Positions 1 through 64,000 of a stretch of 64,000 bases of DNA are shown one piece after another; position 1 is the first letter of the stretch, and each line of letters begins with the position of its first letter. The DNA is taken from NCBI GenBank assembly GCA_963697165.1, contig CAVOMX010000017.1, positions 24,343-88,342 on the forward strand. Reading direction: 5' to 3'. The notes beneath the pieces were generated by a model. It did not search any database, had not been told where the DNA came from, and saw only the letters and a list, made by a program, of their open reading frames with translations. Position numbers and translations under genes: made by a program. The DNA is from Candidatus Bathyarchaeota archaeon. Lineage in GTDB: Archaea; Thermoproteota; Bathyarchaeia; Bathyarchaeales; Bathyarchaeaceae.

Positions 1-309
1 TTAAAAATGATCTATCTCAAAAAGAAAAGAACAAGTTTGCTTATTTTCGTGATAATAATATAGTTTTACGGAAGTTGCGTTTTTTCTTTAATAAATCTTT
101 CTTAGCTAACTTTTTTGTCCTATAGATCAATTGTCTTTGCAGCTATAGGCCGGACTCAGATTCTATTTCCTGTGAAATGAAACAACATGTAACCGATAAT
201 AAAGAAGCCTAATTTGAGGTGTGTATAAACCAAAATAATTAATCTAAGGTTGCATATAAACGAGGTTTCGAATACCTTTTCTTAGCGTATTCCTTTAGAG
301 TGTGAGAAT

Positions 310-1293
310 ATGAAGGAAATTCAATTCCGAAATTATCTCCAAGAACGTAAGTTGACCCCAGAGGAAGCTAATTTGTCTGTGAACTCAATCAAAGAGTTCG
401 AGGACTATCTTGAAAAGAAGAAAATGTCGTTCGAGACTGCAGGATTAGATACGCTTGTAGAGTATATCTCACTGATGATTGAAGAAGACAAGAACTCGAT
501 GAACAGACTCATCGCGATTGCTCGCTACTGCAACATTACTAAGAAAGATGACTACTACGTTTATCTAGTATCAATTTTAGGTGCTAGAAATGTGTTGCCT
601 GACATAGGCGAAAGGGTAGCACTTATTTCTGGAGAGGTAGTTCAACATAAAGTCTTTCAAGGGTTCGAGTTGCCTCCGCTAGGGGCGCCTCCTGAGAACT
701 ACCCACAAATCACCAAGATTATTATGGATAGGCTGAAGGCTGAACTTCCCAACGAAACCTGCAGGAAGATCCTCACGTGGAACTACCATAGAGTGCCAAC
801 TGAGAGCTTCAAGGAGAAGAAAGACCGATTTGAGAAATCCGATAGTATCGACGGATACTTGAAAAACGAACATAAGATGTTTGTAGATGAGCTTAAGAAG
901 TTCATGAACGAGGGGAGAATATGGTACGAGCAAGAGATATCCCCTGAAGTTCTAGAGTTCGTACGGGGTAATCAAGAGATTTGTACAGGTGTCAGACGCG
1001 GTAATAGGATCTACCTGACCAAAATACCTTATGCTCCGAAGCAATACCTGGAGGAGAAGGATTCCGCCTTGAAGAGGTACTACGCCTGTCATTGCCCTCT
1101 CGTAAGATCAGCCTTATGTAATGGAAAAATCGAGATATCACATATGTTCTGCTACTGTAGTGCCGGATATGAAAAAATAGGATTCGACGTAATATTCGAA
1201 GAATCAGTTGAAGTAGAGTTGCTAGAGAGTGCACTCAAAGGAGACTCTCAATGTCGCTTTGCTATTAGAATTCCAAGAGGTAAAATGAAATAA
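310..1293 (+). CDS. Hypothetical protein with Cys-rich C-terminal DUF6144/V4R-like domain
   Basis: 327-aa ORF; C-terminal CHCP...FCYCSAG...ESALKGDSQCRFAI pattern. Confidence 0.6.
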   Translation: MKEIQFRNYLQERKLTPEEANLSVNSIKEFEDYLEKKKMSFETAGLDTLVEYISLMIEEDKNSMNRLIAIARYCNITKKDDYYVYLVSILGARNVLPDIGERVALISGEVVQHKVFQGFELPPLGAPPENYPQITKIIMDRLKAELPNETCRKILTWNYHRVPTESFKEKKDRFEKSDSIDGYLKNEHKMFVDELKKFMNEGRIWYEQEISPEVLEFVRGNQEICTGVRRGNRIYLTKIPYAPKQYLEEKDSALKRYYACHCPLVRSALCNGKIEISHMFCYCSAGYEKIGFDVIFEESVEVELLESALKGDSQCRFAIRIPRGKMK

Positions 1294-1295
1294 CG

Positions 1296-1517
1296 TCAGA
1301 AGAAATGATTATTTTTTTGTTTTCCCCATTCAAGCATATTCCAGAATCTTTCATGGAAGTAATATAGTATCATTGTAATAGCATTGTATATCGTTCCAAT
1401 TGCTACGGAAACATCAATGTTTCCTGTCAAAAAGTATGCCGTAATAATGCTAACTGTTATACAGATAATTCTCCAAAGGATTGATTTTACTAATGACCTT
1501 TTTCTTGTTTCTATCAT
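1296..1517 (-). CDS. DUF2061 family small membrane protein
   Basis: ETRKRSLVKSILWR...YYFHERFW signature. Confidence 0.85.
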   Translation of the reverse strand: MIETRKRSLVKSILWRIICITVSIITAYFLTGNIDVSVAIGTIYNAITMILYYFHERFWNMLEWGKQKNNHFF

Positions 1518-1657
1518 GAAATTTATTTTTCGAATACACTCATAATAAGTTTTATCACACCTAATGGCTTTGCTGAGAATCCAAACAAAAATAATTGAGG
1601 ATTGAAGCTATATTTTATAGCTTAGAACGAGTCATATTTTGAAAGGGATATTGAGAA

Positions 1658-2383
1658 ATGAGTTTCATTAATTCTTATCAGGATTTTTTTCGTGCAAAAG
1701 CTTATGCTAAACTTGAGTTTCCTGGAACATATTATTTGGCATATAGAGATTTGCCAGAAATCTTAAGTAAATATGTAAGTGGATTTAAAGCATTAGATTT
1801 TGGTTGTGGAACAGGTCGTTCCACACGATTTCTCCAAAAACTAGGTTTTGAAGCTATCGGTGTTGATATTGCAGAGAAAATGATCAATCAAGCAAAAGAA
1901 ATTGACCCAAATGGGAATTATCGCCTTGTTGAAGAAGATCTTAGTCAGTTTAAAAATAATACATATAATCTGGTCTTATCTGTTTTCACATTTGATAACA
2001 TTCCTACAAAAGAAAAAAAGGTCAATACTTTACAGGAAATTACACGTATTTTAAAAAAAGGAGGCATATTTATAAATTTGGTTTCATCTCCTGAGATTTA
2101 TACTCATGAATGGGCATCGTTTTCAACCAAAGACTTTCCAGAAAACAAACATGCAAAAAGTGGAGATGTTGTCCGAATAATAATTACTGAAATTGATGAT
2201 AAAAGACCCGTTGAAGATGTCCTTTGGTTAGACGAAGACTATAAAGACGTATTTGAGGAATCTAAACTTGAATTGATTGCAACTCATAAACCATTAGCAA
2301 AAGAAACTGAGATATACAATTGGGTTAACGAAAAAATGATTGCTCCTTGGATAATTTATGTACTAAAAGATGGAAATAAATAA
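1658..2383 (+). CDS. Class I SAM-dependent methyltransferase
   Basis: LDFGCGTG motif I, GVDI motif II. Confidence 0.9.
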   Translation: MSFINSYQDFFRAKAYAKLEFPGTYYLAYRDLPEILSKYVSGFKALDFGCGTGRSTRFLQKLGFEAIGVDIAEKMINQAKEIDPNGNYRLVEEDLSQFKNNTYNLVLSVFTFDNIPTKEKKVNTLQEITRILKKGGIFINLVSSPEIYTHEWASFSTKDFPENKHAKSGDVVRIIITEIDDKRPVEDVLWLDEDYKDVFEESKLELIATHKPLAKETEIYNWVNEKMIAPWIIYVLKDGNK

Positions 2384-2649
2384 TTCATGAATTTGAAACC
2401 TGATTTTGGTATACGAAAGGTGATTTGAAGTTTGAATAAGATAGAAGAAATAATAAAAAGACGAAAAATGGCTTATGCGAAATTTTTATCTTAAAAATCA
2501 AAGGTGTATGAAAATTTTCCCCAGTTTGAAGAAGATGAAGTTGTCGAAAAAGGAATACTGACAATTTAGACATAAATCAATGAGGAAGCAATGCGCACGC
2601 AACTGAAAAAAATCCAAAAAAATGCAAAGATCCACATATAATGCGGCTT

Positions 2650-3104
2650 TTAGGGAAGTAGTGCGTAAATCTTTGGAGTAATCAAGGTGTAAACAGTCAT
2701 TAATAGTGTTCCATAGAATGGATCAATCTAGGATAACGCGTCCTTAAATGGAGCCCCTAGAATAAACGCCCAAATACCAAATGCTATTGTTGATAGTATG
2801 GCTTTCATTATTTGTCCGTCGGTGTTGACTTCACTCGCTTTTAATTCTCTTTTATTGGTAGCCAGACTGAATACCAAGGTAGCTACTAATCCCATTGCAA
2901 ACATAACCCAATTGATGTTTTGGTATGGAATTTCCCCCATAACCGATTGTGATGAAATAAATATTGCATTATAAAACGTTACTACTTCAGAAGGAACAAA
3001 TTTCACCAATTGCGAAAGATAGTCGTCCGTTTTTTCTTCGTCCTCTCCCTCTTTCGTTGGATCGATTATTTTTTCTACATCTTTTCAGTTATAATATTTT
3101 TCAT
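2650..3104 (-). pseudogene. Small membrane protein gene disrupted by a frameshift and an in-frame TAG
   Basis: MKNIITE/DVEKIIDPTKEGEDEEKTDDYLSQLVKFVPSEVV...; after TAG at 2728-2730 the frame continues IDPFYGTLLMTVYTLITPKIYALLP to TAA at 2650. Confidence 0.6.
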
Positions 3105-3130
3105 GACCCCTTTGGGATCGAATTCCAAAT

Positions 3131-3160
3131 TGTTTGGGTTTGGGCTTAAAATTTAAGGCT
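3131..3160 (+). repeat. Repeat family A copy (GTTTGGGTTT-NGGCTTAAAWTTTAAGCC)
   Basis: TGTTTGGGTTTGGGCTTAAAATTTAAGGCT. Confidence 0.85.
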
Positions 3161-3209
3161 TTCAAAAAAGAGGGTTTGGTGGATTATTTTCTGGAGATGT
3201 CTTCAGCGG
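3161..3209 (-). repeat. Repeat family D-like copy (GAGAYATCTCC...CCCTTTTTT)
   Basis: Reverse strand reads GCTGAAGACATCTCCAGAAAATAATCCACCAAACCCTCTTTTTTGAA, resembling the island repeats at 57.9-59.7 kb. Confidence 0.5.
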
Positions 3210-3360
3210 TGACCAGGTCCAGACTAATCTAGAGGACTTTTGGTGACCTGGTCATCCATATCACAGATAGCGATTTCAAAGATACTTTAGATCAGTATTC
3301 TCAGTTGTGTAGTTATTTCAAAAAATATTGATATTCGGGTCAATTATTGCTCGTTATTTT

Positions 3361-4092
3361 TTATGTGTTCCCATACTTTTCAAACGATATTATTCCCATA
3401 ATAACAATCATGACGCTTACTGTGGAAATAATTACCAAATCAAAGAAAAAGTTTGTATTCATCCAATTCCCTTCAAAAATCAACTTTAATGCATCGAACA
3501 AATAATGACTTGGTACAAACTTGGCGATCTCCTGAGTTGAACTGCTAAGTGGCATAAAAGTACCAAAAAACATCTGAGGAAGAATAAACAAGAATGAAAG
3601 TCCTACACCCATTTCAGGATTTTTTGATAATGTTGCAGTGATAAGCCCCAGACCAACTGAACTCAAAGCAAATATCCCAGTTACAGGTAACGCCAAAAAT
3701 ATTCCTTCAAAACTACTTTCTGGCCTGAATCCCAATAAATAAGCCAAAACAAGTACTACAATCACTTGCACTATTGCTATGATCATGTTAGATATAATCT
3801 GACTTCCAATAAATTCTGTTGAAGTCATTGGCGTAGTATTAAGCCTTCTCAATAATTTCTTTTCCGAAGAAAAGGATTGAGCAACAGTCATAATCAAAAA
3901 AATTACTGCGTAAACAACCAAACCGGGAACCACAGAATTTATAGTCATTCCCAATTCTGGGTCCGAAAAAGTAAACATAAACACGACCGTTAAAAGAGCT
4001 GGAAATAGAAGATTCATAAATAGATTGACTGGATGACGAACTAACTTCTTTAATTCCACATTGACAAGAGCAGCTAAAGCCTGCAATTTCAT
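3361..4092 (-). CDS. ABC-2 type transporter permease
   Basis: Six hydrophobic segments; LRRLNTTP and FFGTFMP ABC-2 motifs; abuts the ATPase gene. Confidence 0.9.
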   Translation of the reverse strand: MKLQALAALVNVELKKLVRHPVNLFMNLLFPALLTVVFMFTFSDPELGMTINSVVPGLVVYAVIFLIMTVAQSFSSEKKLLRRLNTTPMTSTEFIGSQIISNMIIAIVQVIVVLVLAYLLGFRPESSFEGIFLALPVTGIFALSSVGLGLITATLSKNPEMGVGLSFLFILPQMFFGTFMPLSSSTQEIAKFVPSHYLFDALKLIFEGNWMNTNFFFDLVIISTVSVMIVIMGIISFEKYGNT

Positions 4093-5031
4093 TCATATTC
4101 CCTCCAAGATTCTTCGCCCCGTAATATTCAAAAAGACCTGCTCCAAATTTTTTGCTTTATATCTTTCCATAAGTTCCCTAGGAGTTCCTACTTCAACCAG
4201 TTTTCCATAATCCATGATTCCAACTCGATCACTCAATGCTTCTGCTTCTTCGATATAATGAGTGGTTAAGATAATCGTCTTGTTTTCGCCCTTTAGAGAG
4301 CCAATAAATTCCCATGTATTACGACGAGCTCTTGCATCCATTCCAACTGTGGGTTCATCAAGAAAAGCAATCTTAGGATCGTTAATTAATGCCATCATCA
4401 AATTTAGTTTTCTTAGCATTCCTCCACTATAGCCTCCAGCTTTTCTTTTACTGGCGTCAGTTAATCCTAATAATTTTAGAAATCTATCTGTACGTTCTTC
4501 TATTTCCTTCTTGGATAATGAATGAAGATTCCCAAAAAGTTCAATGTTTTCTCGTGCATTAAGGAATGAAAATACTGCGGCTTCTTGGGGACATACACCA
4601 ATTATTTTTTTCACTTCATCTGGATTCTTTGTCACATCAAAACCAGCAATAAGAGCATTTCCACTTGTAGGTTTAATTATCCCGTTAAGAATATTCACTG
4701 TTGTAGTTTTGCCTGCACCATTGGGTCCTAGAAGACTGAAAAGTTCACCCTCACCAATTACAAGGTTTAAATTATCAACTGCAGTAACATTCTCAAATTT
4801 CTTAACAAGATCCTTTATGACTATTATCGGAGCACCTTTAGATATTTTCTTGGACTTGACTGGTTTTATTTTATTTAACTGAATGTCATCAACTGTAATA
4901 TTTAGAGAAAGGAGCTCCACTATGAGTTCCTTAGACCAGTTGTTGGGAATATTAATCTTCTTCAGAACCGCTATTTGCAAAAGTTCTTCTCGATTCAATC
5001 CTTTGAGTAGATTCTTAATATCTGAAGTCAA
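4093..5031 (-). CDS. ABC transporter ATP-binding protein (drug-exporter type) with N-terminal extension
   Basis: Walker A GPNGAGKTT, signature YSGGM, Walker B FLDEPT, H-loop TTHY. Confidence 0.95.
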   Translation of the reverse strand: MTSDIKNLLKGLNREELLQIAVLKKINIPNNWSKELIVELLSLNITVDDIQLNKIKPVKSKKISKGAPIIVIKDLVKKFENVTAVDNLNLVIGEGELFSLLGPNGAGKTTTVNILNGIIKPTSGNALIAGFDVTKNPDEVKKIIGVCPQEAAVFSFLNARENIELFGNLHSLSKKEIEERTDRFLKLLGLTDASKRKAGGYSGGMLRKLNLMMALINDPKIAFLDEPTVGMDARARRNTWEFIGSLKGENKTIILTTHYIEEAEALSDRVGIMDYGKLVEVGTPRELMERYKAKNLEQVFLNITGRRILEGI

Positions 5032-5087
5032 AAAAATCCCACATATTGGTATGTTTTAACTTCTATTTACATTTAAGACATTTAACG

Positions 5088-5116
5088 CTTGGGTTTGCAG
5101 GTTAAATTTTAACTTG
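5088..5116 (+). repeat. Repeat family A copy
   Basis: CTTGGGTTTGCAGGTTAAATTTTAACTTG; palindromic core. Confidence 0.75.
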
Positions 5117-5208
5117 AAACTTCTTTTGTCGTTTGATTGATATATAATCTGATGTTACTGTTTTCTAGAAAAAAAGAAAAAGGGGAAATTATGGTTTTTG
5201 AAAAACCA

Positions 5209-5799
5209 TCATGGTGCAGGTGGTGTGTATATCGCTTCTGGACACTTTAGCCAGTATCCATACCATGAATTTACTTCGGAAATGTAATTAATCCAACCGT
5301 GTCCAATGTTAAGTGTTTGTCCCTCAAAGTCTCCAGTGCCATGGAAAATTCCGTATGCTTTTGACAGTTGGTCCACGTTATTCAACATAACCAAGCCGTT
5401 GCCTTCAAAGCCTGCATCTGCAACTTCATCGTCATCCAAATCAAACGTAAACACATAGTTGTCTGTAAGAACCACTCTAGCTCCCACCTTTATATTCACG
5501 ACCTTCCTGTAAACAACGGCATATCCTTCAAGAGTTGAATCATCGTCAAATGTAATGGTAATGAAAAAATGTTGTTCCAAAACAACATGGATTATCTGAC
5601 CAGTAACTACAGGTCCTTCGAGTAGAATTCCGTTGCCGCCCCCATCCCCACCATCTGCAGGGTCTGCCCTATCACGAGTCATGTCTACTGTAACTGCCAC
5701 TTTGTTTGGTCCGTTTGTTGGTTTTGCATATGCTGGAATAGCAGAGACAATTAGCAACGCCAACAACATAATGCTGATAAGCATAATTTTCTTTTTCAT
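5209..5799 (-). CDS. Secreted hypothetical protein
   Basis: Likely start MKKKIMLISIMLLALLIVSAIPAYA (signal peptide) preceded by GGCGGTGA SD-like sequence. Confidence 0.75.
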   Translation of the reverse strand: MKKKIMLISIMLLALLIVSAIPAYAKPTNGPNKVAVTVDMTRDRADPADGGDGGGNGILLEGPVVTGQIIHVVLEQHFFITITFDDDSTLEGYAVVYRKVVNIKVGARVVLTDNYVFTFDLDDDEVADAGFEGNGLVMLNNVDQLSKAYGIFHGTGDFEGQTLNIGHGWINYISEVNSWYGYWLKCPEAIYTPPAP

Positions 5800-6109
5800 T
5801 TTTTCACCGCCCCTATGTTCTGTTCCTGAGAAAGATTGACAAAATTGGAGTTTCTGTCCTCTCCCCCAGTGTGCTAATTTAGAAAATAAACTCATCTTAT
5901 GTGACATTTAAAGTTAACTAGATGATAGTTCTAGAAAACTCAATATAAATAACAACTTATGTTACAGGAGAATACGTCCTTTCCTTTTTACTTGTGTGTT
6001 TGGAGTTATGGAGAGGTGTTTTAGTTTCAGTTAACTCTCCACTTTTCCTGAATCCCAATGAACTCAACTAGTATATTCAGATTTTGTGATTGTAGTTTGG
6101 TGTTAAGTG

Positions 6110-6302
6110 TTGGGTTTCAGTGTTGTCTGTCATGGATGCGATGCTTTACTGTTTGAAGGAAGGGACATTGATTCCTCTTTACAAGCTTAGGAATAAGACT
6201 GACGGAAAATGTCCAAACTGCGGAAGGCGTTTGAGTCTCCGTCCCCTAAGCATAAACTTTCATAACAAGGAATTAACCACTTCACCATCAACTGAACCCT
6301 AA
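6110..6302 (+). CDS. Small zinc-ribbon protein (frameshift near 6168), paralog of 59762-59974
   Basis: Joined frames read MGFSVVCHGCDALLFEGRD/LIPLYKLRNKTDGKCPNCGRRLSLRPL. Confidence 0.75.
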
Positions 6303-6418
6303 CACTGCACTCTTTTTTTGCAAAGTTTCCTATGAGCTCTAATATCGTGAGTCGGTACGACTGAAGTACCAACATTCTTTGCAGTAGGTTACAAGGAAAC
6401 AGCAAATATTCGGTATTT

Positions 6419-6865
6419 TTAGCTGAAGAATTCTTTGACTGGAAGGAGTAACCCAACTATCCAGAGTATTACTAATATTATGGAACTGGGAAGGTAGAAT
6501 GCAGTTAAAACATTAGCATTAGTATAGACAAGAATCAATTGTCCCAAAAGAGCAACACCGAAAATGACTAATACCGCATACCAAGCCCATTTTTTTCCCC
6601 GTCTAAAAGGTAACAATGACATAAAGATTAAACTTAAACTAAGACCCAACATATTCACCGCATCAAAATGATATACAAGCGTAATTTTATCCATCAAATT
6701 AGAGTTGAAAGCACGAACTTCTGAAATTGTTAATCCAAACAACTCTTGGAATTCTGAGTCTGATGGAGCTAGGAATAAACTCTGTAAAGCGTATACGATA
6801 CCACCAATAGCAACAATGACCAGCAAAACAGATGCAACATTCAAAACTCTACTAAATTCAATCAC
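6419..6865 (-). CDS. Four-helix membrane protein
   Basis: Hydrophobic ORF with PFRRGKKWAWY motif. Confidence 0.7.
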   Translation of the reverse strand: MIEFSRVLNVASVLLVIVAIGGIVYALQSLFLAPSDSEFQELFGLTISEVRAFNSNLMDKITLVYHFDAVNMLGLSLSLIFMSLLPFRRGKKWAWYAVLVIFGVALLGQLILVYTNANVLTAFYLPSSIILVILWIVGLLLPVKEFFS

Positions 6866-6986
6866 CCCCTTTTAATTGAATATGAGCAGTAGTTCATTTC
6901 TTTTGTTTCTGCCTTTAAGACTTGTGTACCAACTTTGCCTGTGTAATAATTTACAGAAAGAATCTCTCAACTGCTTGAATCTATGA

Positions 6987-7058
6987 GTATATCCTTTTTG
7001 TGTGATGGATATACGAATTTTATTGGTATATCCTTTTAGTCGAAAGGGTATACGAATT
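6987..7058. promoter_or_regulatory. Tandem pair of 33-bp palindromic operator-like units
   Basis: GTATATCC-N12-GGATATACGAATT at 6987-7019 and GTATATCC-N12-GGGTATACGAATT at 7026-7058. Confidence 0.5.
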
Positions 7059-7166
7059 CCCTAATTCCTTATTGTATTCTTATTATATTGATTTGATACT
7101 GTTTTTACAGACCAAATTCTTACTGAATCATGCCTGATTCCTATCCATTTTCATTTTTCTGGTGCA

Positions 7167-7209
7167 AATGCCCTTGTCTCGTCAAATCAAATAATGTGAC
7201 AAGGGCATT
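7167..7209. repeat. Perfect 12-bp inverted repeat
   Basis: AATGCCCTTGTC ... GACAAGGGCATT. Confidence 0.7.
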
Positions 7210-7250
7210 CAACCCATTTCTTGGATGATAAAACAGGCGTGATTTTTTTT

Positions 7251-7276
7251 GCTTAAAATTTAACCCCCACACAAAA
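7251..7276 (-). repeat. Repeat family A copy (reverse orientation)
   Basis: Reverse strand TTTTGTGTGGGGGTTAAATTTTAAGC. Confidence 0.65.
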
Positions 7277-7350
7277 TGCATAAACAAAGAAAAGAGGTAG
7301 AATATGTGATGTGGAAAAAAGAGAGAAAGGTTTTGGTATGAATTTTTTTG

Positions 7351-8307
7351 TTATGTCTTTTTTGTTCGATAACGTTTGAATCCTACATATCCTATTAGGG
7401 TAACAAACATGCTAAGGGTAGCCATTATTGTGCCTAGTGGAAGCTCTGGAACAACGAAAATGGGACATGGCATTGTACACTCGTTATTTGCTTCGTCGAT
7501 TTCAACTATTTCAGCTGACGAGTCTGCCCAAGCCTTTATGTTGTATACGTTCAATGCAATTCCTGTGGTGTTCCAGGTAAAGGTTACGATTCTAGATTCT
7601 CCTGGAGCCAAGGATTCTACATTTATGGTGCCAATTTCTATGCTGTCGTAGTAGCAGCTAAGGTCAAAAGACTCGGTGTAATTGCCATTATTTCGAACAG
7701 TGACATCAATATCAACCAAGTCCCCTGGCAGCGCCTCATTATCACAAACAGTTTGGGAAACTGCTTCAACATCATGCACCCATTCTGGATCTTCGGTGAA
7801 TGTGGCGGTTACAGTCTTGTTGCTATCCATAAGGAGGAACTCAGGATTAGCAGAGCCACTGAGATCACCGCTCCAACCACTGAACGTCCAACCAGCAGCT
7901 GGAGTAGCCGTTAACTGTACAATTGATCCAGCAGCATAAGGTGAACTGCCATTGACGGCAACAGATCCGCTTCCAACAATATTCACCGTCAAACAATACT
8001 CTGGAATCTCTGTGAAGGTGGCGGTTACAGTCTTGTTGCTATCCATAAGGAGGAACTCAGGATTAGCAGAGCCACTGAGATCACCGCTCCAACCACTGAA
8101 CGTCCAACCAGCAGCTGGAGTAGCCGTTAACTGTACAACTGATCCAGCAGCATAAGGTGAACTGCCATTGACGGCAACAGATCCGCTTCCAACAATATTC
8201 ACCGACAAACTATACTCAGGACTCTGAGCAAACACAAAGTTTGATATTCCTAAAGGTACTGTTGTAACTAACAGAAAAGCAATTAAAAAGAAAGCAGATT
8301 TCTTCAA
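7351..8307 (-). CDS. Cell-surface protein: signal peptide, two InlB B-repeat-like domains, CARDB domain, PEF-CTERM-like anchor
   Basis: Duplicated YxLxVNIVGSGSV...ATPAAGWTFSGWSGD...TVTATF; CARDB-like VTVRNNG...EIDEANN; C-terminal VVPELPLG + TM helix + KRYRTKK. Confidence 0.85.
   Translation of the reverse strand: MKKSAFFLIAFLLVTTVPLGISNFVFAQSPEYSLSVNIVGSGSVAVNGSSPYAAGSVVQLTATPAAGWTFSGWSGDLSGSANPEFLLMDSNKTVTATFTEIPEYCLTVNIVGSGSVAVNGSSPYAAGSIVQLTATPAAGWTFSGWSGDLSGSANPEFLLMDSNKTVTATFTEDPEWVHDVEAVSQTVCDNEALPGDLVDIDVTVRNNGNYTESFDLSCYYDSIEIGTINVESLAPGESRIVTFTWNTTGIALNVYNIKAWADSSAEIVEIDEANNECTMPCPIFVVPELPLGTIMATLSMFVTLIGYVGFKRYRTKKT
7796..8221. repeat. Near-perfect intragenic tandem duplication, period 216 bp
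   Basis: 7796-8005 vs 8012-8221 differ at only a few positions. Confidence 0.95.
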
Positions 8308-8430
8308 GGAGTCTCCCCTTACAAGTTATAGGTGTGTGTATAAATAAAAGCTTAATTGGTATAATTCTCTAGAAAAACTAGACTGATTTTCTATATATCA
8401 ATTTATGATTGAAAACCATAAAAGCAAAAA

Positions 8431-8460
8431 TGTTTGGGTTTAGGCTTAAATTTTAAGCCC
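8431..8460 (+). repeat. Repeat family A copy
   Basis: TGTTTGGGTTTAGGCTTAAATTTTAAGCCC. Confidence 0.85.
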
Positions 8461-8546
8461 ATCCTTAAGCAACAATATGGGCTACAGCAGTTTATGTCAT
8501 GGTACAACATTAGTTTCTTAAAGGACTAAAATACAATACAATTGAT

Positions 8547-9014
8547 ATGGCAACTTTAGTTAGAGAACAGATTCTTTCCCAAATCATGAAGTGGGTGGTT
8601 AATTCGGGATTAGACGTTGAATCAATTTCTAACGAGAAACATGATTTTGCGATAACTATGTACGAGAATAGGAACCTGCCACAACTGCAAATAATTCACC
8701 CAAAAGCAGATACCGCATACGTTCTGGTTGTAGGTCTAGTTAGCATCCCTGAAAGTGACCGCAAAAAACTGAAGGAATTAAAACGTGAACAGTTTGATGA
8801 ATTAATTTGGGATAACAAAATGAGATTACTAACAATGGATGTTGATTTTACAGTATGGGGTTCTGAGCAGGATCCGGATTCTTGGGAAGTTCAAAAGCGT
8901 GTCTTCTTAGACGAAACTAACACAAACCACTTTCATGAAGCATGTCATAAAGTCAAGAACGCAATTATAAGCATTATCTGGTCATACAAACGAGAATTAG
9001 CAACAACCGCATAG
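8547..9014 (+). CDS. DUF2299-like archaeal hypothetical protein
   Basis: 155 aa; resembles archaeal DUF2299 proteins (IHPK...FDELIWD...LL). Confidence 0.55.
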   Translation: MATLVREQILSQIMKWVVNSGLDVESISNEKHDFAITMYENRNLPQLQIIHPKADTAYVLVVGLVSIPESDRKKLKELKREQFDELIWDNKMRLLTMDVDFTVWGSEQDPDSWEVQKRVFLDETNTNHFHEACHKVKNAIISIIWSYKRELATTA

Positions 9015-9035
9015 TCTACCTAAAAACCAGACATA

Positions 9036-10097
9036 TCATCCAAGTTGCTCTGTCCAATCGTTATCTTGGTTTAGCAAATCAACAATTATTGTTAGAAGAA
9101 GTTTCCATATTTCAGAATGGTGTGCCAAGGTTGGGGATTGATGCTTAACTTGAGCCCAGTTGGAAAGAAATCGTTTGCGTTCTTCATCAAAATGCGCTTT
9201 CCGGGTTTTGTAGACTTCTTTCGCAGGTTGAGGTATCAGAACATGGTATTGAGGCAGAAGATTAATGATACCTATTTTTTTGCCTACTAATTTCCCTCTC
9301 TGTGTCCAATTGTCAACAAATTGGAATCGTTCAGGCTTCAATAAGGTAAGTCGGGCTAGTTCCAAGCTGAGTCTGAAAGCAATATTCAGATTCACCAATG
9401 CATCGCTACATTTGGCTGGAGGCTTTGTAAGCGCTAACAAGTATACTGCGGCGGGGTAACCCGATAGTTTTGGTTTTAAAAAATTGTTTTTTACCGAAAA
9501 AATCAGTCCATCTTTGATGGATGTTTTGAAGGCTTCCGATTGGATATGTGCCTTAACGCTTTCCGTGTCATCAGTAGATATTTCTGGTTTCATACTTGGC
9601 AACATCAGTTCTAGAATGTCAGCAAAGAGGTAGATACAACTGGAAAAGTCTCTGTGGAAAAACCCCCACGAATGATTAAACCAAGATTCGATACCACTTT
9701 TTTTGATTTTGAGAAGCATGTTAACTGTTTCTAAGTAATTTTTTTGGGTATCATTCATTGTTTCTGATTGGTTTATGTGTTTCAAGAGAGCTTCGTCGCT
9801 TACGAGGGCAACTGTTTTTTCGGCTTCGTTGTTATTGCTCCATTTATCTTGTATGTAATGAAGAGCATTTCCAAGTTCACCGTAGCAATAATCATCATTT
9901 TCAAGAAACAGAGCTCTCGCGTTGTCAAGGTTATACAGGATTTTTCCATCTTTCCCAGTTGCGTGAGGAAAATCCGCATGAGAATCTGGACCCAAAGAGC
10001 CGGAAACCAGTGACTGGGTGTCTGCTGGGGATAGGTCTAGTTCGGCTGCAATTTTTTCTGCCATAATTCTGTGATTAATCGGAAGCAAATAAACCAT
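9036..10097 (-). CDS. Protein with N-terminal zinc-dependent phospholipase C/P1-nuclease-like domain
   Basis: N-terminal H, GSLGPD, FPH, GNALHYIQD metal-ligand pattern. Confidence 0.55.
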   Translation of the reverse strand: MVYLLPINHRIMAEKIAAELDLSPADTQSLVSGSLGPDSHADFPHATGKDGKILYNLDNARALFLENDDYCYGELGNALHYIQDKWSNNNEAEKTVALVSDEALLKHINQSETMNDTQKNYLETVNMLLKIKKSGIESWFNHSWGFFHRDFSSCIYLFADILELMLPSMKPEISTDDTESVKAHIQSEAFKTSIKDGLIFSVKNNFLKPKLSGYPAAVYLLALTKPPAKCSDALVNLNIAFRLSLELARLTLLKPERFQFVDNWTQRGKLVGKKIGIINLLPQYHVLIPQPAKEVYKTRKAHFDEERKRFLSNWAQVKHQSPTLAHHSEIWKLLLTIIVDLLNQDNDWTEQLG

Positions 10098-10112
10098 CCT
10101 GAATTGGCGATT

Positions 10113-10679
10113 CTATTGTTCTTCTTTTTTTTCTGGAAATTTTGGCATTCGGTTCATCCAACGGGTTAACTCGTTGAACATTTCCGTAAACAAAGGCTCC
10201 TCACTTACAAGCAACAATGTATATTGTGCCAGTGTCTTGTCATCTAGTTCGTCAGTTAGTTTTGGCAAGTTAAAATTATATTTTTCAACTATTTTAGGAC
10301 CGACATCAAATTCTGTGTCAGAAAAGAACGGCAAAATCTCTTTTTCTTTTTTCTTAAATTGACCATAAATATCGTTTCGAATATCACAAACCATGGTCTT
10401 CATTGTTTCGTTGACTTTTGGTATTTGCTGCTCAAATTCCTTTTTTATTTCTTCTCCGGATTCTTCTCCTACTAGTGCATTTGCTATTCCTGTAGCCATT
10501 GTGCTTGTTGATTGTACCATTATTTCTCCAAAAGCATCCATCATTGCGCTCATAATTATCACGCTTGTATTTACGACAGTGTTCATGATTTTTGTTTCCC
10601 TAGTTGGCACACTTTGGGAATTACCATTTTCATTTTCACTAGAATGTTTCGCTGTGTTAGAACGCTTTTCACCTGTCAT
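10113..10679 (-). CDS. Hypothetical protein
   Basis: Long ORF; likely start MTGEKRS after GAAGTGA. Confidence 0.65.
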   Translation of the reverse strand: MTGEKRSNTAKHSSENENGNSQSVPTRETKIMNTVVNTSVIIMSAMMDAFGEIMVQSTSTMATGIANALVGEESGEEIKKEFEQQIPKVNETMKTMVCDIRNDIYGQFKKKEKEILPFFSDTEFDVGPKIVEKYNFNLPKLTDELDDKTLAQYTLLLVSEEPLFTEMFNELTRWMNRMPKFPEKKEEQ

Positions 10680-10746
10680 AAAAATCACTTCAAAAAGATT
10701 GCTCTGATATTCTAATAACACTTGTGCGAACAACGGTTTGGGCTGG

Positions 10747-10774
10747 GTTGGGTTTTTGGTTAAAATTTAACCTC
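10747..10774 (+). repeat. Repeat family A copy
   Basis: GTTGGGTTTTTGGTTAAAATTTAACCTC. Confidence 0.75.
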
Positions 10775-10952
10775 TAACTCTGTTCTTTAGTTGATGCTAT
10801 CTTTGTCACGAATTGGATTCTTGTTTCTCTGCAGATTTGTTAGTTTGTTTCTTCCTATTTTTTTGATGCACATTATATTTCTAAATTAGCTTAATGTCTA
10901 TATTGTGGAATATTATCTCCAGAACGGGCATCCAAAATAATTAGTTGATGTA

Positions 10953-11504
10953 TCATGTTTGTTTCCCATAGAATAATCTCATTATTTGTGCTCTAAAAAC
11001 CCAATACCCAATGTCATAGCGTTTAACTCTACTAAAGATAGCTAAAAAGTAACCCAGAATAGAGAATATGTTTCTAAAATCGTGAATCACTCTTTCAAAA
11101 ACGTGAATGGGTTCATAACCAAGTTTGTATATTTCTTTTCCACGATTGTAATAATATCTATAAGAATTATGTTGACCGCTTTTCCTTATTAATTTTGGTG
11201 GACAAACCCATCCTTTCACAGAACAGTCTTGGTGTAGGAATTTTAACCAAACGTAGCTATCTTCAGAACCGACTTCAGCGAATTTACCGTTAAACACCTT
11301 TAGAAATGGAGAAACCTTAAGAAGCATCGCATATCCTGATCCACCTAAATAGTCCGTGTTTGCTTTTTGGTTTTTTTCTATAAACCGAGGCGGAAGTATT
11401 GTGTCCGCATCAACTCTTAAGATGTAATCATATTCATGCAAATTGACTTGATTTAATGCGATATTGAGGGCTGTTGCTATTCTTTTTCCTAAGTAATCAT
11501 TCAT
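10953..11504 (-). CDS. Glycosyltransferase family 2-like protein, probably N-terminally truncated
   Basis: ALNIAL...YDYILRVDADT (DxD), GSED motif. Confidence 0.7.
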   Translation of the reverse strand: MNDYLGKRIATALNIALNQVNLHEYDYILRVDADTILPPRFIEKNQKANTDYLGGSGYAMLLKVSPFLKVFNGKFAEVGSEDSYVWLKFLHQDCSVKGWVCPPKLIRKSGQHNSYRYYYNRGKEIYKLGYEPIHVFERVIHDFRNIFSILGYFLAIFSRVKRYDIGYWVFRAQIMRLFYGKQT

Positions 11505-11606
11505 GTTTGGTCTAACGTAAATAATTTCAATTGTGTTTGAACTTTGAGGGAATTATTGGTTACAAATCTAGCTACTGCTTTTTTTATAAAAAATTTGTGT
11601 GTATAA

Positions 11607-12977
11607 TCATAATGTAGTAATTTCATAACCAGCGTTCTTCCAAGCAATCATACCCCCAAGCATATTATTGATGTCTTGAAAACCTGCTCGAAGTAGAATA
11701 CTCGCTGCCAAGCTAGCACGATTTCCCACATTGCACACAACTATGATAGAACGATCTTTTGGTAATTCTGAAACCCGATTTTGTAGATATCCTGAAAAGA
11801 TATTAACTGATCCAGGAATGTGACCCTGCTCCCATTTTTCATCTTCTCTAACGTCGAGTATGAACAAGTCATCTTTTTCGTTTAACCACTTCTTTAATTC
11901 TTGCACAGAAATTAAACCAAAATGATCCACAGGTAGGGACTGTTTATACCAGCCTTCTATCCCTCCCACAAGATACCCTGTTATGTTATCATAGCCTAGT
12001 CTGTAAAGATATCGAGTAGCTTTGTTTATGTAATTTTTGTCCTCCAAAATTAACAGGATTGATTTATCGTAAGGCAAAGTCCAACCTGCATATGAGGGAA
12101 TTCTTTCCAACCAGATATTATACGAGTCTTTCAAGTGAGCACCCCCAAATGATGGAGGTTGACGAGTGTCAACTACAATAGCGCCTAATTTCATCTGGTT
12201 TAAGAATGCTATTGGCATAAGAGGTGAAGGATTTGGTAATTTCGTCAATACTGGTGGTCCTTCCAGATTGTATTTTTCCATTTTCAAAAAGTAAGGGGGC
12301 TGATTATGCCGTTCAGTAATTTTATGTTCTATGAATTCTTCTCTTGTTTTCTGTAAAAGTGGATTAAAGACCCTTTCTATACCTAACGTGCTTTCCTCTC
12401 GTTGACTAATATCGCCTCCACAAACTGATCCGGCACCATGGGCAGGAAAAATAAGCATTTCATCTCCTAAAGGTAAAAGTTTGTTGAAAATGCTATTATG
12501 AAGTGCTTCAGCTAATCTTGGTGCTTCACTTGGTCCATATAGGTCTGTACGTCCAACGTCTCCAACAAATAATGTATCTCCAGTAAAAACCATTATTGGT
12601 CTTTCGCTTAGGTCTAGATCAGCTAAAGCATAAGACATGCTTTCATCTGTGTGACCAGGTGTCTCTAATGCAATTAGTTTGATTTTTCCAAAGAAAAATT
12701 CTTGTCCATCCTGTAACGATTGGCCATATTTGAAGTCTAGTTTGGATCCATGAAAGATCTCCGCCCCTGTGTGTTGCGCCAGTTCAATTGAACCAATTAC
12801 GTAATCTTCATTGCGGTGTGTTTCAAAAATTCCTTTGATTGTCATCTCTTCTTGCTGAGCCATATCAATAAAAATTTGGCAGTCTCGTCGGGGATCAATA
12901 ACCATTGCTTCATTTCCCGAGCCTATGAAATATGAATTGTGAGATAATCCTTCAGACTTAACTTTTTTAATCAACAT
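11607..12977 (-). CDS. MBL-fold hydrolase with tandem rhodanese domains (persulfide dioxygenase/sulfurtransferase-like)
   Basis: ETHRNEDY, TPGHT, FTGDTLF, PAHGAGS; C-terminal rhodanese DVRE...GHIPG...CNVGNRA. Confidence 0.9.
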   Translation of the reverse strand: MLIKKVKSEGLSHNSYFIGSGNEAMVIDPRRDCQIFIDMAQQEEMTIKGIFETHRNEDYVIGSIELAQHTGAEIFHGSKLDFKYGQSLQDGQEFFFGKIKLIALETPGHTDESMSYALADLDLSERPIMVFTGDTLFVGDVGRTDLYGPSEAPRLAEALHNSIFNKLLPLGDEMLIFPAHGAGSVCGGDISQREESTLGIERVFNPLLQKTREEFIEHKITERHNQPPYFLKMEKYNLEGPPVLTKLPNPSPLMPIAFLNQMKLGAIVVDTRQPPSFGGAHLKDSYNIWLERIPSYAGWTLPYDKSILLILEDKNYINKATRYLYRLGYDNITGYLVGGIEGWYKQSLPVDHFGLISVQELKKWLNEKDDLFILDVREDEKWEQGHIPGSVNIFSGYLQNRVSELPKDRSIIVVCNVGNRASLAASILLRAGFQDINNMLGGMIAWKNAGYEITTL

Positions 12978-13148
12978 AAATAATACCTGTTAATAAATTT
13001 ACTAAATTAGTATATTAATTATTACATTGACTGGGGAAATCGAAAACAATCATGATAATTACCAACTGGAATTTGCTATTATCCCTTGTTATTAGTAGTT
13101 TTTTTATATGAAAAAGCTTATTTGAAGAGTCAATTTATAAATTATTCC

Positions 13149-13610
13149 ATGTTTCCATTAGGTTTTTTTCCATACATTATAGGTGGAATAATAATAGGAA
13201 TCGGTGTAAGTCTTATTTACATTGCAACAGGACTTCACGCAACACAAAGCAGTTTCTTTGATACTACAATATCCTTTTTTTCGAAAAGACCATACTTTCT
13301 TCAAAAACAGTATCTCGATTCTAGAGGATGGCGCATCACTTTTGCTCTAGGAGTCATTGTAGGAGCATTCATTTACACAATAACATTAGCTGCGGAAGGT
13401 TTCTTCACAACATCAGTAGAATGGTGGAGACTTGCAATTGGGGGTTTTCTTGTAGGATTTGGAACAAGACTTTCAAAAGGTTGCACGTCTGGACATGGTA
13501 TAAGCGGTTTAGCGTCACTATCTACAACTTCACTTGTTGCTGTAATCACATTCATAACAGTTGGAATATTAACTGCCCTTGTTATCCAAAGTCTGGGGGT
13601 ATTGCCTTGA
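13149..13610 (+). CDS. YeeE/YedE family sulfur-compound transporter subunit
   Basis: GFLVGFGTRLSKGCTSGHGISG motif. Confidence 0.9.
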   Translation: MFPLGFFPYIIGGIIIGIGVSLIYIATGLHATQSSFFDTTISFFSKRPYFLQKQYLDSRGWRITFALGVIVGAFIYTITLAAEGFFTTSVEWWRLAIGGFLVGFGTRLSKGCTSGHGISGLASLSTTSLVAVITFITVGILTALVIQSLGVLP

Positions 13611-14011
13611 AATCAAAACATGTTTTTGTGTTTATAGGCGGAATATTCTTTGGTTTTGGCTTAGCAATAGGTGGAATGTCAAAACAAGAAATCGTTCTAA
13701 GCTTTCTGCAATTAAAAGATCTGGGACTATTGTTACTACTTGGCGGATCAGCTCTAGTAACAGCACTAGCAATAAATCTTGTACCCAAAATTTTAAAAAA
13801 ACCAATATTAGGTGGCGAATTTAAGAAAAGAACCCGAACATTAACCAAAAGAACAATTATCGGCGCAATAATTTTTGGCGTAGGTTGGGGACTCTCAGGT
13901 TTATGTCCTGGATCAGCAATGGCAAGTCTCGGAATAGGAAATCTTCCAGCCTTAATCGGTATTGCCGGTATGTTTCTTGGAGCCTACATAATGGGAAGAT
14001 ACTTTACATGA
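13607..14011 (+). CDS. YeeE/YedE family (DUF6691-type) partner subunit
   Basis: FGFGLAIGGM, IFGVGWGLSGLCPG; TTG start overlaps the previous stop. Confidence 0.88.
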   Translation: MKSKHVFVFIGGIFFGFGLAIGGMSKQEIVLSFLQLKDLGLLLLLGGSALVTALAINLVPKILKKPILGGEFKKRTRTLTKRTIIGAIIFGVGWGLSGLCPGSAMASLGIGNLPALIGIAGMFLGAYIMGRYFT

Positions 14012-14056
14012 GGTTTGAATAAAATAGTCAATATCTGAATTATTGGCTTTATCAAG

Positions 14057-14410
14057 ATGAAAAAGGTTGTAGATATTCAAGCTCGGGACTTTGATTATGA
14101 AATTAAGTCCAATAATCCGGTAGTAGTCGAATTCTGGATAAAATCGTGTGGTAACTGTAAAAAATTCAAACCCGTTTATTATGAGCTTTCTGAAATTTTT
14201 GCTGACAGATTAAAATTCACCAGAATTAACATGTTTGAAAGTATTGAGAATCTTAGATTGGCAGAGGGGCTTGGAGTAGAAGAAACACCAACAACTAAAC
14301 TATTTCACAAAAGTGAAGAAATTGGAGAGATTATTGGATTTACTACACTAGAAACTGCAACTGAAGAGATTAAAGCAATTATGAAAAAATCAAGTTGTTG
14401 CAAAGAATAG
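14057..14410 (+). CDS. Thioredoxin family protein
   Basis: VVEFWIKSCGNCK CxxC motif. Confidence 0.9.
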   Translation: MKKVVDIQARDFDYEIKSNNPVVVEFWIKSCGNCKKFKPVYYELSEIFADRLKFTRINMFESIENLRLAEGLGVEETPTTKLFHKSEEIGEIIGFTTLETATEEIKAIMKKSSCCKE

Positions 14411-14500
14411 TAAATACCTCCGTGATAAAAAAGTAAAAAAAGCTTGCAGCACAATTAGCTTTTAATCTTTTGAATTCAATAGTTAATTTGGGATAATTTT

Positions 14501-15949
14501 ATGTCCAAGAGTATGAATTTAACAATTTTACAAATAAATGACACCCATAGCTACTTTGAATTGCACAATGAACTATACTGGGTTGGACATAGAGCAAGCC
14601 ATAAAAAATCCGGAGGATACGCAAGAATTTCCACTCTTTTTAAAGAAATAAGAAACGAAAAAAATGGAAAAGTGATTACGTTAGATAACGGAGATACAAT
14701 TCATGGTACATTTCCTGCAGTGAATAGTAAAGGTGAAGCATTAATTCCCATATTGAATGAATTAGCTATAGATGCAATGACGGCGCATTGGGAATTTGCA
14801 TACGGTCCAGATAACTTTAGAAACATAGTCAATAAGCTCAATTTTCCAATGATAGCAATTAATTGTTATGAAAAAGAAACGAACAAACTTGTTTTTTCCC
14901 CTTTTCACATAATAGATATTGAGGATCTGAGGATAGGAATTATTGGGATTTCGGCTACAATTGTGGATAAAACAATGCCTAAACACTTCAGTAAAGGTAT
15001 TTACTTTACTTTGGGAAACGAAGAATTACCTATATACATTAAGAAACTCCGGGAAAGTGAAAAAGTAGATCTGATTATTGTTTTGTCTCATTTGGGATAC
15101 CCACAAGAACTCAAGCTAGCTAAAGAAGTTGGTGGAATAGACGTTTTGTTAAGTGGACATACTCATAACCGTCTTTATGAAGCAGTAGTTGTAAATGGTA
15201 GCATAATAATGCAATCGGGTTGTCATGGTTCTTTTGTTGGCAGATTGGATCTTGAAGTGAGGAACGGTAAGATTCATAAATTTCAGCATAAATTAATCAA
15301 TGTTGATGAAACAATAAAACCTGACCCAAATGTTGATTGTTTTGTCAACAAAGCTTTAGATAAACATCGAGATATGTTAAATCTTGTTGTAGGAAAAACC
15401 AAAACTATCCTTAATCGATACCACGTAATGGAATCTACAATGGATAATTTTTTACTCCAAACTCTGATTAAAGTTAGTGGAAAAAAAATTGCATTTTCTA
15501 ATGGATGGCGTTACGGAGCGCCTGTTCTGACTGGATACATAGTAATGAATGATCTTTGGAACATCATTCCCACTAATCCAAAAGTTTCAATTTGTAATAT
15601 TAGTGGAGCAGAGCTTTGGGATATGATGGAAGAGAATCTGGAACATACATTTTCTTGTGACCCATACAAACAAATGGGGGGTTATGTGAAAAGATGTTTA
15701 GGTCTAAACATTTATTTCAAAGTAGAAAATCCTGAGGGAAAGAGAATTCAAGAGTTTTTTGTAAATGGAAAAAGGGTGAATAAGTCAAAAATGTATAGCA
15801 CATGTTTTGTGACAACCCAAGGTGTTCCAGAGAGATATGGCAAAGATCGGGAAAGCCTGGAGATTAATGCAATAGATGCTCTTGAAGAATATTTAGAAAA
15901 AAATAAGTTAGTTTCTGCAGAATTAAGAAGAACAATAGTACCAATTTAG
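14501..15949 (+). CDS. SoxB-like metallophosphoesterase / 5'-nucleotidase family protein
   Basis: NDTH, DNGD, TAHWEF, LSHLG, SGHTH; NGWRYG in the C-terminal domain. Confidence 0.85.
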   Translation: MSKSMNLTILQINDTHSYFELHNELYWVGHRASHKKSGGYARISTLFKEIRNEKNGKVITLDNGDTIHGTFPAVNSKGEALIPILNELAIDAMTAHWEFAYGPDNFRNIVNKLNFPMIAINCYEKETNKLVFSPFHIIDIEDLRIGIIGISATIVDKTMPKHFSKGIYFTLGNEELPIYIKKLRESEKVDLIIVLSHLGYPQELKLAKEVGGIDVLLSGHTHNRLYEAVVVNGSIIMQSGCHGSFVGRLDLEVRNGKIHKFQHKLINVDETIKPDPNVDCFVNKALDKHRDMLNLVVGKTKTILNRYHVMESTMDNFLLQTLIKVSGKKIAFSNGWRYGAPVLTGYIVMNDLWNIIPTNPKVSICNISGAELWDMMEENLEHTFSCDPYKQMGGYVKRCLGLNIYFKVENPEGKRIQEFFVNGKRVNKSKMYSTCFVTTQGVPERYGKDRESLEINAIDALEEYLEKNKLVSAELRRTIVPI

Positions 15950-16063
15950 AAACACTAAACTATAGTTGAAGCTGATTGAATATCACTTTCCAATTTGCTA
16001 CTTAGCTTAAGATTCCATTTGAATTACAAGCCAAAACTCAAATAATCAAAGGAGGAGCTGAAA

Positions 16064-16468
16064 ATGAACGAAATTAATGAACAAGAAGTTCTAGCAAAAA
16101 TCCGTACCTTATTAGCTTTAGAAAGAAATTATCTTGCAGAAGAAAGGACTGCAATGGCTGAATTTAGAAACGGTTTGGCACTTATAGTTATTGGTCCTAC
16201 AGTGATTACAATAATAGCATATACATTGTCAGTTTTTACTGTAGAAAAATCAATTTTTTTGGATGTATTAAATTTTGCATTTTTTGGTATATTATCGATT
16301 GTTGGAATATGGATAAGTTTTCGTTCACAATCCAAATTAAGGATAATTAGGAAAAAGAAGGCAAATATTAAAAATCGAACAATTGAAATTAGTAAATCCT
16401 CTAAAGAAATCTACAATCTTCTATGTGATTGTTTAGACGATAATGATGAGGACGGCAATCTTCTCTAA
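16064..16468 (+). CDS. DUF202 domain membrane protein
   Basis: RTLLALERNYLAEERT motif plus two TM segments. Confidence 0.8.
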   Translation: MNEINEQEVLAKIRTLLALERNYLAEERTAMAEFRNGLALIVIGPTVITIIAYTLSVFTVEKSIFLDVLNFAFFGILSIVGIWISFRSQSKLRIIRKKKANIKNRTIEISKSSKEIYNLLCDCLDDNDEDGNLL

Positions 16469-16571
16469 TTTTTTCACAGGACAAGATTGTGAATAGCCAA
16501 AGCATTAAGCTTGCATTTGGAAACTCGATTTAACTAATAATTAGGTATTAATGCAATATCAATCACTAAAG

Positions 16572-17855
16572 TTACCAAGAACCAAATAATATCCATGCAA
16601 AGATTAATGTAAGAATTAGATTTAGTGATTGGCCTACAATATATAATTGGACTGGTTTACCCCCGGAAATCTGGGTTTTAAGGGTTTTAAAGTCTGTTTC
16701 TAATCCTATACTCAAAAAGGCAATTGCAAAAAGAAACGTTCGAATGCTTCCTGTTAATTTAAGGATGTTAGTTGACATCACTTCGCCCATTATGGGTAGG
16801 ACTACAAATGAAGAGAGTATTGAAAGAAAGGCGAATCCAATTATAAATTTTGGAAATCTATACCAGATCTGAATTAGACCTGGTTTATCGTTTGAGGTTT
16901 TATCAATCTTTGTGACCCATAGAAATGCAATAACAAATGCTATTAGTGCAATCATAACGTTTTGAATGAGTTTGATTACTGTGGCTACTTCCATTGCTTC
17001 TTCTCCCAGCAATTCTCCTGCAGCTACAACCGCACCGGTTGAATCAACGGTCCCCCCGATCCAAGCTCCACCAACTATAAAGTCCATTCCCGTAAGTCTA
17101 ATAAGAGTAGGTAGACCAACCAGCAGTATTACTGTGGATATTAAGGAAATTGAAATTGTTAATGTCAGAAATTCCTTTCTAGCTTTAGTTGCTGCTGCAA
17201 CCGCTATAGCCGCAGATACTCCACAAACAGAGGTTGCAGCTGACATTAAGACTGTTAGTGTTTTATCCATTTTAAGAACAGATGTGCCATATTTGTACAT
17301 AAGAAATAAGACGATGGGTGTTACTCCCCAGGCAAGCAATAGACCTTGTATTCCCAAATTTAATATTTGGGAAAATAAAATTTCAGCGCCTAATAACACT
17401 AATCCTATTTTTATGTACAATTCTGTTTTTATTGCAGGTATTAAAAAATCGGGTACACCGATTGTGTTGCTGATTATTAATCCAATAATTAATGCCCAAA
17501 GAACGTATTCCAAACCATAAGTTCCAATGAATGATTGTTTAGATATTACTTGGGCAACTAATCCTAAAACCGAAAATATGAGAAAGGCAGGAATAAAAGT
17601 CGACAATTTACCTTGAATCGATTTGATAGCTATTGAAAGAATGATAAGTAGAATAAATGTCAAAAAAAGATAGGAAATAAACCCATCTGTAGAAAATGAG
17701 TTAAAAGGATTTGTAACCCATAGATTTGGCTTAGGCACGGTAGTAATTATTCCTAATAAAGTGACCCCAAAAAGAATTAATCCCAACCAAACTGTCCACC
17801 AATCTTCTGACTTTCTTAAAGCTAAAAAAAGGGTTTTTAAAGATATGCTAATCAC
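16572..17855 (-). CDS. YeiH family putative sulfate exporter
   Basis: KIGLVLLG, SVCGVSAAIA, GGTVDSTGAV, FPKFIIGF motifs. Confidence 0.9.
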   Translation of the reverse strand: MISISLKTLFLALRKSEDWWTVWLGLILFGVTLLGIITTVPKPNLWVTNPFNSFSTDGFISYLFLTFILLIILSIAIKSIQGKLSTFIPAFLIFSVLGLVAQVISKQSFIGTYGLEYVLWALIIGLIISNTIGVPDFLIPAIKTELYIKIGLVLLGAEILFSQILNLGIQGLLLAWGVTPIVLFLMYKYGTSVLKMDKTLTVLMSAATSVCGVSAAIAVAAATKARKEFLTLTISISLISTVILLVGLPTLIRLTGMDFIVGGAWIGGTVDSTGAVVAAGELLGEEAMEVATVIKLIQNVMIALIAFVIAFLWVTKIDKTSNDKPGLIQIWYRFPKFIIGFAFLSILSSFVVLPIMGEVMSTNILKLTGSIRTFLFAIAFLSIGLETDFKTLKTQISGGKPVQLYIVGQSLNLILTLIFAWILFGSW

Positions 17856-18244
17856 CTTTATTTAATATTTTATCTAATTTCAATTTAACACTTTTCCGTA
17901 ATTATTAACATCGAGTCAAAAGTAGCAATCTTTCACAGTGATGAGAAAAAGGCTGTTTTTATTCGGCTTCAAACTACTGGGATTCATAACGATATGGGTC
18001 CGTCGCTTGCAAGAAGGATTTCTGAGGAAATAAAATAGAAACTGGGTTTTCAAATAGCATAAAAGTGATGATTATTCCTATTTTTACATATAGTTTATAG
18101 AAAAAATGGTCTGATCATCTAATCCAGCTGCCACAAATGCGCGCACATGTGTGGTTTCTATATTACTGAGTAAGATAAATTGGTTGGGGAATTAAAAGTT
18201 AATTAAGAAAATCAACTTAAAAGACGATTGAAGAGGGAAACAGC

Positions 18245-19303
18245 ATGTTCGCGTCTGAAAATATTGATTATAGAAGCGATACAGTCACCCTGCCTACTGA
18301 AGAAATGTTGGAGGCTATTAGACATGCAGATCTAGGTGATGACGTTTTTAGGGAAGATCCAACAGTTAATAGGCTCGAGCAACTTGCCGCCGAAATGATG
18401 GGTAAGGAAGCAGCTCTTCTTGTTACAAGTGGAACCCAAGCCAATTTAATTTCTTTGATGAGTAACTCTAATCGTGGAAATCTTGTGATACTTGAGGCTG
18501 AATCACATATTTACTGGTATGAGGTAGGCGGCATCTCTATGATAGCTGGATTATTTCCGTGGCCAGTGAAAAGTGCATTGGGGGTACTTGATCCTGAAGA
18601 TGTTGAAGCTGCAATAAGACCAAGAAACATCCATTTTCCAGAACCTTCTCTAATCTGCATCGAGAACACGCATAATAGGCATGGTGGAACAATCATAACT
18701 CCCAGTCAAATAGAAGCAATAAGTGAAGTTACCCATAAACATGGTCTGAAACTTTACATGGATGGTGCACGGATTTTTAACGCTGCAGTTGCGTTAAAAG
18801 TTGATGTTAAAGAATTTACCAAGCATGTTGACAATTTAATGTTTTGTCTATCTAAAAGTTTGTGCTGTCCAGTCGGTTCGTTGCTTGTTGGTACCAGCGA
18901 TTTCATTGAAAAAGCTAGAAAATTAAGAAAAGTGTTGGGTGGTGGAATGCGTCAAGCAGGAATAATCGCAGCTCCGGGTATTGTTGCTTTAGAAAGAATG
19001 ATTGATAGGTTGGAAGAGGATCACAGAAATGCTAGACGTTTAGCAGAGGGAATTGCTAAAATGGAAGGAATCCAGATTGACTTGAACCGTGTGCAGACGA
19101 ACATGGTGTGTTTTGACATTACTGGTTTGGGAATATCCAACGAATTATTCGTATCGAAGCTTAAAGAGAATGGAATACTTGCTTTACCATTGACTGAGAA
19201 CAAAGTGCGGATGGTAACCCATAGAGGAATTGAAGAAGAACATATAAAAAAGTCCGTTGAAGTAATTGAAAATATAACAAACGAATTCCGGCGGTCTTTG
19301 TAA
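18245..19303 (+). CDS. ltaE: Low-specificity L-threonine aldolase
   Basis: DYRSDTVT, GDDVFREDP, SGTQAN, DGARIFNA, CLSK (PLP Lys), GGGMRQAG. Confidence 0.95.
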   Translation: MFASENIDYRSDTVTLPTEEMLEAIRHADLGDDVFREDPTVNRLEQLAAEMMGKEAALLVTSGTQANLISLMSNSNRGNLVILEAESHIYWYEVGGISMIAGLFPWPVKSALGVLDPEDVEAAIRPRNIHFPEPSLICIENTHNRHGGTIITPSQIEAISEVTHKHGLKLYMDGARIFNAAVALKVDVKEFTKHVDNLMFCLSKSLCCPVGSLLVGTSDFIEKARKLRKVLGGGMRQAGIIAAPGIVALERMIDRLEEDHRNARRLAEGIAKMEGIQIDLNRVQTNMVCFDITGLGISNELFVSKLKENGILALPLTENKVRMVTHRGIEEEHIKKSVEVIENITNEFRRSL

Positions 19304-19386
19304 CTAACAACTCCAAAACAGGTAAAAACCTTTAGAGCCGGAAAAATTGGCGTGGAAGTCTTCAAGAAGTCAATAAAGTTCCAATC

Positions 19387-19956
19387 TTAACCTGTCTTCT
19401 GGATATCCGCCCATCTCTGGTATAGGTCATGTTCGATTCCTAGAACATCCAAAATCCTTCCAACAACAAAATCTACCAAATCATCAATGTTTTTTGGTTT
19501 ATGGTAATACGCTGGCATTGACGGAACGATTATGGCACCTTGTTTTGCGAGGTCAAGCATGTTCCGAAGATGAATGATATTTAACGGGGTTTCTCTAGGC
19601 ACAAGGATTAGCTTTCTCTGTTCCTTAAGTGCTACATCTGCTGCTCTTAGGATAACGTTCTCTGCGAATCCGCTAGCGATACCTGCTAGTGTTTTCATAC
19701 TGCAAGGAACAATCACCATACCATCCATTATGAATGATCCACTCACTATGGGGGAACTCCAGTCATCAATTTCATAGACGTGATTTGCCAATTTTTCAAG
19801 GGTTTTTTCGGATGTTTCAAGTTCAAGTTTGATTATCCTTTTTGCGGCTTGACTGATGACAAGATGGGTTTCAACTTTTTTGTTGTGTAACTCTTCTAGT
19901 AGGCGTTTACCGTAGATGACCCCACTGGCTCCGGTTATTGCTATGGTAAGTTTCAA
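19387..19956 (-). CDS. ubiX: Flavin prenyltransferase
   Basis: ITGASGVIYG, SGS, PCSMKTL, RAADVALKE, PRETP. Confidence 0.95.
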   Translation of the reverse strand: MKLTIAITGASGVIYGKRLLEELHNKKVETHLVISQAAKRIIKLELETSEKTLEKLANHVYEIDDWSSPIVSGSFIMDGMVIVPCSMKTLAGIASGFAENVILRAADVALKEQRKLILVPRETPLNIIHLRNMLDLAKQGAIIVPSMPAYYHKPKNIDDLVDFVVGRILDVLGIEHDLYQRWADIQKTG

Positions 19957-20036
19957 TTAAGCACCTAACTCTTATTATCTGTTTGTTGCTCACTAAAGCC
20001 TTTTGGAAACATAAGAAAACCGCTGACTAAACGCCT

Positions 20037-20684
20037 TTATTCGTTCTTTTGTTCGGGTGTTAACGCTGGGATTCTTCGGAAGATTATGAGTCCCAGTAGT
20101 AGTGAGGCAGTTAGGTCGATTATTCCTTGTATGGTATTCCAGATTGCTACTTCAGCAACATATGCTCCTAATCCAATTAGACCTAATGAGTTTCCGATGA
20201 AGCTTAACGAATTTGCACTCGAGAACATGACAATTATTGAGTCTGGTGTCATGTAATAGAATAAGGGTAATGCAAAGTAGAAATTGAAAACTACAGTAAC
20301 TATGGCTCGTACAATGAGTGCAAAAACACTGGCTAGCACAAAAAGGCGCTTGTTTTCTAGGAGTCCTTTTGTCCCGCCTGCTTTCCATGCGAAGATTGCT
20401 GGGATAAGGAACATCCAGATGGTTGCTACAGATTTCATGGTTGCTCCAACCCAGCCTCCGGCGAAGGGACCTAGAAATCCTACGAGTGGCGCGCTGATTA
20501 GTAGGCTTAAAAGGGCGGGTTTTAATCCAAATATTATCCAGCATATCATCCAAGGGATGGCTACGAGGTCTATTCGCATGCCCCATGGTGTTACGAATAG
20601 GGGTACAAAAATCTGTAGGATTACTGCTAGTGGGGCTAGTATTGTTGCGCCTGCGAGTTTTATTGTTGGTCTGTTGAGGTTCAT
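20037..20684 (-). CDS. Membrane protein, ECF transporter S-component-like
   Basis: About six TM segments; RIDLVAIP and NFYFALP resemble S components. Confidence 0.55.
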   Translation of the reverse strand: MNLNRPTIKLAGATILAPLAVILQIFVPLFVTPWGMRIDLVAIPWMICWIIFGLKPALLSLLISAPLVGFLGPFAGGWVGATMKSVATIWMFLIPAIFAWKAGGTKGLLENKRLFVLASVFALIVRAIVTVVFNFYFALPLFYYMTPDSIIVMFSSANSLSFIGNSLGLIGLGAYVAEVAIWNTIQGIIDLTASLLLGLIIFRRIPALTPEQKNE

Positions 20685-20826
20685 TTCTATTCTCCTAATG
20701 GTTGGTTTCTATTATTTTAACTTATTTAAGAGTAACTACCCATAAAAGAGTATAATTTTTGGTGTTTTCAAAGAAAGGTTTTAAAGAATTCACTCCATTC
20801 TTAAAGTAAAGTGTGGAACATGAGTT

Positions 20827-22078
20827 ATGTCTGAAACTCTTGAGATGCCGCTCAATGCCCTCAACGAATGGCTAAACAAAGAAACAACCGCCATAATTGA
20901 ACCCCTAAAGGATGACGCAAAAAAGATACTTGAAGACACCAAAACTAAGCTTGAAGAACTCTCAGACGCCAGTGACAAATTGTTAGATGATGCAGAAAAA
21001 GAGATGGCAAAATCTAGCCGCAAAACATATAATCGCGCAAAATATCTCTACAAACTCGCTGGAACATTCTCTGATTTAATTGAGAAAGTCACCATTCCCG
21101 AAGAAATCAACGGAAAAACCCTTAATGAAACTTCTGAACAAATCGGAAAAACCATAAAAACAATCGGTCAAGAGAAAACAAAATGGTTCCGCGCGATTTC
21201 ACCATACTTCATAATTTCTCGTCGAAGATTCGAGGCTTCATTTAAGAGGGCAGATGATTCAATCCGAAACTTTACTGACTTCATGACGAAAGAGTACGTT
21301 AAGGCTGAAAGCGCTGAAAACGTTTTTTCCAAGATAGATGAGTTACGCCAATCCTTAGCCGAGTTAAACGAGTACGAAAAAGGTAAAGAAACAAGAGAAC
21401 AGAAAAAACAGCTTCTTGAAACGAACATAGCCAAGAGTCAACAGAATATTCAGGCAATCCAGTGTAAAGACGAGGTAGTTGAACTCGTTCAAATAAACTC
21501 GAGAATCAAAGAATTGACTGAAACTGTTAAACATGAATTGCGACACATCCAAAAACCGCTTCTAAAATTTCAAACATTAGTTAACAGCCCTGGATACAGT
21601 CTCTTTCCTGAGGCAACCAGTAAACTTGATGAATACTTGTCTAATCCATTTGATGCCTTGGCGACAGAAAAAGAAGGTTATCCTCTGCTAAGAAGCATTC
21701 TTCAAAAGATAGACACAGTTTTAGATAACAAACAAATGAAACTTAAACCGAGTCGCCTGAAGAAGGCGAAAGACCAGATAGAAAGTATTGTAAATAAAGA
21801 GGCTTTAGTGTCGCTTCAGAAGAACTGCAGCAAAGTTTTAAACAAAAAATATGAGTTGTCGGCTTCAGGGACAATAAGCGAGTGCAGAGACGAAAGAGCA
21901 AGATTACATGATCGCTTGGAAGACTTGCAGACGACAGAAGAGTATCGTTGAAATCAGAGACAGTAGGTTAGAGAAAGAGCATAATGAAGCACGCAAAAAA
22001 ATTGACGACCAGAAAAGGGCTCTGGAAAAGATTGTGTCAGATATATCCTCCAAGAATGTACAGATCGTGATAAATTAA
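20827..22078 (+). CDS. Coiled-coil hypothetical protein (frameshift near 21935)
   Basis: K/E-rich ORF 20827-21951; a similar open frame continues to TAA at 22076-22078. Confidence 0.65.
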
Positions 22079-22201
22079 CTGTATTTCAAAACATTTTATC
22101 CATAAATTTCATGATCTAGGAAACTGGTAAAAGTCTGTAAACCTTTATTTAATGGAATTATTAAATTTAGGTCTATACAAAAAGCGGGGGTAAGGCTAAA
22201 C

Positions 22202-22654
22202 ATGTTCGAAGATCAAATAGACAAAATTATCGATAAGTATGAGAACGAAAAAGGTATTTTGATTCAATTATTACTCGATATTCAACACGAGTTTCGTTGG
22301 ATACCAAAGGATGCAATAACAAGAATAAGTGAGAGGCTCAAGATTCCCTACAGTCAAATATTTAGGGTTGCAAGTTTTTACACTGGACTGAGTCTCAAAC
22401 CTATAGGTCGTCATCTTATTAGAGTATGCGTTGGTACTGCTTGTTATGTTCGAGGAGGACCGAGAATTCTGGATGCCGTAGAGAATAAATTAGGGATAAA
22501 ATCTGGCGAGACAACAAGTGACAATAAGTTCAGTTTAGAGACAGTAAATTGCTTAGGTTGCTGCGCCTTGGGGCCAGTTATGGAAATTGATGGTCAATAT
22601 TTTGGAAAGCTCAATTCCGCAAATCTTGAGAAAACACTCTCTAACTATAATTAA
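22202..22654 (+). CDS. NuoE/HydC-like [2Fe-2S] subunit
   Basis: VASFY, CVGTAC, CLGCC motifs. Confidence 0.95.
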   Translation: MFEDQIDKIIDKYENEKGILIQLLLDIQHEFRWIPKDAITRISERLKIPYSQIFRVASFYTGLSLKPIGRHLIRVCVGTACYVRGGPRILDAVENKLGIKSGETTSDNKFSLETVNCLGCCALGPVMEIDGQYFGKLNSANLEKTLSNYN

Positions 22655-22672
22655 CAGGAGAAATGAAAAGTA

Positions 22673-24607
22673 ATGAAACCGTTAAAATCTTCTTCTGATC
22701 TGGAAAAACTCCGAAAAAAGATACTTGACAAAAAAGATCCTAAGAGGATAACTATCTCAGCATGCGTAAGTACTGGTTGTAAAGCTCTTGGCGCCCAAAA
22801 AGTCCTTGAAGCTTTCAATGTAGAACTCAAAAAACAGGGCCTAGACAGAAAAGTAGATATTAAAGAAACAGGTTGCCTAGGTTTCTGCGAAAAAGGTCCT
22901 AGAATAGTTATCTATCCTGAAGAAATTTACTATTTCCAAGTAGACGCAAAAGATGTACCAGAAATCGTATCGAAGACTTTGATCAACAATGAAATTGTTG
23001 AAAGGTTACTTTACACTGATCTGATTACTGGCGAAAAAGCACGCTATCTGTCTGAAGTTCCATTCTATAAGTATCAGAACAGGCTTCTTTTGGAGAGCAA
23101 TAGTAAAATCGACCCTAAAAAGATAGAGGATTACTTATCGATAGGTGGTTATGCAGCATTAGCAAAAGCTCTTTTTCAAATGACACCTGAGGACGTAATG
23201 AATGAAGTTAAGGAATCCAAACTTCGCGGTCGGGGTGGAGGCGGTTTCCCAACTTACATAAAGTGGGAATCTACCCGTAAGGCACCAGGAGAGCCCAAAT
23301 ATGTTATTGTAAACTGCGACGAAGGCGATCCGGGAGCCTTCATGAACAGGGCGTTGATGGAAGGAAATCCACATTCAATTCTTGAGGGCCTTATCATAGG
23401 AGCTTATGCAATAGGTTCGGATGAGGGATTCCTTTATGTGCGTCAAGAGTATCCACTCGCAGTTGAGAACATGGAAATAGCCATTAAAGAAGCAGAAAAG
23501 ATGGGACTTTTAGGTGAAGACATACTAGGTTCAGGATTTAACTTTAAGGTTAAGATCCATAAAGGGGCAGGCGCTTTTGTGTCTGGCGAGTCAAGCGCTC
23601 TGATGACTGCAATAGAAGGAAAGGTCGGTGAACCAAGACCTAAATATGTCCACACATCTGAAAAAGGAGTCTGGGATAAGCCAAGCACACTGAATAATGT
23701 CGAAACATGGGCTAACATACCCCCTATAATCAATAATGGTGCTAAATGGTTTGCATCAATTGGTACCGAAGCCAGCAAAGGCACCAAAATATTTGCTTTA
23801 GCCGGCAAAGTAAACAACACTGGTTTAGTTGAAGTTCCTTTCGGCATTTCATTAAGAGATATCATATTCAAAATTGGTGAAGGAATCCGGGATGGAAAGC
23901 GATTCAAGGGTGTTCAAACTGGGGGTCCCTCTGGAGGCGTCATCCCTGAGCAGCACTTAGATTCTCCCGTTGATTTTGATGAACTCACCAAGCTAGGTTC
24001 AATGATGGGTTCTGGCGGGATGATCGTAATGGACGAAGATACCTGCATGGTAGAACTAGCCCGTTACTTTGTAAACTTCTTATGCGATGAATCTTGCGGA
24101 AAATGCACACCTTGTCGGGAAGGATTGAGGCAAGCTAGTATAATCTTAAACAGGATCGTTAGCGGTAAAGGAACAGAGGATGACATAGATAAGCTTGGAA
24201 AAATTGCAGAGGTAACCCGCGTTGCTTCCCTATGCGCTTTAGGACAAACATCTGCAAATCCCTTGTTAACCACTCTTCGATACTTCAAAAACGAATACGA
24301 AGTACACATAAATGAAAAAAGATGTCCATCATTAGTCTGTAAAGACCTGATATCCTATTATATTGACCCTGAAAAGTGTCAGGCCTGCATGATTTGTTAT
24401 AGGAACTGTCCAACGAATGCGATAATCGGGGAAAAGATGAAAATTCACATCGTTGATCAATCAAAATGCATCAAATGTGGAAGCTGCTATGACTTATGTC
24501 CACCCAGATTTAAGGCAGTAAAAAAAATATCTGGTGAAGCGGTTCCACTACCCATTCCAGAAGAAGAGAGATTGGTCACGAGATTAAGGAAGGAGAAGCG
24601 GGACTAG
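22673..24607 (+). CDS. NuoF/HydB-like NADH/FMN-binding subunit with N-terminal [2Fe-2S] and C-terminal 2x[4Fe-4S] domains
   Basis: GCLGFCEKGP; LRGRGGGGFP; NCDEGDPGAFM; GGPSGG; SCGKCTPCR; CQACMIC/CIKCGSC. Confidence 0.95.
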   Translation: MKPLKSSSDLEKLRKKILDKKDPKRITISACVSTGCKALGAQKVLEAFNVELKKQGLDRKVDIKETGCLGFCEKGPRIVIYPEEIYYFQVDAKDVPEIVSKTLINNEIVERLLYTDLITGEKARYLSEVPFYKYQNRLLLESNSKIDPKKIEDYLSIGGYAALAKALFQMTPEDVMNEVKESKLRGRGGGGFPTYIKWESTRKAPGEPKYVIVNCDEGDPGAFMNRALMEGNPHSILEGLIIGAYAIGSDEGFLYVRQEYPLAVENMEIAIKEAEKMGLLGEDILGSGFNFKVKIHKGAGAFVSGESSALMTAIEGKVGEPRPKYVHTSEKGVWDKPSTLNNVETWANIPPIINNGAKWFASIGTEASKGTKIFALAGKVNNTGLVEVPFGISLRDIIFKIGEGIRDGKRFKGVQTGGPSGGVIPEQHLDSPVDFDELTKLGSMMGSGGMIVMDEDTCMVELARYFVNFLCDESCGKCTPCREGLRQASIILNRIVSGKGTEDDIDKLGKIAEVTRVASLCALGQTSANPLLTTLRYFKNEYEVHINEKRCPSLVCKDLISYYIDPEKCQACMICYRNCPTNAIIGEKMKIHIVDQSKCIKCGSCYDLCPPRFKAVKKISGEAVPLPIPEEERLVTRLRKEKRD

Positions 24608-24617
24608 AGGAGCGTGA

Positions 24618-26051
24618 ATGAAGATGGAAAGAAGCGAAAAAGAAATCACGTTGAAGATAGACGGGAATGAAGTCAATGCCAAAGAAGGAACATCCATTTT
24701 TGATGTAGCAAAAACAGTTGGTATTACGATTCCTACGCTCTGTCATAATACTGTTCTTGAGCCTTTTGGTGCTTGCCGTGTATGTTCGGTGGAAATAACG
24801 GACAAGCGAGGAAGGAAAAAGATTGTGACTTCATGCAATTACCCTGTATTTGAAGGACTCATTGTTGACACAAAATCTGAGAAAGTATTCAGAACGCGTC
24901 AATTGCTCCTTGAGTTGTTACTTGCTCGCTGTCCAAATGCTAAAAAGATACAGGATTTAGCGCGGGAATATGGCGTTGAGACGCCGAGCTTTTGTGTAGT
25001 AGACCCAGAAGAGGATTGTATCCTCTGTGGCTTGTGTGCTCGTGTTTGTGAAGAAAAAGTTGGCGTATCTGCAATCAATTTTGCGAATCGAGGCGTAGAA
25101 CGAGAAGTCACATCTCCATATCACACGATATCTGATGATTGCGTGGGATGTGGCGCATGCGCTATCGTCTGCCCTACAGACTCAAAAAAAGTTAGAATAA
25201 ACACCTATCCCATGCTGGAAGAGGACATTAAGGAAGCAGAAAAGAAGTTTCTGAACGGAACAAAAGACGAATTTTTGGGCGTTTACACCGAGCTTTTTGC
25301 AGCAAAAAGTTCTATTGATGGCCAAGATGGAGGAATGGCTACTGCTTTGCTCCTTTCGGGATTTGAGAAGGGATTGTTTGATGCTGCTATTGTCGTTAAG
25401 CGAACAGTTGGATATAAAGCGGAGGCAATTATTGCTGAAACTGCTGATGACATACTGAATGCACGAGGAACTAAATATTCAAGAGTTAAAATGATGTCAA
25501 AAGTAGGGGAGCTAGTGGAAAAAGGGAAAAAGAGAATAGCTATTGTTGGTACGCCATGCGAGGTTCGAACAGGAAGAAAAATTCAGCAACAACTACTAAG
25601 TAAATACCCCGACCTAGAGATTACCATCGTAGGATTGTTCTGCTTTGAAGCCTTCGATTACGACAAACTGAAAGAAGAAATAAAGAGGTTCTTGGGTGTT
25701 GATTTGGACAAGGCTGAAAAAACTCAGATACAGAAAGGAAAATTTATAGTTCGAATTGGTGAAAACGAATACTCTGCAAAGGTGAAAGAATTTCACGATG
25801 CTATTCAGGGCGGATGCGCTTACTGTAATGATTTTGTTGCCCGACTTGCCGATGTTTCAGTTGGTTCAGTAGGAAGCAAGGATGGATATTCAACAGTGAT
25901 AGTTAGGTCGGATAAAGGAAAGAAGCTTCTGGAAAATGTTGACTTCGTTAAAGGAGATTGTAACAAAGAAGACGTGATAAAACTAGCGGATTTCAAAAAG
26001 AAAAGAGCGGACAAAAACTTTTCTCCAATTATTAAAGGGACACAGAAGTAG
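24618..26051 (+). CDS. Fusion of HydA/NuoG N-terminal Fe-S domains with an F420 hydrogenase/dehydrogenase beta (FrhB/FdhB) domain
   Basis: PTLCH..GACRVC..SC; CILCGLC; CVGCGAC; then GQDGGMAT, VGTPCE, GLFCFE, CAYCNDF..LADVSVG. Confidence 0.9.
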   Translation: MKMERSEKEITLKIDGNEVNAKEGTSIFDVAKTVGITIPTLCHNTVLEPFGACRVCSVEITDKRGRKKIVTSCNYPVFEGLIVDTKSEKVFRTRQLLLELLLARCPNAKKIQDLAREYGVETPSFCVVDPEEDCILCGLCARVCEEKVGVSAINFANRGVEREVTSPYHTISDDCVGCGACAIVCPTDSKKVRINTYPMLEEDIKEAEKKFLNGTKDEFLGVYTELFAAKSSIDGQDGGMATALLLSGFEKGLFDAAIVVKRTVGYKAEAIIAETADDILNARGTKYSRVKMMSKVGELVEKGKKRIAIVGTPCEVRTGRKIQQQLLSKYPDLEITIVGLFCFEAFDYDKLKEEIKRFLGVDLDKAEKTQIQKGKFIVRIGENEYSAKVKEFHDAIQGGCAYCNDFVARLADVSVGSVGSKDGYSTVIVRSDKGKKLLENVDFVKGDCNKEDVIKLADFKKKRADKNFSPIIKGTQK

Positions 26052-26071
26052 AAATTGAGAACCACAAAATT

Positions 26072-26104
26072 AAATCCTGTTTAGACAGGATTTCTCCTTT
26101 TTTT
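26072..26104 (+). terminator. Hairpin plus T-tract between convergent genes
   Basis: AAATCCTGT-TTAG-ACAGGATTT followed by CTCCTTTTTTT. Confidence 0.7.
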
Positions 26105-26107
26105 ATG

Positions 26108-26620
26108 TTACTTTATTGTTCTGAATAGTTTGTATCTTTGTAATCGTGGCCAACCCGTTTTTGCATATTTCATCATGTCAGGGTTTTTCTTTAGCCAATC
26201 CATCATGTGGAAAAAGTTTTTTGCCCGTTTGCTTTCTCGTTCTTCTAGAGGTTCGTAACCTAGATTTCTTAGTTCATCGAGGTAAGCGGTTTCCGTGAAG
26301 TCCTGTGGATCTCCTGTAACTTTGATTCTGTGGATTCGGTCTTCACCATATTTTCGTTTTAGTCTCTCGATAACATCGTCAAAGATGTATCCTCTGCAGA
26401 TGTGAATTTCTTCCTCTGGTTTTGGTTTCATTTCAGCCAGTAGCTTGGTTACAATCTTTGAGGATTGGGTCATGTATGCTTTTCGTGAAAAAAGTCTGGC
26501 TTGAAAATTTTTCACGTCAATAATGTCGTATTTGAATTCGCGGGTTGAATCTTGATATGCTGCGATAACAACACCAAAGAGTAGGTCGCCCATTCCCGCA
26601 TCATCTATAATAATTGTCAT
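26108..26620 (-). CDS. Hypothetical protein with RNase HII-like N-terminal motif, paralog of 50183-50710
   Basis: IIIDDAGMGDLLFGVVI. Confidence 0.65.
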   Translation of the reverse strand: MTIIIDDAGMGDLLFGVVIAAYQDSTREFKYDIIDVKNFQARLFSRKAYMTQSSKIVTKLLAEMKPKPEEEIHICRGYIFDDVIERLKRKYGEDRIHRIKVTGDPQDFTETAYLDELRNLGYEPLEERESKRAKNFFHMMDWLKKNPDMMKYAKTGWPRLQRYKLFRTIK

Positions 26621-26898
26621 TAGGGTTCCCTTTTTTACTCAATGGAGTAACTGACGCTGAAATAAAAATGGTCCGTTTCTTTTATAACAATAGTGATTTG
26701 GAGCGTCTGCAGAGAATGCGTTAAGTGTTTAATTTTTAATAAAATACCCGCACGCTATATATGCAACCGTGCATTATATGTACTCAATGGAATTCTCTTA
26801 GTGAATATCGACAAAAATGGTCTCGTTTTTGTCGTTATTTTGAGTATTCTGTTAGGAAAAATCTGGCAAAAGCAAGAGAGGTATGTTAAAAGTTGTCT

Positions 26899-27093
26899 AT
26901 GTCTGGTATTCAATTTAAAATGCATCAGCGGCTTATTCGGAAATTTGAGAAAGTAGGAGCTGTTTCGGAGGAGACCGCTAAAACGTTTGTAGAAGCTGAC
27001 CTAGATTTGACGGAACAGTGTTGGTTGGACTATTTTGCTGGTTCTTTTCTTGGCAGCATAAAGAAGACTAGGGACCATCGGTATTATCTGTAA
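26899..27093 (+). CDS. Small hypothetical protein
   Basis: MSGIQFKMHQRLIRKFEKVGAVSEETAK...RYYL. Confidence 0.5.
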   Translation: MSGIQFKMHQRLIRKFEKVGAVSEETAKTFVEADLDLTEQCWLDYFAGSFLGSIKKTRDHRYYL

Positions 27094-27383
27094 AATTCCA
27101 AATGTATTATGGAATACTTTGCGTTATGATTTTTGTTGTTTCATACAGGTAATGTAATTATATAAAATTTTAAAATGTTATTTATTCACAGGTTTCTTTG
27201 AGTAGGAATATCTAAGGTTTCTGCAAATGATGTTTTGAAGTAGCTGGAGTTTAAGGCTAAGCCTGATCAGTTAGCGGGATGGACAATGTATGGAATATCA
27301 ACCGAACTTGTGTGAAGTAACCGAAATTACAGATAATTTATAGGTGAATTTTACATTAAAGGGCTGAATGTTTGGTGGGTTAG

Positions 27384-28615
27384 TTGGCTGACAATGATGT
27401 TGAAGCGGAAGAAACAAAACAGGGTAGAATAGAGTTCAGTTTTCCTATTGTTGACTGTGCGTACACGGATGTTTAGTAGAATTTTTGATCGACTTGGTTC
27501 TCTTCGAGCATCACGTTTGCTTTCGTGGGTTGCGCTTGTCATTGTGCCTGTTGTGGCTGGAATTGGGTTTTATCTTGTTAGCACTAGCTTATTTACGCTG
27601 TTGTGGACTCCTCTTGCTCGTGATGTTAACACGCGAACTGGGTCCATTGGCTTATCTTTTGTTGCCTGGCATTAATCCAATTTTCCCCCTATTTTATGGG
27701 TGGCTGGCAATAGTCTGTGCGATTGTAGTTCATGAAGGCGCACATGGAATTATAGCAAGAAACCGTGGATTTAACGTTAAGTCAAGCGGTCTCCTTTTCT
27801 TTCTCATAATTCCTATTGGCGCCTTTGTAGATGTTGATGAAGATCAGATAGCGAAAGCAAAACCTAAAGATTCTTTGAGGGTTATGGCTGCGGGGGTTGC
27901 AGGAAATGTTGTTGTAGCCATAGTATGCATTCTCGCTGTTCTACTCATTGTTAATGGGTTAACTCCCGTGATTGATGGTGTATATATTTCGGATGTTACA
28001 GAAGGCATGCCTGCTGAAGCGTCAGGATTGTTGCCTGAGGATATTTTTGTTTCAGTAGATAACGTGACGATTGACAGTTATAATACTTTGAATGCATCCT
28101 TTGCGATTAAGAGTCCGGGAGATATTGTTCAGGTAACTGTGGCTAGGGGAGAAAATTGGAGGGAACTGTTTTCCACATATGTGAATTTAACTGAATCTGA
28201 AGGACGGGCAGTCATGGGAGTCACTTTAGGCGATTTAATGACTGAAGAGCGGTTAACCTTCTATAAGACTTTGAGTCTCGAAACGGTTACCATATACATG
28301 GTTCCTCCATCTTTAGCTCCCGGTATAGTACCTTTCTCCGATTCCTTGATTCCATTCTACACACATTCCTTAGGGTCACAATGGCACGTATATGCAAACA
28401 TTTTCTTTTGGCTCTGGTTCGTGAACGTTAATGTTGCAGTGTTCAATGCTTTGCCTATTATTCCAATGGATGGAGGACGAATGTTCAACATTTCCTTGAA
28501 GAGCATTCTGGGTCGAAGAGCAAGCGAAAAGACAATCTCTCGAATAACCTACGCTGTAACAGCTGCTTTAGTTTGTGTATTACTGATGATGTACGTGATT
28601 CCATTCATCATGTAA
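27384..28615 (+). CDS. Site-2 (M50) membrane metalloprotease with PDZ domain (frameshifts near 27445 and 27640)
   Basis: HEGAH, GAFVD, AGVAGN, NALPIIPMDGG. Confidence 0.9.
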
Positions 28616-28696
28616 AATGATAGAGTAAACTTAACCAACCTGCTAATTAGGTCGATTAGCCCTCATCTTCTAGCGTAGTTGAAGCTGGTGAACAAC

Positions 28697-29635
28697 ATGG
28701 CTTCTCATGTAGAAAGCGGCTCTCTTTTGGCTGAATCAGCAACTAACTCAAGTGCTGAAGAGTTTCTCAGGCTTACCATGCAGATTAGCAAGAGATTGGC
28801 TAATGAAGACGGGCTGGTTAGAACGCTAAAGATAACAGGTAGGCTTGTTGAAGCGCCACCAGTTGGAGAAGCAATCATAGTGGGTGACTTGCATGGAGAC
28901 CTAAAAAGCCTCGTGTACATACTGGAACAGAGCAAATTTCTGGCTAAAATAAAGAAGGGCAAGGATGTTTTGCTAATTTTTCTTGGAGACTACGGAGATC
29001 GAGGAGTCCAATCTCCTGAGGTCTATTATGTCGTATTGAAGCTAAAGAAAATTTTTTCTGAGCACGTTATCTTGATGCGAGGTAACCACGAAGGACCCCC
29101 AGACCTCACCGCTTTGCCTCACGACCTACCAAATCACCTAGAAAACAGATTCGGCAACAAAGGCACAGAAGCTTACTTGAAACTCCGAGAACTCTTCAAT
29201 TATCTCTACACGGGAGTTATCATACCCGACAGGTACGTTTTACTTCACGGCGGAGCTCCAAGCAAAGCCACCAGCATCAACGACATAGCATACGCCCACA
29301 AAAAGCATCCACGAGAAACACATCTTGAAGAAATCCTTTGGAATGACCCATGTACGGGAATAAAAGGAACAATCGCTTCACCCAGAGGCGCTGGCAAACT
29401 ATTCGGTGAAAACATCACAAACAAGCTGCTAGCAATGCTTAACGTCAAAGCATTGATTCGGGGACACCAATCCTCCCCAGATGGATACCAAAGCAACCAC
29501 GGTGGACGAGTATTAACCCTGTTCTCGAGAAAAGGCACCCCATACAACAATAGATTCGCAGCCTACCTGCAACTTGACATCTCCCAAAAAGTGAAAACCC
29601 CAAAACAGCTTCTGCAGAGCATCCACAAATTCTAG
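28697..29635 (+). CDS. PPP-family Ser/Thr protein phosphatase / metallophosphoesterase
   Basis: GDLHG, GDYGDRG, RGNHE, HGG, RGH motifs. Confidence 0.93.
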   Translation: MASHVESGSLLAESATNSSAEEFLRLTMQISKRLANEDGLVRTLKITGRLVEAPPVGEAIIVGDLHGDLKSLVYILEQSKFLAKIKKGKDVLLIFLGDYGDRGVQSPEVYYVVLKLKKIFSEHVILMRGNHEGPPDLTALPHDLPNHLENRFGNKGTEAYLKLRELFNYLYTGVIIPDRYVLLHGGAPSKATSINDIAYAHKKHPRETHLEEILWNDPCTGIKGTIASPRGAGKLFGENITNKLLAMLNVKALIRGHQSSPDGYQSNHGGRVLTLFSRKGTPYNNRFAAYLQLDISQKVKTPKQLLQSIHKF

Positions 29636-29644
29636 ACCCAACCC

Positions 29645-29728
29645 AATCATATTATGAGACTAATAGCAGTTGATTGTTGAAAACAGCCTTTTTTCAGGAA
29701 AACCACTCACAGCAACAAAAAAGCTGTC
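29645..29728 (-). repeat. Repeat family B copy
   Basis: Reverse complement aligns with 39956-40040 and 54007-54055. Confidence 0.85.
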
Positions 29729-29803
29729 TTTAGTAAAGAAAACATTTTGTACAGCATTACTATAATCTGTCAGAGTAAGGTTTGATGCATGAAGGGATAA
29801 AAC

Positions 29804-30684
29804 TTGAAAATGGGAATCATGACCAGAGACCAAAAAGGCTGGTGTTCCACACAGCTACGGAAAGCAATGGAAAAACAAAACATAACCCCAATCTGTTTCG
29901 GTTACCGCCCAATAATAGGACGCGTAAACTACACCCCTGAAGCTTCAGTAAACAAAATTAATCTTTCCAAAGACATAGATGCAATGATTACCCGTCCCAT
30001 TGGACGGGGCTCCCTTGAAGAAATCATCTTCAGAATGAACCTTCTCCATAGACTAGAACGACTAGGACTACTAATCATCAATCCACCACATAGCCATCGA
30101 ACGATCAGTAGACAAATACTGCTCACTAACAATCTTACACGAAAACGGCTTACCTGTCCCACGCACAGCCGTAACAGAAAGCCACGACGAAGCACTAGAA
30201 TGCTTCCACGAACTAGGTGGAGACGTCGTAGTAAAACCCCTCTTCGGATCAAGAGGAATAGGCGCTACCAGAATCAACGACCCCGACATCGCAGCAAGAG
30301 TCTTCAGAACAATATCATTCTACCACGGCGTCCTCTACCTGCAAGAATTCATTCCTCACGGAGGCTCAGACATCCGCGCTTTCGTAATAGGTAGACCGAG
30401 TCATAGCCTCCATGCGCCGAGTATCAGAAAACTGGAAAACCAACGTGAGCCTCGGAGCAAAACCTGTACCCTTAAATCTGCCCAAAGAACTGGAAAACCT
30501 TGCAGTTAAAGCAGCCAAACTCATAGGCTGCAAAATTACGGGCGTAGACATCATCGAAGGACCAAACGGACCCGTAATTATAGAATTAAACAGCCAACCA
30601 GGATGGAGAGGACTTCAGTCGGTTACAAAAATAAACATTGCCGACGAAATCATCAACTACATCCTCTCTGAACTCAAATCATAG
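29804..30684 (+). CDS. RimK-family ATP-grasp glutamate ligase (MptN/CofF-like), frameshifted
   Basis: Joined frames: DKY, VVKPLFGSRG, LQEFI, DIR, WKTNVSLGA, GVDIIE, ELNSQPGW. Confidence 0.88.
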
Positions 30685-30699
30685 GAGAAAAAAGATGGT

Positions 30700-31499
30700 A
30701 TGCGGGAGATACAAGTTTCCCGAGTAAACGTTTCAGACCAGACTGTCGAACAACGGACAGACTACGTAGCAGAAGAGACAGCCCTACATATATTCCTCAA
30801 CAAACACCACTACGGAACAATCCTCTGTTCCCCTAACCAACTAAAAGAAATGGTGATTGGACATCTTCTCTCGGAAGGACTCCTGCAATCAACAAGCGAA
30901 ATAGAAGATTTACAACTAAAAAAAGACGGAAAATGCCTACTAACACTCAAACCAAACATAGACGTAGAGACACGAATCTCAACATCACAACGCTTCTCAC
31001 GCCTAATAGTTTCCGCCTGTGGCTCCCCAGACTATCGACCTCTCTCCGAAGTCATCGACAACCTCCCAAAACTGAAATGACTCCAACAGTAGACGCAGAA
31101 GTCATTTCACAGTCAGTAAAAAGCCTAAACACTATTGCTGAGAACTTCAGAAAAACAGGCGGAGTTCATGTTGCAGCACTCTATACCAAAGATGGAAAAC
31201 TGGAGGCTCTGGCTGAAGATGTGGGACGCCACAACGCCGTCGACAAAGTCATCGGCTCAGGAGCAATAAAAAACATTGACTTCAAAAACATTTTTCTCGC
31301 CTTAAGCGGGCGTCTCACCGGAGACATAGTTTTGAAAGCTGCACGAATGAAAATTCCAATTATCGCTTCATTGTCAGCCGCAATCAGTTCTGGCTTAGAA
31401 GCAGCACAACTAACAAGATGTTACCCTAATCGGTTTCGTCAGAGGCAAACGAATGAACGTTTACACAAGTCCAGAACGAATAATCTTTGGCTCCCGTAA
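30700..31499 (+). CDS. fdhD: Formate dehydrogenase accessory sulfurtransferase, frameshifted
   Basis: SACG, TGGVHVAAL, EDVGRHNAVDKVIG, SGR. Confidence 0.92.
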
Positions 31500-31537
31500 A
31501 GTTTAACAACAAACAACTTTGACAAACGTGATCAACG

Positions 31538-32172
31538 ATGACTGAAACAGACAAAAACAAGTTCGATTTTCTAAAAGATCAAGCTCTGGAGCTTGGCGCA
31601 ACCGAAGCAAAAGTAATTCCAGCAAATGAAATAGTTGTCGAGAACCGAGTTGTACTCAAATGCAAAATAGGATGCAACAATTTCGGAAAAACGTTAATGT
31701 GCCCACCTTACGCGCCCAGCGTTGACAGATTTTCGGAAAACCCTAAGTGAATACAGTTATGCTCTTGTTCTAAAATTCAAGAGTCAAGCAGAAGCAACAC
31801 CAGAAGTTGCTACGTTGTTGTCCATGGATGAAAATGATTCATCATTAACCGAGAAAATGAAAGAGAAAATACGGGCATTCTGGGACGTCTTGGAACAATG
31901 ACCGAAAAGAAGTACTCAAGAAACTTTGTGTACTCGAAAAGGCAGCCATGAATAAAGGGTACACCTTTGCATTAGCTTTCACTACAGGCTCTTGCGTAAT
32001 ATGCGACAAATGCAATGTTGAACAAAAAGTTTGTATTCGTCCTACAAAAGCGCGCTGCTCAGCTCAAGCTGTGGGAATCAATATCCTGCAAACTCTAGAA
32101 AACGCTGGTATGCCAATGCCTTATCCATTCAAGAAGTCTCCCGAGTCCTTCGGTTTAATGTTAATCGCCTAA
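31538..32172 (+). CDS. DUF2284 family metal-binding protein, frameshifted
   Basis: KCKIGC...MCPP; GSCVICDKC...CIRP..AR..QAVGINI. Confidence 0.85.
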
Positions 32173-32975
32173 ACCCACAATCTCTATTCTCTACTTTGCT
32201 ACTTTTCAGAAGAAAACCAAATCTAACTACTAACACAACATAATTCGTAATACATTATTTTCAGAACTCCAATTTTGTCGTTTCCACTCTGAAACATCTG
32301 TTTAGGTTTGATTCTTGCGATTATTTTCGAACCTTATATATGAGTCTAAATTATTAACTTGCAACCCACTGCTCTAAACTGAGTACTCTTTTCTTCGCCA
32401 TTTTAGCTTTTAATATTGCACCTAGCATTAGATTTGCGCTTCTGTAATATGTCCTAAAACCGCTAAAAACTACTACATACGAACTAATTTCGTTTAAGAA
32501 CAAACTCTGCATCCAAAACAGATTAGATGTCACCTCGAATTAGCATCAAACGAGATCAGAAATCAGCTTCTTCTTCGCCGTCTCATCTTCAAATTCGTGT
32601 TTGAATCCTCTTTTCATAACGCTTCTTGACTGTTTTGTCTCTTTGGGTGCCAGAGTTTTGAACAGGCTCTCTTTTGCAACTATTTTTTCTTTGTTTTTGG
32701 TGCGAAATTATGCGAAAGCGAACAATATTTACTTTTAAAAAGCAATTCCCATCTATAATAATCGTCTATTTTACAGTTTTTATGATGTAAACCATGTTTA
32801 TCTTGGTTTTCCTCGTTTAGTTAGACTCGAAAAAGCCGATGATGGAAACGAAATCAGACGAAACATGTGAACCGAAAGTAGCCACGCCTAGTATAGTTAT
32901 GTACCCGAAAAATGAGATTTGAATGGATAGGAAAAGAATAATAAGTTAAAAATTTATTTGTTGGACGCGATTGTC

Positions 32976-33587
32976 TTGCAAAGATCGGCGATTATTCTCG
33001 CGGGTGGCTTCTCTAGAAGGTTTGGCAGCGATAAAGGACTAGTTGTATTGGCTAATAAGCCCCTTGTTGTTCATGTGATTGACCGCATATCCCCTGTAGT
33101 TGACGAAGTTCTCTTGGTAGTCAGCTCTGAAGCTCAGAAACAGAGTTTTGAGCCTATCTTGGAAAACAAAGCAAAACTGATCATTGACAAAGACGATTCC
33201 CAGAGCCCCCTTATTGGAGCCATAACAGGATTCGAAACCGCAAAGGGGGAATACTCAGTGCTTCTACCATGTGACACCCCCTTAATTTCAACCAAAATAG
33301 TTCAGTTTTTTCTAGATTTGTGCACCAACAGAAGCGCTGTTATTCCCAGATGGCCAAGCGGATATATTGAACCTCTGCAAGCAGTTTATCACACAAAATC
33401 AGCCTTAACTGCAGCGAAAAACGCGCTAGCCGAGGGAAACATGAACATGCAGTCAATGATTGATGATCTAATGGGAGTACGCTATGTTTCCACAATGGTT
33501 TTGGAGCAAATGGAACCTGAGCTTGTGACCTTTTTTAACGTCAATACTCCTCAGGATCTACAGAAAGCTGCCGCAATTCTGAACTAA
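32976..33587 (+). CDS. mobA: Molybdenum cofactor guanylyltransferase
   Basis: IILAGGFSRRFGSDKG, PCDTP, EPLQAVY, FFNVNTP; start uncertain (32958-32997). Confidence 0.93.
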   Translation: MQRSAIILAGGFSRRFGSDKGLVVLANKPLVVHVIDRISPVVDEVLLVVSSEAQKQSFEPILENKAKLIIDKDDSQSPLIGAITGFETAKGEYSVLLPCDTPLISTKIVQFFLDLCTNRSAVIPRWPSGYIEPLQAVYHTKSALTAAKNALAEGNMNMQSMIDDLMGVRYVSTMVLEQMEPELVTFFNVNTPQDLQKAAAILN

Positions 33588-33851
33588 ATCATTATATTGG
33601 ATGTTAGTTCTAATGTTGTGTCTTGACATAAAAATTGCTTTTTGAGAAAAACTCACCTGTTGATTTTTAACTTTTTTGTTTATATACGATCAACGGCTTC
33701 AACTAATTAATTTTCTTTTAAAAAAATTTTGACTCCAAAAGAGTGAAAAACAATGTTATGACACTACATAATTGGCACTTACTTGCAGCGGAAGCGTGTG
33801 TGAATAGACGAAGAATATTAAACCTTCGATATTGAATTCAGTAAAGAGGCA

Positions 33852-34616
33852 TTGTTATTGAATAAAGTCGATGTATTCGCAGTAACTGGTTTGCCTATTG
33901 TAAAAGAAGGAGATGATCTTGCCCTACTGATTTGTCAAGCCGCTGAAAAGCAGGGAACTCCGATCCAAAATGGTGACGTAATAGTAGTCACTCACGTTGT
34001 AGTTTCTAGAGTTGAAGGAAATGTTGTAGACCTCGAAACAGTAACCCCCTCCGAATTTGCAAAAACAGTAGCTAAAACAACACACAAAGACCCCAAACTC
34101 GTTGAAGTTATTCTCAGAGAATCTAAAAGCATCGTACGTATGAGTAACGGAAAACTCATCACAGAAAGCAAACAAGGGTTGGTTTGCGCTAACTCAGGGA
34201 TTGATCAGTCTAACGTTCCCGGAAAAACAGTTGTAGCGCCTTTGCCTAAAGATTCTGATAATTCAGCACGAACGATACGAAAAAATGTGCTGAATATTTC
34301 TGGAAAAGACGTGGCCGTCATTGTATCGGACACGCATGGACGTCCACTTCGTCAGGGTGAAATCAACATAGCTTTAGGCACTTCCGGATTCGAGCCACTA
34401 CGAGATCGAAGAGGCGAAAAAGACCTTTTCGGGTACACAATTAGAATCAAAAGAACCGCTATCGCTGACGAGTTAGCTTCAGCCGCTGAATTGGTTATAG
34501 GACAAACAAATGAAGGCATTCCAGTAGCCATAATTCGTGGATATCTATACCCGAAATCTGAAACCGCAAACGCAAAGAAAATGATACGTCCTCCGGAAGA
34601 AGATTTGTTTATCTAA
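33852..34616 (+). CDS. cofE: Coenzyme F420-0:L-glutamate ligase
   Basis: GLPIVKEGDDL, CANSGIDQSN, SDTHGRPLRQG, ADELASAAELV, PVAIIRG. Confidence 0.95.
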   Translation: MLLNKVDVFAVTGLPIVKEGDDLALLICQAAEKQGTPIQNGDVIVVTHVVVSRVEGNVVDLETVTPSEFAKTVAKTTHKDPKLVEVILRESKSIVRMSNGKLITESKQGLVCANSGIDQSNVPGKTVVAPLPKDSDNSARTIRKNVLNISGKDVAVIVSDTHGRPLRQGEINIALGTSGFEPLRDRRGEKDLFGYTIRIKRTAIADELASAAELVIGQTNEGIPVAIIRGYLYPKSETANAKKMIRPPEEDLFI

Positions 34617-34641
34617 AACATTTTTTGGAACAAACAAGCAA

Positions 34642-35364
34642 ATGACCACCAAAACAGACGTCCTGATATCCATACTAAAAAATACAAACAGTGGTCCCGC
34701 TGTAAAAGAAATTATTGCCCAAGAAGCCAACATTCCGGTTCACATTACAAATGGCATTCTGAATGAGCTTCGTGAAATTGGACTTATCGAATGTGAAAAC
34801 GAACTAATCGAAGTATCTTCGAACCAACGAGTCAAACTTGCCATTCACGCAATCAACCAAGGAACTGATATTGAAAGAGTCTGCGAAGTTCTTGAATGGA
34901 TAGAGTTTGAAAATTTTGCAGCCACAGCCTTTGAAAAAAACAACTTCAATGTTAAACGACGATTCCGATTCAAAGCAGCACAAAGAAGATGGGAAATCGA
35001 TGTCCTCGCGTATAGTGAACCAATTGTTGTTTGCGTAGATTGCAAACGTTGGCGGCGTGGTTGGGGAAATTCAGCAATAACAAGAGTTGCTGCAGCACAG
35101 GCACAAAGAACTGAAGTGTTAGCAAAGAATCTTCAGGATATTCAACGAAAAATAGGTTTGGCTGATTGGAAACAAGCAACTCTTTTTCCCGCAATCTTGT
35201 CGCTGTTTCCGGGTCCAGTAAAAGTCTACAACAAAGTGCCTGTTGTTCCTATTTTGCAGCTTCAAAACTTCGTGGATGAGTTCCAAGGACACATTACGGA
35301 ATTAGCCCACTTTAGGGCGACTTTAGGAGCCAAACTATCTTATTACCTCGACAGGGATCAATGA
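34642..35364 (+). CDS. HTH plus PD-(D/E)XK restriction-endonuclease-like protein
   Basis: WIEFE, EIDVLA, VDCK motifs. Confidence 0.75.
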   Translation: MTTKTDVLISILKNTNSGPAVKEIIAQEANIPVHITNGILNELREIGLIECENELIEVSSNQRVKLAIHAINQGTDIERVCEVLEWIEFENFAATAFEKNNFNVKRRFRFKAAQRRWEIDVLAYSEPIVVCVDCKRWRRGWGNSAITRVAAAQAQRTEVLAKNLQDIQRKIGLADWKQATLFPAILSLFPGPVKVYNKVPVVPILQLQNFVDEFQGHITELAHFRATLGAKLSYYLDRDQ

Positions 35365-35619
35365 TGCAAGAGTATTTATTCTCTGAATGGCTCGTTGTCA
35401 TATATTTTTATCTATGTCGGTACGATTTTTTTGATAAAATAATGATGTCTTAATTATTTTTAGGCAATATTTTGTATCTCTGATGGCACAGTTAATAATT
35501 GTGTTTTTTTGTCTAAACGGTTGTGTATTAGTTTTACTGGACGGTCAACAATGATTCAAAAACAGTTTTCTTTAATGCCCTAATTTTCTCAAAGATACTT
35601 ACTAGACCTGTTTCTGTGC

Positions 35620-36115
35620 AAGTTTCCGATAGGGTTCGTTTGCGAGAAGAAGGAGATCATTAGCTAAAGCTCGAGCAAATGTAACTCTGGCGTTACCCTC
35701 CACTTAGTTGAACAGATAAGTATTGATTCAATGCTCCAAACAAATCAGCTTGAGCAGCTTTTCTGAGCGGTCTTTTTGTTTTTTCTCTTTTCCAACCAAG
35801 CTAACTCTATAACAAAGACGATGTTTTTGACTGCTGTTAATGTCGAAATTGGGTTGTAGGATTGAAAAACAAATCCGATGTACGTTAAGCGGAACGTTCC
35901 CAAAAAGTTTTCGTTATATGTTCAAAGGTCAAAGTAAAAAACAACAATCTGTACACTTGTTGGTTTATCCAAGGCCCCCATCAGATTAAGAAGAGTTGTC
36001 TTTCCTAGGCCAGAACGACCATTTACAAAAATGAATTCGCTGATTCAACCGTAAGGTCTAAGTTCTTTACGGGTTCAATAACCACTGCATCAATTCGAAT
36101 TGCATTAACAAAGCA
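35620..36115 (-). pseudogene. Decayed ABC transporter ATP-binding gene (LolD-like)
   Basis: Reverse-strand fragments VNGRSGLGKTTLLNLMGALDKPT, IGFVFQSYN and QLSGG...ARALANDLLLLANEP with stops and frameshifts. Confidence 0.75.
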
Positions 36116-36333
36116 AAAACTACAACAACTTTCTATCTCATCATCTGTCGGCGTGTTTGGATCTGAAATGGTGAATGTCCAATGAGGTTACACTTCCGTT
36201 TACCTTCACATAACAAGTGATTGTTTAGGCTTTGAAAGCATTGTAAACCCTCATTTAATGAGGGGCTATGTTTGCTGATCGCTTCGACTGATAAAATGAT
36301 ATTTAAGTGAAAAATGTGAAGAATCGCTGGAAA

Positions 36334-36367
36334 TTGTTGATGCTTTTGTATCCACACGTTGCTAAGG
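36334..36367 (+). repeat. Repeat family C copy (TTGTTGATGCTTTTGTATCC)
   Basis: 20-bp core identical to the copies at 37861-37899 (reverse) and 41254-41288. Confidence 0.9.
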
Positions 36368-36782
36368 AATATTTCTTAAGTATCCCAAAGATGCTTTGAA
36401 GTGATATGTCCTGATTTTTGCTTTAAATTATGGGTGAACACTCACATGTTTTAGGTTACAAGGCCTACCCTTTTTGTGTAAAAAACATGAGTGTTTATTG
36501 TTGGCTCTGGAACATTTCAACGTTTTTGGAAGTGATACATATGGCGTGATCTGTCGCTAATCACGCTAGTATTTGGGTTGACTCTATTGTTGTCTTTGAC
36601 TTTTTTTCCTACAGCTTTGCTATCTAACAGTTTGACGAAACTGTTACATCAACTTTGTTTTAACACTAAAATGTTTATTTAAGTTTTTTCCACTATGGAT
36701 ATTGACAATTTCGGATTCCAGAAAACTGATGCAAAAAAAGACCCAGTAAATTGATACCAAAAAGGGGCTTTCTTTGAATAAC

Positions 36783-37479
36783 TTAGAACCTTTTCTTCAG
36801 TAATTTGGGGAAGTATCTTCGCCAGTCCAAATGTGCATACCTGGACAAGGAAGACCCAACACCAACCATGCTGCGTAGGGTCCAGCCGCCATAAACAGAC
36901 AGATCAAAACCCGTGAAGCCGAAAGTCTCAATTAATTCTGTTGCTCGCAAGTGACGCAGAGCGTGAGTTCTAAACGGTTTATTGTGTGCCTTAACGGGTT
37001 TGGGTTTGGGGTCCTCCGGGTCGTACTGGCTATATTTTTCTATTGGATAACTCAGTCCAGAGAAAGTCTCCTTTGCGTAGTCCCAAGCCTTTTGTCTAGT
37101 GAACGGAAAGACTTTGTCGTTTCCCTGCTCCAGATAATAATTGTAAAGCTGTTCCGTCCATGGTTCAAACTTTTTTTCAAGGGGCAATGCAATCTTTCTT
37201 ATTTTTCCGTCACGTTTCGCGGTTCTAACTGTGAAGATTGCGGCTTCGCTTTTGATGTCTCCAAGTTCAAAGGTCTCGAGTTTAACGTCTTGTCCAGTTG
37301 GACCGCGAGCCACTGTTTGATTGTGTGACTATATCGTAGCGGTTTGTTGTTCCAATTATTTCTGAAGCCCTTGCACAAAAGAGGTAGGCGGCCATTAAGC
37401 AGAACTTTGCTTCTTTTTTTGTTGCTGTTTCTATTCTTTTTCGTACTGTTTCCACTTCAGGTAACGTCAGGTCATCCAT
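36783..37479 (-). CDS. Short tyrosine recombinase (catalytic domain only), frameshift near 37320
   Basis: ARASEII (R), TAKR (K), HALRH, GGWT (W), SRYAHL (Y). Confidence 0.85.
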
Positions 37480-37746
37480 CTTTGTTCGTCGCTCAAGGTG
37501 TTTATTGATGTTAGTCTATTTAAGATTGACAGTTGGCGAGAACTGTTAATCGAGTTATTGGATAAATGAGGCTCCCGCGTCGATCCTTAGGGCACATAGT
37601 TAGCACTGGTGATGCAGATTTTAGTCCATAATACATGATTCACCAACATCACCAAATGGTCTAAAATTATTGTTCACAGGGGGCAAAAGTGGTTAGTTTT
37701 GTCTACGTTCTTCACTACATATAGCACCACTCTCAAAATCAAAGGC

Positions 37747-38479
37747 TCAAAAATCCGTTCTTTTGTGACACCAAGTCGAAGAAGCAGTAAAGCAAAAACG
37801 TTGGTGACACACAAAAGCGAGCAGATCAACAGGGTTACGGTAGTTATATGCTTTAATTTCTCTCAGTAACGTGGATACAAAAGCATCAACAAAACTCCCG
37901 CTAGGCACTGATGATTTCCGAAAAACCATAAGATAGTGATACTTGAGCTCATGTGCCTTCAAAACTGTTAAACCCTGCTTTTCAAAGAGACGACTCGTTT
38001 GTTCTTTAGAAACCCTGACGGATACAGGGGGTCCAAAGCCAGTTTTCTCTTTCTTGAAATCAATTATAGCTACTTGTCCGTCTGGTTTGAGTACCCTTCG
38101 TATCTCGTTGATTATCTTCTCTGCGTCGTGGAATTCGTGAAGCGTGTTTACTGACAGCAGCAAGTCTACACTTTCGTTTTGGAGCGGAATCTCATTTTCT
38201 TTTGAGCGCAAGGTTTCAATGTTCAATATTTTTTGTGTTTGAATCTTCTCTTCAAGAAACTCTAACATTTCCTTTTGAACATCAATGCCGTATACTTTCT
38301 TGACCTTACGAGAAATTGGAACCGTAAAGTATCCGCTTCCACAACCTAAGTCAGCCACAACATAGGATGGCTTAAGCTCCAGCAATTCCCATTATTTCTT
38401 CGGGATTCTGCCAAGTCTTCCTATCTTCAGACTCTAAAGTATCGATGTGTTTCGGGTTAAAAACCTGCGATTCCTTCAT
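37747..38479 (-). CDS. Class I SAM-dependent methyltransferase (N-terminal frameshift)
   Basis: ADLGCGSG, GIDVQ, RVLKPDG, GPP; upstream frame MKESQVFNPKHIDTLESEDRKTWQNP. Confidence 0.88.
37861..37899 (-). repeat. Repeat family C copy (inverted)
   Basis: Reverse strand GGGAGTTTTGTTGATGCTTTTGTATCCACGTTACTGAGA. Confidence 0.9.
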
Positions 38480-38655
38480 TTCTGGTTCCTCCTTTTCTTG
38501 ACAAACGTTGAACACCCATCAACAATGATGTAAGTGGTTACATTTTAATTAACTGATTCTGGGCATAGGACACCCAATCCAACACGTGCTTTCTCTTCTC
38601 GTTTTCGAAAAGATAATATCTTTTTCTACTACGATTACTATTAGATGACTTCGAT

Positions 38656-39834
38656 ATGCCGACTAATCTTCCTCCAGAGGCTAAAAAGAAGTATCAAGAA
38701 GCGACTCTTGCTAGGCGACCTGAGGAAAAAATCAAGAAACTGCAAGAGTTCATGAGCATGTTTCCTAAGCATAAAGGTACAGAAACTCTTCGTGCACAAG
38801 TTAAAACAAAGATTTCGCGGCTAAAACAGGAGATCGAAGATAAAAAGCAAAAGAGAACGGGCGTAGCAACTGGACCCAAAGTTTTTGTAGAAAAAGAGGG
38901 GGATGCTCAAATCGTTATTTTGGGACCAACCAATGTTGGACGTAGTAGTTTATTGTCTACTCTAACTAACTCAAAAGTGGCGATTTGGAATTATCCATAT
39001 ACCACAACGGAGCTGACGCCAGGAATGTTTAATTATAAAGATTTACAGTTGCAGATGGTTGAAGCACCAGCACTTATGAATGGTTCTTCAGAGGGGGGTT
39101 CTTGGGGTTTGCAAACTTTGACTTCTGCCAGAAACGCTGATGGTCTTGTTTTAATGGTGGATTTGTCGCAGGATCCCGTTGAACAGTTCTCGCTTATCAT
39201 TAAAGAGTTAGAAAAAGCAAAACTTCTTACGAAAAAGCCCAAAGCGCGTATAGAAATTGAGAAGAAGCATATGGGCGCCAAATTAAAGTTCATTGTTTTG
39301 GGGAAATTGATTGATTGTTCAGTTAAGGATTTGACGCAGCTTCTTAAAAGCTACGGAATACGTGATGCCACGGTTAAGATTCGGGGCGAAGCTACACTAG
39401 ATGATGTTGAAGAAGCAATTTTTGAGGGCAAAGTGTATAGACCTGCCATAATTTTAGCCAACAAGGCAGACCATCCGAAGGCTGCTGAAAAATTAGAACA
39501 ACTCAAAAAGGTTGTAGGCAATAAAATGAAGATTATTGCCGTGTCATGTAAAACAAAGGTGGGGATGGAGAATCTTGGGGCTGAACTGTTTGGTATGCTT
39601 GATGTAATGCGTGTCTACACTAAGGAACCAAATAAGAAAGATTCTTCAAGGCGACCTTTCACTATCAGAAAAGGCTCAACCGTCTTTGATTTGGCTAAAA
39701 GAATTCACAGCGACTTCTACGAGCAGTTTACGTACGCGAAAGTATGGTCAAAGAGGTTACGTTTTAGTCCACAAAAGGTAGGTGGAACTTTTACTCTTGA
39801 AGACGGCGACACAGTGGAACTTCACATAAATTAG
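38656..39834 (+). CDS. DRG/OBG-family GTPase with TGS domain
   Basis: MPTNLP, PKHKGTE, GPTNVGRSS, YPYTT, NKAD, C-terminal TGS. Confidence 0.93.
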   Translation: MPTNLPPEAKKKYQEATLARRPEEKIKKLQEFMSMFPKHKGTETLRAQVKTKISRLKQEIEDKKQKRTGVATGPKVFVEKEGDAQIVILGPTNVGRSSLLSTLTNSKVAIWNYPYTTTELTPGMFNYKDLQLQMVEAPALMNGSSEGGSWGLQTLTSARNADGLVLMVDLSQDPVEQFSLIIKELEKAKLLTKKPKARIEIEKKHMGAKLKFIVLGKLIDCSVKDLTQLLKSYGIRDATVKIRGEATLDDVEEAIFEGKVYRPAIILANKADHPKAAEKLEQLKKVVGNKMKIIAVSCKTKVGMENLGAELFGMLDVMRVYTKEPNKKDSSRRPFTIRKGSTVFDLAKRIHSDFYEQFTYAKVWSKRLRFSPQKVGGTFTLEDGDTVELHIN

Positions 39835-39955
39835 CATAGAAATTTTTTGCGATCATCTTCGAAGCTTATATTCTCCAAAAATCTCGAGATTGATGTTTAT
39901 TTTTGAGAATAAATGGGTATCACAGTTTACCCGTTTTTGATGCCGTTTTTTGTGG

Positions 39956-40040
39956 AAACAGCATTTTGTTGTTGCTTAGGTTTTCCAGAAAAAGGTTGTT
40001 TTCAACAATCTTCTGTTATTAGTCTCCTAATATAATTGAT
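39956..40040 (+). repeat. Repeat family B copy
   Basis: ...GGTTTTCCAGAAAAAGGTTGTTTTCAACAATCTTCTGTTATTAGTCTCCTAATATAATTG. Confidence 0.85.
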
Positions 40041-40752
40041 TGCTTAGTTTTGTTTGCATTTCTTCCTTGTTTTTGTTGTTGGAACAAGACGAAGATGGAC
40101 GAAGGTGCGTTTTATTTAACAGTATATTGTAAAACAGTCTATGTTTTGGTTGGCTGTCTTTGACATCTTTTCTGTATTTGGTGCTCTGAGAGACAGATGA
40201 AAGCATGGCAAAGGTCAACGTTTTTGTTTGATTTCAATCGATTCGATTTGTGGCTGCAGATAACTTGATTTTCATCTCTTGGAAAATTTGACACGATCAC
40301 CTTTTCTTGGTTAAGCTTTAGCGTTAGTGTGTTTCGGTGTTTTTCGTTTGTTTTATCAGTTATTTCAAGTTCAATTCCGTTAAAAAACGGAGAAAGGAGA
40401 GGCAAAAACTTGAAAAAAGCTAAAATAACAAGTTAACTGTCACAGATTTACATTATATCTGTAAATATTGTTGTGTTTCGTCATGTTTCGTTTAATCTAA
40501 CTTCTGGTGAAACGTCTTTTTGGAACTGGCTGAATAGTCAAAATGGGTATTGAATCCAGTGAATGACACAACCATGTGGTATCAAAGGCTAAAACTGGGT
40601 GTTCTTTACAAAAAACGTCCAAGATAATCAGTTTTGGTTGTTTTCTGAAGCTAAATTCTGTGAAGAATTGCTTCCTTTTTTGATGCTATTATAAGATTCG
40701 TTATTAAACGTGAATTCTTAATGTGAATGTATACTTAATCTGTGGTTGTTGT

Positions 40753-41157
40753 TTATTCGCCGAGGACCTGCATGATGATTGTTCTTTGTCTGGGGTATAC
40801 GTCGGTTTCCACGAAAACTAGGGACTGCCAAGTGCCAAAAATTGCTTGTCCATCTATTACGGGCAGGGTTTTGTCTGGACTCAGAAGCATTGATCTCAGA
40901 TGTGAGTGCGCATTTGATGGGTGCCTATAGCCGCCATTTTTGGGAATTATTTTTTCGAGAAAATCTTTAACGTCCATGTCTAAGCTTGGTTCATGTTCAG
41001 TTAATATGATTACTCCTGTAGCGTGGGGTGCAAAAATGTGAACCAGCCCATTTTTGATTCTAGACTTTCTTACAACATCATGAACCTTTTCGGTCAAGTC
41101 CTTGAATTCTATTTCTCCCTTGGTCAAAAAAACTATTCTATCATTAAAAACATTCAT
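40753..41157 (-). CDS. YjbQ/UPF0047 family protein
   Basis: PHAT, NAHSHLRS, GTWQ motifs. Confidence 0.92.
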   Translation of the reverse strand: MNVFNDRIVFLTKGEIEFKDLTEKVHDVVRKSRIKNGLVHIFAPHATGVIILTEHEPSLDMDVKDFLEKIIPKNGGYRHPSNAHSHLRSMLLSPDKTLPVIDGQAIFGTWQSLVFVETDVYPRQRTIIMQVLGE

Positions 41158-41253
41158 GTTCCATCAGCTCTAAACAATGAAACGGTGACCAAAAGTAAAA
41201 ACATTACCGCTATGGGTGAATATCAAAACACAGCAGGTTTTTGTCTACTTTGA

Positions 41254-41288
41254 GGGAGTTTGTTGATGCTTTTGTATCCGCTTCGCTA
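41254..41288 (+). repeat. Repeat family C copy
   Basis: GGGAGTTTGTTGATGCTTTTGTATCCGCTTCGCTA. Confidence 0.9.
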
Positions 41289-41320
41289 AACAATAACTGC
41301 ATTATCAGACGAGATGCTGG

Positions 41321-41893
41321 TTACTTTTCTTTTGCAACCATTACTTCGGTTGCTTTGATTACGGCTTCGATGGTGTCTCCAGGCGTTACATCCAGTTCTT
41401 CGACGGCTTCTTTTGATATGATCGCAGTTATTATGACTGGTGCTTCAATTTTGATTTTTATTTTCGCTGTTATTATGCCCTTTTCTACGCTCTGAACAAT
41501 TCCTTTCAGTTGATTTCTTGCACTTATTTTCAATCCAATATCCTCCCAACAAGTTTCGTCGCCCATCATTTCACTCATGTAGCATTCGGCCCTATTGTAT
41601 TCGTTCAACAATTTTTTGCCTAGTTCTGTTAGGGTGGCTCCTCCGCCTCCTTTGCTACCGCCTTTGAAGGTTTTTACTACCGGTTCGTCTAGTCTTTTTT
41701 CAAGTTTTGCTAAGTAATTCCATACGTACCGATAGGACATTTCAGCCTTTTTTGCTGCTTTAGAAATAGATTCTACTTCTTTGATGGTTTCTAGTATTTC
41801 TGCTCCACCCTTTCCAAGTAAGGGTTCTCCTCTGTATTCGAGCCAGATTTTGCATAGAACCTTGTGCTTATTTTTAGTGAGCATGGGCTTCAT
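41321..41893 (-). CDS. modE: ModE-type molybdate/tungstate-responsive regulator (HTH + TOBE)
   Basis: SISKAAK..MSYRYVW, GGSKGGGATLT, SARNQLKG, IKATEV. Confidence 0.88.
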   Translation of the reverse strand: MKPMLTKNKHKVLCKIWLEYRGEPLLGKGGAEILETIKEVESISKAAKKAEMSYRYVWNYLAKLEKRLDEPVVKTFKGGSKGGGGATLTELGKKLLNEYNRAECYMSEMMGDETCWEDIGLKISARNQLKGIVQSVEKGIITAKIKIKIEAPVIITAIISKEAVEELDVTPGDTIEAVIKATEVMVAKEK

Positions 41894-41970
41894 TATAGGT
41901 ATTAGCCGTTGTGATATAAAACGCTGTCGGGTATCTTGACACAAAGTTAAACTAAAAAGTTAAATAATGG

Positions 41971-41994
41971 CGCTATGTTTTCACATACCTAACG
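41971..41994. promoter_or_regulatory. Putative ModE operator downstream of a TATA-like element of the tup operon
   Basis: CGCTATGTT-N6-TACCTAACG resembles the bacterial ModE dyad CGTTATATA-N6-TATATAACG; TTAAATAA at 41960-41967. Confidence 0.6.
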
Positions 41995-42003
41995 GTGAAG
42001 TGT

Positions 42004-43016
42004 ATGAAGAAATATTACGGAATAATCCTCATCGCAATTATAATCACTGGAATTGGTATAGCCGCATGGGCACTAAATGCACCACAAGACAAAGCGATAC
42101 TGATAGTTTCCACAACAACTAGTTTCTATGAAACAGGGCTTCTAGATGTACTCGACGCCAAATTTGAAGAAAAATATCCTAGTATCAACGTTACTTTTAT
42201 CTCACAAGGAACGGGCTTAGCAATAGAAACAGCAAAACGATGGTGATGCTGACATGATTCTTGTTCATGACGCTGCCCGAGAGAAAGCGTTTCTTGAAGA
42301 GGGTTACGGAGTTAACAGAAAAATCGTGGCTTACAACTTCTTCGTTATTGTTGGTCCAGAAGATGACCCTGCTAACATACAAGGACTTGACCCTGTTGAA
42401 GCTCTGTTAACAATAAAAGCTGCTGGCGAAGCAGGTGATGCAGTATGGGTCTCCAGAGGAGACGACTCAGGTACACATGCAATGGAGAAAAGACTCTGGA
42501 TTGCTGGTGGCGAAGATGTAGCAGAACTAAGAGAAGACAGACTGGTACTTAGAACGAGGAGCAGGCATGACTGCGACATTGTCATTAGCGAACGAAAAGA
42601 GAGCATACACAATATGTGATATGGGAAGCTATCTAAATAACTACGTTTCTGGAAACATTGACTTGGTAATTTTGGTTGAAGCTGGACAGGCCACATTAAA
42701 TGTTTACAGTGCAATAGCATGTGACCCACAGAATTCCGGTTTGTCTCATGTAAAATTTGATGAGGCAATGAAGTTCATCGATTTCCTTGTGTCAGACGAA
42801 GTTCAAGAGATATTCGCTGATTTTGGCGTTGACACATTTAATCAAGCATTGTTTAATCCAGCAGTTAAACTTCTTACAGAAAACACTGACCCTACAGTAG
42901 CAGGTTGGATTAAAGACGCCGCATTTATAGATGGAACAGAGTGCCCAGCAAATAAACGTTACAATGCGGGTAACCTATCGTTCGTAAATTCTGTTATTAT
43001 CCCTTTACTAAAATGA
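42004..43016 (+). CDS. tupA: Tungstate ABC transporter substrate-binding protein, frameshifted
   Basis: STTTS..TGLLD, GTG.A, VHD, SRGDDSGTH motifs. Confidence 0.9.
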
Positions 43017-43027
43017 GCGATTCTTAA

Positions 43028-43712
43028 GTGACAAGTCAAATAGTTGATGGAATAATCAAAGCATTCCAACTCATTTTTTCTCTTGACCCAGAAATTTACG
43101 GCATAGTTTTTCGATCACTATATGTATCTGGATTGGCAGTAGCTATGGCTACACTTTGGAGCATCCCAATCGCAGCAATATTGGGTTTGAAAAATTTTCG
43201 AGGAAGACGTTTCTGAAGGGTTCGTTTAACGCTTTTATTGGATTTCCAACAGTTGTACTTGGTCTGATACTGTATTTGCTCTTTACACGGCAGGACCATT
43301 GGGATGTTTGGGCTTTTGTATGGTAATTACGGTAAGCTATCGGACAAGCAATTCTAATGACGCCATAATTGTTACGTTTCAACAAGCAGCTATTGAATCC
43401 ATTGACTTTGATCTTAGAGATTTATCTCGGACACTTGGGTCAACCGAAATTCAGGCATCAATTCGCATTCTGCGAGAGGCTTTAGGGGCGTGGCACTTAG
43501 CGATTTTAGCAGGATTCAACAGAGATTTGCAGAGTTAGGTGTTGCTATGATGATAGGGGGTAACGCACAGGATATACTCGAGTTTTAACTACGACAATCG
43601 CGTTGGAAGTTAAACAAAGCGAAATCGAGTTCAGTATTGCCTTAGGTGTCATATTGATTCTTATAGTTTTTACCGTGAGCTTAGTTCTCAATTACTATTG
43701 AGGAGGCGATAA
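43028..43712 (+). CDS. tupB: Tungstate ABC transporter permease, multiply frameshifted
   Basis: FRGR, GFPTVVLGL, GPLG, ELGVAMMIGG, TRVLTTTIALE fragments. Confidence 0.8.
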
Positions 43713-43715
43713 GAC

Positions 43716-44786
43716 ATGTCTACAATTATTGAATTATGTAATGTCTGGAAAAGCTTCGAAAAAATAAACGCACTTCAAGACACCAATTTACATATCTACG
43801 TGGCAAAATTACAACGTTGCTGGGCCAAGTGGATCAGGAAAAACAACACTTTTACGAATAGTTGCAGGGTTAGATAGCCCAACCAAGGAAATGTGTTTTA
43901 TGAACAATACTAAAATTACAGCTGATGAATAAACGTGCTATCCTTCGACAAAAGGCCACGATGGTATTTCAAAAGTCTGTGTTTTTTGATACTACTGTCT
44001 TCAATAACATCGCGTATGGGTTAAAACTTAATGAAGAACTCTCAAAAGAGGAAATTAACCAAAAAATTAGTGAAGCCCTAGCAATGGTTAGACTTGAAGG
44101 TTTTGAAAATCGGTCGCAGCAAAAAAATTGTCCGGTGGAGAACAACAAAGAGTATCTCTAGCTCGAGCAATAGTTCTAGACCGAGAGATTCTACTTTTAG
44201 ATGAACCAACCGTCAACCTTGACCCAAAAAACGTTTCAATAATTGAGGAAACAATCCGTCGGATAACCCAAGAAAGGAAAAAAACTATTGTCTTGGCGAC
44301 ACATAACATGTTTCAGGCCGAGTCCGTTAGCCAAAACATAGCATTACTTCTTGAGGGAACTGTAAAGCAGACAGGAACAAAAAATGAAATCTTTGGAAAA
44401 TCAAACATGTATTTGACAAGTTTTGCACGTCTAGAAAACGTTTTTTCAGGCAACATCAAAAACAAGCAAAGACGGCACTTCACTGATAGAAATCAATCAA
44501 AGTCTAAAAATCGAAGCATCATTCAATCGGTCCGGAAAAGTTACTGTTCATGTGAGACCGGAAGATATTCTGGTTTCAACTGAACCCATAAAATCAAGTG
44601 CACGAAACGTATTCAGAGGACAAATTGTTGGAATCACAGATTTGGGATCCACAGCCAAACTGACTGTTGATGCAGGAAAGAAGTTTAGTGTTCAAATCAC
44701 AAAGAAAGTCATTGACTGAAATGAAACTAAATGTCGGCTCCGAAATCTTTCTCACGTTCAAAGCATCATCCGTTCTAGCCATTTGA
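43716..44786 (+). CDS. tupC: Tungstate ABC transporter ATP-binding protein with TOBE domain, multiply frameshifted
   Basis: SGSGKTT, LSGGEQQR, LLDEPT, SARN and FKAS fragments. Confidence 0.82.
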
Positions 44787-44871
44787 ATATTTCCACTGTG
44801 CAGAACCCAAACAAGTTTTACGCCGCAAACATAAGACCTTACAGAACAAAGGTGGTGGACTAAACAAAATT

Positions 44872-45565
44872 ATGATCAAAGCGGTGATTTTGACCTTGAC
44901 GGAACCCTCGTAAAATTTAACCTTGATGTTAAAGCTTGCAGGACAGAAATCATACAATACCTCACCGAACAGGGTATCCCTCAAGATTTATTCTCAATGA
45001 AAGAAACCGCCTTTGGATATGCTAATGAAAGTAAAAAAATACTTGACAACAAAATCAAACAAAGAACAGAAATTTGATCAGATCAGAAAGACTGTGTTCT
45101 TCTATTGTAGAGAACTTTGAGTTGAAATCTGCCAAAACAACAGAAATGTTTCTAGGTATACCTGAAACCCTAAAAGCCTTGAAAGAGATGAATCTGAAAC
45201 TTGCGTTATGCACTATAAGCGGCGAGAAAGCAGTAGAACACATTCTTAATCGCTTTAATCTTGGACACTTTTTTGATGCAATAATAACACGAGAAAATGT
45301 TTCAGAGGTTAAGCCTCATCCAGCTCACCTAGAAGCGGTATTAAACGCATTGAATGTTCTGCCTCAGAATGCGATGCTGGTGGGAGACAGCATAAAAGAT
45401 ATGATTTGCGCTAACCATATTGATGTTCTCGCTGTAGGGGTAACGACAGGACTTGCTTGTATAGAAGAGCTGATCAGTTCTGGAGCTCATTACATATTCT
45501 CTTCAGCAAATGACGTTCCAAAGTTTATACTGCAACTTAAAAAATCAATAAATGAAACGTTCTGA
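44872..45565 (+). CDS. HAD-superfamily hydrolase, frameshifted
   Basis: DLDGTL, KPHP, VGDS..D. Confidence 0.85.
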
Positions 45566-45859
45566 ATCTCAACCAGTAATATTAACAATCTAGACTTTGA
45601 TACCATACGTCATTAATTTGAAGAAATGCCTCACGTTCAAGTATGTCAGCAACTAGAACGTTGGACATTATCTGATAAAATCGATTTCTCATCAACTATC
45701 AAAAACTGGTTGGTCTAACCCACAAATCGTCGATACATGCCATACATGTGAACGATGATGAGGATTTTTTTGAAAATTTCTAAACGAAACTTGGAAAAGC
45801 AGGGTTTGTTCCAGATAGACTCTGTCTTATCTTTTAACAATGAATAACGCTAGATTCAA

Positions 45860-46260
45860 TTAAATGGGTCTAAAGAAGTATCTGCTCCATGCAGGCCATT
45901 GAGCCGAAGTTGATGTGTTGAAGCAAATTTTTAGTTCCATTCCAACTTTGAGCTTTTCAGGTGTCACATTACTAATCATTCCGGGTAAACGAAGACCACT
46001 CTTAAACTCAACAATGCCAACATTGTATGGTGTCATAGACTGAAACTGTTCTGGCGCAACATGGATAATTGTGTAGCTAAGCAGATTTCCTAGCACCTTC
46101 AAGTTCAATCCACTTTAGATTTGTAGAAAGGCACTTGGTACACATTGGTTTTGGCGGCAGAAGTATCATTTCCGCATTCACTGCACTTGGCGGCCATTAG
46201 CCTATTTTCACCTACAAACTTGTAGAAACTTGATATTGTGAATGGACGTTCGTCAGACAT
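45860..46260 (-). CDS. DUF35 Zn-ribbon/OB-fold protein (thiolase partner), frameshifted
   Basis: CSECG...PPKPMCTKC plus OB-fold YTIIHVAP..PY. Confidence 0.9.
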
Positions 46261-46262
46261 CT

Positions 46263-47436
46263 TTAATCTCTCCTGTAAATATGTACGCTAGCTGTAGCTC
46301 CAGAGCCACCAACATTATGACTTAAACCGATTTCGGCTCCATCAACTTGCCTCTTTTGAGCCTGTCCTGTCAGTTGTAAATAGATTTCGTATGCTTGAGC
46401 TGTTCCAGTTGCCCCAACAGGATGCCCCTTTGATTTTAGTCCTCCACTCGGGTTTACGGGAAGCTTGCTTCCAAGTTCAGTTACCCCTTCTTGTATCAGG
46501 TTTCCGCCTTTTCCAGAACCACAGAAACCTAGGTCTTCGTATGCTAGTATTTCGGCTATAGTGAAGCAGTCATGAACTTCTGCAACATCCAAATCTTTGG
46601 GTTCTACGCCCGCCATCTTGTAGGCTTCTTGTCCTGCAAGTCTTGCAGCTTTAAGCGAAGTGAGCGATTCTCTTTCGTACAGTCCAATTGTGTCGCTGGC
46701 CTGTCCAGAACCAACTATGTGAACGGGTGTGTCAGTGAATTTTTTTGCAAGGTCAGGATGTGTTAAAATTATGCAACTTGCTCCGTCAGTTATCAGGGAA
46801 CAATCATACAGTTTCAGAGGCCATGCAACAACCTTTGAGGCCAATGCTTTTTCTAAAGTTATTTCTTTTTGCATGTGAGCTTTCGGATTTAAGGTTCCGT
46901 TGTGATGGTTCTTTACCGCCACTTGGGCCATCTGCTCTTCAGTTGTGCCGTATTTGTGCATGTGAGCAGTAGCCATGAGGGCATACAGTGCAGGAAAAGT
47001 TATTCCATTCCATTGTTCAAAGGGCATGTCCGAGGCCATAGCCAGAAACTCTGTTACTTCAGCTGTTGTGCGGTGAGTCATTTTTTCTACCCCGCCAACC
47101 ATGACGACCTTGTGTAGACCAGAAAGTATTGCCAGAATTCCGATTCTTAGGGCGGATCCGGACGAGGCACATGCAGATTCAATTCTTATTGCAGGTTTTG
47201 GGAGTAAACCAGTCCAGTCGGCTAATGTGGGTCCTGTGTGTCCTTGATGTTCATAGGATTCGCCCATGTGACCCACGAATAGGGCTTCAATGTCTTTTAT
47301 TGGATCCAGATTAGGACATCTATCAAATGATTCTTTGGTTGCTTCTACAAAAATTTCTCTGCATAGCACTTTCTTCGTGGCGTCCAAACTTGGATAATCC
47401 TGCGGATACGATTGAAACTAATGGTTTACTTGCCAA
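46263..47436 (-). CDS. Archaeal thiolase (acetyl-CoA acetyltransferase family), N-terminal frameshift
   Basis: ESACASS, KNH, EVHDCF, SGGLKSKGHPVGATG, HNVGG. Confidence 0.93.
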
Positions 47437-47645
47437 TCACGGGACCTCCTGTAGAGAGTGCTTCATAGCAGTTAGTAAAGGTTGCTTGAAATAATTATTT
47501 AACGTAGTTACCGGGAGAACCCTGTGCCAACTCATCTTTTTTTCTAGTTGATGTAATTTTACATTCTAGCCGACATTAATTTTGAAACATTACGAAAATG
47601 TTATCAAGTATTCTACATTTTTGGTATAATAGAGGTTATGGAATT

Positions 47646-47930
47646 ATGTTGTCAGAAAGGCCGATTAAAATCGAAAAAGTTGGAAAAAAATTTACTGACC
47701 GAGAAATTTTGAGACTAGCAATAATTGCCGAGTTGGATGCTGTGAGTTTGTATGAGCAGTTAGCTGAGTCAACAGAGAATAAAGCGATTCGCGAAGTTCT
47801 GTTAGATGTAGCTAAAGAGGAAAAGACTCATGTGGGCGAATTCCAGACTTTGCTGCTAAGAGAAGACAAAGAACAAGTTGAAGAACTAAAACATGGAAAA
47901 GAAGAGGTTGAAAAAGAGCTGGGGCTCTAA
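47646..47930 (+). CDS. Small ferritin-like protein (encapsulin-cargo Flp/EncFtn type)
   Basis: AELDAVSLYEQ and EEKTHVGEF diiron motifs. Confidence 0.85.
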   Translation: MLSERPIKIEKVGKKFTDREILRLAIIAELDAVSLYEQLAESTENKAIREVLLDVAKEEKTHVGEFQTLLLREDKEQVEELKHGKEEVEKELGL

Positions 47931-48007
47931 GTTCATAGATGGGATTACCCACTTTTTTGGGTATATTTCCCGAGGGTTTAAATTAATGATTGTCGTAAAC
48001 GGTTGAT

Positions 48008-48633
48008 ATGAGTTCCAGTAAATTTCGCAAACGTAGACAACGTAAAAATAAAAGCAACAGTAAAAAGATATTATTGATTGTTGCTTTGTTGGCTGTTGCT
48101 GTAACGATTATTGTGGGGTATAGCATGTTAGGCAATAACACTTCAGACGAGAATAATCCAGAAGAAATAACTTCAATGAAGGTTCTTCTTGAAACAAGTA
48201 TGGGAAACATCACGATACAGTTACGCGATGACATGCCAATAACAACAGAGAATTTCAAGAATCTGGTTCAGCAAGGCGTGTATGATAGCACAATATTTCA
48301 CAGAGTGATTTCTGACTTTATGATTCAGGGCGGAGACCCTAATGGGAATGGAATGTCAGATGATGGAATACCAACAATTCTGATGAAGTTCATGGACAAC
48401 AACAGGAATAACAGGGGAACAATAGCCATGGCAAATAGCAGGCGCAAACACAGGAAGCAGCCAGTTCTTCATTAATGTTGTAAACAACAATTACCTTGAC
48501 AAATGCGCATCCAGTTTTTGGGGACAGTAATAGCGGGAATGGATGTTGTTGACCCATCTCAAACGTAGAAACAGACACAAACGACCACCCAATAGACGCA
48601 GTTACAATAATCAGGGCATAGCTTATTGACTAA
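48008..48633 (+). CDS. Membrane-anchored cyclophilin-type peptidyl-prolyl isomerase, frameshifted
   Basis: FHRVISDFMIQGGDP, GTIAMAN, SQFFIN, HPVFG. Confidence 0.88.
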
Positions 48634-48651
48634 AACGGGCAACTTTGGGGC

Positions 48652-49404
48652 TCAATCATTACCTTGCCGAGTTGGCGTAGAAAAGAAAACTAAGCCTCCA
48701 AATTGGCTGATTCTGTTACCTGCCGGAGTTTCCGCGTTGACTACTCTTGTTTTGACTTTTTTGTTCTTTGATATCTGCAGTAATCGGTGAATTCTGTTCT
48801 TTTGTTTGCTGTCGGCTAGATACTTGTCCGTAAGCAGCAGGTATTCTGTTCTGGATGTTTTGTTTTTTTCTCGGTTATAGATCGTGTCTTCGATTTCTTT
48901 TAACGCATATAGGACAACCGAGTTGTTGATGTTGCCGTAAAGATGCTTCTCCAAATTGTTAACAACTTGGTCAGATTCTTCAGAAGTTGTTTCTGCAATC
49001 AGATTGGTAAATTCTTTGGTTTTCACTAGTTCAGCCACGTTGATGTTGTCATCTGCGGAGCCGACTAGCTCAGCGAAGTTTGCACGGTTTGGGCTCTTGG
49101 ATTGAATTAGATACCTGTGATGTTTTTGTATGTGTTCCAGAAAGTCTTGGGAATATGTTGTTCTCGCTGGAGATGTAACAACGATACTTCTTACTCCCTC
49201 TTTGAGTACTGGTTTTAGTGCATCAACAACTGATTCATGAAAATTATACAGAACTTTTTCGTCTGTTCTTTTTCCGTCAAGCTCTAACCTAAGAGATATT
49301 TTTACAACATTACTAAATATCTGCCAGAATACCATATGATTGGCTTCAAAACCCATAAGAAGCGCTACTGGGTACCCGCGCCTGTATCGACGTTTACGAT
49401 TCAC
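48652..49404 (-). CDS. Pelota/aRF1 domain 2-3-like protein
   Basis: C-terminal LLLTDKYL...TPAGNRISQFGGLVFF resembles eRF1 domain 3. Confidence 0.55.
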   Translation of the reverse strand: MNRKRRYRRGYPVALLMGFEANHMVFWQIFSNVVKISLRLELDGKRTDEKVLYNFHESVVDALKPVLKEGVRSIVVTSPARTTYSQDFLEHIQKHHRYLIQSKSPNRANFAELVGSADDNINVAELVKTKEFTNLIAETTSEESDQVVNNLEKHLYGNINNSVVLYALKEIEDTIYNREKNKTSRTEYLLLTDKYLADSKQKNRIHRLLQISKNKKVKTRVVNAETPAGNRISQFGGLVFFSTPTRQGND

Positions 49405-49520
49405 TTATGTCACCTAATCATTTACAGGTAAATAGTCTTTGTAATCTTTCTAGGTTTTGACGAAGATTTATATGTCTTAAATGTGAGTAAAAGAAAAATC
49501 ATATTGAGCGTGTAATGATA

Positions 49521-50099
49521 ATGGGCGATAAACTAGCGAATCCAGCTCCTCTGGGACTATTGGGTTTCGGAATGACAACAGTGCTTCTGAACATACACAA
49601 CGCAGGCATATATCCATTAGGCAGCATGATACTGGCTATGGGACTGGTATACGGTGGATTAGCTCAAGTAATTGCTGGGGTTATGGAGTACAAGAAAGGT
49701 AACACTTTTGGTACCCTTGCTTTCAGTTCTTACGGCTTATTCTGGTGGTCCCTCGTTATTTTGCTATTGCTCCCCAACTTTACGTTTCTGTCTCCCGCTG
49801 TTACAACTCCTGACAATACAGCCATGGCAGCATACTTCTTCATGTGGGGGATGTTCACGTTGCTGATGTTCTGTGGTACACTAAAAAGTAATCGTGCAAT
49901 ACAGTTCGTCTTTAGCAGCTTAACTGTGCTGTTCTTCTTGTTGACGATTGTGAGACTGACCGGAAACGCGGATTTACTATTGATTACGGGAATAGAAGGA
50001 ATAATCTGTGGAGCAAGCGCAATCTACACCGGCATAGCTGAAGTCTTGAATGAAGTCTACGGAAGAACAGTTCTGCCATTGTGTCCAGTAAACAAGTAA
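49521..50099 (+). CDS. satP: Acetate uptake transporter (GPR1/FUN34/YaaH)
   Basis: [31 protein letters not shown]. Confidence 0.95.
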
Positions 50100-50182
50100 A
50101 AACGTTTGTATAGACAACTTTTTTACGGTTTACTCCCTTATTCTTTTTTAATATACCAATCGTCTTCAGGTAGGTTGTAGAT

Positions 50183-50710
50183 GTGGATAGATTCTTGTAC
50201 AAAAAAGAGATTCTGATTGACGACTCTGGATGGGGAGACCTAATCTTGGGCGTAGTAATAGGTGCTCTGAAGCTTCCAGAAGGCAGATATATGGATCGTC
50301 GGATTCCCATTTCATCTTTTCAGCATCCAAATTTCCAGAATAAACGGTATCTGGAAGATGCAGTGAAGATTGCAGAAGAAATGGTGGAGGTTATGCAGCC
50401 TGACGATGAAACCGTTTTCAAGGTCTGTTCTGGATATGTCCTCTCTAGCATACGAGGCTACCTTAGAAAGCGAGGATTCAAAGTTGAAGAAATCGAAGTT
50501 ACGGGAGAACTTCAGGAGATGGTTGAAAGAAGTTTTGCCACTTGGTGCAAAGAGGTGGGAATCGAGTTTGAACGGTTAAATGGAAAAAGAAGCTTCAACA
50601 CTTTTCTGGAATGGGTTGCAGAAAAACCTCAGCTCAGAGAAAACCTTGTGAAGACAGGATGGAAGAGTTGGAACCAACGATGGCGAGAAAGAGCATATAA
50701 CATGAGATAA
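50183..50710 (+). CDS. Hypothetical protein with RNase HII-like N-terminal motif, paralog of 26108-26620
   Basis: ILIDDSGWGDLILGVVI...VCSGY...VTGELQ...KTGW. Confidence 0.65.
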   Translation: MDRFLYKKEILIDDSGWGDLILGVVIGALKLPEGRYMDRRIPISSFQHPNFQNKRYLEDAVKIAEEMVEVMQPDDETVFKVCSGYVLSSIRGYLRKRGFKVEEIEVTGELQEMVERSFATWCKEVGIEFERLNGKRSFNTFLEWVAEKPQLRENLVKTGWKSWNQRWRERAYNMR

Positions 50711-50720
50711 TAAAACTGTT

Positions 50721-51428
50721 TTAATCTATTAGCTGAAAAAGATCTTCACGGATATAGTTTATGAGATCGTCTTTTGTGCATTTACTGAAGAGAGTCACTA
50801 CGCTGTTTCGGGTGATTCCCATCGTAAGCCCACGTTTCTGTGCCTCAAAAACCACATACCAAATCTGGCCATGCAACAGATAATCCTGATAGAGTGGACT
50901 ATCAACAAGATCTGACCCTGCTAGGCACAGTTTCTCGACTCCTGGCAGATCAACTTGATCAAACCATATTAGACGAGTTGCCTGCGGATTTGATTCATGT
51001 AATGTTTTGAGGGTTTCATGAGGAATCTTTGTCTCCACAATCGCTCTTGGTGTTATGAACAGAATCTTGCTGAGCTTGTTAGCCACGTGACTCGATAACA
51101 GCTTTTTGACTCCACGAGCCACAGAAGGTGCCACTACAATAAGGAAGAGCCGGTTCTGGAAGCGGGTTACCCAAAAAAGAGCCTCCTCAGTAACAGCCGC
51201 TTCAATTTGCTTCCGCCTGTAGTAATTTCTCTGCATAAAATCTGCACTGAAAACTCCAGAAACAAGATTCTCTTTTAGTGTAAGGTCAAGAATTTCTGTT
51301 ACCTGAGTTACGGTTTCGCCGTCGCTTGTTTCATAGTTTTCTTCTTCATGGAAGTCCTTCAGTTTTTGAAGCATCAAACCAAAATTGATTTCCTCTTTGA
51401 TTTCGAAGACTTTAGCAGGCAGAACCAT
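50721..51428 (-). CDS. Conserved archaeal hypothetical protein
   Basis: Uninterrupted ORF of about 235 aa; no motif recognised. Confidence 0.65.
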   Translation of the reverse strand: MVLPAKVFEIKEEINFGLMLQKLKDFHEEENYETSDGETVTQVTEILDLTLKENLVSGVFSADFMQRNYYRRKQIEAAVTEEALFWVTRFQNRLFLIVVAPSVARGVKKLLSSHVANKLSKILFITPRAIVETKIPHETLKTLHESNPQATRLIWFDQVDLPGVEKLCLAGSDLVDSPLYQDYLLHGQIWYVVFEAQKRGLTMGITRNSVVTLFSKCTKDDLINYIREDLFQLID

Positions 51429-51568
51429 GTTTCCACTTGCAAACACTTTGTTTTCTAGATTTTAAAGGTTCTGCGAATCCCTATAACAAAACGTTTGTAG
51501 AAAACGAAAAAGTATTATACGTTATGTACAGAATGTTGCAATAAGAGAAAATAGTGGAAAAAAGAGAT

Positions 51569-51757
51569 TTACTTGCGTTTTCTTCTTTTTCGCTTTCCTG
51601 GCGTGTATTGACCGCTATCCCTGCTTAAAATAAAACGTTTGTAGTACGAGCTGCGATTGTCAACTCGTGGAGCAGAAGAGTGTCTTTCCCTTGCTTCTAG
51701 CTTAGGAGTTACAGATCTGACTTTGCCCGCTTTAGATAACGAACCGTGTGATGGTAT
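51569..51757 (-). CDS. rps30e: 30S ribosomal protein S30e (missing from the ORF track; apparent ATA start)
   Basis: Translates PSHGSLSKAGKVRSVTPKL...PRVDNRSSYYKRF. Confidence 0.95.
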   Translation of the reverse strand: MPSHGSLSKAGKVRSVTPKLEARERHSSAPRVDNRSSYYKRFILSRDSGQYTPGKRKRRKRK

Positions 51758-51888
51758 AATCTCACATCCTTTTGATATTTAGTGAAATACTAAAAGCAGA
51801 GATTCTTATAAAGATTCACAATTTGTTTGCTACTAAACATATATCTTTGAGGAGAAACAAGTCTTAACAAGGTACCTGGGGTGAACTT

Positions 51889-52527
51889 GTGAGAGAAGCA
51901 ATAATTTTGGCTGGAGGAGAAGGATGGAGACTTAAACCCGCAACTTGGGTTCCAAAACCACTCTTGAAAATAAACAAGAAAACCTTGATTGACCATCAGA
52001 TAGATTGGCTTCGTTCTCACGATTTTGAGAACATAGTTGTTGCATCCAACAGAGCAGACCTCACAAAAGAGCCAGTTACATATTCAACGGAAGAGGACAG
52101 TTTAGGAACTGGCGGAGCCACAAAAAAAGCCTTTGAGAACATCAAAGGAAATGTTGCTTACGTCATGAACGTGGATGACCTTGTCTTTTATGACCCTAAA
52201 GAGCTCTTTGATTACGCGGGTAAAGGGGCGGGAATACTTTTGGCTAAGCCACAGATACCTTTTGGCAAGGTTACTTTGGCGAATGGCATTGATGTTATTA
52301 GATTTCAGCATAGGGAAACCCTTGACTTCTATGTCAGCACAGGCCATTATGTCTTCAAAAAAAGCGTAGTTGAGAAACTTTTTCCAGAAAAGGGCGACTT
52401 CGAGTTCACTGCCATGCAACGGTTAGCGGACAAGAAGATGCTTCAGGGATACACATACCATGGAATGTGGTTTACGCTCAACACAATGAAGGACCTTCTT
52501 GATGTAAGAAGATTCTTCAAAGAGTAA
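51889..52527 (+). CDS. Sugar-phosphate nucleotidyltransferase family protein
   Basis: AIILAGGEGWRLKP..PKPL, LGTGGA. Confidence 0.92.
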   Translation: MREAIILAGGEGWRLKPATWVPKPLLKINKKTLIDHQIDWLRSHDFENIVVASNRADLTKEPVTYSTEEDSLGTGGATKKAFENIKGNVAYVMNVDDLVFYDPKELFDYAGKGAGILLAKPQIPFGKVTLANGIDVIRFQHRETLDFYVSTGHYVFKKSVVEKLFPEKGDFEFTAMQRLADKKMLQGYTYHGMWFTLNTMKDLLDVRRFFKE

Positions 52528-52538
52528 AGGCACATGGC

Positions 52539-53075
52539 ATGAAAATATTAGCGTTGATTGGCAGTCCCCGACGAGAGGGTAATACTGATCGGCTAGTTGA
52601 GACAGATTCTGGAAGGCAGCAGAACAAAGGGGCACACAACAGAGAAACTATACCTTTATGACTATACCATTTCTCTTTGCACTGATTGTCGTAGCTGCAA
52701 GAAAGGGGATTATGTTTGTTGCATAAATGATGAGATGCAACAGATTTATCCTCTGATGGAAGAGGCGGAGTTGATAATTTTTGGCACACCCATATATTGG
52801 TATGGTCCTACTGCCAAGATGAAGTTGCTTATTGACAGAATGCGTCCCTTCGTCGAAAACAGGAAATTAAGGGACAAAAAGGCTGTTGTTGTGGCACCTT
52901 CAGCAGAAGGACCAATAGCCTGTGATCCGTTGCTTGAAATGTTTCGTAGGATGTTTGAGTATCTGAAGATAGAGATTTGATGGGTAAGGTTCTTGTTAAA
53001 GCCTACGAGAAAGGAGAAATCATAACGAACAAGAAAGAGATGGACAAAGCATACCAGCTTGGTACTTCGCTGTAA
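52539..53075 (+). CDS. Flavodoxin-like / iron-sulfur flavoprotein, frameshifted
   Basis: GSPRREGNT, CTDCRSC...C, GTPIYWY, IDR. Confidence 0.88.
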
Positions 53076-53139
53076 CTATATTTGTGGCCACTTCTTTTTA
53101 TAAACGATAACTGCCAGAAGCATTGTTATCATAATTATT

Positions 53140-53545
53140 GACATGATTAGATTTAGTGGGAGTTCGGGTATTGGCTACGGGTTATCTTGGAATGTTATAT
53201 TGGTTCCATCTGTTGAGCCTGTGATTGTTCCCAACGTTATACTTCTATATTGTTATTTCGTGGGGGTGACCGTAATTGTTGCTTTCGCCTGCACATATAA
53301 TCGCGTCTGATGGGGATACAATATCAAGAAAATTTTGACTTGTAACAGTGTAGCTTCCGTGCAAGTCCGCCGAGATGGTCTTCGCGTGCATGTGTTCCAA
53401 TCATAAGGTGTATGTGTATTATGTTCAAGTTAAAGGTAATCTAATACTGTCTGAAATTCTGATGTGAAGTCGCAGTCTATCAGTACGTTCCTGCTTTGTG
53501 TGTCGATGAAGATGGAGTCGCCTTGTCCAACGTCGTTAAATTGAC
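53140..53545 (-). pseudogene. ComEC/Rec2-type MBL hydrolase remnant
   Basis: Fragments DVGQGDSIFI..VLID, HGS, AGESNNYGHPH with deletions and stops. Confidence 0.75.
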
Positions 53546-53654
53546 TGTAACGTTTGCTCCGTTTTGGGATGACACGGCGGGTATGAAGCAAACGGCTATT
53601 GATACAACAAAAAAACCGTGAGAAAAGCAATATTACCTCTTTTGATGTTATAGA

Positions 53655-53906
53655 CTATTTGATGCGTCTCCAGCCTTGTTTAGTTATGGAAGATGATTGG
53701 CTCTCAAAAACCGTTTTAGCACCGCATTTACAGTTGACATGAATTTTTAGGGTTCCCTTTTCTGTTTGATGAACAGAACCATCTAACACAACCAATTTGA
53801 CTGGAGAAGAAACATTTTTTTTATTATAATAAATTCTTAGAGTACGCTTACACCCGCTACATCTAAGTGTTAGTCGTTGTCCAGTTTGGCTATCAGTTTT
53901 TCCCAC
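53655..53906 (-). CDS. Small zinc-finger-like protein
   Basis: CSGC ... CKCG. Confidence 0.55.
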   Translation of the reverse strand: MGKTDSQTGQRLTLRCSGCKRTLRIYYNKKNVSSPVKLVVLDGSVHQTEKGTLKIHVNCKCGAKTVFESQSSSITKQGWRRIK

Positions 53907-54006
53907 AAGAAACGCTCTCCACTAGTATCTATGTTAATGAACATACATAAAAACGCTTAACATGCAAAAAGTTTTGGAAATTGAATGATTAGGTTTTGGG
54001 CTGTAA

Positions 54007-54055
54007 CTGAAAAAAGGCTGTTTTCAACAATGAAGTCTTATTAGTCTCCTAATAT
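54007..54055 (+). repeat. Repeat family B copy
   Basis: CTGAAAAAAGGCTGTTTTCAACAATGAAGTCTTATTAGTCTCCTAATAT. Confidence 0.85.
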
Positions 54056-54070
54056 CTTAGGAGTTTAAAG

Positions 54071-55323
54071 TTAGTCTGTGCTGTTCCAATAAATGATTTT
54101 TGGGTAGATGTTTGCGAGTGGATAATTTGGGTCGTCATAAACGATATCCATAGTTAAGCCGTACTGATCAAGCAGTTTTTGGGATAAATCCCAGATTTGT
54201 GGGGATAGATCGTCTGGGCCCCAGTATCCCCATATTTTGTCGTCGGGGCGACGCATCCCCCATGCGTAATTTTCAGGAAGAACTAGGGTGGCTTGTGCTG
54301 CTGTTTTTCCGTAATCTTCTGGATTCTGTTTCATGTAGTTCCAGAACTCCTGCATTGCCTCGAAGTGTTCGTCTGTTAATATGCCATAAGGGTTGCCTGG
54401 AGGGTCTGTGGGATAATTGAAAATGATGATGTAGTTTGCTCCTGTTTCATATGAAACGTGCATGTCTGAGAGCATTTCGGGTCCAGTCTTGTAGACTCCT
54501 GTATTGTCTGTTTCATTGCGGTCATTCCATACAATGATTGTGCCCCATTCTTTGTGTTGTACGGTTGCTGCCCCCCTGCATAGGGCGATATGCTGTGCCG
54601 TAATATGATTCCATCCTAATTCAACAAAAACTGTGTCGTAGCCCGCAAGGTAATCAAACCAGTACAAGGCATAATCAGAAGTGAAAGTGATAATTGATTT
54701 ATTATTCAAGATACCAAGTTCTATGTGGGTTCGAAGGTAAGTTAACATAATTGTTTTTTACTAGTTCATAATCTCGGGTTACAGTTTGGTTTTCGTCTTC
54801 TTCGATATACTCTTTTATTGTTTGGTAGACTTCTGGGTCGACTTCTTTTATGTGATGAAACATGAATTCCCAATCATAGTCAAGTTGGATTCCGCCAGGC
54901 TCATCAAAAAAATAAACACCCAAGAAATTGTCTCCCCATTGTTCCTCAGCATAGTCTAGCCATGGAATCTGCCATGGAGCCGCGGGGTCAAACCAGCCAA
55001 AAAACACGATAAAATCTAATCCCGCGTCTAACAGCGTAATCGCAGATTATGTTTGTGGCAGTCTTATTCTTGCTTACTGGTCCTGATTGTAAAACAAAAA
55101 GGTTGGTGTAGTCTTTGGTTTTATCAATTAGCAGTTTTGCCTGGTCAGTTGTGTTTCCACAAAAAGAAACTCCGAAATAGGGTTCTGGCTCGATTGGCAG
55201 TGTTTTCTGTGTTATTCGGGAAATAGATGTACTACAGTTATCATTGAAAAAATAAGTATCGAACTGAGGAAAAACCATCTCAAACTGAGAGATTGACCAA
55301 AGTTTTGAACTCAAATTGAACAT
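54071..55323 (-). CDS. Secreted glycoside-hydrolase-like hypothetical protein split over three ORFs
   Basis: Contiguous frames: YFGVSFCG..YTNLFVLQS, FLGVYFFDEPGG, TSDYALYWFDYLAGYD, YAWGMR. Confidence 0.7.
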
Positions 55324-55551
55324 CCTATCTTTTCGGTTAGAAAAGTAAAAGGATTTCGACCCAAATTAATACTACGAATTTTTCGTATATGCTTTCATTT
55401 AAAATTCAAATGAAGCGAATGAATTTAAATCTAGCGTCAAGGGTACTCTAAATTCAGCTAAAGATAGTTCTCTTCTTAGGGTTGAATCTAGGCGAAAGAA
55501 CATTGTTTCTGCGTCTATAACTAAAAAAGTGTGGATTAAAGCGCAAAAAAG

Positions 55552-55809
55552 TTACGCTTTTATTATTAGCCATTTGAGGGGGATGTCTTGGTATTCTTCG
55601 TTCGGCAACGTTCGTCGTATTGTAATAGGAAGAATCCCAGACTCCAGCTCCACAAGTGCAATATCAATAGGACCAGCACGAGTTTTTGGAGGCTCCACAA
55701 GAATCGGAGCACCCATTGCAATCTGCAAAGCCCTAGCGCCTACTATACGAGCCCGCTCAAAACGGGTCAGTTTAGCAGGTCCAATCGTAACTTCGTTTTG
55801 TTCTGTCGT
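55552..55809 (-). CDS. rpoK: DNA-directed RNA polymerase subunit K/Rpo6 (start uncertain, apparent ACG)
   Basis: [22 protein letters not shown]...LPITIRR. Confidence 0.95.
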
Positions 55810-55813
55810 TTGT

Positions 55814-57487
55814 CTAATACGCTCCTGCGCCAGGAGGCATTCCCATGCCTCCCATGCCTCCCATTCCGCCCATTCCACCGCCTGGTGGCATTGGAGGTGT
55901 TTTCATTTTTCCTGAAGCTATTACATCGTCAATCTTAAGAATTAAAGTTGCGGCTTCGGAACATGATTTGATGATCTGTTTCTTAACTGCCAAAGGCTCC
56001 AAGACGCCAGCTTTCTCCATGTCTCCAGCTTTACCGATGTCAACGTCAACTCCTGCCCAAACTTGTCCTTTATCGTGTAGTGCACGTAGCTCTGAGATTA
56101 TGTCTATCGGGTCTAGTCCAGCGTTTTCTGCTAAAGTGGTTGGTATTACCTCAAGTGCCTCAGCAAACTGCATAACAGCAAGTTGTTCTCTTCCAGGAAG
56201 TGTGTCAGCGTATTCTTTGAGAACTTTTGCAAGTTCCATTTCGGGTGCGCCGCCTCCAGCTAGCAGTTTAGGTTCTTCGACCAGGTCTCCTACAACACAG
56301 AGTGCATCGTGTAGTGAACGTTCTGCCTCGTCAATTATTCTTTCGGTTGCTCCGCGTATGAGGATTGTGACTGCTAACGGATTTTTGCATCCTTCTATGA
56401 AAATCATTTTGGCGTCGCCGATCTTTCGTTCTTCTACGAGCTGGGCGTAGCCAAGGTCCTTCTTGTTTATGTCGTCAAGGTTTGAGACAACTTTCGCGCC
56501 TGTTGCCTTTGCTAATGCTTCCATGTCCGATTTCTTTACGCGTCTGACCGCTAGGATTCCTTTTCGGGAAAGGAAGTGCTGAGCCAAATCGTCAATGCCT
56601 TTCTGACAGAGGACAATATTGGCGCCTTTTGAGAGAACCTTGTCCACCATGCCTTTAATCATGTTTTCTTCCTGTTTGAGGAAAGCATCCATCTGATCTG
56701 GGCTTTCTATGTTAATTTTTGCGTCAAACTCGGTTTTCTCGATCTCAAGTGCAGTATCAATCAAAATAATCGAAGCATTCTCTACACTTTTAGGCATTCC
56801 AGAATGAACTGTCTCTTTGTCAAGAACAATTCCATTTATCAGCTTTGTATCAGTAAGAGATTCGCCAGGCTTTTTCTCAACCTTAATGTTGTCTATGTCT
56901 GCCTTGTAGCTGTCTCCAGTCTTTACGGCAATCTGAAGAACTGCATTAGTGGCGATTTCTCCAAGATAGTCCTTGCTTCCTGACACCATTTTGCTAGCCA
57001 TCGAGGTCATGGCAGCTTTCTTTATGGTTTTCTTGTCAGTTGGGCTGATTTTTATCGCAATTTTCTCCAGAGTTTCAAGAGCCTTTTCAGCAGCTTTCCT
57101 ATAGCCGTCAATAATAATGGTTGGATGAACATTCTTCTCTATGAGCGTTTCAGCTTTTGCAAGCAGTTCTCCTGCAATGATTACAGAAGTTGTGGTGCCG
57201 TCTCCAACTTCATCATCCTGTGTTTTGGCAACCTCCACCATCATCTTTGCGGCTGGGTGCTGAATGTCCATTTCGTCTAAAATTGTGCGTCCGTCGCTGG
57301 TTATTGTCACGTCTCCGAAACTGTCTACCAGCATTTTGTCCATGCCTCTTGGTCCAAGAGCGCTTTTCACTGATTCTGCTACTATTTGCGCAGCCATTAT
57401 GTTGGCGTGCTGGGCTTGTTGCCCTCTTGACCGGGATGCTCCTTCACGGAGTACAAGAACCGGTGTTCCAGTTAATTCAGAAGACAA
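55814..57487 (-). CDS. ths: Thermosome (group II chaperonin) subunit
   Basis: [30 protein letters not shown] tail. Confidence 0.98.
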
Positions 57488-57854
57488 TTAATCATTTCTC
57501 CTTAATTTGTATCGCAAACTTAGAAATTATCTTGAGATATAAAGATTGCTGTATATTAAGATAAACCAGAATGGACGAGACGAAAAATCGTTTTTTAAAA
57601 TACGAAGGGTTTCATTTTTAGTTAACTATCAAAAAAATAGATATTATGGTGAATATTTTTTAACAAAAACCTTTTTCTTTTGTTCAAGTAAAGCATTTTG
57701 ATCATTAATGGCGCGTTTTTGTTTACGGCGAACCCTCTTTGGTAAAAAACGATAAGAAATAACATATTAATTCATTTTTGAATCAAGAATTGTTCAGCGA
57801 GCATGTAGTTATGTGTAGGTAGTTTAATAAAAAGCGTCGATAGACATTAGTCGT

Positions 57855-57880
57855 AGTGTTTAGAATGAGTGTATTCTAAA
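57855..57880 (+). repeat. Putative attL: 18-bp core within the TTTAGAAT-N6-ATTCTAAA dyad
   Basis: Direct repeat with 63875-63892. Confidence 0.8.
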
Positions 57881-57885
57881 TAGAC

Positions 57886-57963
57886 TGGTGACGTCTCCAC
57901 TTTTTACTCGCAACTTCCCCCTTTTTTGACAAGAATATCTCCCACAAAAATCCCCCTTTTTTT
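57886..57963 (+). repeat. Repeat family D copies (one full, one partial)
   Basis: TGGTGACGTCTCCA...GCAACTTCCCCCTTTTTT then AATATCTCCCACAAAAATCCCCCTTTTTTT. Confidence 0.65.
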
Positions 57964-58024
57964 AAATTTAGAATTGCACTTACATAAGAAGGGTAAATAT
58001 TTGTTTAACTAACCAACAAAGGGT

Positions 58025-58227
58025 GGCAAGGTATTACGGTTTGCGTGCGTCTAGACCGTAAGACAGCATAAGGTTCGGTGCTGAGAAGGTAACACGCCCC
58101 CTCTCGGTTTCAGTTAGCACGTCGCTAGCCGCAGTGTTTCTGTGTCAGTTAGCCAAAGCCAACCGTTTCTGTTGCAAACATAGCCGCCAACTATACTTCC
58201 GTAACCGTATGCCATTTGTCCCTTGCC
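58025..58227. ncRNA. Candidate structured non-coding element
   Basis: GC-richer than flanks; terminal GGCAAGG/CCTTGCC pairing and internal stems; no family recognised. Confidence 0.3.
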
Positions 58228-58390
58228 GTAACAATATCATCATTATTTTCTTGTTTATAGGATTTGTTGAACAATAAATTAACAGAAACATCTAATAAAT
58301 TAGCAAAAATCCCCTTTTTTCAGATTCTTCTGCAAATGCTCAGGAGTTAGGCATATTAACTTGATGTCACAATATTATTATGGGGGAGCT

Positions 58391-58585
58391 ATGGTGAAAT
58401 GTATTTTTAGTTCTGAAATCGATTGCCCATCATATGAAGCTCAAAAAGAGTTAGGATATGAACCCAACCCCAAAGAAATTCAGGAGAAAGCTTGTCCTCA
58501 GTGTCCAAACGGACCTAACAGTTTTAAAAAAAATAGAGTATACATTCGCCAAAATGTGCCATCCCGTGGTAACTACATATTCTAG
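58391..58585 (+). CDS. Small Cys-rich protein
   Basis: MVKCIF...DCP...ACPQCP; GGGGAG upstream. Confidence 0.55.
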   Translation: MVKCIFSSEIDCPSYEAQKELGYEPNPKEIQEKACPQCPNGPNSFKKNRVYIRQNVPSRGNYIF

Positions 58586-58647
58586 AATTGCATATTAGCT
58601 CAAGAATCATATTAAAGGGGGATACATTCGCTGAAATGTTCCCCCTA

Positions 58648-58679
58648 GTGGAGACATCTTCCGTAATTCCCCTTTTTTT
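58648..58679 (+). repeat. Repeat family D copy
   Basis: GTGGAGACATCTTCCGTAATTCCCCTTTTTTT. Confidence 0.65.
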
Positions 58680-58796
58680 AAAAAAAGAGATAATCGTTTG
58701 GTAGAAACGCCATAAATTATTAGCTTTGACTTTTTGCGCGCGCGCATTACACGAAACATGTTCAGTCTTCAGTGAAAGAATGATAATGCAAATGAA

Positions 58797-58863
58797 GGAA
58801 ATGGCTGTTCATTCCATGATGGTGATATCACCACTGTGTTTTTGCAAAAACCCCCCCTTTTTT
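58797..58863 (+). repeat. Repeat family D long copy
   Basis: GGAAATGGCTGTTCATTCCATGATGGTGATATCACCACTGTGTTTTTGCAAAAACCCCCCCTTTTTT. Confidence 0.85.
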
Positions 58864-58922
58864 GAGATATTATAGTTTAATCCTGAATCTTAGTCACTCA
58901 AAGTTTCTTAAAAAACTCTTTT

Positions 58923-59621
58923 ATGAATAGTTTCTTAATGATATATCGGGGAACAGTTTTGAAGAAAGCACTAGTTATAATCGGCGTTTGCTTGATTTTT
59001 CTTGGATCATTTTCAAGTGGTTACATTTTGGGACTTGGCCCATTCTTTATTTGGGAAACGGAAATTTATCGAGTCCCTATGTCACTTTTTAGTGATTATA
59101 AGATTATTCGTTACGATTCCTTTGAAGCTAAATCATTCAATTTGGAAACTGGGGAAGAGCTGATAATAAGTTTTGAAGTTACAAATTACACTAAATTGGA
59201 AGATGATATTATTGATATCACCGAAAATAGTGGTAATGTTATTGACTTCTTTGTTCTTGATAAAGAAAACTTCATAAAATGGAAAAATGGAGAAGAAACA
59301 ATAAACCATTTTTATGCACATAGATTGACTTCGGTAAGTCCTAATATCACCATTCCATACGAAAATAACTGGACTTTTGTTCTGGATAACACATTTACCA
59401 ACACAGAGACAAAGGAATTACTTATTGATGTAGATATTATTACTATTCTCCCCTTTCACGGAGATATTGTTGACCGATTTCCTACATTCGTTTTTTTTTC
59501 AGTGATAATAATTTTTTTTGGAATATTACTGGTGGTATTTGGTCTACTGAAAAAGAATTGTAGCAACTCTAAAAGTTATGATTTACAAAAAGAAACCACT
59601 ACAAGTGAAAAACTGATTTAG
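58923..59621 (+). CDS. Membrane protein with extracellular beta-sandwich (GOLD-like) domain
   Basis: N- and C-terminal TM helices; IDFFVLDKENF and WTFVLDN motifs. Confidence 0.65.
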   Translation: MNSFLMIYRGTVLKKALVIIGVCLIFLGSFSSGYILGLGPFFIWETEIYRVPMSLFSDYKIIRYDSFEAKSFNLETGEELIISFEVTNYTKLEDDIIDITENSGNVIDFFVLDKENFIKWKNGEETINHFYAHRLTSVSPNITIPYENNWTFVLDNTFTNTETKELLIDVDIITILPFHGDIVDRFPTFVFFSVIIIFFGILLVVFGLLKKNCSNSKSYDLQKETTTSEKLI

Positions 59622-59627
59622 TTCTAT

Positions 59628-59696
59628 GGAAATGGCTGTTCGTTCCATTGTGGAGATATCTCCCACTTGTTTTCTTGCAGAAACTACCCTTTTTTT
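59628..59696 (+). repeat. Repeat family D long copy
   Basis: GGAAATGGCTGTTCGTTCCATTGTGGAGATATCTCCCACTTGTTTTCTTGCAGAAACTACCCTTTTTTT. Confidence 0.85.
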
Positions 59697-59761
59697 AGTG
59701 TTCTTTGTTTTCATGTTCAATTACTTTCTTTATATCATATCTTTCAAACATGCAGTTCCAG

Positions 59762-59974
59762 CTACAAATCCAAGGACCATTTAGAGTTTTTCTGTAAACC
59801 AACTTCTGTATCATCGGTTTTTTCATAAGTAATCTTCAATGGTTCAATCGAAAGTTTTCTATTACAGGACGGACATTTTCCCTCAGTTCTTTTTCGTAGC
59901 CTATAGATTGGAATCATGTCTCTTCCTTCATAGAGTATTTTTCTACATTCATGACAAACTAACCTCAAAGCCAT
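59762..59974 (-). CDS. Small zinc-ribbon protein
   Basis: CHEC...CPSC. Confidence 0.8.
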   Translation of the reverse strand: MALRLVCHECRKILYEGRDMIPIYRLRKRTEGKCPSCNRKLSIEPLKITYEKTDDTEVGLQKNSKWSLDL

Positions 59975-60193
59975 TTACTATACACCAATTTCTAAAACTA
60001 CATATCTAAATTTAGAACTTGAGTCCAAAAGAAAAGTTACATCCCAGAGAGCAAACCGATACTAAACTTTTCGACTTGTGTTTTGAGTATATTACAGAAA
60101 TGGAAGGAATCAAACTCTTCCGAAAGAGGAAATGGCCTTTCCTACCGTCTTCTTTTTTAACGCCTGCCCCGTTACTTTTAGATGGGAATAATT

Positions 60194-60959
60194 TTGAATG
60201 CAAAATATCAAGTCTATAAAGACATTGGAGGAAAATACAGATTTCGGCTTCGAGCAGCCAATAATAAGATTCTTGTGGTAAGTGAAGGATACCAAACTAA
60301 AGCGGGATGCCTAAACGGTGTGACATCTGTTACAAAAAAATTGTCAATCTAAAATAGAAGATAAAACTATTGAATGCCAAAAACTGTCTAACCCAAAGTA
60401 TGAACTTTTTGTAGATGCCAGTTTAAAGTTCAGATTTAATTTGATTGCAGCTAATGGTCAAATAATTGCTTCTAGTGAGGGTTACAACAGCAAACAAGGA
60501 TGCATACGAGGAATTGATGCAGTCAAGAATAGTTGTGAAAATGCTGTCGAAGATTTAACAACCAATAAAACTGTTGATAAAAAAGTTGAGAACCATGCTA
60601 TGGGGATTGTAGATACAGGCATAGCGATGCTCTCCCCACCCAATGTTGTAGATTCAGATTCGACAGTGACTTTTGAAGGGTGGCTTATGCATAGCAAGAC
60701 AGGGAGAGGCATAGAAAATGCTACAATCAACATTTGGGAAAGTGACAGGTCGTTCATGAGTGATGCATTGCTAACATCTGGAGTAACAGCCAAGGACGGC
60801 AGCTTCAACATAAATTGGACGGCAAAACCGCAGGATTGGTGGGATGACACCGTAGAACTTTATGCAAAATTCAAAGGAACAGAAAAACACAAACCAGTAA
60901 GAAGCGCAAATTATCAAATAAAAGTTCTAAGGCATACAAAACAAAAAGTTGGAAGTTAA
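60194..60959 (+). CDS. Tandem DUF1508 (YegP-like) protein with C-terminal beta domain, frameshift near 60332
   Basis: KYQVYKDIGGKYRFRLRAANNKILVVSEGY and KYELFVDASLKFRFNLIAANGQIIASSEGY. Confidence 0.85.
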
Positions 60960-60960
60960 G

Positions 60961-60991
60961 CTTAGGCTAAATTTTAACCCCAAACCCAAAC
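60961..60991 (-). repeat. Repeat family A copy (reverse orientation)
   Basis: Reverse strand GTTTGGGTTTGGGGTTAAAATTTAGCCTAAG. Confidence 0.85.
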
Positions 60992-61044
60992 TAAGACACC
61001 AATCTTAAATGTTAAGAAAGTGAATAAAAGATAGGGGATTTTGT

Positions 61045-61473
61045 ATGTCATTGGAAGCGAATAAGACGATAGTTCGTAGGATGATTGAAGCCTATAACCA
61101 GCATAACTTGGACTGGTTTGACGAGTTTATCGCACCAGATTATTTTGACCACTCTAATCAAGTCGGTTCAGATGGGGTAAAACAATTATTTATCATGGGT
61201 TTCAAAGGATTCCCTGATTGGCATGAAGCTATTGACGATATCATTGCTGAAGGAGATAAGGTATGGCTTCATCTTACTTATACAGGGACACATACTGGTG
61301 AATTTTTTGGACTACCCCCTACGGGAAATAAGGTTACCATGAAGGCTGTTGCCATCTATCGCATCGCTAATGGCAAACTTGTAGAAGGATGGTTCATCAA
61401 TGACGGACTGGATATGTTCAAACAGATAGGGGCTATCGAATTTACAGAAAAAGGAAAGAAAATCTTTCCATGA
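61045..61473 (+). CDS. SnoaL-like ester cyclase family protein
   Basis: NKTIVRR, FPD, IAEGDKV, GTHTGEFFGLPPTG. Confidence 0.92.
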   Translation: MSLEANKTIVRRMIEAYNQHNLDWFDEFIAPDYFDHSNQVGSDGVKQLFIMGFKGFPDWHEAIDDIIAEGDKVWLHLTYTGTHTGEFFGLPPTGNKVTMKAVAIYRIANGKLVEGWFINDGLDMFKQIGAIEFTEKGKKIFP

Positions 61474-61562
61474 AGTGTCAAATAATCTCGAGCTTGGGCA
61501 AAAAAAGGGTAATGTTGTAATAACTTTCGACTATAATAAAAAAATCTAATGTTGTGTTGTCA

Positions 61563-62034
61563 ATGAAGTCTCTATTGGTTGTGTTTTCATATCATCATAA
61601 TAATACTGAAAAAATAGCTAATGTCTTCGCAAAAGTTCTTGATGCACCAGATAAAAACGCCACAACAAATAAACCCTGAAGAGCTTCAAGAGTATGACTT
61701 GGTAGGTTTTGGTGCAGGGATAGATAGTGGAAAACATTACAAGGTTATGCTTGACCTTGCTGACAAACTGCCGCAAGTAGACAACAAGAACGCATTCATT
61801 TTTTCAACCGCTGCATTAACCGACGAAAAAAAAACGAGGCAAAGACCACTCAACACTTAAAGAAAAATTGGAATCTAAGGGTTATAGGATTGTTGATGAA
61901 TTTCAATGTAAAGGTTTTAACACTAATAGTTTTATGAGGTTTTTGGGGGAATGAACAGAGGCAGACCTAATTCTAAAGACCTCAAAAATGCAGAAGAGTT
62001 TGTTCAGAACCTAAAGCAGAACCTACAAACGTAA
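61563..62034 (+). CDS. Flavodoxin family protein, frameshifted
   Basis: SYHHNNTEKIA, YDLVGFGAGI, FIFST, EFQCKG, GRPN. Confidence 0.85.
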
Positions 62035-62250
62035 AATCTTGAAAAAATAACATTTTAAGGATAATCATTCACTAAAGATGAAAATAGTTTGAACGAGGTT
62101 TGATGTAAAATTTTAATCAATTGATTAAATCAAATCTCCCGCAACTCCCCCTTTTTAATACTTGAATGATTTTCGGGTATTACTTTTCCTTATTTGAAGA
62201 AAAAAGTAAAAAGATTGTTGCTGATAAAAAGTAATGGAGTCAAACACATC

Positions 62251-62811
62251 GTGAATGAGATACTTGTCATAGGTTCTATAGCTCACGAAGAAGCAGATAT
62301 TATTGAATGGACACAACCTTTTGGTGCTCTAGAAAAATACAACTCCCTCATTATTGAACTAACTTCATTTCCAAAAGATTATCCACGAACTCTCTTCAAA
62401 AACATAGCCATACTCAAAAGAACCTCGCGTGTTTTCATTCGAGACAAAAAAGAAATCTTCTGCATCATGGAAAAACCCTTCAAAATCTTATTCAAACATA
62501 TTCCCCTAAACTACTCATGGATACCTTTTCCAGAAAAACTAACAGTCAACCCAATGCTTCTTGGAAAGACAATACATAACAAGAATGAAAGATTCGAAAA
62601 ATACATCAAAAACGTCGAAAAATGGGATAATGAACTATTCTGGGAAACCACAGAAAATTGCAGGTTTGAATCTATTGCCGTTAACAAATCTCAAAACTCG
62701 ATAGCCGCTACAATAACTATAGGGAATAGAGGACAAATTCATTTCTTGCCAAAAATATCTTCTTCTAAGGCTATAGAACTTTTGATTGATTTGATTAACA
62801 AAAACAGTTGA
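62251..62811 (+). CDS. Hypothetical protein
   Basis: Uninterrupted ORF; start between 62194 and 62251. Confidence 0.6.
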   Translation: MNEILVIGSIAHEEADIIEWTQPFGALEKYNSLIIELTSFPKDYPRTLFKNIAILKRTSRVFIRDKKEIFCIMEKPFKILFKHIPLNYSWIPFPEKLTVNPMLLGKTIHNKNERFEKYIKNVEKWDNELFWETTENCRFESIAVNKSQNSIAATITIGNRGQIHFLPKISSSKAIELLIDLINKNS

Positions 62812-62874
62812 TTGGAAACAGAAACTAAAAATGGCGGAAAAAAATCCCATTTTTTAGCTAATCTTTGGTTCTAA

Positions 62875-63123
62875 TTATTCTTTTGAATCTCTAAATCTTC
62901 TTTTTTTTGAAGATTTGGTTCGCATCAGAACTGCGATCGAATGAGAACATTTTTTTCTTCATAAAAACCCGAGACAATTACAACTTACTTTTCTATCGTA
63001 ATTCTGAACAACAATATATGTCCCATGGTCTCCAACAACATTGAATTTTCCTCCACCTAAAGACTCGACTCGACCACTATTAAGTAAATTCTCAGCTTTC
63101 TGAACTAACCTTTCATTGGGCAT
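62875..63123 (-). pseudogene. SWIM zinc-finger protein with an in-frame TGA (missing from the ORF track)
   Basis: MPNERLVQKAENLLNSGRV...GDHGTYIV...SCNCLGFL*RKKCSHSIAV. Confidence 0.75.
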
Positions 63124-63272
63124 TCAAACAACCATTCTTTAAAGTTGTAAATAACAGCAAATAAAAACGTGTTCGGTTTAGTAATATGTTAACACTGGTT
63201 TCTGAATTTTTTGGTATCAGATTTTTCTTCTGGAAAGATGTCTTCGATTTCATAATATTCTTCTCTCATTAA

Positions 63273-63851
63273 ATTATATCTATCAATGATAATGGAAAAA
63301 AGGCAGTTACAAGCCTTCAACTCTTGAAAGAAATAGGTATGCGAAGCGGGGAAACATGGAATCTTGAATGGACACATATAGACATCGAAAACCTCACAGT
63401 TAATTATACACCGGAAAAACATGGCAATCCACGACAGTTTAACGTATATGGAACACTCATGGTGATGCTTAACACTTTACCAAAGACAGGAACAAAAGTT
63501 TTCGGAAACACAAGTTTGATAGCTCATAGAAACAACTTTACACCTCAAAGAAAAAGAATATCCCAAAAATTACATAATCCACGAATCCTCAAAATCAGTT
63601 TTCACACGATAAGACATTGGAAGGCAACAACAGAATACCATAAGACCAAAAATATTCTACACGTTAAAGAGATGCTTTGGCATAGAAGGATCAGTAGCAC
63701 ATTACTTTACAAACACCTCATTAACTTTGAAATCAAAGACTATCATGTGAAAACAGCCAAAACATTAAAAGAAGCATGCGACTTGGCTAAGGTAGGTTTC
63801 AGCTACTTCACCACTATAGAAGGTATACAAATCTTCAGGAAACAAAAATGA
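63273..63851 (+). pseudogene. Tyrosine integrase, N-terminally truncated
   Basis: GMRSGE, EKHG, HTIRH, LWH, TLLY; in-frame stop at 63270-63272 just upstream. Confidence 0.85.
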
Positions 63852-63874
63852 AAAACTATACGAAATTGGGCAGA

Positions 63875-63892
63875 AGTGTTTAGAATGAGTGT
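63875..63892 (+). repeat. Putative attR, overlapping the ATG of the target gene
   Basis: AGTGTTTAGAATGAGTGT. Confidence 0.8.
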
Positions 63893-64000
63893 TTCTCGTA
63901 TACCCATAAGATTTGTTATTGAAGGAGTCGGCAATGCAGAGGGGGAAATTGTTCGCATTCGTTCTCCGAGAACCGCGGATGCTATACTCAGGGGACTTCC
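63885..64000 (+). CDS. Cyclophilin-like fold (TM1367/DUF369-type) protein, 5' part
   Basis: MSVSRIPIRFVIEGVGNAEGEIVRIRSPRTADAILRGLP, runs off the window. Confidence 0.7.
   Translation, partial: MSVSRIPIRFVIEGVGNAEGEIVRIRSPRTADAILRGL

Follow-up and report, generated by a model that had tools for sequence, protein, structure and literature searches.

Cas1-solo transposons as the probable source of a dispersed palindromic motif between gene modules in Bathyarchaeia

Background

In CRISPR arrays, Cas1 inserts DNA at a palindromic repeat and duplicates that repeat, and in pdif modules a short dyad lies between accessory modules. Casposons of families 1-4 use Cas1 as their sole integrase, carry terminal inverted repeats (TIRs), go into sequence-specific targets with duplications of 13-15 bp (13 bp for N. 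koreensis), encode PolB and are found at one, two or three places in each genome, which may be tRNA, ef-2 or intergenic; they may also re-use one target in tandem, persist as solo TIRs or excise precisely, so that a single target site stays behind (PMC4046053, PMC5137440, PMC8464041, PMC4779613, PMC10359463). The 'family 5' casposases are Cas1-solo proteins of ~345 aa that lack a C-terminal HTH extension; PolB is absent in most cases, and some contigs have TIRs (Salgado et al. 2022, PMC9755687). Both solo TIRs and 'family 5' casposases poor in PolB are already published; the accessible part of the 'family 5' account gives no target sequence, duplication length, Bathyarchaeia, dispersed sites or gene modules (PMC9755687), and we found no paper on the 13-bp palindromic target described here. 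Archaeal dif sites have an 11-6-11 bp layout (PMC8371274).

Results

The window, a 64,000-nt stretch of Candidatus Bathyarchaeota contig CAVOMX010000017.1, holds six copies of the motif, centred at 3151(+), 5107(+), 7258(-), 8451(+), 10765(+) and 60972(-), all of them intergenic and in the same six places as in the original prediction. With up to 2 mismatches the dyad pattern finds 5 matches in the window versus 0.07 expected, a count reached by 0 of 100 shuffles; the copy at 5107 was detected by a profile and not by this pattern. The motif is therefore real, but its earlier consensus was idealised, the dyad being exact in 1 of the six copies and GTTTGGGTTT in 3. The motif had also gone unnoticed in the core at 18-57 kb; nothing scoring at least 14 lies between 11 and 60 kb, but there is a weak copy at 18197 (score 13.6), one of two that had been overlooked, the other being at 62111 (score 12.4). 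The motif consists of a 13-bp core, GTTAAAWTTTAAC, and a 13-bp arm, GTTTGGGTTTGGG, which is the TIR tip of one element subfamily. Its centre is one base, with GTT preceding AAC within a single 13-mer. A search of window positions 1-12000 against Rfam gave 0 matches.

Site 1 (3132-3157, +) has a TIR-tip type arm at 3132-3144 and its core at 3145-3157. It is abutted by a copy of a second repeat, motif B (3160-3253, -), which matches contigs C11 and C22 of the same genome and elsewhere in the genome lies beside tRNA 3' fragments; around 13 Cas1 genes, most without delimited ends, motif B was not found apart from one weak distant match. Module 1 (3361-5031, -) encodes an ABC-2 permease and ATPase, and its homolog in G019 has the motif on both sides and other neighbours, with homology stopping at site 2 (5088-5113, +; degenerate arm, core 5101-5113), which forms a shared-flank pair with G019. 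Module 2 (5209-6865) contains a secreted hypothetical, a membrane hypothetical and a small Cys-rich ORF (6120-6302, +); in G006 and G019 this ORF is found next to the motif. Site 3 (7252-7276, -) has its core at 7252-7264, with a degenerate arm to the right and, abutting the core on the left, a solo TIR of ~270 bp (6984-7251, -). This TIR is homologous, in register, to both TIRs of a 12.3-kb Cas1 element (L241, on G006:C17), and solo copies beside the core are also present in G003, G006, G015 and G019. Module 3 (7351-8307, -), a surface protein with two InlB B-repeat-like domains and CARDB, has arms pointing inward on both sides. Site 4 (8432-8457, +) has an arm and a core at 8445-8457; in one relative's contig its left flank was matched up to 8441, followed by a different 13-mer and flank. 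Module 4 (8547-10733), a DUF2299 gene and two hypotheticals, is followed by site 5 (10746-10771, +; arm, core 10759-10771). For a 353-aa module gene no relatives were found among the genome contigs searched.

Site 6 (60966-60991, -) combines a core at 60966-60978 with a perfect arm, and its arm-side flank (a SnoaL gene) is joined to a different neighbour in L104. The weak copy at 18178-18203 (+) is a probable site and forms the right edge of a stretch, 1555-18156, that is missing at this position in G003. The other weak site (62105-62145, +) is followed by a tip resembling the inverted-repeat end of L320, a Cas1-less element, plus a motif-B end. Single-contig loose ends at 7268 and 8441 are weakly consistent with the model proposed below. 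Among the public runs (17, all contigs; best share 0.29), eight with low-depth contigs gave no joints at any motif site.

The motif is not local to the window region. A first profile found 95 sites in the window's genome (G000, 81% complete) and its refined version 92, and of 24 genomes from the genus 22 have the motif. Sites are spaced from 187 bp to tens of kb apart, and neighbouring sites are mostly in direct orientation (RR 16, LL 8, RL 4, LR 4). A viral origin was considered and rejected, with 0 exact motif matches in viral contigs. None of the 92 sites falls inside a called gene, as against 69% of random positions, and GC is lower around the sites (0.38 versus 0.41). Together with the conserved dyad, this would suit a site that marks DNA as foreign, bound by a transcription or chromatin protein or acting as a terminator. 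However, one-armed sites are evenly oriented to gene ends (19/18/17/15, n = 69), on which ground a promoter or terminator was rejected, as the original prediction had argued; no fixed distance from gene ends was found, and a fixed distance from transcription starts genome-wide is what the same prediction had named as evidence against itself; and six 91-nt stretches around the copies showed no folding beyond shuffles (z -1.2 to +1.6). The breakpoints at the motif are also exact, and the motif's duplication around elements largely refutes this reading, which we consider hardly plausible.

Gene order breaks at the motif. A neighbour was conserved across 0 of 162 motif junctions, compared with 175 of 395 junctions without the motif, and across 23 of 102 motif-less gaps of at least 100 bp. 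Synteny breakpoints were expected to coincide with the motif and they do, so that the copies delimit exchangeable modules at recombination-type junctions; an invariant gene order across the copies, which was to speak against this, is the opposite of what is seen. Homologous flank pairs are one-sided in 31 of 31 cases, and since the centre base differs in 15 of the 31, the core does not travel with its flank. Flanks switch partners at the 13-mer. A crossover at the central base, which was first suggested, is supported neither by the inheritance of half-core variants with a shared flank (adjacent half 5/22 versus far half 3/19) nor by the 13-bp duplications.

The core is the direct repeat that flanks PolB-less Cas1-solo elements with TIRs in related genomes. 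The 32 stretches fetched hold 29 Cas1-solo genes of near-full length; 16 of these have TIRs (inverted repeats of 22-287 bp) together with a direct repeat whose minimum length is 13 bp, and for the other 13 no TIR was detected. The 13-bp repeat is present in all 16 delimited elements, its register in L241 being ambiguous by one base; a 15-bp duplication had been suggested by five elements and was brought down to 13 with the 16. Intact elements span 3.9-12.3 kb between two identical 13-mers, and in 6 of 6 elements of the window's genus the flanking 13-mer has the exact TTAAAWTTTAA core. Variant 13-mers are duplicated at both ends in L242, L285, L293, L294, L295 and L297, and 3 of the 16 duplications deviate from the core at three or more positions. 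The arm, CCCAAACCCAAAC, opens the TIR of one subfamily and is the tip in 6 of the 16 elements; L237 is of this type, and L240 has a CT tip. Arm-tip elements had entered arm-less targets in 5 of 6 cases, and elements with other tips had entered armed sites in 5 of 10; elements have often settled in a site that already carried an arm.

A tblastn search with PolB from L239 found the gene near 1 of the 29 Cas1 genes and in none of the 16 delimited elements; it could miss a protein-primed PolB that has diverged strongly, but most elements (4-6 kb) have no long-enough ORF, judging from ORF maps of 9 genus loci. The Cas1 proteins of the relatives match TIGR00287 and PF01867, and in 9 aligned proteins E164, H229 and D241 are invariant; eight of these are 338-346 aa long and stop right after the Cas1 domain, while the ninth has 384 aa. 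No other Cas family was found among the element ORFs (24 compared with NCBIfam and 30 with Pfam, small ORFs being partly covered). The Cas1 tree has a weak backbone and contains no reference casposases, and therefore no family was assigned from it. As in 'family 5', the Bathyarchaeia Cas1 is mostly without PolB and has no C-terminal HTH, and Cas1_938, Cas1_1200 and Cas1_1269 of the published Table 3 share N- and C-terminal signatures with it in a by-eye comparison (PMC9755687). With casposon families 1-4 the elements share a Cas1-solo gene with catalytic residues intact in the relatives, TIRs and a ~13-bp duplication. They differ in the lack of PolB in the 16 delimited elements, in a near-perfect palindromic target, in an element tip that helps rebuild the target, and in the ~90 sites genome-wide.

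Discussion

It is likely, in our assessment, that the motif represents the 13-bp target duplication plus the TIR tip of polymerase-less, casposon-like Cas1 transposons of Bathyarchaeia, and that Cas1 re-uses the resulting junctions for insertion, deletion and re-joining of DNA, which divides accessory regions into modules. A casposase dimer or tetramer would cut the two strands around the AT-rich palindrome with a 13-bp stagger and join the 3' ends of the TIRs to the cut sites. Every insertion would then create a new core-plus-tip junction, itself a preferred target, with the consequence that elements may pile up. Later Cas1-driven events, such as excision between any two cores, one-ended insertion or adjacent deletion, would take away cas1 along with most of the TIR, so that one-armed sites remain and enclose unrelated cargo. 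Cas1 likely uses the sites in this manner to stack and reshuffle accessory genes, and modules without Cas1 would, we infer, move from site to site.

The window's own genome has kept only traces of such elements. No intact cas1 was found in G000 (81% complete), though the G018, G006, G011 and G013 types have one, and no Cas1 gene lies within the window; there are three cas1 remnants, all broken. Each has a core with a TIR-like tract behind it at a distance of 0.9-1.2 kb, and ~10% of the genome is as close to a site as these remnants are. A search for TIR-bounded elements in G000 found none; of 184 flanks only 5 have TIR homology that extends past the tip, and 97 of the 184 fall outside all defined tip classes. 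Neighbouring sites share an identical 13-mer in 1 of 52 pairs, not above the 2.1 expected by chance, so the arrays cannot be read simply as recent tandem insertions. Since cas1 survives only as broken remnants, the window array is probably inactive, unless a cas1 is located in the sequence missing from the assembly or is supplied in trans.

The lack of an intact cas1, the chance-level sharing of 13-mers and the rarity of long TIRs would fit a history in which casposons only seeded the sites and host recombination or repair at the repeated palindromes re-joined the modules without Cas1. The common homology, however, is merely 13-26 bp, which is short for RadA-type recombination, and the junctions fall at the edge of the 13-mer like the ends of intact elements. 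Motif abundance moreover tracks cas1 matches (Spearman 0.55, versus 0.31 for integrase matches, in 25 genus genomes), a comparison in which cas1 and integrase counts correlate mutually (0.58) and kin genomes are not independent; in the genome G008 there are 15 motif matches but none to cas1, and in another, G004, there are cas1 fragments but no motif match. We regard a seeding role alone as unlikely.

The original prediction had pointed to two tyrosine recombinases in the window as candidate enzymes and to integron attC or XerC/D pdif sites as analogies. A trans-acting tyrosine recombinase that crosses over at the motif, with AAAWTTT as a 7-bp overlap, would account for the dyad symmetry, the breakpoints at the motif and the prevailing direct orientation of neighbours, and integrase genes do lie near some sites: of 37 metagenome loci with two-armed sites, 5 had an integrase nearby and 4 had cas1, and at four loci the stop codon of an integrase is followed 30-60 bp later by a core. 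Against this, the entire 13-mer is duplicated around the Cas1 elements, and half-core variants beside a shared flank are not inherited more often than far ones. Only one tyrosine recombinase is detectable in the window, an N-terminally truncated ORF (63324-63851) inside an integrase island (57859-63892, +) whose borders are a 14-bp direct repeat of its own (57859-57872 and 63879-63892), different from the motif, and which is separate from the motif system. A site was found within ~1.5 kb at only 1 of the 30 top integrase loci; no conserved single-copy recombinase or ortholog group emerged among the integrases compared; and PF00589, with 10 matches in G000, is found in 36 of 41 relatives, motif-free families included. 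Tyrosine recombinases were accordingly rejected as the enzyme, and we hold a cassette system driven by one to be very unlikely.

Nor does the site fit the anatomy of dif or attC. As in XerA-dif and pdif, a short dyad separates accessory modules, but the centre is one base, the duplication is 13 bp, and G000, at 81% completeness, has no XerA above the cut-off (NF040815). Integrons and CALINs, archaeal ones included, likewise have unrelated modules of 1-3 genes between repeated sites, most of which point the same way, and their enzyme may act in trans (PMC9668308). In contrast to these, we see no attC fold (RYYYAAC ... GTTRRRY on either side of a long imperfect hairpin) in six copies, no R''-L''-L'-R' layout and apparently no IntI with its extra domain; genes here are found on either strand rather than in one orientation, and Cas1 elements are flanked by duplicates of the site. 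With CRISPR arrays the system would share a palindromic repeat that is duplicated upon Cas1 insertion, here as deduced from the flanking repeats; unlike them, its inserts measure 0.2 to many kb, its repeats are dispersed and degenerate with irregular spacing, and no further cas gene was found among the neighbours scanned.

A bolder version of the Cas1 model can be put forth tentatively, and we rate it as possible rather than probable: a Cas1-driven cassette system in Bathyarchaeia, in which a bare 13-bp TIR tip and the 13-bp palindrome would suffice for a trans-acting casposase to cut out gene-sized modules as circles and put them back at any other site. If true, the system could be called a 'Cas1 integron', or likened to a CRISPR array whose spacers are the size of genes, and would be a living intermediate between casposons and CRISPR adaptation. 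What is at hand is a genome-wide, lineage-specific rearrangement signal linked to a Cas1 integrase with a short, defined palindromic target, which indicates a compact site-specific integrase (~345 aa, a 13-bp target, elements of 4-12 kb) and makes it possible to test directly whether CRISPR repeats derive from casposon targets and ends. It also suggests a way in which an abundant sediment archaeon builds its accessory genome.

A repeated intergenic motif

The original prediction described a repeated intergenic motif with no set position relative to gene ends, and it proposed that a profile be run across the genome and its relatives; the description stood. The motif, an arm of about 13 bp followed by a 13-bp palindromic core, is a real feature. 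The dyad pattern, with up to 2 mismatches, matched 5 times in the window against 0.07 expected, and the sixth copy was recovered only with a profile (centres 3151, 5107, 7258, 8451, 10765 and 60972); weak additional copies lie at 18197 and 62111. Across the 1.99-Mb source genome, G000, the iterated profile gave 95 sites and the refined one 92, with consensus TTTGGGTTTGGG-GTTAAAWTTTAAC-CC. Raw profile matches at the chosen threshold, where adjacent offsets count separately, numbered 185, versus 3 in each of two block-shuffled genomes. The sites concentrate in lower-GC regions and, with a simple purpose-made gene caller, 0/92 fell inside genes of at least 100 aa, versus 69% of random positions, while the arm orientations to gene 3' and 5' ends were even (19/18/17/15 among 69 sites).

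Allowing up to 2 mismatches, 22 of 24 further genus genomes carried the motif, which was absent from 16/16 genomes of other families; class-wide, 49 of 301 genomes carry it, with high copy number confined to the window's genus. An exact-match scan of genome_contigs returned 119 stretches, and among the matches listed 65/80 were labelled Bathyarchaeia or Bathyarchaeota; viral contigs held no exact match.

Gene order at the motif

That synteny breakpoints should coincide with the motif was the test put forward originally, and they do. For G000 and the fetched loci, junctions were compared through gene pairs homologous at 55-99% identity; in these comparisons, the neighbour was homologous too at 175/395 motif-free junctions (23/102 when both gaps were at least 100 bp), versus 0/133 where one genome carries the motif and 0/29 where both do. 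The comparisons are non-independent because loci overlap and the genomes are kin, so Fisher values computed on them overstate the contrast. At the DNA level, pairs with one flank in common had an unrelated opposite flank in 24/24 cases, and in 31/31 with more loci, one of the 31 being both ends of a single element. The centre base of the core differs in 15 of these 31 pairs despite flank identity of 78-99%. A homolog of the window's ABC pair (ABC-2 permease and ATPase) in the relative G019 is motif-flanked with different neighbours, and window 1555-18156 is missing from G003 at the corresponding position. The motif thus marks synteny breakpoints.

Candidate enzymes

Two tyrosine recombinases in the window had been named as candidate enzymes. 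Pfam, run on 61 window ORFs, found only one, truncated and lying within a decayed integrase island (57859-63892) whose boundaries are a 14-bp direct repeat unlike the motif. A motif site lay near only 1 of the 30 top integrase loci, and tyrosine integrases also occur in motif-free families, so we rejected them as the motif's enzyme. No XerA-type recombinase was found in G000 above the NF040815 cut-off. The analogy to integron attC or Xer pdif sites fell as well, since the motif differs from attC and from XerA dif as these are described in PMC9668308 and PMC8371274. Among 37 metagenome loci with two-armed sites (116/126 larger ORFs scanned), Cas1 occurred in 4 and tyrosine integrases in 5. The G000 integrases have a C-terminal tail in common, with FRKRK as its last residues.

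Members of the Cas1 family occur in 20/25 genus genomes, frequently as fragments, and Cas1 matches in 139/301 class genomes, a total that takes in distant, probably CRISPR-type Cas1. The element proteins match TIGR00287 and retain the catalytic E, H and D; their closest solved structures are CRISPR Cas1 4n06 and 7cr6, and also 6opm.

Cas1 elements and their target duplication

Of the 29 near-full-length Cas1 genes in the 32 stretches fetched, 16 sit between terminal inverted repeats (TIRs), delimiting elements of 3.9-12.3 kb (n=16). In all 16, the tips, the outer TIR ends, are flanked by a direct repeat that is 13 bp or longer. The duplicated 13-mer is the exact core in 8/16, including 6/6 of the window's genus; it is off by 1-2 positions in 5/16 and by at least 3 in 3/16. 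Six of the 16 elements have the arm as their TIR tip, and 5 of these inserted into arm-less targets, and 5 of the 10 with other tips (CT-rich, A-run) inserted into armed sites. With the arm as tip and the 13-mer at element ends, the 30-bp motif reads as TIR tip plus target duplication, and an element end, its tip adjoining the duplication, re-creates the target. We consider it very probable that the motif originated as a casposon target plus tip.

The TIRs of loci L237, L238, L240, L244 and L295 are low-complexity, telomere-like tracts (CCCAAA, CT, CA and CAGT repeats), strongly strand-asymmetric. Two TIR-bounded, cas1-less elements, L058:481-2888 (2.4 kb) and L320:5505-12551 (7 kb), are candidate non-autonomous derivatives.

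Traces in the window and source genome

Window 6984-7251, adjoining the motif copy at 7258, is in register with both TIRs of L241, a Cas1 element of G006, and the same solo TIR stands beside a core in G003, G006, G015 and G019. G000 contains no intact cas1. Three cas1 remnants there each have a core 0.9-1.2 kb away, and a TIR-like tract comes after that core, spaced as in intact elements; one of these cores scores under the site threshold, and about 10% of the genome is equally near to some site. Identical 13-mers at neighbouring sites were found in 1/52 G000 pairs versus 2.1 expected, and in 40/173 pairs of other loci versus 24 expected. By tip class, 74/184 G000 flanks are arm-type, 13 belong to other classes and 97 fit none. 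Since TIR homology beyond the tip is kept on only 5/184 flanks and no TIR-bounded element was found in G000, the window modules, the unrelated gene groups between sites, are not intact non-autonomous elements. Low-depth contigs of public sequencing runs showed no joints at sites.

Other features

In a second repeat family, motif B (39 copies under a strict filter), a tRNA 3' fragment leads through a short dyad to a C/T-run end. Nine or more copies make up a tandem array by a tRNA-Pro with cargo genes between them (G000:C10:2300-26300), and the family is also present in the window at 57880-62160 and 3160-3253. Its ends adjoin 7/92 sites of the first motif and were absent around the 13 Cas1 genes checked. 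At the integrase island, the left 14-bp copy forms one half of a dyad of dif-like anatomy (6-bp spacer) that occurs nowhere else in the genome. Several genes (FdhD-like, ABC ATPase, DUF1508, flavodoxin-like) seem to be split into short ORFs at 30412-31750, 41995-44583, 60180-60959 and 61560-62030, through decay or sequencing frameshifts. Two near-identical tandem repeats of about 213 bp (7796-8229) encode InlB B-repeat-like domains of the surface protein.

Relation to casposons

From the junction positions, we infer that the window modules were moved by Cas1, and the full model, in which Cas1 makes the module junctions, seems likely. PMC10359463 reports that precise excision of the M. mazei casposon leaves one target, with a circular intermediate proposed, and PMC8464041 that the N. 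koreensis casposase tolerates non-TIR substrates; together these make exchange at bare sites plausible. That an active Cas1 cassette system operates on such sites is a more tentative proposal, which we hold to be somewhat improbable.

A search of the non-subscription literature showed no paper about this target or about casposons of Bathyarchaeia, and the text consulted of PMC6563490 has no PolB-less mini-elements. As in the casposons described in PMC4046053, PMC5137440, PMC8464041 and PMC4779613, there are Cas1, TIRs, a 13-bp duplication, repeated tandem target use and solo TIRs. Families 1-4 carry PolB, and none was found at the 16 delimited Bathyarchaeia elements: PolB lies near only 1 of the 29 Cas1 genes, at L239 (G006:C6:43000-62999), positions 9361-12325, where a family-B polymerase comes directly after a same-family Cas1 and a GmrSD nuclease before it, with no TIR or motif in the 20 kb fetched. 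A likeness to the PolB-poor 'family 5' of PMC9755687 was judged by eye from sequences in its table. We read the motif system as a variant of the casposons.

Follow-up and report, generated by a model that had tools for sequence, protein, structure and literature searches.

The window, a stretch of 64,000 nucleotides from an archaeal genome of 1.99 Mb that is 81% complete, contains a small tyrosine recombinase gene (type A) enclosed by an inverted pair of 22-bp repeats. A third copy of the repeat, two 11-6-11 palindromes and conserved non-coding DNA lie in or near this segment. The features of the locus are as follows, in window coordinates.

34642–35364, plus strand: winged-helix and Mrr-like nuclease gene, a neighbour that several families retain at the locus
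36334–36355, plus strand: site S1, a 22-bp repeat with a near-invariant 18-bp core, GTTGATGCTTTTGTATCC, at 36336–36353
36423–36621: conserved non-coding stretch that accompanies the type A gene and is missing from type B relatives
36622–36649: 3' palindrome, ATCTAACAGTT-TGACGA-AACTGTTACAT, with 10/11 arm matches
36783–37479, minus strand: type A tyrosine recombinase, catalytic domain only, 231 aa in relatives; catalytic codons R 37371, K 37217, H 36965, R 36956, W 36884 and Y 36839
37517–37524, minus strand: conserved TATA-like box upstream of the recombinase, a putative promoter element
37524–37551: 5' palindrome, GATTGACAGTT-GGCGAG-AACTGTTAATC, with 10/11 arm matches and the same arms as the 3' palindrome
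37596–37765: fixed-spacing non-coding core, single-copy in the genome and conserved across several families of the order
37871–37892, minus strand: site S2, an exact inverted copy of S1
37900–38480, minus strand: class I methyltransferase with a frameshift near 38384 in this assembly
38656–39834, plus strand: DRG/Obg-type GTPase with a TGS domain, a fixed neighbour
40753–41157, minus strand: YjbQ/UPF0047, a fixed neighbour and orientation marker
41260–41281, plus strand: site S3, flanked by the YjbQ start and the ModE-like stop, with one mismatch

The original prediction placed an inverted pair of repeats around the recombinase and a third copy nearby, and this arrangement holds. S2 is the exact reverse complement of the 22-mer at S1, S3 carries it with a single mismatch, and the GGGAG flank described for the second and third copies lies beside both. 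With 3 mismatches allowed, the window has three occurrences of the 22-mer, against 0 in 100 shuffles. A genome-wide count of the 20-mer recovered the three window copies and raised the total from 3 to 5, since a search at up to 3 mismatches of the 1.99-Mb genome also found copies on other contigs at C11:185310 (exact) and C25:56409 (one mismatch). The repeat is rare, conserved and linked to small recombinases. At two or fewer mismatches it is present in all 24 genomes of the genus and in 34 of 41 relatives, with one control hit; a laxer pattern finds it in 36/37 genomes of the family, although with that pattern controls also ring 0–3 times per strand. Exact matches to the 18-bp core in public genomes come mostly from entries titled Bathyarchaeia, with isolated single matches among bacteria. 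The repeat is kept where the type A gene is missing, the type A gene co-occurs with a different site, and the 18-bp repeat is older than the type A gene. Genes flanking a site start 24–350 bp from it with no fixed TATA position, and a role for the site as a fixed-position promoter operator was rejected because the distances to gene starts are scattered. The start of a short peptide inside the site was likewise rejected, the downstream frames being not conserved when judged by eye.

The recombinase is, as had been proposed, a protein of about 230 aa without an N-terminal domain: it begins at the catalytic domain and retains codons for R37, K88, H172, R175, W199 and Y214. In the window the gene is split over two frames by one extra base at 37328–37329. 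Ten relatives encode an intact 231-aa protein with all six catalytic residues, 82–87% identical to the first, and contigs from related strains lack the extra base. Many single-base frameshifts also interrupt housekeeping genes of the window at 29804–31499 and 41995–44583 (RimK-like, FdhD-like and tungstate or molybdate ABC genes, named partly by resemblance), which suggests an indel-prone assembly, so the break in the type A gene is probably an assembly error. Over 45 pairs, a mean pN of 0.078 and pS of 0.68 indicate purifying selection on the gene. Each genome carries it once, at a fixed place, and homologues were found in 9/251 genomes at class level with a single type A protein as the query. 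The upstream box at 37517–37524 is one we take to be TATA-like, and the single RNA run examined gave no evidence of expression.

A structure model of the type A protein built from 72 sequences has a pLDDT of 91; a first model, from 12 near-identical rows, had a pLDDT of 38 and was discarded. The top Foldseek matches of the model, all weak, are catalytic domains of integrases, Xer, Flp and topoisomerase IB, with no PDB match at E ≤ 0.001 and one match in BFVD. A profile of the wider family matches the archaeal Xer structure 4a8e best among PDB entries (E 5.6e-12) and also XerD, XerH and Cre, while a PDB search with the narrow alignment returned 0 matches. The small recombinase scores under the cut-off of Pfam PF00589, and the intact type A protein has no NCBIfam match. 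The protein has both the R-K-H-R-H/W-Y catalytic residues and the catalytic-domain fold of the tyrosine recombinase superfamily.

Both 11-6-11 palindromes and the conserved non-coding core had been overlooked in the original prediction. The 1.99-Mb genome contains the palindrome pattern ACAGTT-N6-AACTGT exactly twice, with both copies flanking the type A gene, about 135 bp past its stop and 45 bp before its start, 0.9 kb apart. Requiring only 10/11 arm matches gives 33 places genome-wide, with both type A flanks among them. The two copies differ in character. The 3' palindrome has the spacer TGACGA in 19/21 loci and no gene start nearby to regulate, and is a candidate dif-like crossover site. 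The 5' palindrome has a variable spacer and abuts the TATA-like box, and may be an autoregulatory operator or a second core site.

The locus is present in 16 stretches of the genus (20 stretches were examined), all with the same order and orientation. Four of the 16 lack the type A gene and keep the three sites, with 275–308 bp between S1 and S2; this shorter stretch and the DNA from the type A promoter to S2 are homologous, and an unrelated small recombinase, type B, lies just outside the site pair. More generally, the 18-bp inverted pair and a 270–330-bp fixed-spacing core are retained in relatives, whose small recombinases are unrelated. The central part of the segment is gap-poor, about 150 bp long, and consists of short motifs at fixed spacing. 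A structured RNA in the core was rejected: the 13 predicted pairs all form between the two repeats and 0 are compensatory, so no conserved RNA structure was detected there, and Rfam and tRNA scans of the window found nothing.

The 51 distinct small recombinases near sites form 9 groups under 50% identity that share only R, E, R and Y invariantly, which makes at least 9 lineages at the same 18-mers, with enzymes 16–22% identical among them. A tree of the type B proteins left 16/27 inner branches open, and no inversion count was drawn from it. Small-recombinase matches were found in 21/25 genomes of the family and 46/121 of the order. Among the best 30 loci of a protein-first search, those of families f1 and f11 mostly carry sites beside the gene; the same search also returned recombinases without adjacent sites (L444, L445, L447, L448, L459, L460 and L178). 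Three C-like genes are located apart from the sites, and in six genomes (G025, G299, G040 and three of family f6) the core is present with one or two sites but without a small recombinase beside it. The module is missing from four further genomes (G009, G019, G010 and G002), where searches for the Mrr-like and YjbQ genes also came up empty, so the region is probably unassembled. In G288 a gap lies at the expected place of the module.

Most small-recombinase lineages at the 18-mers have their own palindrome. The type B palindrome, TTGCGCAAAA-N6-TTTTACGCAA, and the type D palindrome, GTAACATTA-N6-TAATGTTAC, take the same position as that of type A, and L325 and L292 have perfect 11-6-11 sites. 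An 11-6-11 palindrome of at least 9/11 matches was found in 28/40 non-A upstream regions versus 4/250 upstream regions of neighbouring genes. Type A rows reach this level in 7/26 cases because the conserved part is 8 bp per arm; 21 of the 23 close type A rows yield the same palindrome, 38–47 bp before the start. Spacers of 4 and 8 bp also score, and those of 5 and 7 bp do not, making 6 bp the best fit rather than the sole fit. In whole genomes, the type A palindrome is present in 3/3 type A genomes, always at the locus alone, and in 0/2 type B genomes. The type B palindrome is at the locus in 3/3 type B genomes, with one extra match at 1 mismatch away from the locus in G020, and in 0/2 type A genomes. 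Gene type and palindrome type are therefore strictly paired in the genomes tested, and each small recombinase would appear to bind its own palindrome and not the shared 18-mer.

We examined the chromosomal position of the locus in G005, a single contig of 2,152,572 bases with no gap in the sampled stretches, taken as circular; 100-N gaps join the pieces of five other single-contig genomes, which were therefore unusable for position. Inverted motifs at 114,767 and 115,340, which we take to be ORB-like, lie upstream of cdc6-1 (likewise on contig C24 of G000), and an origin near 115 kb puts the opposite point of the chromosome at 1,191 kb. The locus lies at 1,203–1,208 kb, with an exact palindrome at 1,207,452, about 15 kb from that point. 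The T/A skew at fourfold third positions (44 stretches sampled, 42 scored) is positive in 17/19 stretches between the origin and 1,197 kb and negative in 19/23 of the others, and its change is best placed at 1,178 kb, with 1,165–1,233 kb nearly as good. In G020:C2 there is a weak sign change at the locus (6/8 positive, then 3/3 negative), the skew of G112 and of the window's own contig is uninformative, and GTTG and GTTC skews are noisy. Overall, the locus likely lies at the replication terminus, the position coming from one genome, G005. A replication origin at the locus was rejected, with the ORB-like motifs upstream of cdc6-1 elsewhere and the skew polarity of the terminus type.

The available parts of the sources describe archaeal dif as an 11-6-11 site in the terminus region, mostly 122–144 degrees from oriC (PMC5357621), flanked by inverted repeats in Thermococcales (PMC2958812), and xerS as adjoining difSL (PMC5357621). 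It has been proposed there that archaea without xerA recruited another tyrosine recombinase (PMC2958812). The XerA model NF040815 scored over its cut-off in 0/61 genomes of the order and in 4/14 controls. The best scores of full-length integrases were 183 and 181 of 220 bits, and these enzymes could do dimer resolution instead.

The locus most likely works as a dimer resolution module of the XerS/difSL type at the terminus, with a single enzyme, while falling outside the XerA family; we give this predicted activity a probability of roughly one in two. Both window palindromes have the 11-6-11 inverted-repeat form of Xer/dif sites and, as in XerS-type systems, lie beside the recombinase gene. 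A full-length two-domain protein scoring as XerA is replaced by one of 231 aa, and the single site per chromosome of Xer/dif systems is matched by type B, with one site at the locus, and departed from by type A, with two. Against this reading stand the terminus position seen in one genome, the two palindromes, the missing N-terminal domain and the patchy range outside the family, and a palindrome beside a promoter also looks like a plain operator.

Beyond the anatomy, we infer the steps of the mechanism as follows. A small recombinase would have been recruited from a mobile element and captured with its palindrome at the terminus, and a type A cartridge would later have replaced a type B cartridge, or the reverse. 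The enzyme would cut its own adjacent 11-6-11 palindrome, and in a chromosome dimer the sister copies of the 3' palindrome, with its invariant spacer, would pair and undergo exchange. The 5' palindrome, which overlies the promoter, could mediate autoregulation by repression, and its different spacer would prevent the gene from excising itself. The 18-mers and core would be an older and more widely conserved element rather than a routine substrate of the type A enzyme; they may be bound by a host protein with a role in shaping or timing the synapse, and would recombine only rarely. More tentatively, the locus might be a terminus platform on which polar 18-bp sites and the core are bound by a conserved host protein as a stand-in for FtsK-KOPS, with resolvase-plus-dif cartridges swapped at the 18-mers.

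As described in the available text of PMC5357621, XerS/difSL of streptococci and lactococci and XerH/difH resemble the locus in having one tyrosine recombinase beside its own palindromic site and in replacing the usual Xer system, and the locus shares its likely terminus position with them. They differ in that XerS has 356 aa, compared with about 190–230 aa and no N-terminal domain for the recombinases of the locus, and in that the central region of the XerS/difSL type is 11 bp rather than 6 bp (PMC5357621). Unlike XerS/difSL, the locus hosts several unrelated cartridges between or beside invariant 18-bp inverted sites and a fixed-spacing core. The archaeal XerA/dif system, in the parts of PMC2958812 and PMC8371274 available, shares with the locus an 11-6-11 dyad, a single enzyme, flanking inverted repeats and a position, likely for the locus, in the terminus region. 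Unlike XerA, the type A protein falls under the family cut-off and has no NCBIfam match, and the arms at the locus differ from those of P. abyssi dif as given in the available text (PMC2958812), with two palindromes for type A.

It is doubtful that the small recombinases instead act on the 18-mers, as a slow rearrangement or cassette system of a pdif-like or loosely integron-like kind, with the palindromes serving only as autoregulatory operators. In the pdif modules of Acinetobacter plasmids, sites of alternating orientation bound gene blocks and inversions are rare. The sites of the locus also alternate in orientation around gene blocks, unlike pdif modules in being chromosomal and archaeal, with a putative acting enzyme, and variable genes often end 8–30 bp short of a site. 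In line with the inversion idea of the original prediction, other lineages of the Bathyarchaeia show the opposite orientation of the core within its inverted pair. Among 97 distinct cores across the order, 53 are forward, 16 reversed and 28 unlabelled relative to their flanks; as the labelling rule mislabels L037 and L376 is ambiguous, 14–16 of the 69 labelled cores are reversed. The flanks of L004 and L037 are swapped reciprocally, and in both loci the inner sequence goes with the core as far as the sites, placing the breakpoints at or near the 18-mers. The outer flanks of paired sites are more alike than those of shuffled pairs (4.94 of 12 bp versus 4.15±0.19 for 78 site pairs; 6.29 versus 5.18±0.41 for 21 site pairs, with runs of up to 15 bp), which suggests occasional exchange, although the shuffle ignores kinship among loci. 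Such a system would need enzymes that are 16–22% identical to use one invariant common site. Identical cores are found in only 44/78 convergent site pairs, with partners often differing in the central bases, and the site pair persists without an adjacent small recombinase.

The invertible switch or shufflon of the original prediction, in the form of an active fimS-like system with a strong bias towards one state, seems unlikely. The fimS element is a segment of about 300 bp between inverted repeats beside the short tyrosine recombinase FimB or FimE. The inverted repeats of the locus, its segment of about 300 bp and its adjacent recombinase of about 200 aa match these sizes, both core orientations occur across the order, and genes point away from both ends. 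Orientation among close relatives is uniform, contrary to such a switch: 0/25 distinct type A sequences are inverted relative to the outer flanks (the 25 include that of the window, and two are halves of one genome), and all 52 pairs of cores at least 80% identical agree in orientation, with discordance found only below 80%. These pairs are kin rather than independent, and assemblies show the majority state only. As the core is inverted between distant and never between close lineages, the 18-mers probably recombine rarely, and we read the inversions as rare, lineage-fixed recombination rather than phase variation. Sequencing runs gave a weak test, with no strand-changing joint in 8 runs, in which S2 was thinly covered (among 22 candidate runs none matched half of the sequence words, and the 8 examined consist of contigs from related strains). 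Further points against a switch are that the core consensus showed no conserved TATA box or conserved outward promoter, there is no fixed TATA position at the flanking genes, the targets would be housekeeping genes, and the repeats outlast the recombinase. The two outcomes that had been foreseen for inversion fare no better. A flip of the methyltransferase-GTPase-YjbQ block finds no support at S3, which joins YjbQ to ModE in 31/32 loci with 1 unlabelled. A change to the 3' end of the methyltransferase, the swap of alternative ends that defines a shufflon, is an artefact: among 23 scored loci (25 examined, 2 unscored) the reading frame passes through S2 in one, that of this assembly, stops inside S2 in another and stops 10–369 bp before it in 21. 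The methyltransferase is missing from 3 relatives.

A further reading takes the 18-mers and core as binding sites of a terminus replication or segregation protein, with the recombinases as self-regulating passengers or as nicking or decatenating helpers, and we consider it improbable. It would account for the wider range of the site and core compared with the recombinases, for the leading-strand placement of orientable scattered copies and for the Hjc-like and Mrr-like nuclease genes as frequent neighbours, and by eye the site, read on its reverse strand, is similar to the 3' portion of the lineage's ORB-like motif at about 10/13 bases. It fits poorly with the retention of all six catalytic residues under apparent purifying selection and with a 3' palindrome of invariant spacer that has no gene start to regulate, and several of the scattered copies fall within coding sequence, possibly by chance. 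Finally, a small mobile element bounded by inverted repeats, the alternative first offered, is very improbable: related genomes do contain homologues at 26–58% identity at other places, in part within provirus-like regions, and Atlas neighbours include virus-rich clusters as a lead, yet the type A gene shows one copy per genome, fixed synteny and the low pN given above, the repeats stay where it is replaced, and phage records and viral contigs held no relative of it, with 7 single 18-mer matches lacking core or recombinase.

A literature search, with subscription journals mostly outside its coverage, found no published description of the locus, and the available main text of PMC10477458 contains no occurrence of recombinase, integrase or Xer. 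No equivalent directionality system has been recognised for archaea according to the available part of PMC8371274, and dimer resolution in archaea without XerA and archaeal Xer direction without FtsK are both left open in the available text of PMC2958812 and PMC8371274. For in vitro testing, the locus provides named enzymes, substrates of 28 bp and candidate accessory sites. If enzymes of about 200 aa without an N-terminal domain do recombine distinct 28-bp palindromes, they would be very small and probably orthogonal recombinases.

Several smaller observations concern the sites and their surroundings. Scattered 18-mers were mapped in G005:C1 (301273, 393702, 400366, 1171318 and 1903229), G009:C13 (101586 and 362987), G020:C5 (71925) and G000 (C11:185310 and C25:56409). 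All 10 orientable copies are on the inferred leading strand, those of G000 by contig-wide skew, and 3 of the scattered copies fall inside coding sequence. Beside lone 18-mers at G000 C25:56250–57041, L192, L196 and L201, a similar small gene set ends 8–20 bp before the site or enters it; its chromosomal neighbours differ in several genomes, as in a cassette. In L152, two direct site copies 2.5 kb apart (6100–8647) surround two genes and share 15 identical inner-flank bases, resembling an integration scar. S1 of L148, L153, L154, L293 and L304 has its four central bases changed to AAAA or AAAC with both arms kept, so that homology-dependent exchange with S2 would be blocked. At 37873–37881, the reverse strand of the 18-mer matches 8/9 bases of one arm of P. 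abyssi dif and leaves the other arm unmatched, a comparison made post hoc.

To the left of S1, the window at about 35780–36240 holds a broken remnant of an ABC-type ATPase gene that is intact in relatives. Outside the genus of the window, the site pair often has a gene for an Hjc-like resolvase (PF01870, under the NCBIfam cut-off) no more than about 2.5 kb away (L001, L159, L300, L474, L491, L492 and L493). A dispersed non-coding repeat of about 50–85 bp, at 39961–40045 and 29644–29720, has 35 blastn hits genome-wide and no Rfam match, and is possibly a regulator site or a MITE remnant.

Follow-up and report, generated by a model that had tools for sequence, protein, structure and literature searches.

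In the genome of a member of the Bathyarchaeia, an abundant and mostly uncultured group, the 64-kb window (the whole stretch of DNA analysed) probably carries a decayed site-specific element lodged in codons 1–3 of a cyclophilin-like gene; a zinc-ribbon tyrosine integrase likely inserted it, and the gene is likely still expressed. The island, a unit of 6,020 bp, is bounded by an exact 18-bp direct repeat with copies at positions 57,855–57,872 and 63,875–63,892 (features lie on the + strand unless stated otherwise), as the earlier note had claimed. The repeat was unique: no third copy was found at ≤3 mismatches in the window or the 1.99-Mb genome, and shuffled windows gave a mean of 0.09 matches, with two matches in 0 of 100 shuffles. 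The dyad reported previously at the left copy, TTTAGAAT-GAGTGT-ATTCTAAA with its N6 spacer, occupies 57,859–57,880. Based on the repeat and the relatives' alignment, attL (57,855–57,885) comprises the 18-bp core and the element-derived half-site ATTCTAAA. The attP dyad would be 10-6-10 around the spacer GAGTGT, and the host-side mismatch in loci L082 and L094 places the crossover within ATGAGTGT. The attR core, the other exact copy (63,875–63,892), contains the ATG of the target gene at 63,885, again as proposed earlier; it does follow the integrase, at a distance of 23 bases from the stop codon rather than the 24 bp first given. Both att sites were nearly intact, with 1 mismatch in the 10-bp dyad.

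The target was correctly described as a protein gene rather than a tRNA. No tRNA gene was found in the 64-kb window. The left host flank is a thermosome subunit gene (55,814–57,487, − strand; PF00118) divergent from the target. Since the window stops at the contig end, 108 bases past attR, it holds just the first 38 codons of the target (63,885–64,000); these gave no Pfam match, while the full-length orthologue belonged to PF04126 (Cyclophil_like). GC content was 35% in the island, 38% in the contig and 41% in the genome, a weak signal. Contigs from other sequencing runs bridged the thermosome–attL–arm junction (X3 record 19, 57,345–57,927) and the junction between cargo and truncated integrase (X1 record 8, 62,939–63,503), which rules out an assembly artefact at either place. 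No piece spanning the whole island was among those listed for the contigs of 4 runs.

Scanning metagenomes with the 18-mer revealed 30 loci, of which 9 were empty, 8 were integrase-attR, 1 was attL and 12 were unrelated; several of these loci are redundant, and the distinct alleles among the occupied ones number about 4. Where empty and occupied alleles were nearly identical, they diverged exactly at the repeat. Left of the core, 59 of 60 nt were the same in empty L102 and occupied L098, and on the right side empty L084 matched L098 at just 12 of 60 nt, compared with 285 of 300 for the attR locus L090. Among same-genus loci, the thermosome gene was divergent from the target at <1.5 kb without an insert in 16 of 19, and an integrase-attR occurred at the site in one of the 19 (G019), for which attL lay outside the data because the thermosome contig begins within the gene. 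The earlier note had expected relatives to have an empty site that breaks at the repeat, and both the 9 metagenome and the 16 same-genus loci provide it, with the break at the core. The two repeats are the true attL and attR of a tyrosine-integrase element at the start of a protein gene, as that note had read them.

Occupancy varied among very close relatives. Complete elements with both ends were found in L082 and L094, the latter an 8.45-kb element at the same site encoding an intact zinc-ribbon tyrosine integrase of 374 aa. The window island had its two ends alone in common with L094. Recombined junctions were searched for as well: attP for this site occurred in 0 of the 30 JGI metagenome matches, and the attL/attP pattern gave 0 matches in GTDB contigs and 0 in IMG/VR. 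Nor did the junction check suggested previously yield an attB/attP joint among those listed for the 4 runs, which were compared as contigs and contain at most 29% of the words.

The integrase in the window (63,294–63,851; PF00589 in the ORF at 63,324–63,851) was truncated at its 5' end, confirming the earlier observation, and kept residues 190–374 alone of an intact relative to which it was 83% identical, same-site integrases being about 82–83% identical. It lacked the zinc ribbon and the core-binding domain, and the invariant G318 was replaced by W. The catalytic residues R-K-H-R-H-Y were intact in the L094 and L101 integrases; the G019 integrase was also truncated, with another breakpoint and a frameshift. 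No other integrase of this specificity was found in the assembled genome (81% complete), the best other copy being 56% identical, and full-length ORFs of the family occurred on contigs C20 and C25. The copy in the window is decayed, having lost integrase residues 1–189 and exchanged the L094 backbone for other cargo.

In intact members of the family, an extra N-terminal domain precedes the core-binding and catalytic domains. This domain was a C4 zinc ribbon, nearest to IS1/InsA models although below their cut-offs, and was predicted to form three strands and a helix. A PDB sequence search with the ribbon returned generic zinc-finger matches only; whole-model fold searches were filled by other domains and do not bear on residues 1–79. 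Relatives of the integrase were encoded on 13 IMG/VR contigs. Targets of the family were tRNAs in 45 of 65 classifiable loci, plus several protein genes; the ORF5 and ORF3 target classes are crude and likely include spurious ORFs, and the tRNA counts alone were relied on. Literature searches covering few of the subscription journals listed no paper on this integrase family, its arm or this target, and the TIGER/Islander database and supplementary tables may list such islands. Mageeney is said to have dealt with regulated gene integrity in a 2020 paper.

Downstream of attL lies a conserved motif of about 45 bp, the arm, which the earlier note had missed. In the window (57,886–57,927) it consists of the palindrome TGGWGA-NN-TCWCC, a CGCAA-type motif, and a C-run plus T-run resembling a terminator; a second, partial copy follows at 57,933–57,963 and another partial arm lies at 62,133–62,156. 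The arm lay 13 nt past the core in all four aligned attL sequences. An HMM of the arm had 59 matches in the genome and none on the reversed genome, and the arm followed 6 of 9 partner att sites (80 GTDB loci) compared with 2 of 3600 in the control. Within this genome the motif bounds dozens of gene modules that are stacked and likely mobile. At another site, L225, the order was integrase-core-arm, which is the attP order. The arm was common to elements of at least eight core types and, at many targets, marks one end of the elements that belong to this integrase family. Viral contigs contained 19 matches to the arm pattern. A variant arm followed the three strong partner sites found (16 f9/f11 loci) and was absent at the fourth, weak partner. 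Co-occurrence of the strict arm pattern with the zinc ribbon was considered and rejected, as 75 of 98 genomes of family f9 had the ribbon and 1 of 98 the pattern.

Arm subtype followed core type (34 of 63, against a shuffle mean of 13.5), so core and arm mostly move jointly and are not freely swapped. This linkage, together with the borders of a shared unit that lie in a tRNA core (see below), disfavoured a crossover in the arm palindrome.

The interior of the island was composite, carrying arm junctions of two other targets, ftr (PF01913/PF02741) and coreA, which also escaped the earlier note. From left to right, a 74-aa ORF of no family (58,361–58,585), with a lone C/T-run just upstream (58,311–58,320), overlaps a degenerate ftr-type core without an arm (58,540–58,558). 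Foreign junction 1 (58,622–58,679) is an ftr-type core plus arm with its palindrome at 58,649–58,661, and its core had 0 mismatches over 23 nt to the attL of the ftr island (C6:63085). Foreign junctions 2 (58,797–58,863) and 3 (59,628–59,696) are both coreA plus arm, and between them lies cargo encoding a predicted membrane protein of 232 aa (58,923–59,621) with a 76% DNA homologue on C18. The coreA sequence is the antisense 3' end of a conserved gene of about 160 aa ending in EQPFP, which normally sits directly downstream of the cyclophilin-like target.

Further cargo comprised a 70-aa zinc-finger-like ORF (59,762–59,974, − strand), in a region recurring at 93% on C16, followed by the final 24 codons of another integrase belonging to this family (60,061–60,142; C-terminal HMM E-value 6.5e-6), a remnant that seems to end in a coreA-like sequence 4 bases short. 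Next came a DUF1508 repeat protein in two pieces (60,182–60,959), with a homologue in the G019 island; M2, a second dispersed palindromic repeat (60,967–60,990; 52 matches against 0 in the reversed control); a SnoaL-like protein (61,045–61,473; PF07366); a flavodoxin-like gene split over three frames (61,563–62,035), through decay or indel errors; and a 205-aa ORF of no family (62,194–62,811) covered by X1 and X4 contigs. No internal junction derived from the island's own target, those present being of ftr and coreA type, whereas in a tRNA-Pro array on C10 the internal att sites do derive from the same target. No structural PHROG was detected in 5 window ORFs and 11 of the ~13 L094 ORFs scanned. 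A structured-RNA reading was rejected, as Rfam gave two sub-threshold matches and folding showed nothing remarkable.

An alternative is that the island is still active as one module in a network resembling integrons. Intact integrases of the family, either resident with another specificity or brought in by plasmid-like elements and viruses, would excise and insert core-arm units that lack an integrase; they would act in trans, and the common arm would let them do so at different targets. This is a tentative reading that we regard as unlikely, despite several observations in line with it. Arms lacked a recognisable integrase C-terminus within 200 bp upstream (0 of 53 in the genome, 0 of 50 in fetched loci), the last five integrase codons were retained at no more than 4 of 52 arms, and 30 of 32 adjacent arm pairs were co-oriented. 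The islands L082 and L098, which occupy the same site, contained foreign cores as well, and the full-length ORFs on C20 and C25 and the 13 IMG/VR contigs offer potential sources of integrase. Elsewhere in the genome, a 2,343-bp integrase-less unit with two junctions was 97.7% identical between G000 and G019, two species with core genes about 80–85% identical, and the neighbours of the unit differed on both sides. However, this unit is located at tRNA-Pro, its borders lying in the tRNA core, and not in the cyclophilin island; its G019 contig could be misbinned; and the cargo in the island is partly broken. The linkage of arm subtype to core type and the lack of attP for this site in the JGI metagenomes, GTDB and IMG/VR, and of an attB or attP joint among those listed for the 4 runs, also speak against it. 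As to a host origin of the AT-rich left flank at tRNA-Pro junctions, no shared downstream core gene was found across 16 loci.

A wider formulation holds that Bathyarchaeia exchange genes genome-wide in an integron-like manner without integrons, with one large family of zinc-ribbon integrases shifting its core-binding specificity among dozens of targets (3' and 5' ends of tRNAs, starts and ends of protein genes), a universal arm bound by the ribbon, and the present island as a hub of three specificities. Changed specificity combined with a universal arm would then allow integrase-less cassettes to be captured, stacked and moved between sites and species. This too appears unlikely.

The decayed-element interpretation, in which the gene outlives the insertion, agrees with the state of the target. 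All four occupied alleles sequenced in full encoded an intact cyclophilin-like protein of 122 aa, with pN/pS values of 0.007/0.051 (G019–L088) and 0.013/0.101 (L078–L101), pointing to purifying selection in occupied alleles; this is a whole-branch measure and no proof of expression since insertion, and no more than 38 codons of the gene are present in this genome. The element supplies the start of the gene, the ATG lying inside the duplicated core. In front of it, the motif TGAAAAA(C/G)TATA (63,849–63,862), a candidate replacement BRE/TATA about 35–25 nt before the ATG, was conserved in 7 of 7 aligned attR flanks, six of them distinct; its score was not above background under a promoter model built from 361 upstream regions, which had too little power for calling promoters, with medians of 5.2 for real and 4.1 for shuffled regions.

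The orphan promoter/leader left behind at 57,823–57,854 was eroded, retaining the AATAAAA block in the relatives' alignment. It was 10–11 nt shorter than in all five aligned relatives (three occupied, two empty), the lost bases including GGTG of the GGTGAG ribosome-binding motif. The orphan TATA-like TTTAATAA of the earlier note is indeed present at 57,823, but it overlaps the AATAAAA block and not the TATA-like bases that follow in relatives.

The same note had suggested that excision would restore the native promoter, which implies a regulatory switch: insertion would take the promoter away and silence the cyclophilin-like gene, and excision would re-activate it. The crossover does fall between promoter and coding sequence, with a terminator-like T-run past attL, and occupancy is polymorphic among very close relatives. 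Against this stand the eroded leader, the intact and constrained target in occupied alleles, the ATG and conserved TATA-like motif that come from the element, the integrase truncated here and, with another breakpoint and a frameshift, in G019, and the lack of excised or empty junctions among those listed for the contigs of the 4 runs, which together make a switch very improbable. Still less credible is the view that the repeat arose when a translation-start motif was duplicated by chance, or through misassembly, in a variable intergenic region without site-specific integration. The interval does accept unrelated insertions (4.2 and 5.8 kb in G024 and G013, upstream of an intact promoter), L093 and L098 have additional ORFs there and the contig stops 108 bases past attR, but this view is refuted by a repeat unique in the genome, two independently bridged junctions, complete elements L082 and L094, and empty alleles that break at the core.

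The favoured sequence of events, for a decayed element, would begin with a circular form carrying integrase stop, core and arm in that order. A crossover in a 6–8-bp overlap within ATGAGTGT would have given the gene a new ATG, preceded by the end of the integrase with a TATA-like motif, leaving the host promoter to face the arm, whose T-run would halt read-through. With its integrase broken, the island was likely frozen as a CIME-like unit, which may have gained or retained modules with core-arm junctions of the ftr and coreA targets. With both att sites so close to intact, and a genome that is 81% complete, the frozen state falls short of proof.

With empty, intact and decayed alleles available and a 10-6-10 attP deduced, the integrase is ready to be tested in vitro together with its sites. 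A single short motif marking element ends across many targets can delimit accessory modules in Bathyarchaeia genomes, and lets one ask how an integrase family switches target yet retains its accessory site. Cross-target movement in trans, if true, would give archaea a functional counterpart to integrons.

Integrons, including those described in archaea, are co-oriented arrays of integrase-less cargo with a repeated recombination site (Ghaly et al., bioRxiv 10.1101/2022.02.06.479319). The units here are likewise co-oriented, integrase-less and separated by a repeated recombination-type site, but that site is a host-gene att core plus arm, and folding of three island junctions on both strands was not attC-like (z −0.3 to −2.0, short separate stems only). 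Nor was the integrase an IntI, scoring 57.8 bits with TIGR02249 against a cut-off of 265. It also differs from SSV-type (suicidal) integrases in that att is not in the integrase gene, the 374-aa ORF with its own ATG lying wholly inside L094. Integrases of lambda type have an arm-binding (AB) domain at the N-terminus, ahead of those for core binding and catalysis (Smyshlyaev et al., 2021, PMC8138268); the present family similarly has an extra N-terminal domain, and next to the core an accessory sequence is conserved, although the domain is a C4 zinc ribbon nearest to IS1/InsA whose homology to AB domains and binding to the arm are putative. Helper or directionality factors are described as not essential to archaeal integrases (Badel et al., 2021, PMC8371274).

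In CIMEs and tandem accretion, decayed elements retain attL and attR and islands are stacked, many without an integration module, and a conserved element-side motif adjoins the direct repeat (review, PMC5704250; ssrA islands of Dehalococcoides, PMC3146451). The island resembles a CIME in having lost integration genes and retained both att sites. Accretion, as described there, stacks elements at one target, whereas here the junctions of three targets meet in one island and the motif occurs in at least eight core types. The dusA islands are a precedent for tyrosine-integrase insertion at the 5' end of a protein gene, with a replacement 5' end and transcription predicted to be kept (Farrugia et al., 2015, PMC4482086). 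The 5'-end insertion and element-supplied start are shared, but those islands, as reported, belong to bacteria, use another integrase and have a single fixed target, compared with an archaeal family having an IS1-like zinc ribbon, many targets and one arm; the target here is PF04126 and not dusA or dusB. Cryptic elements of Thaumarchaeota have short att sites, some in protein genes, verified by empty sites, and tandem re-use of sites was noted (Krupovic et al., 2019, PMC6563490); the main text of that survey does not contain the string 'Bathyarchae'. All 14 protein-gene targets it describes are 3'-distal, whereas the present island is inserted at a start codon and offers a well-delimited archaeal case of such integration.

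The island at 57855..63892 is a real, well-delimited, decayed integrative element. The 18-bp direct repeat, the attL dyad, TTTAATAA at 57823 and the ATG of the cyclophilin-like target gene at 63885 were all found as first described, and the ORF preceding attR, taken for an integrase in the earlier note, matched PF00589. The 18-mer occurred at 57855 and 63875 only, with no other match at ≤3 mismatches in the window or the genome. The window ends with its contig, leaving 38 target codons; the full orthologue of the target is PF04126. Contigs of independent sequencing runs bridged both the attL junction and the one between cargo and integrase. Since the attL of two other occupied loci, L082 and L094, had one host-side mismatch, the crossover was placed within ATGAGTGT. 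Joined on paper, the element halves gave a perfect 10-6-10 dyad, which would represent the attP core.

The target was detected in 53 of 61 genomes. Among 19 same-genus loci examined, 16 had a thermosome gene divergent from the target within 1.5 kb, two had other, unrelated DNA inserted ahead of a promoter that was itself intact, and in one (genome G019) an integrase ended at the same core; none of ten loci of other genera had the thermosome gene next to the target. Same-genus genomes differed in which thermosome paralogue occupies this position, divergent from the target: some had one at 86–90% to that of the window, others one at about 60–70% (L002-L021, L074, L082, L094). Independently of this att site, the interval between thermosome and target is itself a hot spot for insertions (L033 of G013, 12654-18420; L032; L093; L102), and in G013 it carries, read by eye, apparent other recombinase genes.

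Scanning metagenomes with the 18-mer yielded 30 loci (9 empty, 8 integrase-attR, 1 attL, 12 unrelated), which redundancy reduces to about four distinct occupied alleles. Left of the core, occupied L098 and empty L102 were identical at 59 of 60 bases; right of it, L098 and empty L084 agreed at 12 of 60, whereas L084 and the attR locus L090 agreed at 285 of 300. Because empty and occupied alleles part at the core (L102/L098, L084/L090), the att-site reading stands; empty sites not breaking at the repeat, named in the earlier note as evidence against it, were not what the relatives showed.

The metagenome locus L094 has both element ends, separated by 8.45 kb, and between them a 374-aa integrase that is intact. 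Also present are another, weak recombinase match, genes of wHTH and AbrB-like type, and small ORFs; none of the L094 ORFs scanned had a virion match. At its N-terminus this integrase carries a C4 zinc ribbon, whose closest models are those of IS1/InsA, matched below cut-off; core-binding and catalytic domains follow, and profile comparison ruled out XerA and IntI. Homologues numbered 3,122 at E ≤ 1e-20 among 4,273 candidates, the ribbon was matched in 135 of 251 genomes of the order, and 13 of 60 candidate IMG/VR stretches encoded relatives. A conserved small beta-alpha-beta-beta extension follows the catalytic domain (P0001 residues 338-374); when a stub remains next to a target, it is most often this part. 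The window copy is indeed truncated: only residues 190-374 remain, and the invariant G318 is altered. Among the tblastx matches listed, the window shared with L094 and L082 only the integrase tail and the attL end with its arm, a conserved ~45-bp motif, and blastn agreed. The G019 integrase was truncated at a different point and also frameshifted, and no integrase of the same specificity was found in the assembled 81% of the window's genome.

The arm starts thirteen bases past the attL core and comprises a palindrome (TGGWGA-NN-TCWCC), a CGCAA-type motif, a C-run and a T-run. An HMM seeded with four window copies found 59 genome copies at E < 0.01, versus none on the reversed genome, and 30 of 32 neighbouring pairs were co-oriented. 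Arms were preceded by pieces of targets, namely tRNA-Pro, -Ile or -Glu ends, ftr, a CooC/ParA-like gene (CbiA/ParA by Pfam) and, for coreA, the end of a ~160-aa gene in antisense. Family integrase 3′ ends adjoined such targets, and in L225 integrase, core and arm stood in a row. The strict arm pattern occurred in 38 of 251 genomes, with one control match. Of 80 GTDB loci, 65 remained after removal of 6 without a scored end and 9 at contig ends, and 45 of these abutted tRNAs; the arm was present at 6 of 9 partner att sites found in the 80 loci (control 2/3,600). The zinc ribbon may bind the arm palindrome, and the T-run would stop transcription of the integrase while the element is circular, and host transcription once it has integrated. 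Counting against a simple arm-ribbon pairing, the strict pattern was almost absent from family f9 despite a common ribbon; in f9/f11 loci, the three strong partner sites detected were each followed by a variant of the arm. At C6:61136-61264 of the window's genome (G000), two arms stand back to back, facing outward, with one coreA-like sequence between.

Other targets were seen in G000. A sister island of 5.75 kb, belonging to the same integrase family (C6:57336-63085, L284), lies in the 5′ part of ftr; at its attL the original N-terminal ~35 ftr codons are orphaned, and it carries a homologous replacement stretch without a clear start and with an apparent frameshift. Family integrases also end just before targets at C20:8255, C25:156091, C1:8097, C14:26 and C24:135467, and in G003 (L050), the targets being a CbiA/ParA-type gene, ribosomal protein L44e, tRNA-Glu 5′ ends, a tRNA-Ile 3′ end and, in G003, the Rpo6 gene 3′ end. 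C10:2340-25884 (L287, L288) holds an array of 12 palindrome-bearing arm junctions spaced 0.3–5.9 kb, mostly preceded by tRNA-Pro 3′ fragments; no integrase stands at the tRNA 3′ end, where G019 has an intact one. The protein encoded by the coreA target (L117:1496-1969) is conserved, 157 aa long and without a Pfam match; the assembled part of G000 lacks this gene, which probably sits in the gap after the window's contig.

The island interior is composite: it contains one ftr-type junction, two coreA junctions and the final 24 codons of a further integrase of the family. In relatives, coreA junctions are located beyond the 3′ end of the target gene. Such mixing recurs, since the same-site islands L082 and L098 also contain foreign junctions. 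Of 119 arms, 63 were typed, and in 34 of these the arm subtype followed core type (shuffle mean 13.5, maximum 26), although related copies are not independent. No recognisable integrase tail lay just upstream of 53 and 50 arms in two counts, and the last five integrase codons were kept at ≤4 of 52, one doubtful. One 2,343-bp unit that lacks an integrase and is flanked by two tRNA-Pro junctions was present in full in 2 of the 25 genomes of the genus. It was 97.7% identical between G000 and G019, against about 80–85% for core genes, and its neighbours differed on both sides. A less likely reading of the island is that integrase-less core-arm units are exchanged in an integron-like manner. The G019 contig could be misbinned, as it holds other high-identity pieces; the between-species claim would then fall, and junction shuffling would stand. 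A second dispersed palindrome, M2 (60967-60990; core GGGTTAAA-T-TTTAACCC, then CAAACCCAAA), had 52 matches genome-wide, both strands counted, versus none in reversed controls, and directly followed an arm in 6 of them; another recombinase, or a regulator, could act there.

The target ORF was 122 aa in all four fully sequenced occupied alleles, among which its pN was far below pS. The element supplies the ATG, not the host GGTGAG motif, and TGAAAAA(C/G)TATA stood about 35–25 bases upstream in seven of seven attR flanks, a position that, by archaeal promoter spacing in general, would suit a leaderless transcript. A promoter model gave no confirmation of this candidate replacement promoter, and read-through from the integrase is an alternative. 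A promoter-like motif is also suggested at 55381-55400 (minus strand), where 20 bases are 85% like the attR candidate; a series of fragmented ORFs (55323-54071) starts 58 bases further downstream. Given the intact ORF, pN far below pS and the ATG and TGAAAAA(C/G)TATA brought by the element, integration was most likely benign to the target, as proposed for dusA islands. The earlier suggestion that excision would restore the native promoter is not supported, since the orphan leader at attL lacks 10–11 bases, GGTG included, and the ancestral leader would not be regained; a regulatory switch, silencing by integration and restoring by excision, is unlikely.

Of known systems, an integron is ruled out, the integrase not being IntI, as is an SSV-type element by the L094 gene layout. 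Bathyarchaeia proviruses have been described, and the consulted portion of that work describes neither this integrase family nor the island's site (PMC11705971). A literature search, with supplements and the TIGER/Islander database outside it and possibly bearing on novelty, found no description of the integrase family, arm or target. What appears new is a target at a start codon for which empty, intact and decayed alleles are all represented, together with an arm common to different targets. In Thaumarchaeota, 14 of 68 mapped elements lay in protein genes, all at 3′ ends, according to the part consulted of PMC6563490. As far as the excerpts consulted go, the island works like a 5′-replacing island of the dusA type, for which integration was proposed to be benign to the target gene (PMC4482086), decayed into a CIME, an element that keeps attL and attR (PMC4482086, PMC5704250, PMC3146451).
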